The notes below the pieces were generated by a model. It had not been told where the DNA came from and did not search any database. It worked only from the letters and a program-made list of their open reading frames with translations. From assembly GCA_000002445.1 (NCBI GenBank), contig CP000066.1, forward strand, positions 512,001-576,000: 64,000 bases of DNA, in the 5' to 3' direction. Positions 1 to 64,000 of the stretch are shown in pieces; within the stretch, counting starts at the first letter, position 1; every line of letters begins with the position of its first letter. Both the position numbers and the translations under genes were made by a program. The DNA is from Trypanosoma brucei. Taxonomy: Eukaryota.

Positions 1-1163
1 AAGGGAGACAAATGTGAGACAAATTGTGTTTGTTTTTTTGTTTTTTTTTTAAAGGGGAGAAGGGGAAAGCAGGTGCTTGTGCTCGGGGGAGGGTTGTAGC
101 ACCGCACGTGAGGCTACGGCATCATACAGAGATCAAACAGTTCAATTGGTTACTCATTGCATTGCCCATACATATCAAAGTCACGCACGCCATCATCGCA
201 TGTATGCTTTGCCAAGAAGATGTACGCAACAACAAGGTGTTCCCCATGTGGCTGGAAGAAATAAATAAATAAAGTTGCAATACGCAGCACATACTAACAA
301 CTTGCAAACAAGCAGTATCTGTGCTCGCAAGTGTTAGAAAACAAACAAAGCAAGCCGTAAGAGCTCATTCCCAACACCATCTTGCGACACGTCCATTGAG
401 CCACATCAAACGCACCTGTGTGCACACACATATACACAAATACATATATTTATACTTATATATACGTATATGTATTCATTTCCTTGTGTAAACTGCACAA
501 CCACGATATCACTTCCCGTCAAAATCCTGAACATAAAGCGCCCAACCCCTCAAATGAAGGAGCAAACGCAATTCTTCCCTCTCCCCCTTTTTCTCCAGAC
601 ACTAGTTAATCCCCCATATTATATGAAATATTAAACACCACAATGATCTGGAGAAATAAAAAGGGAAAGACCAAATACAGAAAAGAAAGAAAGAAAGAGA
701 GGGGGAAAAAAAAGTAGAGACAGAGAAGAAAGAGGTACACCAAACGTACAGCAGCCATTTTTAGAAAACAAACCCACTCATTGTATCCGTTAAGAGTGCA
801 GGTGTGGCACCGTCCTCGAAACGGTCACAAGATAAAGGTACGTTTAGCGGATAAGAAGCATAATTCACACGCAATAGAAGGGGGGAGGGGTAAACTACGC
901 GAGTCGAAAAAAAAAAATGGTACGACAACGAAGGGCATAAAAGAGAGAGAAAGAGAAGTATCAGTGCACAAAAATTTACTACCATTATACGGTCAGCACA
1001 ACACAGAAGCAATAGAAGAGGGAAGAGGGAAAGTCACAGTGCTATTCCCTCATAAACTCCCCTCCTTTTCTTTCTTTTTTTAAAAAAAAAACATTTTTTT
1101 TCTTTTATTTTGCCTCCCACCCTTCTCCTATGGTTTTGGTCCCGTATGCACTGCCTGTCATAA

Positions 1164-1177
1164 GGGGGGGGGGGGGG
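1164..1177. repeat. G14 homopolymer
   Basis: taaggggggggggggggcac. Confidence 0.95.
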
Positions 1178-1440
1178 CACAAATCATTCCCCTTTTACGC
1201 CTCAACCTCCCAATTAGCGGCTACCACCACCCATTCCCGCTTCTTCGTTCATAATACACTCTCGAACGTCGCACACCCACATGCACATACACATCCCAGT
1301 AAAAAAAAAAAAAGAACAGAACGAAACAGAGGTTTGTATGAATAAAGCATGCACATGCACAGTCCTTTCTCTCTCTCTTTCTCTCTCTGTTCAAATGGAT
1401 GAACTACAGATGCTGAATAACCCTTCCCTTCCGTTCCCTT

Positions 1441-1462
1441 ATATATATATATATATATATAT
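1441..1462. repeat. (AT)11 microsatellite
   Basis: atatatatatatatatatatat. Confidence 0.95.
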
Positions 1463-1486
1463 AGTCACGCATACGCAACCGATACG

Positions 1487-1942
1487 CTACAAATCATAAT
1501 TACCTTCTTCATCTTGACGCTCACCAGATTGGAGAAATGCTGCCGCCCCCAACAGCGTCACTTGCGATCCCAATGATAACAGAAATGCACCGAGTGAACT
1601 GTAACCCGTGTGATAAAGCACAATGGAGAGAGAAGGTGCTGAAACGGCTAGGGCACCGCTAAGGAAGACGACAAATCCGTTTATTTCGCCATCGTCATCA
1701 AACGTACTTTCCGACCGCCCAAAAAACAAAAAGGGTAGTGGTGTAATAAACGACAGAAGTAATGAAAACAGCGGTAAGACGTTGCTACCTGCCACCACAG
1801 TACATGCAAGTATGGAAAGAACAACCGCAACCACAACCAGCGAGGCAGACAAAACTAATGGTAACAACGCAGCCATGATTTGTCCTACTATTTTTACGCC
1901 CCAACGAAAAAAAAAAAATTCCCCGCAATTTCTTTTTACCAC
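1487..1942 (-). CDS. Hypothetical small hydrophobic protein (151 aa) with multiple predicted transmembrane helices; may be spurious
   Basis: Track ORF on the same strand as all other genes; long hydrophobic stretches (LLPLVLSASLVVVAVVLSILACTVVAG; FLLSLGSQVTLLGAAAF); no catalytic motif recognised. Confidence 0.3.
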   Translation of the reverse strand: MVKRNCGEFFFFRWGVKIVGQIMAALLPLVLSASLVVVAVVLSILACTVVAGSNVLPLFSLLLSFITPLPFLFFGRSESTFDDDGEINGFVVFLSGALAVSAPSLSIVLYHTGYSSLGAFLLSLGSQVTLLGAAAFLQSGERQDEEGNYDL

Positions 1943-2145
1943 AATGAGGGTACTTTTCTCTTATTCAAACTATTGCTGCACCCTTTTGGCACCTGTGCTG
2001 CTCACTCTGTTTACCCAAAACTTTTTTTTTTTACCTGCAAGACAAAAAGAAAAGAAAGATGTTTAATCCAGGTAAAAAAAAAATAATAATAATATAATAT
2101 AATATATAAAATACTCCTAGCGTAAATACCCACACGACACCGAAA

Positions 2146-2168
2146 GTGTGTGTGTGTGTTTGTGTGTG
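2146..2168. repeat. (GT)n microsatellite
   Basis: gtgtgtgtgtgtgtttgtgtgtg. Confidence 0.95.
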
Positions 2169-3151
2169 ACGAGAAAGAAGATTTAGAGTGAGAATGGGGT
2201 GAAAAAGTGAAAGTGAAAAGTGAATGGTTGTGGAAGCAACAACAGGTTAAATTACCGAATGCATTTAATTACAGCTCAAAAGATGTGAATAGTGCTTCTC
2301 TCTGCAGCACTCAAAACTGCTCCCCAGTCCCTGTTGATGTTGGTTTACTGCGCTACATCTCAAGTGGAAGCATATGGAACATCAACAACAAATTAAAAGA
2401 AAAAAAAGAAAGAAAGGCAACACATTCGATTTGTATTAGGCAACGACGCGAACAACTTCACATAATGAGGTACTCCATGCAGTTGCACATGATGTTGTCT
2501 ACCGAAAACAGACTGCAGAGGCACTACACAACAGAAAGATAAAAGGTGGCATCAAATACGCTAGACCAAAAATAAATAAATTAATTAATTCCATGCACTT
2601 GAGTCACTTTCAATCTGTCACCAGTGCATAGGGGGTTTCAAAATGTCAACGGATTGCCAAAACTTTTTCCTTCAAGGTAATAATATGAGCCAACCACCGC
2701 GCCAAAAGGCAAGAGGAGGAAGCATTCATTTTTTCCTCATACGTGTGTGGCACCGTATAGGACACCTTCTTGGCGCCGTACCCAACTTCCTGTGTAAAAA
2801 AAAAAAAAAGACACTTAACCGAATATTATCAAGCGCGTAAACTGCGAAAGCAGCAACCGCCCCGGCAGCGGAATGGGTGGAAAGTTGGTTCCATCTTTTT
2901 TCACACGCCTCAGTAAACAATGACCGCAAGCACAAATAAACGAATTAGGGGCAGTATATCACTGGCTCACGCGTCAGTACAAAGTACATGCGGCTGCGGA
3001 ATCCCTTCAGTACATGAACAGTGGTTCCAGTGCTTGTAAACCTCCACTCGTCGTTTATTGCACACCGAATCCGCCAGCAAATGCTGCATTCCACCGGCTT
3101 GGGCTCCAGCAGGAATAAATGACAACACGATTGCAGAACCCTTCCACCTCC

Positions 3152-3589
3152 TCAACACGTCTCTCCTTTAGCCAATGCTACAACCTTTTCTCTAACCATC
3201 CGCACAAATGACATGCGCTCCTCCGTCGTCTGCAGCCTTTTCGCCGTCTTCGCTGCGCTGACGCACAATAGAAGTGGTCGTTGCTCACCTACTGATTGAA
3301 TGGCATGTGCAATGGCACTAGAAAGTATATTCGTCAGCGCATGATCCCGTACGCCTAACAGATACTCACACGGAAGTGAAGGTAAATTATTAAGACTCTC
3401 ACAACCCACACAAGGGCCGGCATCATGCGGGTCAAAGCGAAGCACTACACCAGGCACACATGTATCATCTTCCGTTACAAGGATCCAAACATAATCGGAG
3501 AAGCACTGCTGCGATATGTGCAACGTCGATGGTTCAGCTCCGTAAGTGAAGGAACACTGGCGAAAACATACGGGAGGTGGTCCTTCCAT
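3152..3589 (-). CDS. Hypothetical protein, 145 aa
   Basis: Minus-strand ORF in polycistron orientation, non-repetitive composition; no motif recognised. Confidence 0.4.
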   Translation of the reverse strand: MEGPPPVCFRQCSFTYGAEPSTLHISQQCFSDYVWILVTEDDTCVPGVVLRFDPHDAGPCVGCESLNNLPSLPCEYLLGVRDHALTNILSSAIAHAIQSVGEQRPLLLCVSAAKTAKRLQTTEERMSFVRMVREKVVALAKGETC

Positions 3590-4125
3590 TGTGCGTGTCC
3601 AAAAGTCAATATTCCTTTGCTCCGTGATGTTTATGTGAGAAGTGTGTCAGAGGTATAATTTTGGTAATTTTCCCTTCGTGTATGCTATTACTTCCCTTGC
3701 CTTCTGTCCCCTCCCTACCCTCAAGGGCCTTGGCAGGGTATAACAATAATGTGTATTCTACCCTTCAATTGCGAAACAATGCCAGGTGATGATTTCAATA
3801 TGTGAAAAAGAAAAAAAAAGCACATTTCTTAAAGAAACATCAAAAACATTTGCTTGAAATTCCGTTGAGTGGTAACAAAAACCAAGTGAGCACGCCAACG
3901 AAACGTAATGAAAAACAAGAGAGAGTGAGCATTACCGATAACAATCATAGCACCCCATGACACCGCTCGATGTGTCGGAGACCTCCCGCAAGATATCACC
4001 AACTCACGTCGAGTTATTGTGGCAGAAATCAACAACTTTCTGCGAAACGACACACCCCAAAATATGGGGTCCACAGATATCTTGCCTCCTTTATCTCTAG
4101 CCAACAAAACTACGGCACATACAAT

Positions 4126-4148
4126 CACACACACACACACACACACAT
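4126..4148. repeat. (CA)n microsatellite
   Basis: cacacacacacacacacacacat. Confidence 0.95.
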
Positions 4149-4165
4149 ACACGTGTACGGTTAGC

Positions 4166-5134
4166 TCATCTTCTCCTCCCCTCAAGTTTGTACTGCATAC
4201 CGCACCCTTTCGCATGGTTTTTAATGCGTTGAAGCACGTGATCAATCATGAGAGATTCCACGGAACCGTTTGGAGACCGGTGCAGGAGTGTTGGGTTTTG
4301 CTCCTCTCCGTTCCAAAATACCAGCACCCGTTCCCGATAATTTTGCAGCATGTTGGCCACAACAGCGTCGCAACGGTAAAGTCCAAGATTCCTAAGTGCC
4401 TTGGCTTTGAGTTGTTCTTCCTCAGTTTCAAGTTTGAATGTGATGAGATATCGCGGGGCGGCACGGCTCGACCCATGCCACTCCTCACTAATGAGGTCAA
4501 GTATTTTGGGTACGTTGTTAAATTGAATAGTTAGCCCATCTCCGCCACTCATTTTATGGTGCGATAGGCGGCTTTCTGGGATGTAGTAATCCGATACAGC
4601 AGCAGCAGCCAAAAGCATCATCGGTGTTTGGCGTAAACATTCTGCCCTATGGCTAAGCGTCCCTGTGAGTAACGAGAAAAGATACAAATACTCTACTACT
4701 GTGTAATATGGTATTTCAAGGAAACGACTTTTATACTTGGTGTAAGCCTCTATGGCTGCACTGACGTCGCAAGACTTCTGTGGTGCATTCAACTCTGCAA
4801 AAAACTGCTCGGTGGTCATGTTGTCGACGAGACGGCGGAAGGGGAGCTGAGAAGTCTTGCTTCGAAGAAGAATGCATGCCCAACCGCGAGCCAGTAGCTC
4901 TTCTACAAGCACAGCCCCGCGCCCACCAGAACTGAAATTAGTGACAAAACGTACGGCGTGTACCTCCAGTGGAACTGCCGTGCCACCACTCGTAATGAAA
5001 GCCACACCTTCACAACCGTCACGGTTGACGCGCTGAGCGAACTCAAGGGTTTTTGCCTCCCACTGATTGAGGTCGCTCCTTCCCTCTTCTGTCAGGTTTT
5101 CGGTAAAGAAGCGGCTCAGTCCCTCGGCACTCAT
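4166..5134 (-). CDS. PPCS: Phosphopantothenate-cysteine ligase (phosphopantothenoylcysteine synthetase, CoaB/DFP-like)
   Basis: Motifs VAFITSGGTAVPLE and VRFVTNFSSGGRGA match the conserved nucleotide-binding and DNFSSG signature of PPC synthetases; 322 aa is a typical eukaryotic PPCS length. Confidence 0.75.
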   Translation of the reverse strand: MSAEGLSRFFTENLTEEGRSDLNQWEAKTLEFAQRVNRDGCEGVAFITSGGTAVPLEVHAVRFVTNFSSGGRGAVLVEELLARGWACILLRSKTSQLPFRRLVDNMTTEQFFAELNAPQKSCDVSAAIEAYTKYKSRFLEIPYYTVVEYLYLFSLLTGTLSHRAECLRQTPMMLLAAAAVSDYYIPESRLSHHKMSGGDGLTIQFNNVPKILDLISEEWHGSSRAAPRYLITFKLETEEEQLKAKALRNLGLYRCDAVVANMLQNYRERVLVFWNGEEQNPTLLHRSPNGSVESLMIDHVLQRIKNHAKGCGMQYKLEGRRR

Positions 5135-5195
5135 AACGTGAAGATTTTTTAAAAAGAGCGGTATCTTCCACTTTTAGACGCTCTTATTTCCTCTT

Positions 5196-5217
5196 TATAT
5201 ATATATATATATATATT
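5196..5217. repeat. (TA)11 microsatellite immediately upstream (minus-strand sense) of PPCS start
   Basis: tatatatatatatatatatata. Confidence 0.95.
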
Positions 5218-5472
5218 GATCAAGGTGGGGGACACTGCTGGCGCGCGGATTCTCCTTTTGCACCTTCCCTTCGTATCCCTCGAAATATTTCTGCAAAACG
5301 ATGAGAAATGCAAGCACCTGAAATGAAACCACATATAATATATTGTTCAGTGGCAAAAGCACCCTTTTGGCGCTCTGAACGGTGGAGAGGGCAACAAACA
5401 TATTTGGAGTGTGTGCGCAAAGGGGGAAGTTGAACAAAGAGAAGCACAAAATTTAAAACTTACAACTCCACG

Positions 5473-6414
5473 TCACGGAAAAACAGACGAAGCCGAAGTA
5501 ATCTCCTCCTGCAACTCATCCATCTTCTCCTGTAGTTGCTGTCGTAACCGTAGTTTAGAACGCCAGAGCGGCATAACCGCAGCGTTAAATGTGGCACACC
5601 GCTTCTTCACCTCACCAGGTGAGTATGTAGCGACAACCCCAGACTTGTGATGAAATGGAACAAGCAAATCTCCCGGTTCGCTATCAGCGCCGTTGCTTGT
5701 ACATCCGTCGCCGCCAGTTTGATCGCCCTCACATTCATCGTCACTCGAAGATGGGAAAAAGTCGTCCCTGCATGTCACGTAATTAAGCACGCTCTGTGCT
5801 TGGAGTGGAATTATACGTTGTAACTCGCACAACTGGCGGTCATGGAGGCTGGCGCAGATCACTTCGCTACTGTTATTCCTCTCTCCATTAGCCACAGTAG
5901 ATTTCTCATTTTCGCTAACATCAGCCGTTCCCTGCACCTCTTTTGAGCCGTTTTCTACGCCTGAATTTTCCGCCTCTTCATTAGCAGCGGTTTGACACAT
6001 ATCTGTCTGTGAAGTGCTGGAATGAAGAGGTAGTGCAGTGCAGTGCTGAACAACAAGCTGCGCAAACTGCACAGAAATGTTGTAGTGCCGTTGCTCAAGC
6101 TCCTGAAGTTCATCGATCCACACGCAAAGGAACCGGCAAGCATCGTCCGTCGAATCTCTACACAAGCATTGCAGTTCCCGAAACGATAAGCTGACGCACC
6201 GAAAGGCTGCTATAATGCTGTTGTTAACTGCCGTTTCAAAGTCTGAGGCACTTAAGGCGCCACCCAATGCACAGTGAAACTTTGCATCCCACAGTCTATA
6301 CGTTTCGCAGCGAGTGTGTTGCAGCTGCAGAGCCTTCGAAAGCAACTCGGCACCCGTAGACATCAAAACGGCGAAATTTCTAAAATTCAGAAGTGGAACA
6401 GGCGCGGGGATCAA
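5473..6414 (-). CDS. Hypothetical protein, 313 aa, acidic/Ser-rich centre, C-terminal coiled-coil-like segment
   Basis: Long minus-strand ORF; no recognisable domain. Confidence 0.5.
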   Translation of the reverse strand: MIPAPVPLLNFRNFAVLMSTGAELLSKALQLQHTRCETYRLWDAKFHCALGGALSASDFETAVNNSIIAAFRCVSLSFRELQCLCRDSTDDACRFLCVWIDELQELEQRHYNISVQFAQLVVQHCTALPLHSSTSQTDMCQTAANEEAENSGVENGSKEVQGTADVSENEKSTVANGERNNSSEVICASLHDRQLCELQRIIPLQAQSVLNYVTCRDDFFPSSSDDECEGDQTGGDGCTSNGADSEPGDLLVPFHHKSGVVATYSPGEVKKRCATFNAAVMPLWRSKLRLRQQLQEKMDELQEEITSASSVFP

Positions 6415-7225
6415 AGGTTGAACTATCAGTAGTTCTTTTTTCCCTCCCTCCTTCTCAGTCCCCTCGCGTCCTTAGTCCAGTGCCCACGGCTACTTCAAAG
6501 ATGAAGGGGAAAAAACAAAGAGGAGGAGTGGTTGGTTAAGAGAAAAGTAAAGTTGGTACCTAATGGGTAAATATAGTGCCGGCATGCTCCACAGTAATAA
6601 TGGCATGTTGCCAAATAAGAAAAAAGTAGTCAAAACTCACCACTACATGGCACACGTAAACGAAGGGAAGGTAGTATACATGCATGGCACATCAAGGTGC
6701 AACAATTTGATCCCTTTCCTTCTTTTCTTTTATTTTCATTTTTGACTGTTCAGACACCGCACTAGAAGCCAACAAAAACAAAAAAGGATTTCTGCCGCCT
6801 CACCCTACTGAAATCCAGCAACAGATGTTTTACAAAGAGAGACATGCAATTTTTTTTTCTGTATGCCCCACAAACATATATATATATATACGCCAAAAGA
6901 ATGTCCAAAGATCAGTCACAATGCAATGACGCGACAAAACAGAAAAAAGGAAAGGAAAGTGAAATCGGGTTGAAATCTAAAGAGTAAAATGGAATACGTC
7001 ATGGGGTAAATATCGCCGTCAAATCCTTCAACTGAAGGCCCAGCGCAGAACACAAAGGCGAACACACAATGACAAGACGGAATTCTTAAATAAATAAAAG
7101 AGAAAAAAAAAGGACATCAAACCTTCACTCCTGATTCATATGCCTCGTCTCCCCCCCCCAAAAAAAAAAAACCTCCTCACCCTTCCGAGAATAAACAGAT
7201 AAATCCTCCTTCGGATCGTCACCAA

Positions 7226-8671
7226 TTACAAGATGCCATTACTCATCCACTCTAGTTGTGCCTTTACATCATCACATACAATTGGCACATATCCGCGTCC
7301 TCCCCCCGCATGCTTGAGATAATGTTCACCGAGTGCAAAGCCTAGAGCCACGCGGGCCTGATCGGTTAGGTCGCTGTTGTTTAACTTTCGAGCCGCCCCA
7401 AAGTTAGCACGATAACTCATGAGAGCCTTTTCATGATCACCGCTACTGTCGTACGCCTGACCTAGTTGCATTGTTGCTCGGTAAACGCCCTCTATATCAG
7501 CTGCCTTCTCAGAGAGTTCCAATGCGCATTGCAAGGAATGTACAGCTTCGTCTGTCATATTCATGCGCTCCTGCATGCTCGCAACACACAAAGAGGCCCG
7601 CTTCTCACGCTCAACAAGGTTCGCCGCCCTCGCAACTTCAAAGAACCGTTTCTGGTATTCTAGTGCCCTCCGGAAGTCACCCATGCTTTCGTAAATGTTG
7701 CCAAGTGCGTGCAATGAGTCGGCCTCATCCTTCGAACTCTTAACACGTTGCGACATATCCAGCGCCCGCTCAAGGAAACTGATAGCTTCCTTTGGATTTG
7801 TATCCTTCAACTCCGCACTAAGACTCAAGTAAGTACGTATCAGGCGATAATTGGCCTCTACCGCCGTCTCAACGTCATTTAGTGCCATGGCAAGGTGGTA
7901 CACCTCTTCGAATAAAGCAATTGCCTTCCTGAGTTGCTTGTGCCTCTCAAAGAACGCACCAAACGACAAACGCACCTCCTGCTCAAGTGGGCGGTCCAGC
8001 GATTCCATCGCAATGCGAAGCGCCACGTCATAATGCCACGCGGCCTCGTCACAATCCCGCTCACTTTCGAAATAATCCGCAAGCAATTGGCAACGCTCGC
8101 ATACATCACGAAACTCACTCTGTCTCCTTAACACCTCCACAGCAGCCAGTTGACTCTTCACCCACACTAATTTTTCGTCAGGAATTGTGAAGAGGGTCTG
8201 TGCGAGTTGATCAACGCACACCGGATCCCTGTGTGAAAGGTGAAAGAGATGAATAAATGTGTTTACACATCCCTCTGCTAATGCATCAACGCACAGATGA
8301 AAACGGACCGAGTCCTTTTCACTTTGTGCCACCACAACCGACGCGCAGTTAACGCCCCCGGCAGCGGTGGAAAATCCATCTTTGATAGAGGAGGTTGTGT
8401 TATCGGGCTGACCATGTCGGGTTGTTCCAATACCAAAGGATGACACCACAAGTGCATCGCGCTGCTGCTGCGAAATAAGTGAATCTCTCTGCAACCTTGT
8501 ACGTGTTATCAACTTACCTGATCCGGGTTGGGACGGTTTCACTGGTACCAGGGCCATGTGATTCGAGTCGGGTTTTGCACCCTTACACGCTGACTTTTCG
8601 GGCGAGGGAATGGGGGGAGTTAACTCTTTTAGTGTTACAGTTTTCGTTTTCACAGGCCCAACACTAGCCAT
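7226..8671 (-). CDS. TPR-repeat protein (481 aa)
   Basis: C-terminal half contains repeated 34-aa-like units with the W/LG/Y...A...F...A pattern (ALGNIYESMGDFRRALEYQKRFFEVA; MQLGQAYDSSGDHEKALMSYRANFGAARKL); low-complexity Ser/Pro N-terminus. Confidence 0.6.
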   Translation of the reverse strand: MASVGPVKTKTVTLKELTPPIPSPEKSACKGAKPDSNHMALVPVKPSQPGSGKLITRTRLQRDSLISQQQRDALVVSSFGIGTTRHGQPDNTTSSIKDGFSTAAGGVNCASVVVAQSEKDSVRFHLCVDALAEGCVNTFIHLFHLSHRDPVCVDQLAQTLFTIPDEKLVWVKSQLAAVEVLRRQSEFRDVCERCQLLADYFESERDCDEAAWHYDVALRIAMESLDRPLEQEVRLSFGAFFERHKQLRKAIALFEEVYHLAMALNDVETAVEANYRLIRTYLSLSAELKDTNPKEAISFLERALDMSQRVKSSKDEADSLHALGNIYESMGDFRRALEYQKRFFEVARAANLVEREKRASLCVASMQERMNMTDEAVHSLQCALELSEKAADIEGVYRATMQLGQAYDSSGDHEKALMSYRANFGAARKLNNSDLTDQARVALGFALGEHYLKHAGGGRGYVPIVCDDVKAQLEWMSNGIL

Positions 8672-9497
8672 TTCGACAGCAGGTCACACACCCAATCAAC
8701 CAAGGTGATATTCTAATATTTAAAGAAATGTGGTGGATTCTACTGTTCGTGTGCTCTCTCTTTTTCGAATATCTTGTTAACTTCTACTAGTTGCAAGTAA
8801 CTAGGGAGTTACGCAGCTCCTGTATTCCGTTGCCCGTTTGGGGGGGAACAGCAAACGTGAATTTTTACAGTACACGCGTCAGTGGTTTCAGGCTGTGGGA
8901 GTAAGAGTAAGCAACGAGGAAAATTGTAAGGAGTAACACAAATAGCTTGGGCGGGTTGTAAGAATCGGGCGATGAGTTACACGTAACATATAGGTCGTCG
9001 GATCATTGAGGAAACACAGTTTCTCTGCAATCAGGTAGTTTACAGCAGTGCACCACCCATCACCACACCTAAGGCGCAATGCAGGGTTCCCCAACAAAAA
9101 TGGCATACACACACTCGCACACAACGAAAAGGCAGAGAAAAATAAAGAAGATAAACATAGCAGCGGGCGAACCTCAACAAAATAAAGCGGAACATATTTC
9201 TGAACAACATCCGGGGATATTCCATCAGCCGCTTCTCCAACATCAACTACAGATCGCAGCACTGGGTGCAACCCATGCATAGCGTAATGTCCTGTAACTT
9301 GTCAGATTGACGCGCTGGTACATCCAAACAGCAGCTAAGTGAGGGCACATGTCTGGCGGGGACAACCCGATAACCACAAATATAGATGTGAACGTACAAC
9401 CACTAATATTGTCGTGTCTTGCACAGGGCACCCGTGCACACCACAGCGCGAAGAAGAAAACAAAGCGAAACATGCAGGCCACTGAACCCCAACCATG

Positions 9498-10151
9498 TCA
9501 TTGGCGAGCAGCAGACGATCCTGGGTAACCTTCGTCTGACTTGTTGGGCATAGCAGCCTTTGCCGCCTCCTCCCGAAATCGTTTGCGCAAAGTTTGCATA
9601 CTTGCTATACCATTTGGAGTAACGGTATTCGCTAGACCTAACAAAGCCGAGCATCGAACGGTAAAACCCTCATCGCCATAACCTTCAAGAACACCACCTC
9701 GCGAGGTGGCAAGAGGTGGTGGATCCGTTGGTAAATCTGGAAGTCGCCCTCCTCTATCCCAGTTCCTGTTTGTTAAGCGATACAAGAGGACTCTGATGTA
9801 GTGCCTTTCATATGCCGTGGCTTCGATGCGGAGTTTCATTAATGCCGCTATATCCTCTGCCTCTCCCTTTTGTTTCCGCTCTGGAAACTCATTTTTGATG
9901 CCTTGTGAGGCACCGCCGGTATTAGATTGTTTGGGACAGTACTCGACGAAGCAAATGCCTCTACTGCTGCCATTAGCTGGGTTGGTGTAAAGACGAACCG
10001 TCAGTGGGGCAATGTTTGACGGATGAATTTCCGTCAGATACTTCCGTACCTGCCCCTCTGTGACGTACCATGGGAAACCGGAAAGAATGAGTACATCGGC
10101 TGTACCACGGCATGCCGACGTGTGCTCTATCAACCGCGGCTTCTCATCCAT
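9498..10151 (-). CDS. Small protein with putative RRM-like fold (217 aa)
   Basis: VLILSGFPWYV (RNP2-like) ... SSRGICFVEY (RNP1-like) spaced about 40 aa apart; Gly/Pro-rich C-terminus; weak. Confidence 0.4.
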   Translation of the reverse strand: MDEKPRLIEHTSACRGTADVLILSGFPWYVTEGQVRKYLTEIHPSNIAPLTVRLYTNPANGSSRGICFVEYCPKQSNTGGASQGIKNEFPERKQKGEAEDIAALMKLRIEATAYERHYIRVLLYRLTNRNWDRGGRLPDLPTDPPPLATSRGGVLEGYGDEGFTVRCSALLGLANTVTPNGIASMQTLRKRFREEAAKAAMPNKSDEGYPGSSAARQ

Positions 10152-10584
10152 ATGGTGTAGCGGTAGAGCACCACTGACGCAATTTCACCAATGTCGCTTC
10201 TACCTGTAATTTGCGTCCGACATCACAGGGGTGAAAGTTTGATTAGAATAGACAAAGTACGAGAAGGATTTAAAAAAAACAAAACAAGAATGGTTGAAGT
10301 GTGAGTAATCTCGAAGAAGGCAAAAGGCACATGGAACTTTTTCAAAATGTTTTGGACTAGCAACCAAACCTACCGCACGCTGCGCAGATAGCCACGCACC
10401 CTTTCACCATCTCTGTGGAAAGCCAGTTAATCAACTGCCTGGGGGGCTTAGTTTAGGTGTGTAAAGTTGTGAAGAGTTTGACGGTACCTTAAACCATGGC
10501 GACCGCAAATCACAGATGCATCTCTCCCTCCAGTACTCAGAGCCTCTACTCACATAAAGTTGTACACGGTTATGCCCACCTGAA

Positions 10585-12249
10585 TTACCGACTAGGCAAA
10601 TCCGCGATGCAGTGAGATATGACATCCCTAACATCTTCTGGGAGTTCCAGTAGTCCGCTACTACTTTGCCCCAGCAATTTCTCAAGGTGGGCTTTGGTGA
10701 ATCCATCCATTGCATGGTCATGTAATACCTTTAAGCAGCCCTCTTTCAGTCCTCGTTCCTCGCACCAGTGATTACAATCGCAGAGTAGCCTCATTACGCA
10801 CCTCGCACAACCATAATCACGAAGGGATTCATATTGAAGGAGCGGCACAATAATCCTTTCAATCGCTCCCACATCTTTCCTCACGCGGGAAGCGACTGAT
10901 GAGTCAGACCCCGGCTGTTCCATTATTTTTTCAACGCGATAAAGACCAACGGCAAGACTGCTTGCCAGTAGCGGTGTCATGTAACGCGATTGCCCTGATG
11001 ATGAAGGCAAAGAGGCTTTCAACGCCGATAGAATGGCTGTAAGTAGTTCGCTGTGAACTTCAAGGAATGCACTACTAATGAAGAGATTAATTAGTGTAGG
11101 GAGGGCCAACTCGGGACCCTCTTTGGTCAACTGTTTTTCCAGCGTGCAAACGTGTAGCCGTCGCAGCATCTCCCATTGTAGCAGTGGAGGTTCCGCTACC
11201 GGTGCAACACTTTCGTCAACATGATCACCAGCGTTATTACTATAATCGCTACCATCATTTTCCACGACCGCTGAATTCTCTGGGGAGCGTTTCATGCGCA
11301 ACTCATCACTCTCAAAGAATGCGGCCACGGGCTCGTTTGGTTGTTCCAAATAGCAACGCCACAAATCAGCACAGAGAGCATCATTGAGGGAATCGCGAAC
11401 GTAGCTGGGTACAATGGGGCTGTGAACCCTAGTGAGCAGTCGGAGTAACTGGTTCAGGTCCGAGGTTTGCAGCGTTGACACACGAAGTATTAATTGATCC
11501 CATGCCTTTTCATCTGGTATTTGCCCATCCGGCCATCGATTAAGCGTATGCACAACACCTACAAACGTTGGCACTGCGGCCTCACGATCCGACCAGCTGG
11601 CAACCGACTGTGCGATGTCGTCAAGAATTCGTCCCACGGCACACTCCCCCCCGATCAACTCGGTCAGTAACCGAAAGGGACGCGACATTTCCCGCTCCCA
11701 TTCTTTTTCAGATGTTGTTTCACCAACGGCAGGGGTGTTGGAAGGGGAGATTGTTGATGGGAGCGTGGTAAACATTTGATCTAGTAGCGCACGGAACTCG
11801 CTTCTGCTCTGGTGTTGAAGTGTGCTTTGCATGGGAAATGTATCAGATAGCGCCAATACATCTTTCCACTCCGTCACCTGAGTGGCCAGAGACCACAGCG
11901 CCCCGTATTCAGCTGAGGAAAGGGAATGCATTGGGGTTTCCAGTACGGAGGCTAGAAACACGGTTTCAAATTTTTTCTTTTCATTATTAAGTTCCAGCGG
12001 AAAACGTTGAACAGCCTGCAGCGTCTGACGGAGCCCTCCAAATGACTGGGGTGCAAGTGGTCGACGGGCCTTTTGAGTAAGCAGCTCAAGCATAGCACGA
12101 TGGTCTACGTAATTTAGTAAGGCATATCGTTGAATGAGTTTGGAATTAAAGGGCGTGAAGTGCTCGTAGTGCCGTCCAAAATGCTTGAGAAGGGCAAGCT
12201 CTGTAAGCCCGTTCATTGGCCGCACCACGCGGAATGCGAGGGTATCCAT
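10585..12249 (-). CDS. Hypothetical protein (about 554 aa); track ORF extends to 12402 but the first 51 codons translate a polypyrimidine tract
   Basis: Track N-terminus MSVNFLLRPSLFPLFTLYSLRLLMFFFL is F/L-rich translation of CT-rich sequence; first plausible ATG at 12249 (MDTLAFRVVRPMNG...). Confidence 0.55.
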   Translation of the reverse strand: MDTLAFRVVRPMNGLTELALLKHFGRHYEHFTPFNSKLIQRYALLNYVDHRAMLELLTQKARRPLAPQSFGGLRQTLQAVQRFPLELNNEKKKFETVFLASVLETPMHSLSSAEYGALWSLATQVTEWKDVLALSDTFPMQSTLQHQSRSEFRALLDQMFTTLPSTISPSNTPAVGETTSEKEWEREMSRPFRLLTELIGGECAVGRILDDIAQSVASWSDREAAVPTFVGVVHTLNRWPDGQIPDEKAWDQLILRVSTLQTSDLNQLLRLLTRVHSPIVPSYVRDSLNDALCADLWRCYLEQPNEPVAAFFESDELRMKRSPENSAVVENDGSDYSNNAGDHVDESVAPVAEPPLLQWEMLRRLHVCTLEKQLTKEGPELALPTLINLFISSAFLEVHSELLTAILSALKASLPSSSGQSRYMTPLLASSLAVGLYRVEKIMEQPGSDSSVASRVRKDVGAIERIIVPLLQYESLRDYGCARCVMRLLCDCNHWCEERGLKEGCLKVLHDHAMDGFTKAHLEKLLGQSSSGLLELPEDVRDVISHCIADLPSR

Positions 12250-13008
12250 CAACGCCTGCGAGCAGCCCAAAAGGAATAAAAAAAATGGGGAGCGTAAAAA
12301 TGCAACTGATTCAACATCCAGAAAGAAAAACATAAGCAACCGCAAAGAGTAAAGAGTAAAGAGGGGGAACAAAGAAGGCCTCAGCAAGAAATTTACACTC
12401 AAATGTGGTGTTATGGGCCCGATAAATCATATACGGTACCCTCCGCGAGGTCGCACATAACACCCGCGCCACTCGCATAGTGAAGTCAAATAGGGAGTAT
12501 GCATACAACTACAAGAACAAAAAAATGGCAAGGTATTCCGCATGAATGTGCAGTTGGGCTAAACGCGAAGTGTAAAACACCCGCAGCTAGCACGCATATA
12601 ACCGCAAGATATACCGAGCGAACAAGCATACACAACAGACACTGCGGGGCACCTAGTGGTAGAGAATCTTCCTTCACCACTATGTAATGTATCCCACTTA
12701 TCCGTTGTAGCATTATGCCTTTAATGCAGAGGTAAACAGACCTGTCACTTAACAGGCCTCTTGCATCAATGTAAACAAAATAACATACATGTGGACATAA
12801 GTACGTAGGTGCACAGATGTCGCACAAGCGGATCTAGTTACACGTCACGTAGGATAGTAGGAAAAAAAATGAAATACAAAATCTTAAAGGAAAAGGCTTG
12901 TCTAATGCAGCTACGTCTGAACGTTTCTGTGGCAAAGCAACCCACATCTAAGAACGAAAACAAGCACAATACACCAATACAGGAAATCAGGTGAAATTTT
13001 TCTAATAA

Positions 13009-15303
13009 CTATTTTTCACTGGGCGCTGAGGCCCGTCTTGAGTCCGACACATTGCTACTACTCCGGAGTCGTTTTACTGCTCCCCCACGGCTACTAACCA
13101 CGCTTTGATTCTTATCCTTCATTGAAAGCCGCCGTGTTTGGGTGTCTGGCAGTGTTGTAGATGTGTCATTACGCAGAGATGCAGAGGCAGAGGCAGAGGC
13201 TGCTGCACAAACGGCATTGGAAGACTGTGACGAGGTGGAAGGGCGGAGTGGGGGCATGTTACCAATCTGTAAAAAGGCTCCCAAAGAAGCGCCAGTAGCC
13301 GAAACCCTCAGTGCCTCATTTATTTGTTGCAGTGATCCAGCCACCTCATCGTTCATCTCAAGGTCGGTGAAAATGTCCTTACTGCTCTCAACCGCCGCAC
13401 GACAGGCATTTTGCAGAGCATGACGGAATGGCAACACATCAGCGGGTGTCGGTAACTTTGTAGTCATTGAAATACTATCTTCGTATAGACGTTGTTCGCA
13501 CTCGAGCTCATCATCTAAAATCATCTGTTCCCTCACATACGCTGACAGGGTCTCCTGTAGTTGTGATTTAAGTCGCTCCTGCACACCCTCTAAAGAAGCA
13601 CGACGGCGTTTCTGAAGTGAATGAACTGCGGCAACATGTTTCTGCGTCATTGCCACAATGTTTTGTCCGAGGGAAGCAAAGTTCTCGTTGATACGTACAA
13701 CGCAACGCGCCATGTCATCCTCGTACTGCCGTGTGGACACACCAAATGTGCTTCCCCTCTTCCTCCCCTCACTTCCCTCTTCTGCGTTGCCCTTCGATCC
13801 CTCGTCACGGCATTCATCGTCACCCTCCTCCACCTGTCCCATCAGCGTGTCGAGTCTCCATTGCTCAAGCCGCTGAAACACCGCCTCCGTACCACGTTTT
13901 GCGGTGTTGTGGGCGTCACGCACTGCATCCTGCACAACCAACTGGAGTGTGCCAACCTGGGAGTCAAACTTCAGAAGGGCCTCGTGGTACACCTGTTTAA
14001 AGCGGACCAACTCTTCCTCCTTCTCCTCTATCATCGCCTTCAGTACACTGGTTTGCGAATCAGTGATATGTTGGAGACCTTCATTTTCCCGCCGCTCCTT
14101 CAGCAACGTATCCACATTTGATTTTAGCTCAGTATATTCCTCCTCCAGTTGCTGGTACCGTTCGTGGTCCTCGCGAGAAATATAGTAACCGCCCCGCTCC
14201 GCTACGCGCTCCTGGAGGCGGTTGCGTAGCCGCTGGTTTTCAGCTTCGAAGGAACGGAGACGAATCATCAACTTCTCCCGTTCAGTGTTTGCCTGGTTTC
14301 GAATGGACCGGGCCTTCACTGCGTACATAAGAGTCGACTTGGTTTCTTCAATGTCCCGGCCGACGGAAGAAATGCATGCGATCATGAGAGTCCGCGCACT
14401 GCCACCGATGGAGTCCCGCAAGATCTCTGTTAACTTGGAGTCCCGGTACGGCACGTGATTTGGCCGTGTTGTGTCGTTAGAGTTTGAAAGCGCAAGAAAC
14501 ACATTTTTTAGCGCTAACAATGATTTGTTGATCTTTCCCGTTTCGCCCGCAGCCGCCCCACTAGCGTGAGATTTCTTTAAACTCTCACTACCCGCAAGAT
14601 CCACCATGAACAAGTGGGTTACATCCACACTGTTGGTGTACTCGTTAAACTCTTCGTAGTCGACTATTATAACGACGTGGGAGCGGCTGCTCCGCTCATT
14701 CATGAGAGTCGACGCAATGTGACGGCGGCTTAATCCCTTCTGAATTGCCGCAAATGCATCGGCGACCCGTGATAACGTCAACTTCTCGTTGGATACCGGA
14801 AACCCACCAACAAGCGTCACCTCTGTTTCTCCATCCTTACTGAGCATGTCAATCAGTTTCTCATTGTATATTTCTATCATGGAAAGTGTGAGTGCGCACT
14901 GCGCCCCTTCAACTGTCCTTTGCTGCACGTGCTCAAGCATGGAGCCGATCATACGGTGGGCAATACCACTCGATCCTCCAGCTCCACCTAACATAGTAAA
15001 CGTCTTCCCCGTCCCAGTCTGTCCGTACACCATTACAGTGCCATGTAATCCATCCTTCACGCTCTGTAGAATGGGCTCACATATGGCATAGACATCGTCC
15101 TGCGTAGCAGTGGGGGGAAATATATAGTCCGGGTCGTAACTTTTGTTGTCCAACATGACACGCCTTCCATTGACGAAGCTGAGGCCAGCCGCAGGGCGCT
15201 CACTCTCAAATAGTGGCCGACAGCGAACTGCCACCTTAATGTTGCTCATCTCTTTGCTCTCTTGCCTGTTTGACACACCACCCGCTGCTGTGCCTTCTGA
15301 CAA
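13009..15303 (-). CDS. Kinesin-like protein, N-terminal motor domain, coiled-coil stalk, Ser/Ala-rich tail
   Basis: P-loop GQTGTGKTFTM, switch I SSRSHVV, switch II VDLAGSE, neck HVPYRDSKLTEILRDS; heptad-rich region after residue 350. Confidence 0.9.
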   Translation of the reverse strand: MSEGTAAGGVSNRQESKEMSNIKVAVRCRPLFESERPAAGLSFVNGRRVMLDNKSYDPDYIFPPTATQDDVYAICEPILQSVKDGLHGTVMVYGQTGTGKTFTMLGGAGGSSGIAHRMIGSMLEHVQQRTVEGAQCALTLSMIEIYNEKLIDMLSKDGETEVTLVGGFPVSNEKLTLSRVADAFAAIQKGLSRRHIASTLMNERSSRSHVVIIVDYEEFNEYTNSVDVTHLFMVDLAGSESLKKSHASGAAAGETGKINKSLLALKNVFLALSNSNDTTRPNHVPYRDSKLTEILRDSIGGSARTLMIACISSVGRDIEETKSTLMYAVKARSIRNQANTEREKLMIRLRSFEAENQRLRNRLQERVAERGGYYISREDHERYQQLEEEYTELKSNVDTLLKERRENEGLQHITDSQTSVLKAMIEEKEEELVRFKQVYHEALLKFDSQVGTLQLVVQDAVRDAHNTAKRGTEAVFQRLEQWRLDTLMGQVEEGDDECRDEGSKGNAEEGSEGRKRGSTFGVSTRQYEDDMARCVVRINENFASLGQNIVAMTQKHVAAVHSLQKRRRASLEGVQERLKSQLQETLSAYVREQMILDDELECEQRLYEDSISMTTKLPTPADVLPFRHALQNACRAAVESSKDIFTDLEMNDEVAGSLQQINEALRVSATGASLGAFLQIGNMPPLRPSTSSQSSNAVCAAASASASASLRNDTSTTLPDTQTRRLSMKDKNQSVVSSRGGAVKRLRSSSNVSDSRRASAPSEK

Positions 15304-15339
15304 GACACGTTAAACAGTGTTTACCAACATGTCGGAAGA

Positions 15340-15480
15340 AACGACAATAGGAAAGAAGAGAAAGAAACGCTCCCTAATGAAACTGTAGGAAAGGAGGGCA
15401 CACGCACAAGCACAAACATACTCAATAAAATCCTTCCCCCTCCACTTCCTTGTTTCCTGCGTGCCAATAGATAAAATCAT
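15340..15480 (-). promoter_or_regulatory. Polypyrimidine-rich tract (minus-strand sense) upstream of kinesin CDS, candidate trans-splicing/polyadenylation signal region
   Basis: Plus strand is purine-rich (ggaaagaagagaaagaaacg ... ggaaaggagggcacacg ... ccttccccctccacttcc), so minus strand carries CT-rich tracts 40-180 nt 5' of the ATG at 15303, as expected for kinetoplastid SL-addition sites. Confidence 0.45.
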
Positions 15481-15846
15481 CTCTTCGGAGAGGCTTTCTT
15501 GCCTCCTCTTTTTCAGGTTGTCACATACGCGAAACTCATTAACCTCAAATGTGCAGCTGGGGAGAATTCCCCTCCTCCATACGCAGCACAAAACGTATAG
15601 AAAGTAATAACGTAAAACAAAAAGGAAAAGGAAAAAGAGAAGGAACAGTGCAAGCAACTTCCACATTAATCCCATCCCGCGGGAAAACCAACATCAACCT
15701 CGTCACAACTACCGGTGCGCACACACATGCTCTTTACACGCTACAAAAAGCAAGAACAACCAACAACGCACTTCATGAATACATACACAATATAACACAG
15801 AAAAGTACGTGCGCACACGCAACTCATGTCGTGGTGAACCATAACT

Positions 15847-16179
15847 TCATCGCAGTATCTCGAATGTATCAAAACTATATTCGATTCCTTCGGCTTCTGT
15901 TGTTGAGTCAACGCCTTCCACGCGCGACTTTGGCGACCCCTCATTGCACCACTTCACGAGGTTCGCAACTTGTTGCTTCGGGCCCTCCGCCATCAGCTCC
16001 ACGCGCCCATCGGGAAGGTTACGGACCCAACCGCGCACGCCAAATTCCTCAGCCGCCTTTTGGGTGTGTTTCCGAAAAAAAACGCCCTGCACGCGGCCAC
16101 GCACAAAAACATGACAGCGAACGATCATCCCCTCATTGTTTTGTGCTGAAGAAGCAACCTGATCTACAGTTTGTGGCAT
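15847..16179 (-). CDS. Acylphosphatase (track ORF to 16251; likely start at 16179 or 16128)
   Basis: Signatures VRGRVQGVFFRKHTQ and GVRGWVRNLPDGRVELMAEG match acylphosphatase signatures 1 and 2; upstream 24 codons are F/L/S-rich tract translation. Confidence 0.75.
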   Translation of the reverse strand: MPQTVDQVASSAQNNEGMIVRCHVFVRGRVQGVFFRKHTQKAAEEFGVRGWVRNLPDGRVELMAEGPKQQVANLVKWCNEGSPKSRVEGVDSTTEAEGIEYSFDTFEILR

Positions 16180-16497
16180 GTGCGAAATAAGTGAGCTCAA
16201 AAATGAGGGTATTGAAAAACTGATGGGGATAAAAACAAAAAGCTTAACCAAACGCTCCCAATATGCGCAAAAGTATAAGACAAAAACACAAGAAAAGACA
16301 GGTAGAATGGAAAGGGAACTGAGGGGGAAAAGGAAGAAGTAGCTTGACGGATCACACGCAGTTACGGAAGCCGGTGCGGGGCGCCAAATGGCTGAGTCAG
16401 TTGGTCAAAAGTGAAGAAGGTAGTCTTGCTTCTAGTGGAATTTATGTCGTTTGTTTACTTCCAAAAAAAAAAAAGTTCTTTCTTTTTGTTTTCCCCT

Positions 16498-16506
16498 GGG
16501 GGGGGG
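16498..16506. repeat. G9 homopolymer flanked by A12 and T-rich tracts
   Basis: ccaaaaaaaaaaaagttctttctttttgttttcccctgggggggggaag. Confidence 0.9.
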
Positions 16507-17309
16507 AAGAAAGATAAGTAAGTAAAAAAGGTGTGCCCCACTTGGTGCAACGTCACAAATTCTATAACTCTCAATAAATAAATATATATATATATATATG
16601 CTACGTAATTTCGATTTCGATGGGAAAGCAGACGGACAACTGAGTTTTGCTTGTCTCGTGCCACCTCATCACAAACACTTACGCACATATGCTCTCCGCC
16701 ATGATGATACCGTTCAGTTGTCCACTCTCCCAGTTGCAGTGGGTGAAGAGAAGGAGAAAATCAAATTAAAGCGATACTCTACAAGGACAAAGCATACTCT
16801 CAGTTTAGTCCCGTACGACGAAAGTAAAGGCAAACACCGACAACAATAGCAATAAATAACAGATAAATATATAAACAAAGGTACTCGATGAAGATTATTA
16901 CAGCTGAAAATTAATCCAGTAGCCTCAATGCACATCTACACTCACTCGCCATTACTTTCATTGACCATCTATTTAAAAAAAAAAAACACTTCCATCCCAT
17001 TTCTGCACAAGTCTATCGAGAAGCCTTCACACCCCCACCTACCCAGTCTCCCATTTGGTAAAGACTTTTAGGAATGAAAAACAAAAACAAAAAGAGCATC
17101 GATTGCACAAAACTGGATTCCATCGTACGTCTCCACGGCGACTTACCTTCACTTCGCCTGCAACACCTTCGTCACTTGTGACAAGTCTTACACTCTTCTT
17201 CCACACAGTGCTTTGTGTCAATTTATAAAGTCCTTCAGATGCCTGCCGTCACTTCACCTCACTACACTTCACCCCTCCGCCTGCCCCTCCATAGCGAATT
17301 GCTTTCGCT

Positions 17310-20300
17310 TCATGACTGCATCGCCTTCACTGCAGCAGACACCAAACCCTGCAGTGCCTGAGCCTCCGTGCACAAACGCTTGCATTCCTCCCCACGCTGC
17401 TGGTGTATCCCCTCCTCAAGGGACTTACAAATTGAATCTACTTTAGGTTTGATACGCTGCTCCATTATTGTTTGCAATGCACGGCGGTCCTTTTTCTGCA
17501 TTTCCACAGACCTCTTGAGAAAGCTGATCTCTGCGTCCTTTCCACGGACGTCTTCGCCCTTTGCATCATTCAACCTGGTGAGCAACTCCGATATCTCATT
17601 ATCCCTCTCCTGCAGCGTGCGGCGCCACTCCTCTTCACGTTTCGAGTGAGCACTACGCAAGTCGAGCAACTGCGCCTCCAACGACTGAACTGCAGTGGCT
17701 GAAGCAAATCTCTCTTCTGGTGAAGAGGCAGGGTTCAACTCAACACCCTTGAAACCAGTGTCAGGATTTGAAGAGGCGCCGACGTGAGTTTCCCCTTTAC
17801 ATGCATCCGCAGCGCACTCCACTGCCCTCTCCACGCTACGCTTCGCCTCGCCTGCCACGTGATCCTGAAGCAACTTCAGCGCTACACAGACTTCGCTAAG
17901 CTCCTCCCGTTGCAGTGCAGACGTGCAGTATTCTAAGGCTTTCTGAGATTCAACACGCATGACGTCTATCTCGCCAGACAAATGCAAAAGTTTCTCCTCT
18001 TTCTCCGCTAATTGTCGCCGCAACATCTCTATTGAGCCCTCATAAGCTTTGCGTACCGTCTCTTGTTGTCCGTCGAAGTACCGCCGGGTGTACGAAATGG
18101 CCTCCAGCGCCTCTGGCAACTGCTGAGCCCTTGACGCATCCATTAACCTACCAAGGGTGCTGTAATCTTTTCTTAGTGCAAGCAACTGCAATTCCTTGTC
18201 CTTCACGGCGTGCGAAAGTTTCCCGAAGTAACTGCTCACCTGCTGGTGGGCAATTCTTTCAACAGCTTCCTGTACAACTTTCGCCAACTGGTCCTTCAGA
18301 CCACCGGTCACATACGTCTCTGCTGCTTCCCTCCGCGACTCCGTGTCCAGTTGTGGTGCCACAACCTCCTGAATTTTAGTGTGATTGAATGTCAGTAGCT
18401 CCAATATCTTCTCATCTGGTGGTAGCAACACCGAGGGATTGGTGTCCGATCGGTACCACATATCGGTACCACTTCCATCACGACGCGGCTTCGGCACACG
18501 AAGACGTCGCAGGCAGTTTTCCGCCTCCTCCCTTGAAAGAGCAGTGGAGGATTTGCCAACTCCTTCACCAGGGGAAACCAGCGGCGGCACCGAGTCATTC
18601 GCACTTTCCGTTAACCCTTCAGAGCTTTCACGAGTGCTTAACTCTTCCTTCAAATTCCGAATAATTTCATCTCTTTCACTGAGCTTCGACGTAAGGTCCA
18701 CAACAATATCCCTGTGTTTGACGAGCAACTCGTTATACCGGCTCAGCATCGCCTCCTCTTGAAGCACCTGCCATTGGTGGTGAATCTCCTCAAGACCAAG
18801 CATATATTCCTCTGGGTCGACGTGCTCTTCACAGCCGCCATTGCCAGCTTCATTCCCTCTGCTATCACGTAGAATCGCTTCTAGTTCCTCCAGTCGCCGT
18901 TGCAGCTGCATGCGAACAGCTTGCTCGTGTTGATGAGCACACAGAGACCTTTGCAGTGCTTCCACAACCTCCTCACGCTCCTCCTCCGCACGGCGGACAC
19001 TCTGCTGCAACTCTGACAGGAGCCCAACATCTAACCCCTGCTGTGACTGCAGTTGCATCGCATCTTGCTGCCCCGGTAGAGACCGCTGCCTCTCGTGCTG
19101 GGTGTCTTCATTAATAACGGCGGTATTTCGTATGTTTTTGGCGCGATTGGCAAACAAAAGTGTTGAGAGAGTTTCCGCATGGGACTCCAGAGCAGGTGAA
19201 ATACACACAATGAGAGTGGTCTTACAGTTACCGCCAAGGGAGTCCCGCAGCACACTCGTGAGCACAGAATTTCTGAAGGGAACATGGGAACTACGCGATG
19301 CACCACCGTCCTTGTTGTCTTTTCCACAACTCTTCCGTTGAGCTAGTGCCGAAATGACGTTGCCGAGTTCGTGTAAGGATTTGTTAATACACCTCGCCTC
19401 CTCCAGTCGTTGCCCGCTTACGCCTGATTGTCGTACCTTCTCGCTCCCGGCAAGGTCCACAATGTTCAACTTTCCCACGCGGTGAGAAGATACCGAACCA
19501 GTTACCGGGTCCTTTTTTACAGTTTCCACCGTAAGGATGAAAATGGCGTGTGAGCGAGAGGACAATTCGCTCATGCGGGTTGCTTCCGTGGCACGTCTTG
19601 AGGTACCGCGCTCCATAAGGTAATACACGTCCCGTGGACTACACACATTCCATTCCGAGAGGCCATCAACATGAACACCGCTCCGCGTTGTGTGCCGCAC
19701 CACCAACGACCGTGGTGCCTCCTCCCCCGGTGGCTTTAATAAATCAGATATAACCTCATTGTATATTTGCATATACGACGCTCGGATGGTGTAATCCACA
19801 TTGCCACACCGACTATCGTCCATAATACTGAAGATTTCCTCTACAGCACGGGCAATGATGCCATGCTGCTCCTCTCCAGCAAACCCCTCCATTGTGTATG
19901 TTTTTCCCGCACCCGTCTGCCCATACGCCAACAAGGTAGCGTTATAACCCTCCACGACGGATAGGACGGCACTACGGGCACTCCGCTCATACACATCCCG
20001 TTGCAGATCATATCTGTCGTGCACGTAATCAAACGTAAAGGTTTGTGTCGCGTAAACTTCTGCAAAGCAACCACTAGCTTTGTTGTCATCGCTATTGTCA
20101 CTCAGATCAACTGGTTCGCACAATGTAATGGACGATCGATCCTTGGAAACACGCACAACATCAGTGTACCGGCTGTTTTCCTTGAGCTCACGCGGTAGCG
20201 GAGGGCGTACACGTATCACAACCGTTATGTTTGATTCACTATCGCCATTTGGAGTGAATGGAGTTGCACTGACACGGGTAGATTTTGAAGTCTCAGACCC

Positions 20301-20528
20301 GAAGCCCCAGCTCACAGATTGGGATGCGAATTGGCCGTCAGCACCACTACGCTGTATGGTTTTGTCATTAGTACTACACCCAGAGCAGTGATGTGTCATC
20401 ATCGCCGGCACAAGTGGCGGAGATGTGTCGTTAAAAACTACTCGCGCACGACGCCGCCCCTCCTCCCGTTGAGGCATCCCCGGTATTGATTGTCCACTTG
20501 AACCTGTAAAACACGCGGAAGTGTTCAT
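17310..20528 (-). CDS. Kinesin-like protein (1072 aa), motor domain residues about 95-480, long C-terminal coiled coil
   Basis: VVIRVRPPLPRE, GQTGAGKTYTMEG, SSRSHAIFIL, LNIVDLAGSEKV, HVPFRNSVLTSVLRDSLGG; extensive heptad/E-L-rich C-terminus. Confidence 0.9.
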   Translation of the reverse strand: MNTSACFTGSSGQSIPGMPQREEGRRRARVVFNDTSPPLVPAMMTHHCSGCSTNDKTIQRSGADGQFASQSVSWGFGSETSKSTRVSATPFTPNGDSESNITVVIRVRPPLPRELKENSRYTDVVRVSKDRSSITLCEPVDLSDNSDDNKASGCFAEVYATQTFTFDYVHDRYDLQRDVYERSARSAVLSVVEGYNATLLAYGQTGAGKTYTMEGFAGEEQHGIIARAVEEIFSIMDDSRCGNVDYTIRASYMQIYNEVISDLLKPPGEEAPRSLVVRHTTRSGVHVDGLSEWNVCSPRDVYYLMERGTSRRATEATRMSELSSRSHAIFILTVETVKKDPVTGSVSSHRVGKLNIVDLAGSEKVRQSGVSGQRLEEARCINKSLHELGNVISALAQRKSCGKDNKDGGASRSSHVPFRNSVLTSVLRDSLGGNCKTTLIVCISPALESHAETLSTLLFANRAKNIRNTAVINEDTQHERQRSLPGQQDAMQLQSQQGLDVGLLSELQQSVRRAEEEREEVVEALQRSLCAHQHEQAVRMQLQRRLEELEAILRDSRGNEAGNGGCEEHVDPEEYMLGLEEIHHQWQVLQEEAMLSRYNELLVKHRDIVVDLTSKLSERDEIIRNLKEELSTRESSEGLTESANDSVPPLVSPGEGVGKSSTALSREEAENCLRRLRVPKPRRDGSGTDMWYRSDTNPSVLLPPDEKILELLTFNHTKIQEVVAPQLDTESRREAAETYVTGGLKDQLAKVVQEAVERIAHQQVSSYFGKLSHAVKDKELQLLALRKDYSTLGRLMDASRAQQLPEALEAISYTRRYFDGQQETVRKAYEGSIEMLRRQLAEKEEKLLHLSGEIDVMRVESQKALEYCTSALQREELSEVCVALKLLQDHVAGEAKRSVERAVECAADACKGETHVGASSNPDTGFKGVELNPASSPEERFASATAVQSLEAQLLDLRSAHSKREEEWRRTLQERDNEISELLTRLNDAKGEDVRGKDAEISFLKRSVEMQKKDRRALQTIMEQRIKPKVDSICKSLEEGIHQQRGEECKRLCTEAQALQGLVSAAVKAMQS

Positions 20529-22326
20529 TTGTTACCTACAGTCCCACTCAGCTCCCCTACCCCTCCTACACCAACACCAATGTCGCTGATAGAACAATGA
20601 GGCTCCAACAAGTACGATTAACGCTTCAAAAATGCACACAAGATAGCGCGTTAGAAGCGGTGTCGATATTAGAAAAAAAGGAGTCAGGTAAAAGACGTAT
20701 TGTTTCCCACTAACGTAACCAACTGATGGGGGAATAAGTGCCCCTCGCCCAACTGGAAGTGGCAAAATGAAGAGGTAAGAAGAAAAAAACACAAAACGTT
20801 GGCACCAAAAGTGGGTAAATGAACAGCAGTAAATACACAAGTGAGCTGGCGGTAACCACACATTTCCGATTTGAGAAGTAATGGAGCAAAGAAGAAGAAA
20901 GTCAAAAGAAAAAAAAATCCCGTACGTTTTTTCCCCTGCTACCAACAACTTCGCTCACTTATATTGTATTTCCTTTCTTTCTTCGCTTTGTTACTTTATT
21001 GATATTGATTAAAAGGGGGAAAACTTGTGCATCTATTCATCTATGTTATTTCTTTTCTTTACTCTCCTCCCTTGACTATCACGCTAACACACTCACGAGT
21101 CTTTCTTGTCTTTGTTTGGCTAATTTTTTTCCCCCTCTCTCGTGTCGCTACTTCTGCCGCTGATGCGCTTGTAACTCAACTCTCCATCAATGATTGTATC
21201 TTCTAATTGTAATAAACACACCGCTTGGAAGTTTCTATTATCTACGTCCGTCACCCTTCCCTCCCAGCGGTTCTGATATATGTAAATAAATAAATAAACT
21301 CATTTACTCATCCACTCATTCATTCATTCATTTCATTCCACCTTTCAACCTCATCCCATTCCCCCCCCTTCAGTTCCTTTTCTCTTCACGCTCGAGCTTT
21401 ACACACGGCGTAAAAGTCCTCACGAAAATACAAGGGGGAAAAAGAGACAGAAATCGAAAAGTAAAATAAAGAGTGAAAACTGAATGCGTAAAAACAGGAT
21501 GATGCAAAATAACACACCACACACAAAAAAAACAGAAGAAAAAAAGAGCGAAGATACGTACAGGTGCGAGAAGTTCCTGTTGCATACCTCGAGTAGTGTC
21601 TAAGTGCTCTATCTAAATGCGCGCATAGACACAGAGGAGAAACTCGTAAAGGCACTTACGCGGGGAGTAGGTGTGAACAAAAATAAATAAGTAAAAAGAC
21701 AAAATGTAATGACAATAAAAAGGAGGGAAAATAGAAACCAAGGAAAAGGGATAGAAAATGGAAGGAAATGAAATGAAGAAACAAAAAAAACGGAAGCGAC
21801 TTATGAGTCACTCCATGTGCTCTATTGACGCAACACGAAGCAACGGAACCACCACATGTTCTCTTTTTTTTTTCATCCCTTTCCCTCTCGACAAACAAAT
21901 ATTTTCCCTTTGCGCTCGCTTCAGCCCCCACTCCGGCTGCCGCAGTTCACGTCCCACACGTAATGAAGGAAAAGTAAAGCGGACAGCACAAGCTGAAACG
22001 CAGGCACAGTGGCCTCTATCAAATAACATCCAACGCTTAAACTCCTTCGTATGCTTTTTTTTTTCCTTTGTATCCTTTATTTACCCACTCCCTCTCTTTC
22101 TTTGATCTATGCAACCACACTTCCTGCATACAGTAGGTGGGACACAATGATAGAAAACAAACCACAACCAATAAATAAATAAATAAATGATGTATCCAAC
22201 GAGCTGTGATGCTTATCTAGTAGAATACGCTCATGGTATACGGCGGATTGCGAATGCGTTGGGTGAAAAGAAAAAAAAAGCAGACCCCCGCCTCCAATAA
22301 CTGACATGACACACGAGGCTGCTCAT

Positions 22327-25300
22327 CTACCGCTTCCCAGCCTTCGCCTTCTCAGTGGGTTTCCTACCGGGTTTCTTCTTGGAAGCAGCCGGCTCTGCAG
22401 GCTGCTTCTTTGCTGTGGGTTTTGCTACAGGTTTCTTGGCTTTTGTAGTCTTCGCCGTCTGTTTATTTGCGCCCTTTGCTTTCTCTGTCGCTGCTGCCGT
22501 TGCCTTAGCATTCTTTGCGGCAGCCACCTGCTTACCCGCTCCTTTTGGCTTCTCAGCCGCTGTGACAGCCGCCTGCTTACCAGCGGTTTTTGCCTTCTCA
22601 GTCGCTGTGACAGCCGCCTTACTATTCTTTGCAGCAACTGTCTTCTTATTTGCCGCCTTTCCTTTGGCTGTTGCCGCCCCTCTCGTCCCTGCTGCCGGAT
22701 CCTTGCTCTTTCCCCGCTTTCCAGTGTCTTTGGCTTTACCCTTCACAACGGCAGTGGCAGCAGCAGCAGCTCTTTTCTTTCTGGTTGCCCGCATTGGCTC
22801 AAGTTCCTTCTCAGGGGGTGAGTCTAACCACTCCTTCAAGTCATTTCGAATTTTTCCAGCTCGATTCGCCTTCTTCCCACCCACCTCTGCACGAGCTCCC
22901 CTCGTCTTCTTCGGAGGCTCTTCCGCCTCCTCATCGGTGTCCTCACTTCCTTCCTCCTCCTCTTCACCATCATCATCCTCTTGCTCTTCCTCCTTTCGGG
23001 GTGAGCGCTCGATAAACTTCTTGGGACTTTGGAAACCTATATTGGTTCCACTCAAATCCTTTGCAAATGGCGGGTTGTCATCATCATTCTGCGGTGCGCC
23101 CGGCAGAAGCTGCGTCGACTTCAAAAGCACTTTAGTGATCACCGGCCGAGCACGAGACGAAGACGTTTGATCAGAGTACAGCATTCCTCCTACTACAGGT
23201 GTATTACTTCTCTGCAACCCAGTGTTTGCAGGGCGAAGCACTTGCATTGCAGATGCGCCGAAGGAGGTTGCACCAGGAATGAGACCCGGTTGATGCTCTC
23301 GTTGCTGACGGTTGTACTTCTGTTGTTGACCGGAGTGCTCATGGTGGAACAGCTGCTGTTGTGGTGCCTGTTGCTGCTGCTGGAAATAATGCTGCTGCTC
23401 TTGTGGAAAACGTTGGTGTTGCTGCTGCTGCCACTGTGGTGGTTGTTGTTGCTGCTGCTGCTGGTGGTGGTATTGTAGTTGTTGGTGCTGCGGTCGCTGT
23501 GTCTGCTGGGGTTGATGAAATGGTATATGCCGCTGCTGTTGTTGCTGTTGCTGTTGTTGTTGTTGCTGCTGTTGCTGTTCGTATAGGAACTGCTGCGGCT
23601 GCCGGAACTGCTGGGACTGATGTGGTTGGTTAGCCTGCTGGTTGTACTGTTGCTGCTGGTTATGGAACTGATTGTAGTAATATGGGTCCCGTTGTTGTTG
23701 GTCAGTGGATAAACCAAAGATATTGCTACTACTGGGCGCACCGAATGCCTGCGTCGGCTGCGGTTTCATTGACGGCCAGGTGCCGCCTAATCCTTCCATG
23801 TTTGATTGGGGTACCACAGGGCTTTCTTCGGGGGCACCCCACATCGAAGCTGAAGAAAGCCATGATGTATTTGACGGTGGTGAAGCACCCCAGTTGCCGA
23901 GTTCATACTTTGGATATTCCTGCTTGGAATATTGACCTGTGCCCCCACTACTTCTGTTGTCCTTAAGAGCGGCAGATCGCACATCGCTTAAAGGAATCTT
24001 TGTGCGGCGCGGTTGCCCCTCCTCGTGGCATTTTTGTTCCAGTTGCTGACTGTAACTTCTCTCGGGAACAGCAGCCGGACGATGCTTCTCGGGCGGTGGT
24101 GACGCAAACATGGTGGTGGGAGGATTATTATGGTTCAAAAGTCCCATGAATGGCGAAGCAGTACGGGTTTCTGGCGACCGCAAGGTCACAGGTGACGAGG
24201 TTGAGGCAGAGGCGGAGGCGGAGGTACCAAAATGCTGCGACCGCTGCGGATCTTCAGCGGAACTCAGAGGATTTTTGAACATGGACCACAGCGTCGAGTT
24301 GAATCCCGTTGGGTTCCCCTCCGCAGCAGCAGGTTTGTCCGTTCGATACCTGTCCGGTTCATTTTGCTGCTGATGTTGCTGTTGTTGCTGCTGGTGGACG
24401 TTGCTGCCCCGAGCACGGTTAGTGCTCCCTGCGGCGTCAGCACTGCTTTCATTGGTGTTTGAGGCAAGGCCAGTTTGGGGGGCGGCCCCTGAGCCACTGG
24501 CACCACCAATTTCAGTTGAACTGGTTAACGTATGGCCCGCATTCATCGCAAATGGTGGAGCAACTACCAGAGCGTCAGAGCCAGCGGAACTTTTACTTTC
24601 TGTCTTACCGGGCATGCCTATTGTCGCATTCGAAAAGGGGTCCATTGACAACGACTCATTCAAATCTTGTGAGACCGTCAGCTCGTTTACAGGTGGTGCC
24701 TCCCCTAATGCCTTCGTCATTTTCAACGTGAACCGACCAACCCGCTTCTGCTCTGCCTCCTGCGGGAGAGCTATGTTTCTCACAGCCTCTCGGAGCTGGG
24801 GCTCATACGCATCAGCGTTAGACCTAACAGATTTAACCATTGGACTAGATTGAGTCAGTGGCGTCTGCAAGGCACCTTGCTGAGCCTGCGCAAGAAGGAC
24901 CGTGATTCTCGCGGTTGTTTCATCCGGTTGTGTGAGTCGCCCATACGGACCGTTCACGAGCTCGGTAAGTATCTGCTCCAGCAACGGCTGTTGGGTGACG
25001 CTTCCATAGACGGTGCACAGCGAACAAAGCAAATTTTCCATTTCCTTGGCATTTATATTGCACAACCGCTCATGAAACTTTTCTCTAAATCGCGCAAGCC
25101 ATTCGGGTCCCGGGTGCATTTTTGCTAGTGGTCGCACCGCTTCAAGATAGCGCAGTACAGTGCCCATCCGAATTCGTTCCGCTCCAAGAAGCTCCTGACC
25201 GCCACTCACCACAAAGTGGCATATGGCATCTCCCGACCCTCCTCCAAATACGCCCGTCATGAGCTCAACCAAAGAAACAAATTGCTCCGGTGACACCGAT

Positions 25301-27045
25301 ACTGTTTTGGCAGCTTCAAGCGCCTTTGCTGTGTCTCGAGCGTGCGGAATCAGATTGGCAGCCAGTGGCAGACAGTAAAGGGTATCGCTTGTCCACTCCG
25401 CCTCAGCAAATCGAGCGGAGAGGAAAGCAACACAAGCTGAGTGTAGCTCGGGCCGCCCGGAGGCCTGAAGCATACGAATCTCATCAGGAGAGAAGCGCTC
25501 TTGGGCCGCTTGTAATCGGGCAACCAGCTCCGCCACAAGTGCCCCATCAAATTTCGTGCCCTGTACCAAAGACAGGGCGTCAACGAGCTGTCGAGCTGAT
25601 ACATCACTCAAATTAACCTGTGCATGCAATGCCTCATCGTCTGGAAAGGCCAGGGCAAGCAACAGTTTTGTGTGGCTGCTGCACTCGGGTTGTAACAATC
25701 GACTTGCCACTGCCTTAGCCTCCGGCATCCAGGAGGGTGCCATAGGAGCGAATGTTGCACAAATGTGGCTTATCTCTGACAACGAAAACTCACCGAGCAC
25801 CGTTTCTATGCGCTCCCCAAGACGCACCGCCAATTCTTGCGACAGTAGACTTGAGCGGCGAAGAATGCCAGCTGCCATTGCCAATTGCTGGGGCTCAAAT
25901 CGGCCAACGTGCCGCCCTACGTACGCCTGGTATGCGAGAAACACGTTTCTGTAACGAAGTCGGCCGCCCATTTCATATGCGAAGGCAATGGTTGTCATGT
26001 CATCGCAGTGACTCCAGTGCAACTTATCATTACAGTCAAAGAAGCTCATCACACGTGGTTCATATTCCTCTAAAAGAGTGCTAAGCCGCCCCCCAAGCTC
26101 ACACACATCGTGCTGTGTTAAGCCGTTCCTTCCCGGTTGCAAAGATCCAACCATCTTCGCTACAGACCCGATGATGGAAGCAACATCACGTCCATTAGCC
26201 GTCGTAGAGTACATAAGACCTGCACGGGCAAGGCGCTGCTGCAGCTGGGGTGGGAAAGGAAGCAGCTGATGGTGCCGAAGGCATGAGTTCATCAGCGTGG
26301 AAAAATCGTAGCTGTGGAATTCGCCTGAATGATCCAAAAGGGCGACAAGGAAATGACTAGCCTCAGCGACCTTACCAGTGCGTACTAACCAACTGTAGAC
26401 CCTCAGCAGCGGGGGCTGCATCCGCGGCATATCGGTTGTTGGTGTATTCTGTAGGCGTGTGACGGCAACCTGTGCGAGCGTCTCACTTAAAGTACTGGGC
26501 GCGTGCTTGCCGCCACGCTGCAAGACCTTTGCAGCGCACTCGATCAAATTCCAAAAGTCATGATAGTCAGTATTGCTACTACCACCCTCCTGAGAAATTT
26601 CATTTAGTACCCTGTCTACAGTGGCAAACGTCCGCTCCAAATATTGGTCGCCGCGTTGAGTCAGCGCCACAGCTGCTAGAAGACGGGTGACACCGTCGTG
26701 GTTTTTATCATCTAACGTACGCACAAGTTTGTTTGTAATGAGTGCCTGCAATGAGGTGTCTGGTTCTATCTCGAAGAATGAGAGGAGCTGCGCTAGAGCC
26801 ACCGCATTGTTTCCCTGTTCGATCCACACATTTATCTCATTTTGAGGGACTTCAGTCTCCAAAAAACGCTCCGCCTCGCGTCTAGCGAAATCGTACTGCC
26901 CTCGGCCTCGATACTTGCGTTTCAGAGCAGCGGCCCTGTGGGCGAACTTAGTCATGGAACTGCCGCCACTGCTTCCCCCAAAGCCGCTCCCTCCGGAAAC
27001 GAAAGGGGCGCTGGGCCACGCAAGTAATACGGCGACACGCCGCAT
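22327..27045 (-). CDS. Large hypothetical protein (1572 aa): mitochondrial-like presequence, alpha-helical N-domain, Q/H-rich core, Lys/Ala-rich histone-H1-like C-terminal tail
   Basis: N-term MRRVAVLLAWPSAPFV; centre QQQQQQQQQQQQQQRH...; C-term AKTAGKQAAVTAAEKPKGAGKQVAAAKNAKATAAATEKAKGANKQTAKTTKAKKPVAKPTAKK; single uninterrupted ORF. Confidence 0.7.
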   Translation of the reverse strand: MRRVAVLLAWPSAPFVSGGSGFGGSSGGSSMTKFAHRAAALKRKYRGRGQYDFARREAERFLETEVPQNEINVWIEQGNNAVALAQLLSFFEIEPDTSLQALITNKLVRTLDDKNHDGVTRLLAAVALTQRGDQYLERTFATVDRVLNEISQEGGSSNTDYHDFWNLIECAAKVLQRGGKHAPSTLSETLAQVAVTRLQNTPTTDMPRMQPPLLRVYSWLVRTGKVAEASHFLVALLDHSGEFHSYDFSTLMNSCLRHHQLLPFPPQLQQRLARAGLMYSTTANGRDVASIIGSVAKMVGSLQPGRNGLTQHDVCELGGRLSTLLEEYEPRVMSFFDCNDKLHWSHCDDMTTIAFAYEMGGRLRYRNVFLAYQAYVGRHVGRFEPQQLAMAAGILRRSSLLSQELAVRLGERIETVLGEFSLSEISHICATFAPMAPSWMPEAKAVASRLLQPECSSHTKLLLALAFPDDEALHAQVNLSDVSARQLVDALSLVQGTKFDGALVAELVARLQAAQERFSPDEIRMLQASGRPELHSACVAFLSARFAEAEWTSDTLYCLPLAANLIPHARDTAKALEAAKTVSVSPEQFVSLVELMTGVFGGGSGDAICHFVVSGGQELLGAERIRMGTVLRYLEAVRPLAKMHPGPEWLARFREKFHERLCNINAKEMENLLCSLCTVYGSVTQQPLLEQILTELVNGPYGRLTQPDETTARITVLLAQAQQGALQTPLTQSSPMVKSVRSNADAYEPQLREAVRNIALPQEAEQKRVGRFTLKMTKALGEAPPVNELTVSQDLNESLSMDPFSNATIGMPGKTESKSSAGSDALVVAPPFAMNAGHTLTSSTEIGGASGSGAAPQTGLASNTNESSADAAGSTNRARGSNVHQQQQQQHQQQNEPDRYRTDKPAAAEGNPTGFNSTLWSMFKNPLSSAEDPQRSQHFGTSASASASTSSPVTLRSPETRTASPFMGLLNHNNPPTTMFASPPPEKHRPAAVPERSYSQQLEQKCHEEGQPRRTKIPLSDVRSAALKDNRSSGGTGQYSKQEYPKYELGNWGASPPSNTSWLSSASMWGAPEESPVVPQSNMEGLGGTWPSMKPQPTQAFGAPSSSNIFGLSTDQQQRDPYYYNQFHNQQQQYNQQANQPHQSQQFRQPQQFLYEQQQQQQQQQQQQQQQRHIPFHQPQQTQRPQHQQLQYHHQQQQQQQPPQWQQQQHQRFPQEQQHYFQQQQQAPQQQLFHHEHSGQQQKYNRQQREHQPGLIPGATSFGASAMQVLRPANTGLQRSNTPVVGGMLYSDQTSSSRARPVITKVLLKSTQLLPGAPQNDDDNPPFAKDLSGTNIGFQSPKKFIERSPRKEEEQEDDDGEEEEEGSEDTDEEAEEPPKKTRGARAEVGGKKANRAGKIRNDLKEWLDSPPEKELEPMRATRKKRAAAAATAVVKGKAKDTGKRGKSKDPAAGTRGAATAKGKAANKKTVAAKNSKAAVTATEKAKTAGKQAAVTAAEKPKGAGKQVAAAKNAKATAAATEKAKGANKQTAKTTKAKKPVAKPTAKKQPAEPAASKKKPGRKPTEKAKAGKR
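22380..22760 (-). repeat. Imperfect about 60-nt tandem repeats encoding Lys/Ala/Thr-rich (AKxAxKQAAVTA) tail
   Basis: cttctcagccgctgtgacagccgcctgcttacc / ccttctcagtcgctgtgacagccgccttact recur; protein shows periodic AGKQAAVTAAEKPKGAGKQVAAAKN. Confidence 0.7.
23340..23690 (-). repeat. Coding CAG/CAA (plus-strand CTG/TTG) microsatellite encoding poly-Gln/His-Gln tract inside the 1572-aa protein
   Basis: Plus strand shows (TTG/CTG)n: ttgttgctgctgctgctggtggtgg ... ttgttgttgttgctgctgttgctg; translation QQQQQQQQQQQQQQRH. Confidence 0.9.
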
Positions 27046-27672
27046 GGTGTCAGCTCCGCGCCCCCTTCTCGTATGGCTTCTGCTGTTTCCCTCTCTTCTT
27101 CGGATCCTACCGCCTGCCCTCTAGACTTCAGCTCCCCCTCCCTCTTTTTTCTTTTCTCACCTCCCGGCCCTCTTGTTGTGAACCCGCCGCAATGGAGGTG
27201 GCCACCAAAATGTAGTGGACGTAACTGAAACGTGTAGAGATTGGAGAAGAAAAAGAATAAATATACGGAGGCAATTATAACACCGAAAATGAGCAGGGGG
27301 AATGACAGTGGGCAAAAGGAGGGAGAATAAAATCCGGCGTTCTTCACTTACCGTTATTTCTCGTACCAGTTTCTCCAATACGTATTAGGGAAGAGACAAG
27401 AAGGGGAATAATAACAACAAATCAGTAGCGCAGCTCAACAAAATGAATAAATGGATGGAGTGGCAACACGCAGGTTGTTCGCATAGAGATGCACACAGTG
27501 GATAAAATATCACACTGATGCACCTGCAACAACAACAAGGAAGGGAAATGCGCTCACGAACACAAACTACCGCCACACCAAAAGTAATAAATTTGATTTA
27601 ACTTGTGCACTAACAGCTCTCCCCCTATTTTTTCCATCGGCATCCCGGCTCCACCATTGGCAACAAACACAA

Positions 27673-27730
27673 ATATATATATATATATATATATATATTT
27701 ATTTATTTATTTACTTATTTATTTGTTTAC
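27673..27730. repeat. Compound (TA)12-(TTTA)7 microsatellite
   Basis: atatatatatatatatatatatatatttatttatttatttacttatttatttgtttacc. Confidence 0.95.
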
Positions 27731-28192
27731 CTGTGCTCGAATATGTACTGAAATACGAGCACGCATGTACATATGATTGCGCGGGTGTGCATCATGGAAA
27801 AAAAAGTGAAAGTGGTGGAGGACAAAAAAAACGAACTGAGCGGCGGAGAAAACATACGAGTAAGGGTCGCAACAGGAACGCAAACGAAAAAAAATATTAT
27901 ATAACGCACAGCCGCGCAACAAAAAATCTGTACACGCATTGGTACAGCGGACAAAACTTGTCAGATCTTGTCGTTACAATGTTGAACCAAAACGGTCTCT
28001 CAGCGCAACCCACGGCGAGCGGCCGCCGCTTGTGAGCAAGCACCTTTTTGCCGAGTGTCACACAAATTAAGGTTGGTAACGATGCATAACGAACAAAAAG
28101 AAATGAACGAAAGAGGCAAAACTCAGGGGTGGTCGCCATTCAAAGGTGAAATACACCCTAGAAAGAGAGAAAGGTCACACCGCAACATCCAC

Positions 28193-28236
28193 ATATATAT
28201 ATATATATTTATGTATATTTATATGTATATTTATAT
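28193..28236. repeat. (TA)8 followed by (TATATTTATATG)-like units
   Basis: atatatatatatatatatttatgtatatttatatgtatatttatatg. Confidence 0.9.
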
Positions 28237-29019
28237 GAGCACATAAACAAACATGGCGATGAACAAACACTTCCGGCCAAGGTGCAGCGGTAGGCGTTGA
28301 CCAGATGAGTTTCCAAGCGAGGGTCAAATTGATAAAAGTGAGGGAAGATGGGGAAAGCCTCATGCGAATAGAAGTGGGAGATAGCAAGCTTACCATACTG
28401 TATAAACCTTTCCTTTCCTCCACAGGACACACAGCCTCGGACACAAGCGAATAGCCACTTCGTTAAATAAGTGGAAGGAACACAGTACAACAGAATGGGA
28501 TGCCACGGGAGGGCAGGAGCAAAAGGTGTTCTAAGCACTAAATGTTGTGCACCTCAATTCCCCCCAAAGGTAACGATGTGGGTGACACATGTGGCAATTA
28601 TGTACGTGGCAACTGCCTATCAACGCGGCAACATACCACTCAGCACAACATCCCCTCGTGCATACTCACACAGTCGACACAAGTGCTTACCACCTCTGCG
28701 TGTTCGCGTACGGCAAGACAGACTCGGAGAGAGTATGAAGTTTGGAAAGGAGAAACGCAGCCCAAAAAGGATTTGTCATGAGCAAATCAGAGGGTAAAGC
28801 AAGCGTCAACGGCTGGCCGTATTGATTCATGCATCGGCACGTTCTCGGTCGCGTGATAACGAAAACATTCACTGGCACTACTACCGACTTCAACAATAAT
28901 CAGCGACAAATTTGTCCAAGTATAACCCATGAACCTCGTTCTACGAAAAGAAAAGTTGGGGTTTCTCCCTTAGTCCTTAAGCAAACCCTCAGTACGCATG
29001 CGAGCCTCTTCATCAACCT

Positions 29020-30327
29020 CTACTCTGGGTCTTTACTCGACCGGGAGGACAAAAGCCGCGGCATAGCTAAGTCAACAAAATGCCCATCGGACGCAAAAAA
29101 TCCCCCTTGAATATCTTTCCCACGGTCCGCAACACCATTAGAATTTTCCCGTCGCTTCTTGCTTTTAGTTACTAGTGGTGACATGGGTTGAGATAACCCC
29201 TCCAGCTCCGTGACATAGGAGAAAAGGTCCGCCATGTCCATCATACCAAACTTTGGATCTGCTGTTCCCGATTGTCTCTCAAGCGAGCCCGGGCCCGACC
29301 CCGACCTGCTGTTGCTACATGCGTTTGCACCTGAGAGAGAAAGACTCCCTTTTGCGCGTTTCATCTTATTTGGGCTTGGTATATCAACGAGCCATCGATG
29401 CGAAAGAAGCTCTCTTGCACTCGGACGAAGGGCCGGATCCCGTACAAAACAAAGATCTAAAAAGTCTTGCAACAGGGGAGACCCCTCGCAGTTGACTGGA
29501 AGGCGGGGTGATCCTGAGTTATTTGATACTATCGCAAATAGCACCGCAGCAGGATTTTTCATATTCCCCCCAAACGGCTTCCTTCCACTTATCATCTCGT
29601 ATACGGTAACACCTAAACTCCACACATCCGCTGCTGTTGTGTAGCTACTTTCCCCCTTATTATCATTGTTGCTCCTATAATCAAAGTCACCGCCACCGGC
29701 ATCGGGGGAGTCATCGGTGTCATTTGGTACATTCCTATCGCTATCGACAACTTCCGGAGCCATATACCATGGTGTTCCCACCGTTGTGTGCATCCCGACA
29801 GTATCATCGATGAGTTTACTCACACCAAAATCTGTTAACTTGCAGCGACCATCCGCGGTGATAAGAACATTGGCGGGTTTGATGTCCCTATGACAAATAC
29901 GGGCAGTATCATGCAGATACGCGAGCCCCTCTAGCAAGTCACGAGCATACGACCGCACTACATTCTCACGTAAGGATCCCTGCCGTCTAATGATCCCGTC
30001 CAATGACCCGCCGTTCACGTACTCCATTATTATCTCTACACCCACTGCGCTACGGCGTGCGCCATAATACGTAACGAGGTTTGGGTGTTGCACCCGTTCC
30101 ATCAGATGAATCTCCTGCAAAATCGCTCGCATGTCGTCGGAGATAACAGGAGGTTCCTGAGGAAATGCATCTCCCCCATCCCCACCTTCCGGTGCGACAA
30201 CACCACCGTCGTACAGAGGAATTTCCTTCACGGCAACGAAACAACCTTTTTCCTCATCGTAACCCTCGTAAACGACACCTCTCGCCCCAACGCCTAACTT
30301 GCGATTCGTCCTACGAATGTTCTCCAT
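29020..30327 (-). CDS. Serine/threonine protein kinase (435 aa)
   Basis: Gly-loop GVGARGVVYEG, VAVKEI (subdomain II Lys), HRDIKPANVL, DFGVS, GTPWYMAPE, DVWSLGVTVYEM; Gly/Asp-rich insert and Ser-rich C-terminal extension. Confidence 0.9.
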   Translation of the reverse strand: MENIRRTNRKLGVGARGVVYEGYDEEKGCFVAVKEIPLYDGGVVAPEGGDGGDAFPQEPPVISDDMRAILQEIHLMERVQHPNLVTYYGARRSAVGVEIIMEYVNGGSLDGIIRRQGSLRENVVRSYARDLLEGLAYLHDTARICHRDIKPANVLITADGRCKLTDFGVSKLIDDTVGMHTTVGTPWYMAPEVVDSDRNVPNDTDDSPDAGGGDFDYRSNNDNKGESSYTTAADVWSLGVTVYEMISGRKPFGGNMKNPAAVLFAIVSNNSGSPRLPVNCEGSPLLQDFLDLCFVRDPALRPSARELLSHRWLVDIPSPNKMKRAKGSLSLSGANACSNSRSGSGPGSLERQSGTADPKFGMMDMADLFSYVTELEGLSQPMSPLVTKSKKRRENSNGVADRGKDIQGGFFASDGHFVDLAMPRLLSSRSSKDPE

Positions 30328-31222
30328 CCAGCAAGGCGTAAACCCAGCCCCCTAACAGGGAAACTGGGGTGAGAAATGTACTGAAGGGTAAAATATGGAA
30401 GGAAATGCGTTATTAAGATATTGTACACGGACACTCTGCACACGCACAAACAACCAAACACGCCCCCCAAACGCGTAACTGTCTCACAGCCGAGTCGGGA
30501 CAGTTGAATAATAAACGGGGATAAAAAATAGAACTAAAAGGGCCAGTAGACTCAACTTAAGGAAAAGTTTCACCTAAGCGGGGAACCTTAAGGGTAAATC
30601 ACACGCCTGAGCTAACAATATATCTAATTTACAACAACCAGCACTACTAGTAACCAAAAAAAAAGAGAGAGGTGACTGCAGATGACAAGCAGTTGCAAAA
30701 GGGAGAATGGGGAAGTATTGAGATTAAATGAGAATGGTTTGAATACAAACGAACACAACTAGGTGAGGGAATCCCAAGGATGAGCATAACATACACAAGC
30801 ACACCTGTACATGGTGCACAAACAAAACAAAATGTGGGGCTTCACAACACCATGCATAACTATGGTCAACACACGATGCCCATGCACATGCTCTAAAAGA
30901 GCCGGTGTGTGAAATGAAAGGAACAAAAAGGACACACAGAGACACACAAATGTATATAAATAAACGCTGGTATCATAAATTTACAAGAAGCCGACAAAGG
31001 CACGGGGTATATTCCTCAAGAGAGAGGTGTCAAATCCACGAAGATGGGTGGAGGAATCGAACCTAACCCAAACCAAAAGCGGGCAAATGCCAACACACCC
31101 ACCACTATCTCCATCCGCCAACCCATAGACACAACCACATCTCTTTCCTTCAAATTCCCCTTCCCTTCTGGTGCCCCTCGGCTCTTTAACACGCCCACAC
31201 CTCTGGAGAAATCCGCTGAGGT

Positions 31223-34200
31223 TTAGTCGAGCACATGCCGTGCACGGAGTACAACATGCAACAAGTATGACTCTACCGTCTTATCCGCCGAGTTGTTTAT
31301 AAATATCCACATTGGCCAGCGCCCTTCTAACTGGCCTTCCGGTAGTCTCAACATGCTCATGTGCAGCGTGATAACTTGAGTATCTTGCGGGGCAAGCACG
31401 AACGTCTTTGGTTGGACATGAAGTTGGTACTTGTAGTTGTGATGAACAGTAAATATATCCTCACTTAAGCAGACATTCACAAAATGCAGCCGTCGGAGTA
31501 TTGGCGCGTTGGCTTCCTCAACACTCAACTCGATTGTTTGTGTATATGTCGGAGTCGGATACACCGTGGGAACTGTAACCAACGTTTTGGCAAGATGGTT
31601 GCTAGTCAGCGAATGCAGTAATAAGTGCTGTGTTCCCACCTCATGCGGTCGAAGGTGCATCATATACAATCCCTCTCGCTGCTCCACGCGCATGCGCGGG
31701 TCACTGCAATAAATCGCCTCAACACCCTCAGACGGAAGTGCCACAGCAGTGGTTTGACCGAACATCAGCTCACGTGTGGTCACCGTCTGTGAGGCAAATA
31801 TGCTAAGCTCCCATGTTTCTAATGCTTTACTCAACTTTTCATCCTCAAAAAGAGTGAGATACTCCACTCGTTGTTCATTACAATCCCGTGGAATCGTAGT
31901 GTGGATAGTTACTTCCTCCCACACAGTAACCGATGACTGAGTAATGGGGTCTAACACTACATTCGGCTCCACTGTCGTCTCATCGGAGGCAATAGAAACA
32001 TGGAGGCATGCATCACGCATAGTAGAAAGCAGCTTGTCACGTTCGGATGAAACTGAAAAGGCAGAGGAAGAAAAGAACCGTGAGAATATTTTCTTCGTCA
32101 CCCTTGACCCACTGGGGCCATATACCTCATAACGACGGTCGACACATGGCGGTCCCACATTGGCGTGCACGTCGATAATTCGTACCGCCTCATGAGTGGG
32201 AGTGTATACAAACGCACGAAGGTTAACCTGTTCGCCCTCCACATCAACGCTGGCCGAGCGAGAGTCCATTGCGTAAGTGTTTCTCTGCTGATTGAGACGA
32301 ACGACAAAAAGAATGTCCGCATGTTCGCGCGGCCCCAAGTGGACTGTTGGGCACGACAACACATCAAGCGCATCAGTGGCTGCTGGGTCCACTTCCACAG
32401 TGAATTGTAATCCCTGAGCAAATGGGTTCTGAAACGTTACGGATACCTGCTCTGGTCGGAAAGAGGCAACAGAAATGTAATGGTGCACGGTGAGGCGCTC
32501 CATTAGAGCCTCGCCTATCTTCTTTGACTTAAGTTCGTCTCGCTGTTTCTCCAGATAACGTAGTTTAAACTCACAATCTGCATCTTGCGGTCGAGCCCCT
32601 AAGTGAACCTTTGAAGATTGAATTCCATTGGCATAGAGCTGCTTAATATACTGCGCACGACGCCAGTGCATATCATTGTCCGGCACACTAGAGGCGGTAG
32701 AAAAATCCACCCCCGCTGTCGGTCCATGTTGCTTCAAACCCGTCGTAGACCCCACGAGGGGTTGAGCCCCCGGGTACGGCACACCCGTTACTCCGCCCGT
32801 TTCCGGACCCGAATGCACAGCTTGCTGCTCACTTGCGGCGTCATTAGCGGTGGTCATCAAGCCCTGCCGAGTAGCCTCCTGTTGCGGATGGTGCTTTGCC
32901 TCCATAAGGTTTGTATGCGGTAACTTCCTCGCCACAACGACACGTGACACCTTCAGTGGCTCCACAACACGATTCTCACTCTGCTTCGGGAGCGGTTGAC
33001 CCGTGCAAATGCAAAAAAGGGTCACATGCAACGAACCAGCATCTCGCACTACGGGCAAAACTTTAGATGGTACCTGAATTTCAGTGAAGCTGAGATCACG
33101 GTACACAACCAAGTCCTTTGGAATGCGAGCGCTCTCAGCATTGTACGGACGGCGAAACTCTGAGAGGCGTACATTCGCACTGCAAACGTAAAACATGGTT
33201 AGTGCGTTATAGATGTGAACATAGAGGATTGCATTGTCGCGTTGCTTATGCTTGTGCAAAAAGGGATTGTTAGCGACCTCAAAGGGTTCATACCATATCA
33301 TACCGCCCCGCTGCTTTCCTTCATACAATTTAAATGTGCTCACGTGCAATGATTTATCGAGAGCTACAGCCCGAATGGGTCCTATGGTTTGGAAAGGTAG
33401 CGATCCAAAGGAAAACATGAAGCAAATATCCTTTGGTATAGGAATGGACTCATCTACAGTAAGTCCTTCGAAGCGAATACCGTACATCGACCCGGCGTTT
33501 GTACAACTAGCTGATGTGTGCTCATCGATGGGGACGGCGTGCAGCGGATGAAGAATGGGTTGCAAACCCTCCTCTAACTTACGGCGTGTCTCCCATGAAA
33601 TAGAAACGGCAGTTGGTGTGAAGTTAAGTACGGTGATGGAGTCGGTTGCGTCATCCAGCTGCTTACCGGACTCGCTGACTCGTTTCGCCTCAACAGCCCG
33701 TTGGCGGTGCTGTCGAGAAGCCTGCTCCTGCATCTGCCGCAGCCGGCGGGTTTCTTCCATGATGTTGCAGAGCATCTTAAACACGTCAGTGGAACGCCCC
33801 TCGAGAACGGCCCCCACCGCGCCGCCATCATCGGCGTAGTCTAACAAAGGGAATGATGCCGCACTGTGCCTTTTATCGGCAGCGGCAACTGGCGCCAACG
33901 CATCTGCCGTTGAAAGAATCTCCATCTGCCGCCTACGCATATCAAATGGAGTAGGGATCAATTTGGCACCTTCAGTAATGGAGAGTAAAGTTGTTTTCCC
34001 CTCCCCCTCAGCTGCACTCACACCGTCCCCCTCATCTCCCAGCCTACCGCGCCTGCGTCCCAGTCGCCCTTCGCCCCTAACACCCGGCCGTGATACGTCG
34101 GCAACAGTATCAACAACGCCGGTATCATAATATCCCACCACTAGTGTCACAACAACGGGAAGCTTCCCGTACGGTGATGTGGGTTCCAACATGAGCATGC

Positions 34201-35281
34201 GTTGATCTCGACACGAGAAAGGTCCCTGAAGTGTGGGAAGGTTCTCTATGCGGACATCACAATCTTTCATAGGCATCACACAGAGGGGAAAAACACAGAA
34301 CCCTAAGACGCGGAAATCGTCATCTATTTCCCTTTTTCGCCGTATTGCCAACACCAGCGAGGTGGCGGAATGGACCGGTAGGCCGTCAATCTCCAGCGGG
34401 GTGGCGGAGTGCAGCAGCTGCTCCTTTAATTCTATTTGCTCAGATTTCACAGGCAACGACGACAACGATAACGACAATGAATCAGAAAATTCTGAAACGT
34501 TTGATGGTTTGGACCCATCCCTAAACACTAGTGAAACCTCAGCCCCCTGCCCCAACTGCCTATAACCGTTGTGGGCCACGACGGCAATGCGCCACTCTGC
34601 TGAGCTGTCGCGCCATTCATCATCGTCCGCGGTCGGTACTATGTAAATATTCTGCAACACGCATCGGAAAATGTCGGTCGACGCCTGCGGGCAGTCGTCC
34701 ACGAAGCTACGCGGTACCATAACACCGGTAGGGACCAGCCGCGTCAACAGTTGGCGTGTGGTATCGTCCTCAATAATCACCGCACTAAACGTAATTGTGT
34801 GCTCTTCCCCCTCAGATGCAGGCCACGCCTTGCGGCCTAAAGTTAAAACGTGCGCGCTGCCACGGTAAAGCTTAACAGAGGTGCTGGAGGCCATCGCCGA
34901 CAGCTCAACATAACCCCAAAACAGTGCCTGCCGCCGCAGAACCGCGTCCGGAAGCGGAGCCGGGATCAGAATCTCCACAGCTAGAACCACATCGTTTGGC
35001 CGACCCTGAAAAAGAACCGGCTCCCGCTCATCTCCTCGAGGAACATCATACGTCGCACCCACAAAATGGGAAGTGGCAACGTCAAACAGCGTCATTCGAA
35101 GCGCCACAACATCTTGGAATGGTGGTTCGGAGGGGAGCGGGTCCCAATTCACCTGAAGCGTGAGTACTCCATCAGTGGCACCCTCTGCCGCTGTATTGCA
35201 TTCCCATGTATCATATCGTACAGCGCTGGAGAGCAGCGCCCGCGCAGTTTGCTCCGCCGACCGGCTTCGTCTCATTCCCAT
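31223..35281 (-). CDS. Large hypothetical protein (1352 aa)
   Basis: Uninterrupted 4 kb minus-strand ORF with non-repetitive composition; no catalytic motif recognised; several segments predicted beta-rich. Confidence 0.6.
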   Translation of the reverse strand: MGMRRSRSAEQTARALLSSAVRYDTWECNTAAEGATDGVLTLQVNWDPLPSEPPFQDVVALRMTLFDVATSHFVGATYDVPRGDEREPVLFQGRPNDVVLAVEILIPAPLPDAVLRRQALFWGYVELSAMASSTSVKLYRGSAHVLTLGRKAWPASEGEEHTITFSAVIIEDDTTRQLLTRLVPTGVMVPRSFVDDCPQASTDIFRCVLQNIYIVPTADDDEWRDSSAEWRIAVVAHNGYRQLGQGAEVSLVFRDGSKPSNVSEFSDSLSLSLSSLPVKSEQIELKEQLLHSATPLEIDGLPVHSATSLVLAIRRKREIDDDFRVLGFCVFPLCVMPMKDCDVRIENLPTLQGPFSCRDQRMLMLEPTSPYGKLPVVVTLVVGYYDTGVVDTVADVSRPGVRGEGRLGRRRGRLGDEGDGVSAAEGEGKTTLLSITEGAKLIPTPFDMRRRQMEILSTADALAPVAAADKRHSAASFPLLDYADDGGAVGAVLEGRSTDVFKMLCNIMEETRRLRQMQEQASRQHRQRAVEAKRVSESGKQLDDATDSITVLNFTPTAVSISWETRRKLEEGLQPILHPLHAVPIDEHTSASCTNAGSMYGIRFEGLTVDESIPIPKDICFMFSFGSLPFQTIGPIRAVALDKSLHVSTFKLYEGKQRGGMIWYEPFEVANNPFLHKHKQRDNAILYVHIYNALTMFYVCSANVRLSEFRRPYNAESARIPKDLVVYRDLSFTEIQVPSKVLPVVRDAGSLHVTLFCICTGQPLPKQSENRVVEPLKVSRVVVARKLPHTNLMEAKHHPQQEATRQGLMTTANDAASEQQAVHSGPETGGVTGVPYPGAQPLVGSTTGLKQHGPTAGVDFSTASSVPDNDMHWRRAQYIKQLYANGIQSSKVHLGARPQDADCEFKLRYLEKQRDELKSKKIGEALMERLTVHHYISVASFRPEQVSVTFQNPFAQGLQFTVEVDPAATDALDVLSCPTVHLGPREHADILFVVRLNQQRNTYAMDSRSASVDVEGEQVNLRAFVYTPTHEAVRIIDVHANVGPPCVDRRYEVYGPSGSRVTKKIFSRFFSSSAFSVSSERDKLLSTMRDACLHVSIASDETTVEPNVVLDPITQSSVTVWEEVTIHTTIPRDCNEQRVEYLTLFEDEKLSKALETWELSIFASQTVTTRELMFGQTTAVALPSEGVEAIYCSDPRMRVEQREGLYMMHLRPHEVGTQHLLLHSLTSNHLAKTLVTVPTVYPTPTYTQTIELSVEEANAPILRRLHFVNVCLSEDIFTVHHNYKYQLHVQPKTFVLAPQDTQVITLHMSMLRLPEGQLEGRWPMWIFINNSADKTVESYLLHVVLRARHVLD

Positions 35282-36256
35282 TTTGTCTTCTTGGCACTAC
35301 CTTCGTTCGCAATGCACCTGCGAAGGGAAATCTTTTTTCCCTTCTGAGTGCCCGTGCCTCCGTCTCTAATTGAAGCACGCCAACAACCAAACTTTATGGA
35401 TGATGGCACTTCACGAAGTGCAGCAGATTTACTTGAGTCTTCCTAACTTCCACGCCCTCTATTCCGCTTCAAGCGAAACTGAAAAAGGCAACTCACAAAA
35501 GTCAGAGACACAATGTAAAGGCTAGTTGTCAGTAAATCATAGAGAAGAAAGTAGAAGAATGCCAACGGCAGGTACCAATAATGGTGCAATCTCATCGTGG
35601 GTGTCGAGTTGCGAAGGGAAGAAGCAAAGAACAGGACCAAAGTAATAAAGCGGTTTAGGCGCCCGTACGATATAAAAGACAGAAAACTCACCGACCTTAA
35701 GTGGCGGCAACACCACTATGCTCAAACAGAACTGCTGGTTTGGGTGATTATGGCCGTAACAGTTGTTATCACCATCGTGCCTCTCACCACCGTGTTACTG
35801 TTGTCATTACTTGCTTGCCTATTGAGAATAGCCCCAGCAAGTGAGCGGGCGGCAACATCGGCAAGTGCCTCAATTAAATTACATTCAAGTACCCCAACTC
35901 ACTCCTCCCACTGTTCTCCAGTAACTCCAGTTCCCTTCCCAATCCGACCTTGGTTTTAACACTCCGCGTGCGGGACCTCTCTCAAGGCGGTAGTCGGATG
36001 CCACAGGGACCAAGTCAGCAAGAAGAAAGAAATGCAAAGAAGGAAAGTGGTAGTTGCGACACGCCAGAGCCAACGGCGCTGTTGAGCAGCAAAATCGTGA
36101 TGAAGCCGCCAACTGCACCGTATGATGGCATGCGCAGCCCACCGTAAAACGCTAACGTTTGGACCGATAATTGATAAAGGCACCCCATTCATATTGGAAT
36201 AGTGTGTGCCCAGTTATACCAACGTAATAAGTGCATTAACAGGAAGCAGGCCAGGC

Positions 36257-37093
36257 CTACAAACCGAGTTCAGTGGGATCCCTCCCTGCCTTCTCAGCCA
36301 ATTCTCTTTTGTATTCTTCAAACATTTTCTCCATTCGATGTGATTCATTCACCACTAACAACACGAACATAAACCAAATGTAAGCGAGGGCCACCACCTG
36401 AGCCATGTCGCCCCACTTGTTCAGCTTATCAACAGTGTCGGTATCTCCAACAACGGCAGTCGTGTGATCCGTTACGTTAAACCCGAGACTCTGCAACACA
36501 TTCACTGCGTCAGGTACATAAGCCGGTGGAAGGATAAACATCAGTAAGCGGTTGTCTTCCGACGGGTGTGTGACGTACCTTTCTCCCACGATGTTAAGCA
36601 CGCGCCTCCCAACCCAGCTGTGAAACCTTTCACGATACATATTCGGTGTCAGTAGCAAAAGCAGCATTGGGGTTCGAATTGGCTGTTCGCGTGAGATAAA
36701 TTCACGCCGTGTGAGGTTAAGATCTATACAGTCGGGAAACCCCATGGGGTGAAAGTACGCGTAACCGGGGAAGATGTTTCGGCGCAAAAGAATGCGCGCG
36801 AGGTAAACGTGCGTCGGATTAAATATGTCGTTACTAACGTACAATTTGTGCTCCTTTGCGTAGGGTTGATAGACCCACTCAGAGTAATATGAATCTAAGG
36901 CATACCGCGGTGCAGGAACAATAACTATCTGTTGCTTTCGAAACGGGTGCGTCACCTTCAATACGCTTGCTAGGTATTTTTTTTCCTCAGTGCGAATGAT
37001 ATCCTGCACGCGCCACTTCTTCTTCGCGAAGAGTGACATGCTCTCTGGAGAAGATTCTGTCAGTTGGGCGGCACCCGGTGACTTGAGGCTCAA
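36257..37093 (-). CDS. Hypothetical protein (278 aa) with C-terminal transmembrane segment
   Basis: MAQVVALAYIWFMFVLLVV hydrophobic helix near C-terminus followed by charged tail; otherwise no motif. Confidence 0.5.
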   Translation of the reverse strand: MSLKSPGAAQLTESSPESMSLFAKKKWRVQDIIRTEEKKYLASVLKVTHPFRKQQIVIVPAPRYALDSYYSEWVYQPYAKEHKLYVSNDIFNPTHVYLARILLRRNIFPGYAYFHPMGFPDCIDLNLTRREFISREQPIRTPMLLLLLTPNMYRERFHSWVGRRVLNIVGERYVTHPSEDNRLLMFILPPAYVPDAVNVLQSLGFNVTDHTTAVVGDTDTVDKLNKWGDMAQVVALAYIWFMFVLLVVNESHRMEKMFEEYKRELAEKAGRDPTELGL

Positions 37094-37931
37094 CTGCCAC
37101 TAATACTGAACAGTTATCGCCTTCTCTCGCCTCTGCCCGCACCGCACGGTTCTCACGCTTCCGGTCCTGCGCGGGATATAAAAACACAGTTGACAGGAAT
37201 AACAATGAACGTGATAAAAAGAGACATCGATAATGAGATGTTGCCGAATGGACCGCCACAAACAAAGGAGAGGGTAAAATAACATAACAACACTTTGATT
37301 CCATTTTTTTTTTTTTAACGGTTAGCGCAAAAGAAAACGATAGCACTCTTCAACGACGAAAAAGAAAACCTTGGGTTACGAGAGCTCCATTGAACGCGCC
37401 CGGACACATTGTAGTAAGATAAACCAACATTTTTAAAGGTAAAAAGAAGACAAAACGGCGCCCCAACGTTGAAGATTCGTTCGACTACTCCGGAGTAACA
37501 GCTAAAGAAACATTTCACACACAAATACACGCGCGAAAGCAGGCATTCCTATGCACTGGTAACTGATAGTGACAAAACTATGTTCGTACCGCCATAAAGC
37601 ACAGCAATGTTTCAAGGGAACGAAAAGACGAAGTAGAATGCGACACCACCACCACCACCACCCTGGTCCCTATATATCTCAACGCGGTAAAAACCAGAAG
37701 CAGGTTTTTTAAAAAAAGGGGGTATTTATCACGTTGTTACCATAGGGAACGAAAAGAAAAAAATGAAAAGAAATGAAATGAAAAGAAAAGAACCGTTTCC
37801 GCAAAATAATATCCCTGTAATGGTGCACTCCAATACCTTCCCTCCCACCATCAGCTGTGAGCTCACATACCCATTCCTCATAATATTGTCTTCCTAGCGC
37901 CGGGACTGAAAATCTACAACAGTCTTATCCC

Positions 37932-37958
37932 ATTCCCTACTCACACACACACACACAC
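37932..37958. repeat. (CA)n microsatellite
   Basis: cacacacacacacacacacatacacac. Confidence 0.95.
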
Positions 37959-38051
37959 ACATACACACTGGGAAGCGAGCAGTGGCGCTAAGGAAGAAGC
38001 AAACAAGCACACACTCTTGAGAACAGAAGGGCGGCACCTAATTGTCACTCC

Positions 38052-39899
38052 TCAACAACCGCCCTCAAGCGCACAAAGTTCAGCTGTGTGGCGCTCCACG
38101 TACGCAAGTGCGCAACTGTCATTTACTCGACGTAAATGTGGAGTGAGGGCATCACGCACAGTGCGGTGGTAATCATTCACCAACCGCACCTCGTCAGCAG
38201 TTAGCATCGACACATCAATGAGATCTCGGCACAATGGCACCATCGTGAGTGCCTCAAACGTGAGAAACCCCTCTTGGCTGTGACGTGTCGGTGCCCGCAC
38301 GATTACCTCCAAGTTTTCAATACGTATGCCGTACTTTCCTGCTTTATAGTAACCAGGCTCATTAGACATAATCATTCCAGCAGCGAGAGTTGCTTCTGTT
38401 GGAGTGGGTCGATATCCAATACCCTGAGGTCCCTCGTGTACGTTAAGGAAAGACCCGACGCCATGACCCGTACCGTGGGCGTAGTCTAAACCATACCGCC
38501 AAAGGTGGACGCGCGCGAGTGCATCGAGCCGATGACCAGTCGTGCCTGTTGGCCACACCGCGTTGTGGAGCGCTAAGTGACCTTTCAAAACAAGTGTATA
38601 AGCCTGGCGCTCCTCATCAGAGGGTGGATTGAAACAAACTGTACGAGTTACATCAGTCGTACCATCAAGGTATTGAGCACCACTGTCCACAAGATAGAGT
38701 TGGTCCGGTACGATGGTAGCAGATCCCTCCTTGGGAGGGGTGTAGTGCACAACAGCACCATTTGGCCCAACGGAGGAAATAGTGGGGAAACTGAGCTGCA
38801 CAAAGTGCTCCTGCTCGCGGCGGAAACCCTCGACAACATCAGCACCGCTACACTCGGTGATAGTGGTGTCACCCTTCACAACAATCATGTCGTGTAACCA
38901 CGCGAGGTACCGCGTAAGTGCTACGCCGTCCCGTACGTGACAGCGGCGGAACCCTTCAATCTCAACGGCATTCTTTACTGCTTTAAGTCTCTGCGCTGGG
39001 CCGCATTTCACCCGATTCACTTTCATTTTGCATGACTCGAGCAGGGAGTACAGTCGTTGGCTCGTCTGGTATTCGTCGACCAGAAAGGCGGTGCCAGCGG
39101 GGAGCGCGCGGACATAATCCTCCAGCGCCTCATACGGGTGGAGACTAACTGAGACGACACTGCGGCCGGATTGGGTCAATTCCGCCTCGACAGGTGAAGA
39201 TACCTTCGCTGAATCCACAAAGAGCGCCACGGTCGGGTCGGGGGCGGAACGTACAAGAGCATAAGAATAAAATACCGGATTGTACGGAACGTCACTTCCA
39301 CGTAAGTTCGTGAGCCACGCTACCTCGTCAAGCGCAGAAAGGATCATGGCCTCACATTTTTGTCCCTTGAGCTCCTCCACAAGTGCCATCACCTTCTCCT
39401 CACGAGTTTGCCCACAGAACTGCTCAGGTCGGATGCTTAACATTTCCGCTTTCGCATCTGAGTTCTGCGGCATAAGTGGTCGAACAATCTCGGGGATAGG
39501 AACCAAATTAATAGCCTTCCGGCGCCTCTCCCACTCCGCGACAGTGGCAAGGTTATCATTCATTCCCACCAGCAAGTCTGGTTGAAGGTTAAGTCGGACA
39601 AAATCTTCCAGTGAGGGCACCCCCGGATGACCATCACGCATCAGTTGCCACTCCGGGTACAAACAATGGCCCGCCTCAAGCCAATAACGTCCATCCGTCC
39701 ATAAATACGCCTCCTCCATTGTTATGAGACACGTGCCCGCGCTTCCGTTGAAATTTGTCAAGAAACCACGGCACTTGTAACTGTCCATGACGTATTCGCT
39801 GTTGTGCGGATCGCTGGAGGGGACAATAAGAGCATTGATGGAGTGTAACTTCATGGCCTCACGCACGCGAGAAAGAATCTTGGCACTGTTGGTCGACAT
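38052..39899 (-). CDS. Xaa-Pro aminopeptidase (aminopeptidase P, peptidase family M24B)
   Basis: HGTGHGVGSFLNVHEGP, SNEPGYY, IRIENLE metal-ligand motifs of M24 'pita-bread' fold; 615 aa consistent with three-domain cytosolic APP. Confidence 0.9.
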   Translation of the reverse strand: MSTNSAKILSRVREAMKLHSINALIVPSSDPHNSEYVMDSYKCRGFLTNFNGSAGTCLITMEEAYLWTDGRYWLEAGHCLYPEWQLMRDGHPGVPSLEDFVRLNLQPDLLVGMNDNLATVAEWERRRKAINLVPIPEIVRPLMPQNSDAKAEMLSIRPEQFCGQTREEKVMALVEELKGQKCEAMILSALDEVAWLTNLRGSDVPYNPVFYSYALVRSAPDPTVALFVDSAKVSSPVEAELTQSGRSVVSVSLHPYEALEDYVRALPAGTAFLVDEYQTSQRLYSLLESCKMKVNRVKCGPAQRLKAVKNAVEIEGFRRCHVRDGVALTRYLAWLHDMIVVKGDTTITECSGADVVEGFRREQEHFVQLSFPTISSVGPNGAVVHYTPPKEGSATIVPDQLYLVDSGAQYLDGTTDVTRTVCFNPPSDEERQAYTLVLKGHLALHNAVWPTGTTGHRLDALARVHLWRYGLDYAHGTGHGVGSFLNVHEGPQGIGYRPTPTEATLAAGMIMSNEPGYYKAGKYGIRIENLEVIVRAPTRHSQEGFLTFEALTMVPLCRDLIDVSMLTADEVRLVNDYHRTVRDALTPHLRRVNDSCALAYVERHTAELCALEGGC

Positions 39900-40468
39900 T
39901 GTACCGTCTAGACGAAAATCCTTATTTCACCTTTGATAGACACAGCGGCCACCGTAAAAAGAGTGTGTCGTAGGTGCACGCAGGATGCAGATAATCGGTG
40001 GCTATACTAACGGTAAAATGAAAAGAAGCAACCGAATTTATTATTATTATTATTTTTTTTACTTTACCTTTCAAAGGCACGATGGCGAAGAAGTCAATTA
40101 GGAAAGAAAATAACGGCGAACCGTCACACACCAGGAGATTATTGAGCACGCAAGGGACAAATACCCTATGATATATATGCACACACAATCATGTGTGTGC
40201 ATATATTTGCGTGTGATGTGTCGTTATTGTTGCTAACGTTGCTTTTCTTTTTTTTTCATGAAAACTTTGTTACCACGCACGAGATTAAATTGTTACCAGA
40301 CAGCACGAAGACACAGGGACACATGAGAAAAAAAGAAGAAGAAAGGAGAAACGGATATAAAACACCGTATTCTCCCAAGTCTTCCACTACAAGGCGTGGT
40401 GTAACTGCCGTACTAAAATGGAGGGAAAAGGGAAAGAACGCTGTCGATTCACTCAGCGGCCCAGATGG

Positions 40469-40502
<34 letters not shown>

Positions 40503-40527
40503 AACGAGTAAGTAATAATAATAATAA
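40469..40527. repeat. Compound (CA)9-(TA)8 ... (AAT)5 microsatellite
   Basis: cacacacacacacacacatatatatatatatataaacgagtaagtaataataataataaa. Confidence 0.9.
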
Positions 40528-41024
40528 AACAAAAAAACAAAAGCACCCAGGTGGACCTACAACAAGTGGGGATCAACAGGCAGTCCCTGTCGCGTATCTC
40601 CGTCGGAGGCTTCCACTAGAGAGAAATAAACAAAAAAAAAGGAAAATGTTTTAACCCCCTCTCCAAACCTCACGCCCTAAACCCCTCCCTCCTTTTTTAC
40701 ATATAAATATAGTCTTACCTCCGTACTCGGCCGCTGTTGGCATTCACAATACATCAATTAATATTTCAGCACTCTGGCTATCAGAAAATTATATCACCCA
40801 GTGGAAAAAAAAAGCAGGTGGAAGGGAACTAACTAAAAACAAAAGATACAAGTACAAATAAGAAAGCGAGGGAGAAATGCATGTCGTTCCCCACTTTTCT
40901 TCTCCAACCAGTATTCCTTGGAAAGGTTATTTGTACAACTTCACTACCATTTCAGTCGCTACGGTATTTGCATGATCTAATTTTGTTTTTCCCTCTTTTA
41001 AATGAATCCTTCAGGGAAGCACAG

Positions 41025-41951
41025 TTACAACCCACCAGTAAGTAATATCACAGCTCTGCGCAGAGAAGTTTCGACATCTGCCGTCGTGGCGGTATCAATG
41101 CGATCCTTCAACTCTTCCAGCGCAGCTGCCATCACACGCTGGGCGGCACGGCGCTCACCCAACACGACGGGGTCCCCCAGCACCAACTCGAACCGCAGCG
41201 GCGTCGGAATAAAATCAAGAGTCTGCGAACGGCCCTCCAAAATGACATTATATCCGGCACATCGCAGTTTCTCCACAGCAGTTGCCGCAAAGCAGACAAC
41301 TTCACCTTGCATTTGTTGGGCTACAGTCGGTACAGCATTGTTCACAGCAGGAGACTTTAACAGCGTGTTCTCGATGTTTCGTACCTGTAGCTTCCCCTTA
41401 AGGACGATATCATATACGCCATTACCCAAGTCTTCAAATGTAACCTGTGAGTAAACACGCTGAATCACTTCCGAAGTCAACAACTCCGGGGAAAGGTCTC
41501 CCTTTAATTCCTCCAACAGAAGGTGCGTGTAACTTCGGAAGACGTTGCCGTTACTCCATGTGACGCAACGGGGAAGCGTTTGCTGCAGCAGCCGCACCGT
41601 TGTCCCCTTCCCCGTGCCGGAAAGTCCCTGCACAATAATGATTTTACCTTCCTTATCGGGGAGTTCCACCATTATCTCGTTAACCGCATCTTGTGTTGTC
41701 TTTGCTGACATGTCGATACGACGTCGCGGTGCAGGCGGCGGGTCTCTACTTTTGCGAAGAGTCCCTCGCTCCACCGCAATTTCTATTCCTTTCTCCAACT
41801 TTACGGAGTCCTCTTTATCACGCGCAATAATTGAGGTTCCCTCACTCACGCACAGAAGCTTGAATTTTTCATTGTCGTGTAGGAATTTAATCACCGCCCG
41901 GTTGCACGTGTCGTTCTGCTGCAGGAGCAGCTGTGAGGTAATAGTCGTCAT
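41025..41951 (-). CDS. P-loop kinase-like protein (308 aa)
   Basis: Walker A IIIVQGLSGTGKGTTVRLL; N-terminal about 100 aa extension; family not resolvable by eye (adenylate/nucleoside-kinase-like). Confidence 0.5.
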   Translation of the reverse strand: MTTITSQLLLQQNDTCNRAVIKFLHDNEKFKLLCVSEGTSIIARDKEDSVKLEKGIEIAVERGTLRKSRDPPPAPRRRIDMSAKTTQDAVNEIMVELPDKEGKIIIVQGLSGTGKGTTVRLLQQTLPRCVTWSNGNVFRSYTHLLLEELKGDLSPELLTSEVIQRVYSQVTFEDLGNGVYDIVLKGKLQVRNIENTLLKSPAVNNAVPTVAQQMQGEVVCFAATAVEKLRCAGYNVILEGRSQTLDFIPTPLRFELVLGDPVVLGERRAAQRVMAAALEELKDRIDTATTADVETSLRRAVILLTGGL

Positions 41952-42189
41952 GAGTCTGCGCGTTGTTTGCGGTACTCAGTTCCTCCTCGTTTCCTATTTT
42001 TTTTTTAAAAAAAAGATACTCCTTCGTTTATCTGATTTCCCCGTTTTGCTTCGTTTTCGCGTTACTACTGATTTCTTTTTGGTTTTAAAATGCTCCGATT
42101 GTTAATTTGTGACAATTAATTTACCGTGTTTTTTTGTTTTAACTTTTTTGTTGGTCTTTCGTACCCGGACTCTCTCACGTTACCGCTCA

Positions 42190-42480
42190 GCAACACGGAA
42201 GCAGTAAGGAAAGGAAGATGGTGGGGGGAGAGAAATGAGAATAGTAGCGAAGTTTCCACAAAATGAAGAATACAGAGAAACGAATAGTAAAATAAAATAA
42301 ATAAAAGCGGTAAGGAAATGAAACTTGAATGAGGGAGGGGTTGAGAGGAGGAGGAGGTGAAAGAGAGAGAGAGAGATGGAAGAAAAGAAAGAGAAAGAAC
42401 AATAGTAATTTATATATATATATATATATCATTAGAAAACAAAAAGAGGGGGAAAGGAGGAGAAATGACACCAACGGATA
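42190..42480 (-). promoter_or_regulatory. Extended polypyrimidine region (minus-strand sense) 240-530 nt upstream of P-loop kinase start, likely SL-acceptor region with long 5'UTR
   Basis: Plus strand purine-rich: ggaaaggaagatggtggggggagagaaatgagaa ... ggaggaggaggtgaaagagagagagagagatggaagaaaagaaagagaaagaac. Confidence 0.35.
42410..42429. repeat. (TA)10 microsatellite preceded by (GA)n 42361..42377
   Basis: aagagagagagagagatgg ... tatatatatatatatatata. Confidence 0.9.
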
Positions 42481-42933
42481 AAAATAATGTTTTAGCGTCC
42501 GTTCGGCAATTGGTCACACCACTCGTTAGGTGGCGCCCCATCACTTGCTTTTGTTTCTTTTCCTTTTTGGTATTGTTTTACTTTGCATACTGCATTATTC
42601 TTTTTGTTGATTTTATATCATTCCTCTTTATATATCATGTTGTTGTTGCCTTTTTTTATCACCCTTACTGGGATCTTTTTCCCCTTTTTTTTGTTTCAAC
42701 TTTACCTATTCTCTGCTTCTCCTTTAAGCATAATCTTGGCGGACTCGTCCGGTTTGATTTACAGTTAAGAACAGAAAAGAGAGAACATATATATATACAA
42801 AAATGTTATAATCATGATTATCATTTGGCACTTCCACCGGAAGCAGAAATCTCAAACCATATCCTTCAAAAACTCCCCTCCCCTTTGTCTTATTTGGCAT
42901 CGGTTTCCCTTCTTTTTATTTCTTTTTGGGTAC

Positions 42934-42943
42934 CCCCCCCCCC
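42934..42943. repeat. C10 homopolymer
   Basis: gggtacccccccccccgcctcc. Confidence 0.9.
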
Positions 42944-43519
42944 GCCTCCATTCGGTTTTTTTTTCTTTTTCATGTAGAAAAAAAAAAAGTTGTTGCTGCC
43001 GCCGCTTAAGGGTGCCTCCGACATTTCACACAATAAACAATCAAACGAACAAAAAAAAAAGAGTTTGTTGGCCGCCCTCGCATCCGCCGAAACAAACACA
43101 AAAAAAGGGCATCACGAACGTACGCCACGCTAAACATAAAATGAAAAATTAAACAAAAAAACACAAAGATACTTCCGCTGTAAAACTTCCGGAACTTTCA
43201 ACAACTCAGTGGCCTCAGCTCTCACCGTTATTTTCCCGTTTAATACTTTCCATTTCTCCCCGCTCCCACAACACATGTCATCTTCATCTCCATCTTATCC
43301 TCATCCCATCACTCAGTATAGTTATGCATACATGTACGCATTTGCTCTCCATGCTGCGGGAAGGAAAAGAAAAGAAAAGGAAATGAAAGGAAAGGAAAGG
43401 AAATAAAATAAAGCCCTAAAATCATGCGAAGGGTCGAAAGGGACGAAAGGGGGAAAGGGGGGTGGTTAAGCTCAAAGACACATCGCTGGTACACTGCGGA
43501 AGCACAACGCACAAATACA

Positions 43520-43538
43520 CATATATATATATATATAT
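43520..43538. repeat. (AT)9 microsatellite
   Basis: acatatatatatatatatattaatatatttta. Confidence 0.9.
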
Positions 43539-44357
43539 TAATATATTTTATTTCCCCATTTTTTTCTTTATTCTTCGCAAATATTCATCACCCCTGCATT
43601 TTGATGCCGTGTCGTTGCCTTTACCATCAGTGAGAAGGAAAGTAAAGAAAAATACGAGAAGAAGTGACGCGCCGCAAACTAAAATCAAAAAAACAACTAA
43701 AAAAAGAGGCACAGTACAACACAGCTGCACACAATAAGAGTGCCGAAAGCGGGCACAGCAACGTCGACTGCAAAACTGCAGGGCTGCGTGGTTGAAAAGG
43801 GGAAAGTAATAGTGATGAGTGAGCTGTTGAACAGAAAGGGGAAAAGGTAATCATGATGTTCATAGCCGTCCGAATCGTGCAGGCGCTCCCACCACGCATA
43901 CACGCACACACACATACACACATACGCACGGGCATACGTTGCGCTAATACCTCTTCCTGTAAAATGAACAAAATTAAAAAGAAAGTGTGATCCCGTCCGC
44001 CCTCGCTCACGAACAAATACACTCGCATAAAGTATGTTGGCAACGTAGAGAAACACATTTAGCCGAGTATGTATGCATCCATCCAAGTACATACAGTCCA
44101 ATTAACACAATAGCCATCAAATCAGGTTCACTAAATGATGACGATAACGCGGCCCACGTGCACACAAAAACACACCGCTGTGAGGGAAAAATGTAGAATT
44201 GTGGGAAGAGAAAAATAAACCGCCAGAACAGAGAACAAGAGTAAGATGTATGTTCATATGAAAAGGGTTATGAACGGGTTGACGGATGTGACACGAATTA
44301 CCCGCCCCCACTTAAATCTCGTTGCACACCTCAAGCTGGTGGTACACCGCCTCACCG

Positions 44358-45629
44358 TCAGTAATGCGGAGAGTTTTGTCTCGCTTGTTCCTGCTGTAAG
44401 TGAAGCACCGCATTGTATTGGTCTAATACAGTGTAAACCTCAGATTCCGCGGCGAGAATCTCCAACATGGGAATCAGCTGCTGCAATTCATTGTCGCCAG
44501 GGTCGTCAAACCAAGACGGAATTGGAATTGCATTACGCTGCTGAAATAAGTACGCCACAGGGCTATTGTCAATGATAGCGACACGATCCAGGTCCCGACC
44601 AAGCAATGAGAGGTCCTTCACGTAAGCGCCATTGAGAATACTGCAGTGCTCTCGGTAAAGTCGGAGGGAACCGAGTATATTGTCAGTATCAATTGCATCC
44701 ATCAGTTGGTTGCAATAAACCGAGACGGAGGCGGTGAATATAATGACCTCAAAGAGAGGTGCCACGGCCTGCAAGAATTCACGCATAAAGGGACGAAAAG
44801 CAACATAAACGGTGGTGGATGTGTTCTCCATTCGTACGTCCAGCACTAGATCGTGATGTCGCGACTGACTTGTGAGTGAGCTGTGTACAAGCGTCTCATC
44901 AAGATCTAATATAAGTGTGATCTTGTCACGAAAACGCGGAAGCTGTCGTGGAAGGAGGGATGCATGATTCTTCGCATTCACAGGTGAAGTGTTCTTTGGC
45001 ATCTTTTGTATCCGCCGCACCTGTTCTGAAACGGCATTTTCATAAAGTTTTGCCCTAGCCTGTTTGGTGTTACCACCATCGTCATTGTCACCACTACCGT
45101 TGATGTTGGTGACGTCATCCGTTCTTTCCCCGGGAGGCTCACCCGTATCCCGAATGCTATTGACACACCTATACGCTTCCACTAAGGAGGCCGCCGCACC
45201 TGTTCTAACGCTTTTGGACGCCGGTTCCTGCGCCTGCGTCATAATGATGCTGCTAACTTGTCGGAGTTCCTCCTCACTCTTTTCCCCTCTATGCTTAACA
45301 GGCGGACATGGTGTGCGGTTGCGGCGCGGACGGGCAGCGCTCTCTGGCACTTCAGCCTCAGGGCCTGACCACCGGGCCGAAACGGTGGGTTGCACCCTCG
45401 ACGGCAAAACAACAGGCGTGGAAGCCGCTTTCTCGTTCACAACGCTTTGTGTCGGCGGTGCTACGGAGGAAATTAACGGAGGTGGGGTTGAAGATTGTTT
45501 GGGTAATGCAATTGGCTGCTGTGGCTGAGCCTCCTCCTCTCGCCTACAGTGAGGTTTCTTCGTGCAGTTTCTCACAGTGCTGAGCCTGGCCGAGATGTTT
45601 TGGAAGAATGACATGGCATCGTGGTTCAT
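44358..45629 (-). CDS. FCP1/NIF-family (CTD-small-phosphatase-like) HAD phosphatase with long disordered N-terminal extension
   Basis: DxDxT motif ITLILDLDETLVHSS; downstream FEVIIFTAS, IIDNSP, IPIPSWFDDPGDNELQQLIPMLE typical of NIF domain; N-terminal about 180 aa Pro/Ser-rich. Confidence 0.8.
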   Translation of the reverse strand: MNHDAMSFFQNISARLSTVRNCTKKPHCRREEEAQPQQPIALPKQSSTPPPLISSVAPPTQSVVNEKAASTPVVLPSRVQPTVSARWSGPEAEVPESAARPRRNRTPCPPVKHRGEKSEEELRQVSSIIMTQAQEPASKSVRTGAAASLVEAYRCVNSIRDTGEPPGERTDDVTNINGSGDNDDGGNTKQARAKLYENAVSEQVRRIQKMPKNTSPVNAKNHASLLPRQLPRFRDKITLILDLDETLVHSSLTSQSRHHDLVLDVRMENTSTTVYVAFRPFMREFLQAVAPLFEVIIFTASVSVYCNQLMDAIDTDNILGSLRLYREHCSILNGAYVKDLSLLGRDLDRVAIIDNSPVAYLFQQRNAIPIPSWFDDPGDNELQQLIPMLEILAAESEVYTVLDQYNAVLHLQQEQARQNSPHY

Positions 45630-46217
45630 TTTCTTCTTGTCTATTCACCTCCTCTCCTTTTGTCACTCTTTCCTCCTCGGACTGAGTTCAGTAGATACCA
45701 AAGTCCCCCTCAAGCTGTTCAATTTAAAAAAATAATACCGGGAACGACAGAAACGCGCAGCACCACTTCACACCGTCACCCACCACCACCACCACCACTG
45801 CTTACTAATTTCTTCTCCTCCCTTCCGCACACGCGTTCGCCGTCCTCGTTGTCCCTAAGACCAACCTCAATTAACAGACCTCAAAGGATAAAATATTTGC
45901 TGCTTCTATTCCTTGAACTAACGCTCCAAGTACGTGTCGTTTCGTTGGTGCATTTAAAGAATAAGAAGGAAGATCAATGAAGAAAAGAGAGAAGGTTGTT
46001 TAAAGAAAAACAGGCGATGAAGTGAAGTAATAGTGTGGCAACCTCAATTCTCTTCCGCAATTCCACAAGGGACTGATAAGAAAGACAGTTAATATCTGAG
46101 CGTAAAAAGTCCGTACGGACTGAAACAGTAAGTGCAAATGCACACCACCAGCACCCCCAAGGAGGGCACCCACACCCCCTCACAGTGCAACAAATACGGG
46201 GGAGAGAGGACAATATT

Positions 46218-47216
46218 TCATCCAATAAACGTTTTCTCGCCTGTGTCACGGTCGACGATTACTTGCGTTCGCGTATCAGGCACGACCCGTACCTCGTAAC
46301 GGCCCACGTAACACCGCAGATCCGCAAATACGAGCAACAAATTCACATTCACATTTCGACAACCCACACCACTAACAAAGAAACTCATCTCGATTCCTCT
46401 CACACCCTCTTCCGTCTGTCCCTCCTCTTTCGCAGTCGATAGCGGCCCGCGCAGCACCGTTGCATCAATTAGTGAGCAGTTCACATCCACGGAACCACCA
46501 AGGAGGGGCCCACATACACCTCGAACATCACCTTGAAGTTTGTCGAGATTAGAGATGTATTTATCTTTGAGAGAAGGCACCATCATCTCAACAGCGGTCT
46601 TTGGGGGCCGTTCGAAGAGCCTTTCCACAAATTTCTCAGCGAACGGTATGAAGTCATCAGTTTTCAAGAACTGTAATACATCGGACTTCACTTCCGTGTG
46701 TGGTTCAAAACGGAACGCTGTGACAAAAAAGCGCTTGCTAACCTCAGTCTTCGCGCTACTTTGATTCCGAGGGGCGGCTCCAGTGGTATGTCTCCACTTC
46801 CATGACATGCGACACTTCACCTGCTGTACCTTCTCGAAATCCACCAGTGCGATGATGTGCGCCTCGTCACCGTCATCCTTAACAAGAACGGCATCGCGCA
46901 TGATGTTCGTCACCTTTCCCAGCCGATCGCAAACCCATCGAACCATTGCTCGCACAACACCGCGTTCCACCCTAACCGTCAGCAACTCCGGATGAAACAA
47001 ATTCATGAGCTCCTTATCATAGCCAGCGGTGGCGCCATCAGTTAATACTTCTAAAAAGTGCGCCAACGGCGCCACTACCTCCGGTGGTACTTCACCAATT
47101 CGCTTTATCCGGTAGTAAAGATAGTAAAGTAATACTACAAACCATGGAACAACACTAACGATTATTACGCCCAACGTCGATGACGAGTCGAATAGAAGAC
47201 TATAAATAGCGCTCAT
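46218..47216 (-). CDS. Hypothetical protein (332 aa) with N-terminal signal-anchor/TM segment
   Basis: GVIIVSVVPWFVVLLYYLYY hydrophobic segment at residues 15-35; rest non-repetitive, no motif. Confidence 0.5.
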   Translation of the reverse strand: MSAIYSLLFDSSSTLGVIIVSVVPWFVVLLYYLYYRIKRIGEVPPEVVAPLAHFLEVLTDGATAGYDKELMNLFHPELLTVRVERGVVRAMVRWVCDRLGKVTNIMRDAVLVKDDGDEAHIIALVDFEKVQQVKCRMSWKWRHTTGAAPRNQSSAKTEVSKRFFVTAFRFEPHTEVKSDVLQFLKTDDFIPFAEKFVERLFERPPKTAVEMMVPSLKDKYISNLDKLQGDVRGVCGPLLGGSVDVNCSLIDATVLRGPLSTAKEEGQTEEGVRGIEMSFFVSGVGCRNVNVNLLLVFADLRCYVGRYEVRVVPDTRTQVIVDRDTGEKTFIG

Positions 47217-48388
47217 GTATAATGAGCCTTTGGATAATCCCCTTCACAATGCACCTCAGTCTAAAAGTGTGTAGCAATAGCGAAGCGCATAATAAATCGG
47301 AGCGAGAAGAAATCCTTTTGCAGTGCCCCAACGGAGCACCTTGTGGAAGGGACCTTCCCAAAAGTAGTGCCGTAGTGGAGTACATCTTTGGCACGTTTGG
47401 ATGCAATGTTACCAGTTAAATAACACTCGTGCACAATACAACGCATCAACAGCATCCGATAGTGGCATAGTAAAACGGGGGAAACATTGCAAATGGTCAT
47501 TCCCCACACGGCAGCAGCAAACTCACAGAAGTGTATGTACAATAAAGAGATGAGGCGGGGAGACGATATACGACACGAACAACAAAGGAAGCAACAATCA
47601 TTTCGACGACACCCACCGCTCCAAACCCATGAGCATCCGTTACACCTCACTCCGGTAACTTATGCGGTTCGTTGTTTTCGCGCGCAAACCCATTCGGAAG
47701 GCCTTTGGCACTACATCTATTGCTCGATCGCGTTTCTCCCTCCACATGCGGCTTCACAGGCTTCTCAAAAACAGTCTCCCCTGAGGGACGGCTGCAGTAG
47801 CTTCCCCATCGCACGGTCCGCTGTTGCACATAACCCGTCGACCCCTTCTGCAAAGCCTTCGGTGGCCTGACCGTCCAAGGTGAAAGTGACAGTGCCACGC
47901 AACGCATCAGTCAATCCAAAAAAGAAAAATGGGACGCAACCAAAAAAAAAAAAGATGGCGTTCCGGTGGGATGCGAGCCGTGCAATTTGGTTTGCACAGT
48001 CGCAAGCTATGGTCCGTAACTCGTACTATATTCTTCCCTCCTCCTCTCCCGGGAAACTCTTGGTATCCCGTCCAAATAAATCAACAAAGACACCACAACA
48101 AGGCGAAATAGAAGAAAACAATACACAACAAAAATGTCTCTTGCGTTCTCTGCTCTCTCAGGTTAAACAACAACCAAAGGTGAATGGTAAACGAGTTTAA
48201 GGTACATATACCCGCACTGTTCTTTTTTTTTTTAAAAAAAAGGTAAATCAATATTACAACGTACGGCTATAATCCAAGTGGGGGAAAGCACAGCAACCGA
48301 CTGATAAGCATGTGCGTGGGGCGACCTAACAACAATCACTTCGTGACGGAGCAGCACATCAAAAACATTCCTCGAAGGGAACCTTAGT

Positions 48389-50629
48389 TCACTCACAGGA
48401 CAGACGAAAAATGGCACTTCGCATATCCTCTGGCAACGGAGCGACACATGTGAGGACTTCGGCTGTACGAGGATGGACCACAGTGACAGAAGAGGCGTGC
48501 AAAGCCACACGCTGTAGGAGGGGGGAACAGCAAGCGGCCCCACCATGTTCCACGTCCTGCAATATGGGAAGTCCTACCGCCGCTAAATGCCGACGTATCT
48601 GATGCTTTTTTCCCTGCTGAATCCGGGCCTCCACGAGTGCCACGCGGAAACGCTTATAAAAGTGCACAATACGATACTTGGTTGTTATCTTCGCATCCGC
48701 CGGATCACGCAGGACCCCATTCAGTGGTATATTTGTGAGGTTTGACTCCACAACGGCACAAAGCGCAAGGTATATCTTACTGGACTGTGAATAGGCAGCG
48801 CTAGTCCCCATCTGGTGACGCAGCGACGACGCCGCTACGTCACTTTTTGCCATGATGAGACACCCGCTAGTTTCCGTGTCCAAGCGATGAACCTGGCCTT
48901 GGCGGAAAACGCGCCTCATCACATCCCCACGTTTCTTGCAGGTTAATTGCAATGAAACAATATCTGTTGCTTTATCATCACACAACTGAGAGCAGCTGAG
49001 GGCATGACGCGAAGTCGCCACATGCGGTGGCTTGTTGATGACCAAAAGATCATCATCTTCGTATACAACTGGGAAAATTGGCAGGGGGGATTTTAAGGGA
49101 TCTCCCGCACGCATTGTCTCGGCGGCTCTTACGCATTCGTGTTCGGGGGGAAGTCTCACTACTACACGCATATGGCCCTCCGGTGCGGCACCAATGTCTG
49201 CACACTCTGGTCTCTTCTCCAATAGCGTCCTCCAGTAGGAACAGTGCGGTGCTAGCGCGAGCAACTGCTCCATGACTGACCGGTCGGTCAGCTGCAGAAG
49301 AAAACTAATCTCCGCTGGTCGCTCGAGATCCGAGTGGGACTCACCACACTCTTCAATGAAGTGAGGGAAACTTGAGTGGCTGGGATCCAACTCACCCTCA
49401 CTCAACAACTTGGCATACTGAAGTAACAGGCGGTTGTCTACGAGGTTGCGCTTTGGATCTTTTAAAGCACACGACAATGCCGTGCAGTACACAACAGCTT
49501 CGTCAACATTCGTAGAAACTTCCCTTTCCGCCTGTGTATTTGTTTCACCAGCCCCACCTATGGCAAAGGCAGAGGAAAACCACGGCCGCTCCAGATCAGT
49601 AAGGCACCAGTTGCTCAGGCAGTCGACAGCAACACGGCGTGGAAGCAACCGCTTGCGACAGATCACATCTGTAATAACTTCTGCTCTCTCCAACGGCCAC
49701 ATAGTATCGCTAAGAAATTGGCAACTCCAGCGCTGAATGGCTGCAGCATCTGTTGGGAAAACTATACTGGGGTCAATGTTGAAACGACACGCCACGACAA
49801 TCGATTCGCGCACAGCTGTTCTCTCCTGCACTGCAGAGGCTGTGGCACACGCATCCGGCGCAGGGCTTGTCCTGGAGGTTGCGGTAGCCGTTGCATCTCC
49901 CAAACCCCACAGTCTGTTGCGCAATCGTATGGCCACTTGAGTGGCACATGTCTCTGACGCTGGTGCCACCTCATCCTTTGCTGCAAACCCCTCTAGAAAC
50001 GATAAAACAGCGGCAGGCTTATCAAGCCGTACCAGACGTGCCAGAGCCGTTGCTGCGGCACTCCCAAGTGAGGGGAGTTCCGCATTCATTGCCATGGCGA
50101 GTGCGGCAGCCGGATTAAGTTTAGAAAGTTCCTCCACAACACCGCGGTATTGTGCTATCTCATTATCGGTATACTTACCTCCTTTTTGCAGCAGTTCCTT
50201 GGTAAAGGCTTCCACAAGCTTGAGATCGTGAGCCATTAAACGTCCCTCCACTTTCGAGAGAAACCGTGACTGGCGACTCGCCAGCTCGGCAACCGCAGCA
50301 GCGGCGCTGCGCTTTACAAAAAGCGGCGCGCGCTGTTCCACATTAAACAATGCTTCCGTACCGAAAGTAAGGGACGACGGCGACAATGACGCCGCAGAGA
50401 TCCTCTTAGCCTCCCGTACATGAGCTAACGCTTCGGTTTTAGGGAGTTCACTCAGAACTTGTAATAACGCAGCAGTATGTAGTAGTTGCAACTTCACCCT
50501 TGTGCCTGAGCCGTCGATGAAGGAAGCATCAAGAAAACACGTCGAAACACCGTGTGGGGCGGATAAACCTTCCAATTTCCGAAGGATAGCGGTGGATGAC
50601 CGCCTCACGAGCCCACGAGCGTGATGCAT
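48389..50629 (-). CDS. RluA-family pseudouridine synthase with long N-terminal extension (track ORF runs to 50875)
   Basis: Catalytic motif HRLDTETSGCLIMAKS and GKKHQIRRHLAAVGLPILQD near C-terminus; first 82 codons of track ORF (LPMQIPPLFFFYFLN) look like tract translation; plausible ATG at 50629 (MHHARGLVRRSS, presequence-like). Confidence 0.75.
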   Translation of the reverse strand: MHHARGLVRRSSTAILRKLEGLSAPHGVSTCFLDASFIDGSGTRVKLQLLHTAALLQVLSELPKTEALAHVREAKRISAASLSPSSLTFGTEALFNVEQRAPLFVKRSAAAAVAELASRQSRFLSKVEGRLMAHDLKLVEAFTKELLQKGGKYTDNEIAQYRGVVEELSKLNPAAALAMAMNAELPSLGSAAATALARLVRLDKPAAVLSFLEGFAAKDEVAPASETCATQVAIRLRNRLWGLGDATATATSRTSPAPDACATASAVQERTAVRESIVVACRFNIDPSIVFPTDAAAIQRWSCQFLSDTMWPLERAEVITDVICRKRLLPRRVAVDCLSNWCLTDLERPWFSSAFAIGGAGETNTQAEREVSTNVDEAVVYCTALSCALKDPKRNLVDNRLLLQYAKLLSEGELDPSHSSFPHFIEECGESHSDLERPAEISFLLQLTDRSVMEQLLALAPHCSYWRTLLEKRPECADIGAAPEGHMRVVVRLPPEHECVRAAETMRAGDPLKSPLPIFPVVYEDDDLLVINKPPHVATSRHALSCSQLCDDKATDIVSLQLTCKKRGDVMRRVFRQGQVHRLDTETSGCLIMAKSDVAASSLRHQMGTSAAYSQSSKIYLALCAVVESNLTNIPLNGVLRDPADAKITTKYRIVHFYKRFRVALVEARIQQGKKHQIRRHLAAVGLPILQDVEHGGAACCSPLLQRVALHASSVTVVHPRTAEVLTCVAPLPEDMRSAIFRLSCE

Positions 50630-50639
50630 GCGTGAAAAC

Positions 50640-50800
50640 GAGAAAAGCACACCCTGCAGACCCCTTTTCCGCCACCTCAAATGCTGGGAACATTTCAGCC
50701 CGTTTATTAGGCAATGTTCACGATTTAAAAAATAAAAAAAGAAAAGAGGCGGAATTTGCATTGGTAATGAAGCAGAAAAATCGATGGGCAGAGTTGACGC
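50640..50800 (-). promoter_or_regulatory. Polypyrimidine tract region (minus-strand sense) upstream of pseudouridine synthase start
   Basis: Plus strand aaaaaataaaaaaagaaaagaggcgg ... ggaagggaaggaaacggaaaagg = minus-strand T/C-rich runs preceding the ATG at 50629. Confidence 0.4.
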
Positions 50801-51493
50801 TGGAAGGGAAGGAAACGGAAAAGGCTTTAGAAAGTTGGATCGCAGCAGCACCACCACCTTTTTTTTAACAAACATTGCAAATGAATCGTGGAACCGCTGC
50901 GGCGAAGTTTTTGTCCACTCTCTATCGTTATTGCGCTCAGTTTAAACAATCAGGACAGAGAACGCCCCCCCCCAAAAAAAAAAATGAAGAAAAAAACGGG
51001 GAAACGAATAGAGGGAAAGAAAAATCAACTACAACAGGCAGCGGACGCACAAAAAAAACGTTAGAAATGACGCACTGCACAACAATACCAGCCCTCCCAC
51101 TCTTCACGTATCTTTTCGCCCCTAAAGCATTTAGCCTTTGCGCGACACACCTCGTGAGACACGTTGTTGTTGACCTGTGGCGTAGCAAATGAAGCGAAAT
51201 AAGCCAAATTTTCTAGCTTTTATCAAGCAGATACGGCTTAAAACTAAAGTGGTGTGAGCATATGTTAAAAGGATTTCCTCTTTTTTTTTGGTTCTGTTTT
51301 TTTTTTTTGAAATAAAAAAAAATCGACCAAAGGGGGGAAGAACCGACCACATTGGTCTTCTAGCGAAACCTGGTGGCACCGTCTACGAAAACGAGCTTGA
51401 CTGGTCGGGAGGAGAAAGAGGGGGAAACTATAAATTTTATGTAATCCAAATCCCCTGCATCGAATATCGTCCCCCCACACACACACCTCACCT

Positions 51494-62118: not shown

Positions 62119-62446
62119 TCCTCAATGTGACAATGTTGGAAAGGGGGGAACCAGGTGAAATGAAGAAGTAGAGAGAAAGAGGTACTCAACGCATTAATCA
62201 CTCACATGACATCACAGACATCAGATCTATCACATACCGATTCGAAGGAAAGTAAAAACAGAGACCGCACGTTTTAGGAGGAGGAGATAGGCATATAGAG
62301 GCGAGTAGCGTCACAGATTTTTGCGCTTGCATCTGGTATCCGCTCCGCAATGGCCCAGTTGCACCAACCAAATACCTATCACCTCAAAAGGTCAGTAACA
62401 TATTCAACCCACAAAAGGAGGGGCACACGTACTGAGTCCATGTATC

Positions 62447-63226
62447 TCAACCCTCAGATGCGGTGAGTGTTGCCAGTGACAAAGCCCTCCCTACCAGTTC
62501 CTCAACATGTGAATCAGTTATTTTCTTCTCATCGTTGTCCTTGAGCAAGAATTCTACTTCCACCTCGTATCCGGTAGTGTGTTTGTCGCGAACTCGGGTG
62601 AGATCATAGCGAAACAAACCATCAGTCACGCTCAAGCGGTCCTTGTGGCGCGTGTACCCCCTCGTGGGAGCGAAATTAGGGCTGGGTAGCTCTCCTGTAA
62701 TTTCAGTGCATGCAGAAAAGCGAATGTCGTATGCCCCAGATGGAACGGGAACATCCAAGACAAAAAGTCGCTCCTTTCTTATGCACGCGATGCATTCACT
62801 GGGCTTCCCAGAGGTGTAGGTGTAGCGCCATTGACCAAAGGAGACATCACGGGTAGTCGAACGGGTAACACTCCCTTCTTTACCCTTGTCAAGACAAAAT
62901 TCCTCAATTCGCTTGTAATCTTCCTCGGCAACACCAGGCATCACCTCCGTCCTGGTTTTGCGTGCCCTTCGGCCCTTCCACTCGCGCTCTGAGGAAGTTG
63001 ATCCAGACTTGTCACTCACTTCTGCGCGCCGGCACAGACGAGCTTCCAACTCCATATGCGTGTGGTCAAGGGACTGCAAACGCTGAAATAATTCCTCCAC
63101 TATGGTTCGTTTCTCATCTGTCTTCGCTAGTACCTCACAGTCATCACGCCTCTCGTCATTTCGCTCGTTACGCTCTCTCTTTCGCCTTCGTTCCGTCGCT
63201 TCCATCATTCTATGGACTTTTCGCAA
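62447..63226 (-). CDS. Candidate Cet1-like RNA 5'-triphosphatase (triphosphate tunnel metalloenzyme)
   Basis: ELEARL near N-core (ExExK/R motif A-like), RYDLTRVRD, and C-terminal YEVEVEFLL (ExExE motif C-like); basic N-terminus RRRKRERNERNDERR; size (259 aa) matches stand-alone kinetoplastid triphosphatases. Confidence 0.45.
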   Translation of the reverse strand: MRKVHRMMEATERRRKRERNERNDERRDDCEVLAKTDEKRTIVEELFQRLQSLDHTHMELEARLCRRAEVSDKSGSTSSEREWKGRRARKTRTEVMPGVAEEDYKRIEEFCLDKGKEGSVTRSTTRDVSFGQWRYTYTSGKPSECIACIRKERLFVLDVPVPSGAYDIRFSACTEITGELPSPNFAPTRGYTRHKDRLSVTDGLFRYDLTRVRDKHTTGYEVEVEFLLKDNDEKKITDSHVEELVGRALSLATLTASEG

Positions 63227-63547
63227 ACTATTTGAGAAGTTTGAGCGTTTGTAGGTATTAGGAGTTCAGTGAAGACAATCTTGGTATATTATTTTGTTGT
63301 TGCTATCTCGACCCTATCGTTACAACCCCGGTTCTCACCCTTCACCCCGGTACGCACAAACACGTACACCCAGCAGCAATAAAAAATCACATTGAAACGC
63401 ACAGACACCGTTCTCATGAGTCGCGCAGAAGAGCCCATTGCAACAAACATCCGTCTGCAATTAGACCACAGACCCACCCAGCTATCAGAGCCAACTTCAG
63501 GATCCCACCACCTCCTCCACCGGTATCATGGTGCTTCGGATTCCACC

Positions 63548-64000
63548 TCATGAAGTGCGAGAGCGCTTGCGACGCAGAAGGGGGCACTCTTCCCGCGTGT
63601 GCCCACCGTCATTACAATAACTGCAGAGCACATATGAAGTTGCATGGGCACGTCCCCGGCTCCCAACCGCGTGCGTTGCACCCTCTGCGTTTTGCCTCTC
63701 TAGAATCTCCCTCACCTGTATCTCGCGTTCGCGCTCTCTCTCTTCCGTTGTCTTACAAGCCTCAGCAACCAGCTTCTCAACCTCCACCATCAAGTTCTTC
63801 GCTTCGCCGTGACTGGGATCCAGCTCAAGGCAACGCCGCAGTGCTGTGCAAGACTCTTGTGGACGCTTCAGCTGATGCTGTGCGCATCCCACTCGAAAGA
63901 ATGCCCTCGCGTACGTCGGATGTACCTCTATAGCTCTCATTCCATCCTTCAGCGATTCCGACCAGCGGCCAGCACGAGCATAAGCAGCACTTCGATTACA
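63548..64000 (-). CDS. Partial CDS (C-terminal part; N-terminus beyond window): TPR-like helical region plus CCHC zinc knuckle
   Basis: FFRVGCAQHQLKRPQESCTALRRCLELDPSHGEA (TPR-like) and CSYCNDGGHTREEC (CX2CX4HX4C zinc knuckle); reading frame open to the window edge. Confidence 0.5.
   Translation of the reverse strand, partial: CNRSAAYARAGRWSESLKDGMRAIEVHPTYARAFFRVGCAQHQLKRPQESCTALRRCLELDPSHGEAKNLMVEVEKLVAEACKTTEEREREREIQVREILERQNAEGATHAVGSRGRAHATSYVLCSYCNDGGHTREECPLLRRKRSRTS

Follow-up and report, generated by a model that had tools for sequence, protein, structure and literature searches.

The window analysed here, a stretch of 64,000 nt of Trypanosoma brucei DNA, carries on its reverse strand an uninterrupted open reading frame (ORF) of 4719 nt that runs from ATG to TAG and encodes 1572 aa. 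This locus raises the question of which protein combines a basic N-terminus, a large helical domain, a glutamine-rich segment and a lysine/alanine-rich tail, and how these parts may work together. The preliminary description, made from the sequence alone, proposed a mitochondrial organiser of kDNA or RNA. This was essentially right and already known, since the ORF is that of MiRF172 (minicircle replication factor 172, Tb927.3.2050), a nucleus-encoded mitochondrial protein that localises to the antipodal sites and is required for kDNA maintenance (PMC5963845). MiRF172 was first described by Amodeo, Jakob & Ochsenreiter in J Cell Sci in 2018 (PMC5963845), when it was named, localised and functionally characterised, and it appears in reviews on kDNA replication. 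As a discovery the proposal carries little weight; it shows that a kDNA factor can be recognised correctly from the bare sequence.

Identity of the reading frame

The assignment to MiRF172 is carried by several exact agreements with the published gene. The ORF has the published length, residue 999 is the serine that is cited as phosphosite S999, and the polyQ and Ala/Lys-rich C-terminal parts correspond to those of the published protein (PMC5963845). In addition, two published MiRF172 primers each match a single site in the window with 0 mismatches, and the site of the reverse primer includes the stop codon and 10 nt of the 3'UTR, as stated in PMC5963845. The computed mass is 172.4 kDa and the computed pI is 9.2 (Biopython), with a pI of 9.5 given in PMC5963845. 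The gene order kinase / MiRF172 / kinesin is common to the window, Leishmania major FR796421.1 and a bodonid-type metagenomic contig (L002). A look-up of the full ORF protein for identical sequences gave no match. The positions of all features are collected in Table 1.

According to the text of PMC5963845, the forward primer lies at nt 4409 of the ORF, but it maps here to nt 4230.

Table 1. Features of the MiRF172 locus and their positions in the window.
Feature	Position	Strand	Evidence
MiRF172 / Tb927.3.2050, complete ORF	22327..27045	-	ORF listing, published length of 4719 bp, primer matches; TAG stop at 22327-22329
Presequence region, aa 1-30, MRRVAVLLAWPSAPFV then Gly/Ser linker; putative mitochondrial targeting signal	26956..27045	-	Composition, conserved type, prediction in PMC5963845
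Conserved all-alpha solenoid, aa 31-765, predicted RESC/HPR/OPR-like fold	24751..26955	-	AF2 model
Most conserved solenoid core, aa 348-458, DDMTTIAFAYEMGG...GILRRS...EISHICATF	25672..26004	-	Highest column conservation
Gap-rich, poorly conserved, low-complexity middle, aa 766-1351	22993..24750	-	Column identity 0.23-0.39; absent from short deep-branching orthologues
DPF motif, aa 802-804	24634..24642	-	Invariant in 14/14 trypanosomatid orthologues
Ser999, reported phosphorylation site	24049..24051	-	Residue 999 is Ser; S999 in PMC5963845
QPRRT motif, aa 1011-1015	24001..24015	-	P-R-R invariant and T nearly so in 14 orthologues
Gln/His-rich low-complexity region, aa ~1100-1240, 43% Q	23326..23748	-	Composition, Q runs, TRF
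Motif pair GNxxFVDP ... RPVITK, aa 1286-1305 (here GGMLYSDQ...RPVITK)	23131..23190	-	Alignment islands
Acidic run, aa 1352-1376, EEEQEDDDGEEEEEGSEDTDEEAEE	22918..22992	-	Sliding-window Asp+Glu fraction 0.5; CTTCCT-type repeat on + strand (TRF)
Lys/Ala-rich basic tail, aa 1377-1572, H1 C-terminal-domain-like composition	22330..22917	-	~26% Ala, 23% Lys, pI 10.7
LxEWLxxP motif, aa 1403-1410 (LKEWLDSP), start of tail	22816..22839	-	L, W, L and P invariant in 14 orthologues
Tandem repeat of 45 nt (15 aa), 2.2 copies, AAVTATEKAKTAGKQ / AAVTAAEKPKGAGKQ	22521..22619	-	TRF: period 45, 87% matches, score 149
Forward probe primer site	22797..22816	-	Exact unique match; primer from PMC5963845
Reverse probe primer site	22317..22335	+	Exact unique match; last 9 nt of ORF and 10 nt of 3'UTR; primer from PMC5963845

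Architecture and conservation of MiRF172

The N-terminus had been described as a mitochondrial-like presequence, and this agrees with the targeting sequence that is predicted in PMC5963845 and with the presence of MiRF172 in mitochondrial proteomes (PMC5963845). The targeting signal was assessed here by composition and conservation. There are two Arg and no Asp or Glu among the first 20 residues, and this composition holds in nearly all full-length orthologues, which start with MRR/MRH..LLxWP in Trypanosoma, with MLR.. in Leishmaniinae and with MRSSR.. or MLRK.. in the short forms.

The presequence is followed by a large helical domain. For residues 31 to about 765, the model (AF2; pLDDT 85, pTM 0.76) shows with high confidence an all-alpha domain with some 40 helices, which corresponds to the helical N-domain of residues ~30-780 in the preliminary description. 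The suggestion made there of FASTK, PPR or HEAT repeats pointed in the right direction. In two independent AlphaFold models, one of the window protein and one of a 28%-identical orthologue, the closest structures are FASTK-like RAP/HPR proteins, OPR proteins and RESC subunits. This structural class came out on top for both models, but RESC6 as the single closest structure was not stable between them. On the basis of these models, the N-domain probably belongs to the RESC/HPR/OPR fold class of organellar helical-repeat proteins, for which sequence-level support is thin. The only significant match to PDB sequences was obtained with the helical domain of P0031, which is the positional orthologue of MiRF172 by synteny; it is to RESC6 (E 2.5e-4) and falls in the equivalent of the conserved core, in which G, L, R and H residues are invariant in both long and short forms. 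The N-domain of the window protein itself gave no match to PDB sequences. A tail-free family profile gave five sub-threshold matches, all to PPR, RAP or RESC proteins and none of them significant, and did not recover RESC6. In Pfam, no match was found for the whole window protein at E<=1 or for the N-domain and 19 family members at E<=10, and nine short homologues gave no meaningful family. A precomputed flag for PF26188 (RESC6), graded 'faint', is present on P0022 and P0031. The solenoid has a mildly acidic pI (5.4-6.7), and its two-helix units repeat on average about every 42 aa.

Two candidate observations on these domains were rejected. Three HPR-like units of 37 aa had been seen by eye in the conserved core; HMMs built by leaving out one unit at a time showed no mutual detection, an HMM of the pooled units found only its own training units, and the claim was withdrawn. 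PDB profile matches obtained with the tail included were either to polyQ (TBP, huntingtin) or to Lys-rich tails (Nop56/58, CBF5), and these were regarded as compositional.

From about residue 771 onwards, the pLDDT of the model falls below 50. The middle region (pI about 6-8) contains the Gln/His-rich segment, which had been described as a central polyQ tract encoded by a CAG/CAA microsatellite. The Q-rich tract itself is real, but it lies at 70-79% of the protein length and is not a pure microsatellite. Its CAG and CAA codons are interspersed (39:26), the longest run (Q15, residues 1157-1171, 23533-23577 on the reverse strand) starts with CAG CAA CAG CAG CAA CAA, and only a short imperfect 3-nt array is detected by TRF in the Q-rich DNA (23537-23579). 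The preliminary description had predicted that the length of the tract varies between strains; the variation observed here is that between species, with high Q-richness in Trypanosoma species and low values in both Leishmaniinae and short forms. PMC5963845 restricts polyQ to Trypanosoma, but P0012, a homologue that is not Trypanosoma-like, is also Q-rich. The acidic run, which was not mentioned in the preliminary description, lies as a divider between the disordered region and the basic tail.

For the tail, about 250 AK-rich residues with repeats of about 20 aa had been proposed. The AK-richness is confirmed, but the tail is about 200 aa long and its sole tandem repeat detected by TRF is the 15-aa unit. 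Autocorrelation of the tail showed no 20-aa periodicity; lag 38 alone was significant, and lag 33 stayed under the multiple-testing bar. The basic tail is kept in nearly all homologues, including the short forms of about 850 aa, and it is predicted to be disordered in a short orthologue.

The first homology search scored the 8000 candidates with the most words in common with the query, and low-complexity words probably filled much of this set; when it was repeated with the N-domain only, one protein was returned. The 14 orthologues first retrieved are all single ORFs (1301-2157 aa) with a basic tail, and all 13 with a complete N-terminus start with a basic stretch free of Asp and Glu (P0001 is N-terminally truncated). 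Among them, neither a split ORF nor an orthologue lacking tail or presequence was found, both of which the preliminary description had named as evidence against its reading. The short homologues came from an exhaustive search of representatives. In these deep-branching kinetoplastid orthologues of only about 850 aa, the presequence and solenoid are followed directly by the Lys/Ala tail, without a middle region. Because they consist of these parts only, the solenoid and tail are considered to be the ancestral core, and the disordered, Q-rich middle of about 600 aa appears to be a later, lineage-specific insertion. The short orthologues would then be a natural minimal version of MiRF172. No published account of the short form and the later-inserted middle was found.

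Probable role in minicircle re-attachment and alternative readings

In the published work, MiRF172 is seen as a pair of curved patches that lie at the antipodal sites, on the face of the kDNA disc towards the kinetoflagellar zone, and its correct placement requires both the kDNA and the TAC, the machinery of kDNA segregation (PMC5963845). Upon RNAi, the kDNA shrinks or is lost and nicked or gapped free minicircles build up (PMC5963845), which points to a role in the re-attachment of replicated minicircles to the network. Reviews and later papers still place MiRF172 at this step. Taking identity, function and mechanism jointly, MiRF172 is very probably a kDNA minicircle re-attachment factor that acts as a modular tether or scaffold. 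The roles of the modules are all read from the anatomy of the protein: the tail would bind DNA, the solenoid would bind partners and the Q-rich segment would self-associate. The short basic presequence would import MiRF172, after which the mildly acidic alpha-solenoid of about 735 aa (RESC/HPR/OPR class) would serve as a docking platform for other antipodal-site or TAC-proximal proteins. By analogy with the RESC5/RESC6 crevice, which holds the gRNA's 3' end (PMC12936278), the solenoid may also take a single-stranded nucleic-acid end. The tail of about 200 aa, resembling the C-terminal domain of H1, would bind DNA electrostatically and keep gapped minicircles that are free, or else the edge of the network, near the machinery, probably topoisomerase II; an interaction between MiRF172 and topoisomerase II is no more than a published speculation (PMC5963845). 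In trypanosomatids, the inserted disordered linker of about 600 aa carries five conserved short motifs that are probable partner-binding sites, and in Trypanosoma its Q-rich segment may help the antipodal-site body to self-associate. DNase treatment does not make MiRF172 soluble, and the protein is retained with isolated flagella (PMC5963845); its persistent insolubility indicates that DNA binding is not its anchor.

The same fractionation results speak for another reading, in which MiRF172 chiefly connects the TAC structurally to the kDNA disc and the replication phenotype is secondary. MiRF172 came from a screen for TAC components, sits between TAC102 and the disc, and moves next to the old TAC in the absence of kDNA (PMC5963845). 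Nevertheless, this explanation is unlikely, as TAC102 is correctly placed without MiRF172, depletion leaves disc position and ultrastructure unchanged, and the phenotype is network shrinkage with gapped free minicircles instead of missegregation (PMC5963845). The structural similarities raise another possibility, namely that MiRF172 handles RNA in the manner of RESC or HPR proteins, for example RNA primers or transcripts of minicircles at the edge of the network, and that the kDNA is lost indirectly. The closest modelled structures of the N-domain are all organellar RNA-binding helical-repeat proteins, and the match of P0031 adds a weak sequence similarity to RESC6. This possibility is quite improbable: in gamma-L262P cells, depletion leads to kDNA loss with no extra growth defect (PMC5963845), so that the function of MiRF172 seems to be confined to kDNA maintenance, and gapped free minicircles increase early after depletion (PMC5963845). 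The mildly acidic character of the solenoid, which has no RAP domain, argues against nucleic-acid reading of the array type, and MiRF172 is absent from the listed RESC subunits (PMC12936278).

The view of MiRF172 as a giant histone-H1-like KAP that condenses or packs the kDNA has very little probability left and is largely refuted by the published ultrastructure. The Lys/Ala-rich tail and the short basic N-terminal signal do fit the description of KAPs (PMC8080567), but MiRF172 lies at antipodal sites and not disc-wide, the striated ultrastructure of the disc is unaltered by depletion (PMC5963845), and the Lys/Ala-richness is limited to the last ~200 aa. That the long ORF is an artefact of assembly or annotation, for instance with two genes joined across low-complexity sequence, can practically be dismissed. 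The Q-rich and Lys/Ala-rich DNA does yield spurious antisense ORFs on the forward strand (22306-22821 and 22355-23170), but the artefact is refuted by the same single-ORF architecture in at least 20 kinetoplastid homologues and by C-terminal tagging at the endogenous locus, which shows the protein at the kDNA (PMC5963845).

Within re-attachment by a tethering MiRF172, a more specific and rather doubtful proposal is that the N-domain is a true, highly diverged RESC/HPR relative. A RESC6-like groove would then read a single-stranded feature of new minicircles, either the gap that remains or what is left of a primer, and together with the H1-like tail this would turn MiRF172 into the factor, long sought, by which replicated minicircles are distinguished from unreplicated ones and re-attachment dependent on topoisomerase II is licensed. 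If so, a module of mitochondrial RNA handling was taken over for kDNA replication before the split between trypanosomatids and bodonid-type kinetoplastids, and the orthologues of about 850 aa are the minimal functional form.

Comparison with helical-repeat proteins and KAPs

According to PMC5963845, MiRF172 has no overall similarity to other proteins. The predicted fold class of the N-domain would relate this factor of kDNA replication in its structure to the RESC/HPR/OPR solenoids that handle organellar nucleic acids. The N-domain appears to have the same three-dimensional fold as RESC6 (MRB3010, Tb927.5.3010; Pfam PF26188) of the complex that binds RNA-editing substrates (RESC), and the other helical RESC subunits compared were RESC3/4/8/9/10/11. 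In contrast to RESC6, MiRF172 has no Pfam RESC6 match, its solenoid is about 300 residues longer, and it adds a long disordered region and the basic tail; its published role is in DNA replication and not in RNA editing. With the FASTK-like RAP/HPR and OPR proteins of apicomplexan and chlorophyte mitoribosomes, MiRF172 probably shares an alpha-solenoid of tandem two-helix units. Unlike RAP/FASTK proteins, it carries no C-terminal RAP domain, as there is no Pfam RAP match and the models show disorder after the solenoid. HPR and OPR repeats are 37 or 38 residues long (PMC12691811), whereas MiRF172 has no detectable 37/38-aa sequence periodicity. Moreover, its solenoid is acidic and theirs are basic, and its published substrate context is DNA instead of rRNA or mRNA.

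The preliminary description also likened the tail to KAP-type proteins, and the H1-like composition stands. Like KAP1-4 and the C-terminal domain of histone H1, the tail is Lys/Ala-rich, highly basic and presumably a disordered DNA-binding region, and both KAPs and MiRF172 are kinetoplast proteins with a short basic import signal, which is predicted in MiRF172. Membership of the KAP family does not hold, as follows from the mass of 172 kDa, the antipodal position and the unchanged disc ultrastructure. KAPs are of low molecular weight, basic throughout and distributed over the whole disc (PMC8080567), whereas the basic part of MiRF172 is an appendix at residues ~1377-1572, attached to a protein whose N-domain has a pI of about 6. 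KAPs have a cleavable nine-residue presequence; the N-terminus of MiRF172 is basic and contains no Asp or Glu.

Identity and genomic setting

Tb927.3.2050 has been described as a very basic 172-kDa protein for which a mitochondrial targeting signal sequence is predicted (Amodeo et al. 2018, PMC5963845), and its product is the minicircle replication factor MiRF172. Two published gene-specific northern-probe primers (PMC5963845) each match the window once with 0 mismatches, and the reverse primer spans the final 9 nt of the 1572-aa ORF and 10 nt of the 3'UTR, in agreement with that paper. Because these matches are decisive at the sequence level and the gene order is conserved, the window belongs to T. 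brucei chromosome 3 and the ORF is MiRF172, a gene already characterised. The paper also reports phosphosite S999, a polyQ stretch, an Ala/Lys-rich C-terminal region and an ORF end at bp 4719 (PMC5963845), and the window protein likewise has a serine at residue 999. In PMC5963845, the RNAi/probe fragment is stated to start at ORF bp 4409, while the forward primer (22797-22816) maps to ORF nt 4230, and the PTP-tagging fragment (ORF 4404-4895) extends past the end of the 4719-bp ORF; both are coordinate inconsistencies in that paper, and the identity is unaffected.

No Pfam family was found for the protein, and no entry of the protein collection searched is identical to the exact 1572-aa sequence. 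The first homology search returned kinetoplastid homologues only, with 43-63% identity, from T. vivax, T. theileri, T. melophagium, T. cruzi, T. rangeli and L. major. In public records, the T. theileri protein (P0004) is named 'Monooxygenase' and the T. rangeli protein (P0006) 'chaperonin containing t-complex protein'; these are probably annotation errors, since neither sequence supports its name and both are clear MiRF172 orthologues.

Nearly all ORFs of at least 200 aa in the window lie on the MiRF172 strand, the pattern that a single trypanosomatid polycistronic unit would give. The order protein kinase, MiRF172, kinesin, second kinesin is kept around the L. major orthologue (L001) and on a bodonid-type metagenomic contig (L002). 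A 1352-aa ORF at 31223-35281 (-) has no Pfam match; the L. major protein at the syntenic position, 1336 aa long, has a weak Ig_NPHP4_4th flag, a hint of a ciliary transition-zone protein similar to nephrocystin-4. The window's lowest G+C (0.394 vs 0.45-0.54 elsewhere) is found at 42001-44000, overlapping an ORF (42357-42977) on the plus strand, the rest of the unit being on the minus strand.

Protein architecture and its short ancestral form

The ORF is uninterrupted from ATG (27043-27045) to TAG (22327-22329), 4719 nt on the minus strand, and encodes a protein with a computed mass of 172.4 kDa and pI of 9.2. The preliminary description had placed it exactly, with the same start and stop as in the ORF listing, and as a whole its observation of a presequence, helical domain, polyQ region and H1-like tail is confirmed and its interpretation supported, for a gene that was already characterised. 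Some details are revised: the Q-rich tract lies in the C-terminal third rather than the centre, and instead of a CAG/CAA microsatellite the two codons are interspersed (39:26), as in the Q15 run (CAG CAA CAG CAG CAA CAA CAA CAA CAG ...), with just short imperfect 3-nt arrays detected by Tandem Repeats Finder. The tail measures about 200 aa, not about 250, and lacks the proposed 20-aa periodicity, its sole tandem repeat being a 45-nt (15-aa) unit in 2.2 copies. Opposite the tail-coding region lie two antisense ORFs, 22306-22821 (+) of 171 aa and 22355-23170 (+) of 271 aa. Both encode low-complexity sequence rich in Cys, Leu, Phe, Ser and Ala and, rather than being genes, most likely result from the bias of the coding strand towards Lys/Ala/Glu codons.

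Features of MiRF172 (aa) and of neighbouring genes (window positions)
Feature	Position	Strand	Remarks
N-terminus	aa 1-30		basic start MRRVAVLLAWPSAPFV, then Gly/Ser stretch
N-domain	aa 31-~765		Leu/Ala-rich, near-neutral
Middle region	aa 766-~1350		rich in Ser/Pro/Gly/Thr/Gln
DPF	aa 802-804		conserved in Trypanosoma and Leishmaniinae
S-Y-Y-x-K-F-F	aa 964-970		conserved motif, degenerate in the T. brucei window protein
QPRRT	aa 1011-1015		conserved in Trypanosoma and Leishmaniinae
Q-rich segment (inside middle region)	aa ~1100-1240		43% Gln; longest run Q15 at 1157-1171
GNxxFVDP...RPVITK	aa 1286-1305		conserved in Trypanosoma and Leishmaniinae
Acidic run	aa 1352-1376
Basic tail	aa ~1377-1572		26% Ala, 23% Lys, pI 10.7
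LxEWLxxP	aa 1403-1410		conserved in Trypanosoma and Leishmaniinae
Kinesin	17310-20528	-	downstream of MiRF172; E 2e-102
Kinesin	13009-15303	-	downstream of MiRF172; E 6e-78
Ser/Thr protein kinase	29020-30327	-	upstream of MiRF172; Pkinase E 4e-62
M24 aminopeptidase-P-like peptidase	38052-39899	-
Large protein, C-terminal pseudouridine synthase domain	48389-50875	-
SNF2-family ATPase with PHD finger	51494-54400	-
EF-G/EF-2-like GTPase	58057-60729	-

An exhaustive homology search yielded about 20 full-length orthologues and a second set, 740-960 aa long and 25-29% identical, which includes one protein from Trypanoplasma borreli. In these short forms, an Arg-rich N-terminus and a helical domain lead directly, without the long middle region, into a Lys/Ala-rich tail whose last residues are KKK or KRK. 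One of them, P0031, has a tail predicted to be disordered; on its 16.6-kb contig it is flanked by a kinase (42% identical to that of the window) and a kinesin (50% identical), and is thus a positional orthologue of MiRF172. This architecture points to presequence, solenoid and basic tail as the conserved core and to the ~600-aa middle as a trypanosomatid insertion. Two short homologues have acidic C-termini: P0023, a T. borreli EukProt transcript that looks truncated and terminates in repeated ETPKKVE units, and P0025, ending ...SESDEEA. Either the models are incomplete or the basic tail has genuine exceptions.

Five short motifs kept across Trypanosoma and Leishmaniinae are assigned to the middle insertion by the alignment. 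Trypanosoma orthologues are Q-rich (16-58 Gln per 100 aa, longest run 4-15) with tract lengths that clearly differ among species, and Gln content is low in the short forms and other trypanosomatid orthologues except P0012, a distribution that broadly agrees with PMC5963845. P0012 is a full-length EukProt orthologue with 34 Gln per 100 aa in its middle and runs up to Q8, and its N-terminus groups with non-Trypanosoma homologues; Trypanosoma may therefore not be the only genus with Q-rich orthologues, contrary to the published view.

Published function and possible roles of the modules

Published experiments have placed MiRF172 at the mitochondrial antipodal sites and shown that kDNA maintenance requires it, the defect lying at or near the re-attachment of minicircles. 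The tagged protein forms two foci at the kDNA disc, 180 degrees apart, resolved by STED as two curved structures, each ~25% of the circumference, towards the kinetoflagellar zone; it remains insoluble after DNase, is retained on isolated flagella and depends on kDNA and the TAC for correct localisation (PMC5963845). RNAi leaves ~20% of cells with no kDNA and 30% with a small one, reduces the disc diameter from 544 to 368 nm without changing the ultrastructure, lowers minicircles and maxicircles to ~60%, and significantly increases free nicked/gapped minicircles while covalently closed ones decrease (PMC5963845). In gamma-L262P cells, depletion causes kDNA loss without an additional growth defect (PMC5963845), which suggests a function limited to kDNA maintenance. 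The authors proposed a role in re-attachment of replicated minicircles, possibly helping topoisomerase II to distinguish replicated from unreplicated circles (PMC5963845); a 2022 review describes the precise function as unclear, and in a 2026 paper its requirement for re-attachment is still qualified by 'possibly'.

A tether-type arrangement can be proposed, in which the basic tail would bind DNA non-specifically, like H1-type tails, and the solenoid would dock onto antipodal-site or TAC-proximal partners, consistent with the insolubility after DNase and the TAC-dependent placement. The linker motifs could recruit additional partners, and the Q-rich region may aid self-association into the curved antipodal body. 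That all these roles are jointly right has a little under an even chance. The four rivals, namely a structural link of the TAC, a role in handling RNA, KAP-like packaging and an artefactual ORF, all fit the published phenotypes and the anatomy less well.

The N-domain compared with organellar solenoids

MiRF172 has been said to share no overall similarity with other proteins (PMC5963845), and a literature search found no paper joining it to structural analysis. An AlphaFold2 model of aa 31-810, built from an alignment of 15 sequences, is confident (pLDDT 85, pTM 0.76) and predicts an all-alpha domain whose ~40 helices stop near residue 765, with disorder beyond it. In structural comparison, the model scored highest with RESC6 (22.8; 381/452 residues aligned) and RESC8 (21.0), followed by T. 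gondii mitoribosomal RAP-domain proteins (14.9-19.0), Chlamydomonas/Polytomella mS107, mL116, mL123 and mL118 (14.5-18.2), RESC4, RESC3 and RESC10 (12.0-14.4) and generic ARM/HEAT proteins (~10-11.7). Foldseek also placed a RESC6 chain at the top, the remainder being generic solenoids with low TM-scores.

At the sequence level, the P0031 helical domain has a single significant match among PDB sequences, RESC6 (E 2.5e-4; next 0.16), aligning to several offset stretches, which is the behaviour of a repeat unit, and P0031 and the homologue P0022 carry a precomputed 'faint' PF26188 (RESC6) flag. A tail-free family profile gave only five matches at E < 10, to RESC4 and to one PPR and three RAP proteins, none significant. 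Against membership, the T. brucei N-domain alone gave zero matches in Pfam and PDB sequence searches, and candidate 37-aa units fail to detect one another. Sequence-level support is thus thin, if in the same direction as the structures, and membership in any single family is not established; we conclude that the N-domain probably works like the RESC/HPR/OPR class of organellar solenoids, from which it may descend. This fold class and the short ancestral architecture, suggested by structure predictions and remote similarity, would be modest additions to a known gene.

Within this class, RESC3/4/6/8/9/10/11 have right-handed helical-repeat structures in common, the gRNA 3' end is enclosed by a RESC5/RESC6 crevice, and RESC8 binds RNA (recent review). 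As further points against membership, MiRF172 lacks the RAP domain of RAP proteins, and its solenoid has a mean two-helix period of ~42 aa, whereas HPR and OPR repeats are defined as 37 and 38 aa (PMC12691811). Another is that in nearly all orthologues the N-domain has a mildly acidic pI of 5.4-6.7, unlike typical RNA-reading arrays; with this charge, a role as scaffold or local groove is more likely than array-type reading of nucleic acid.
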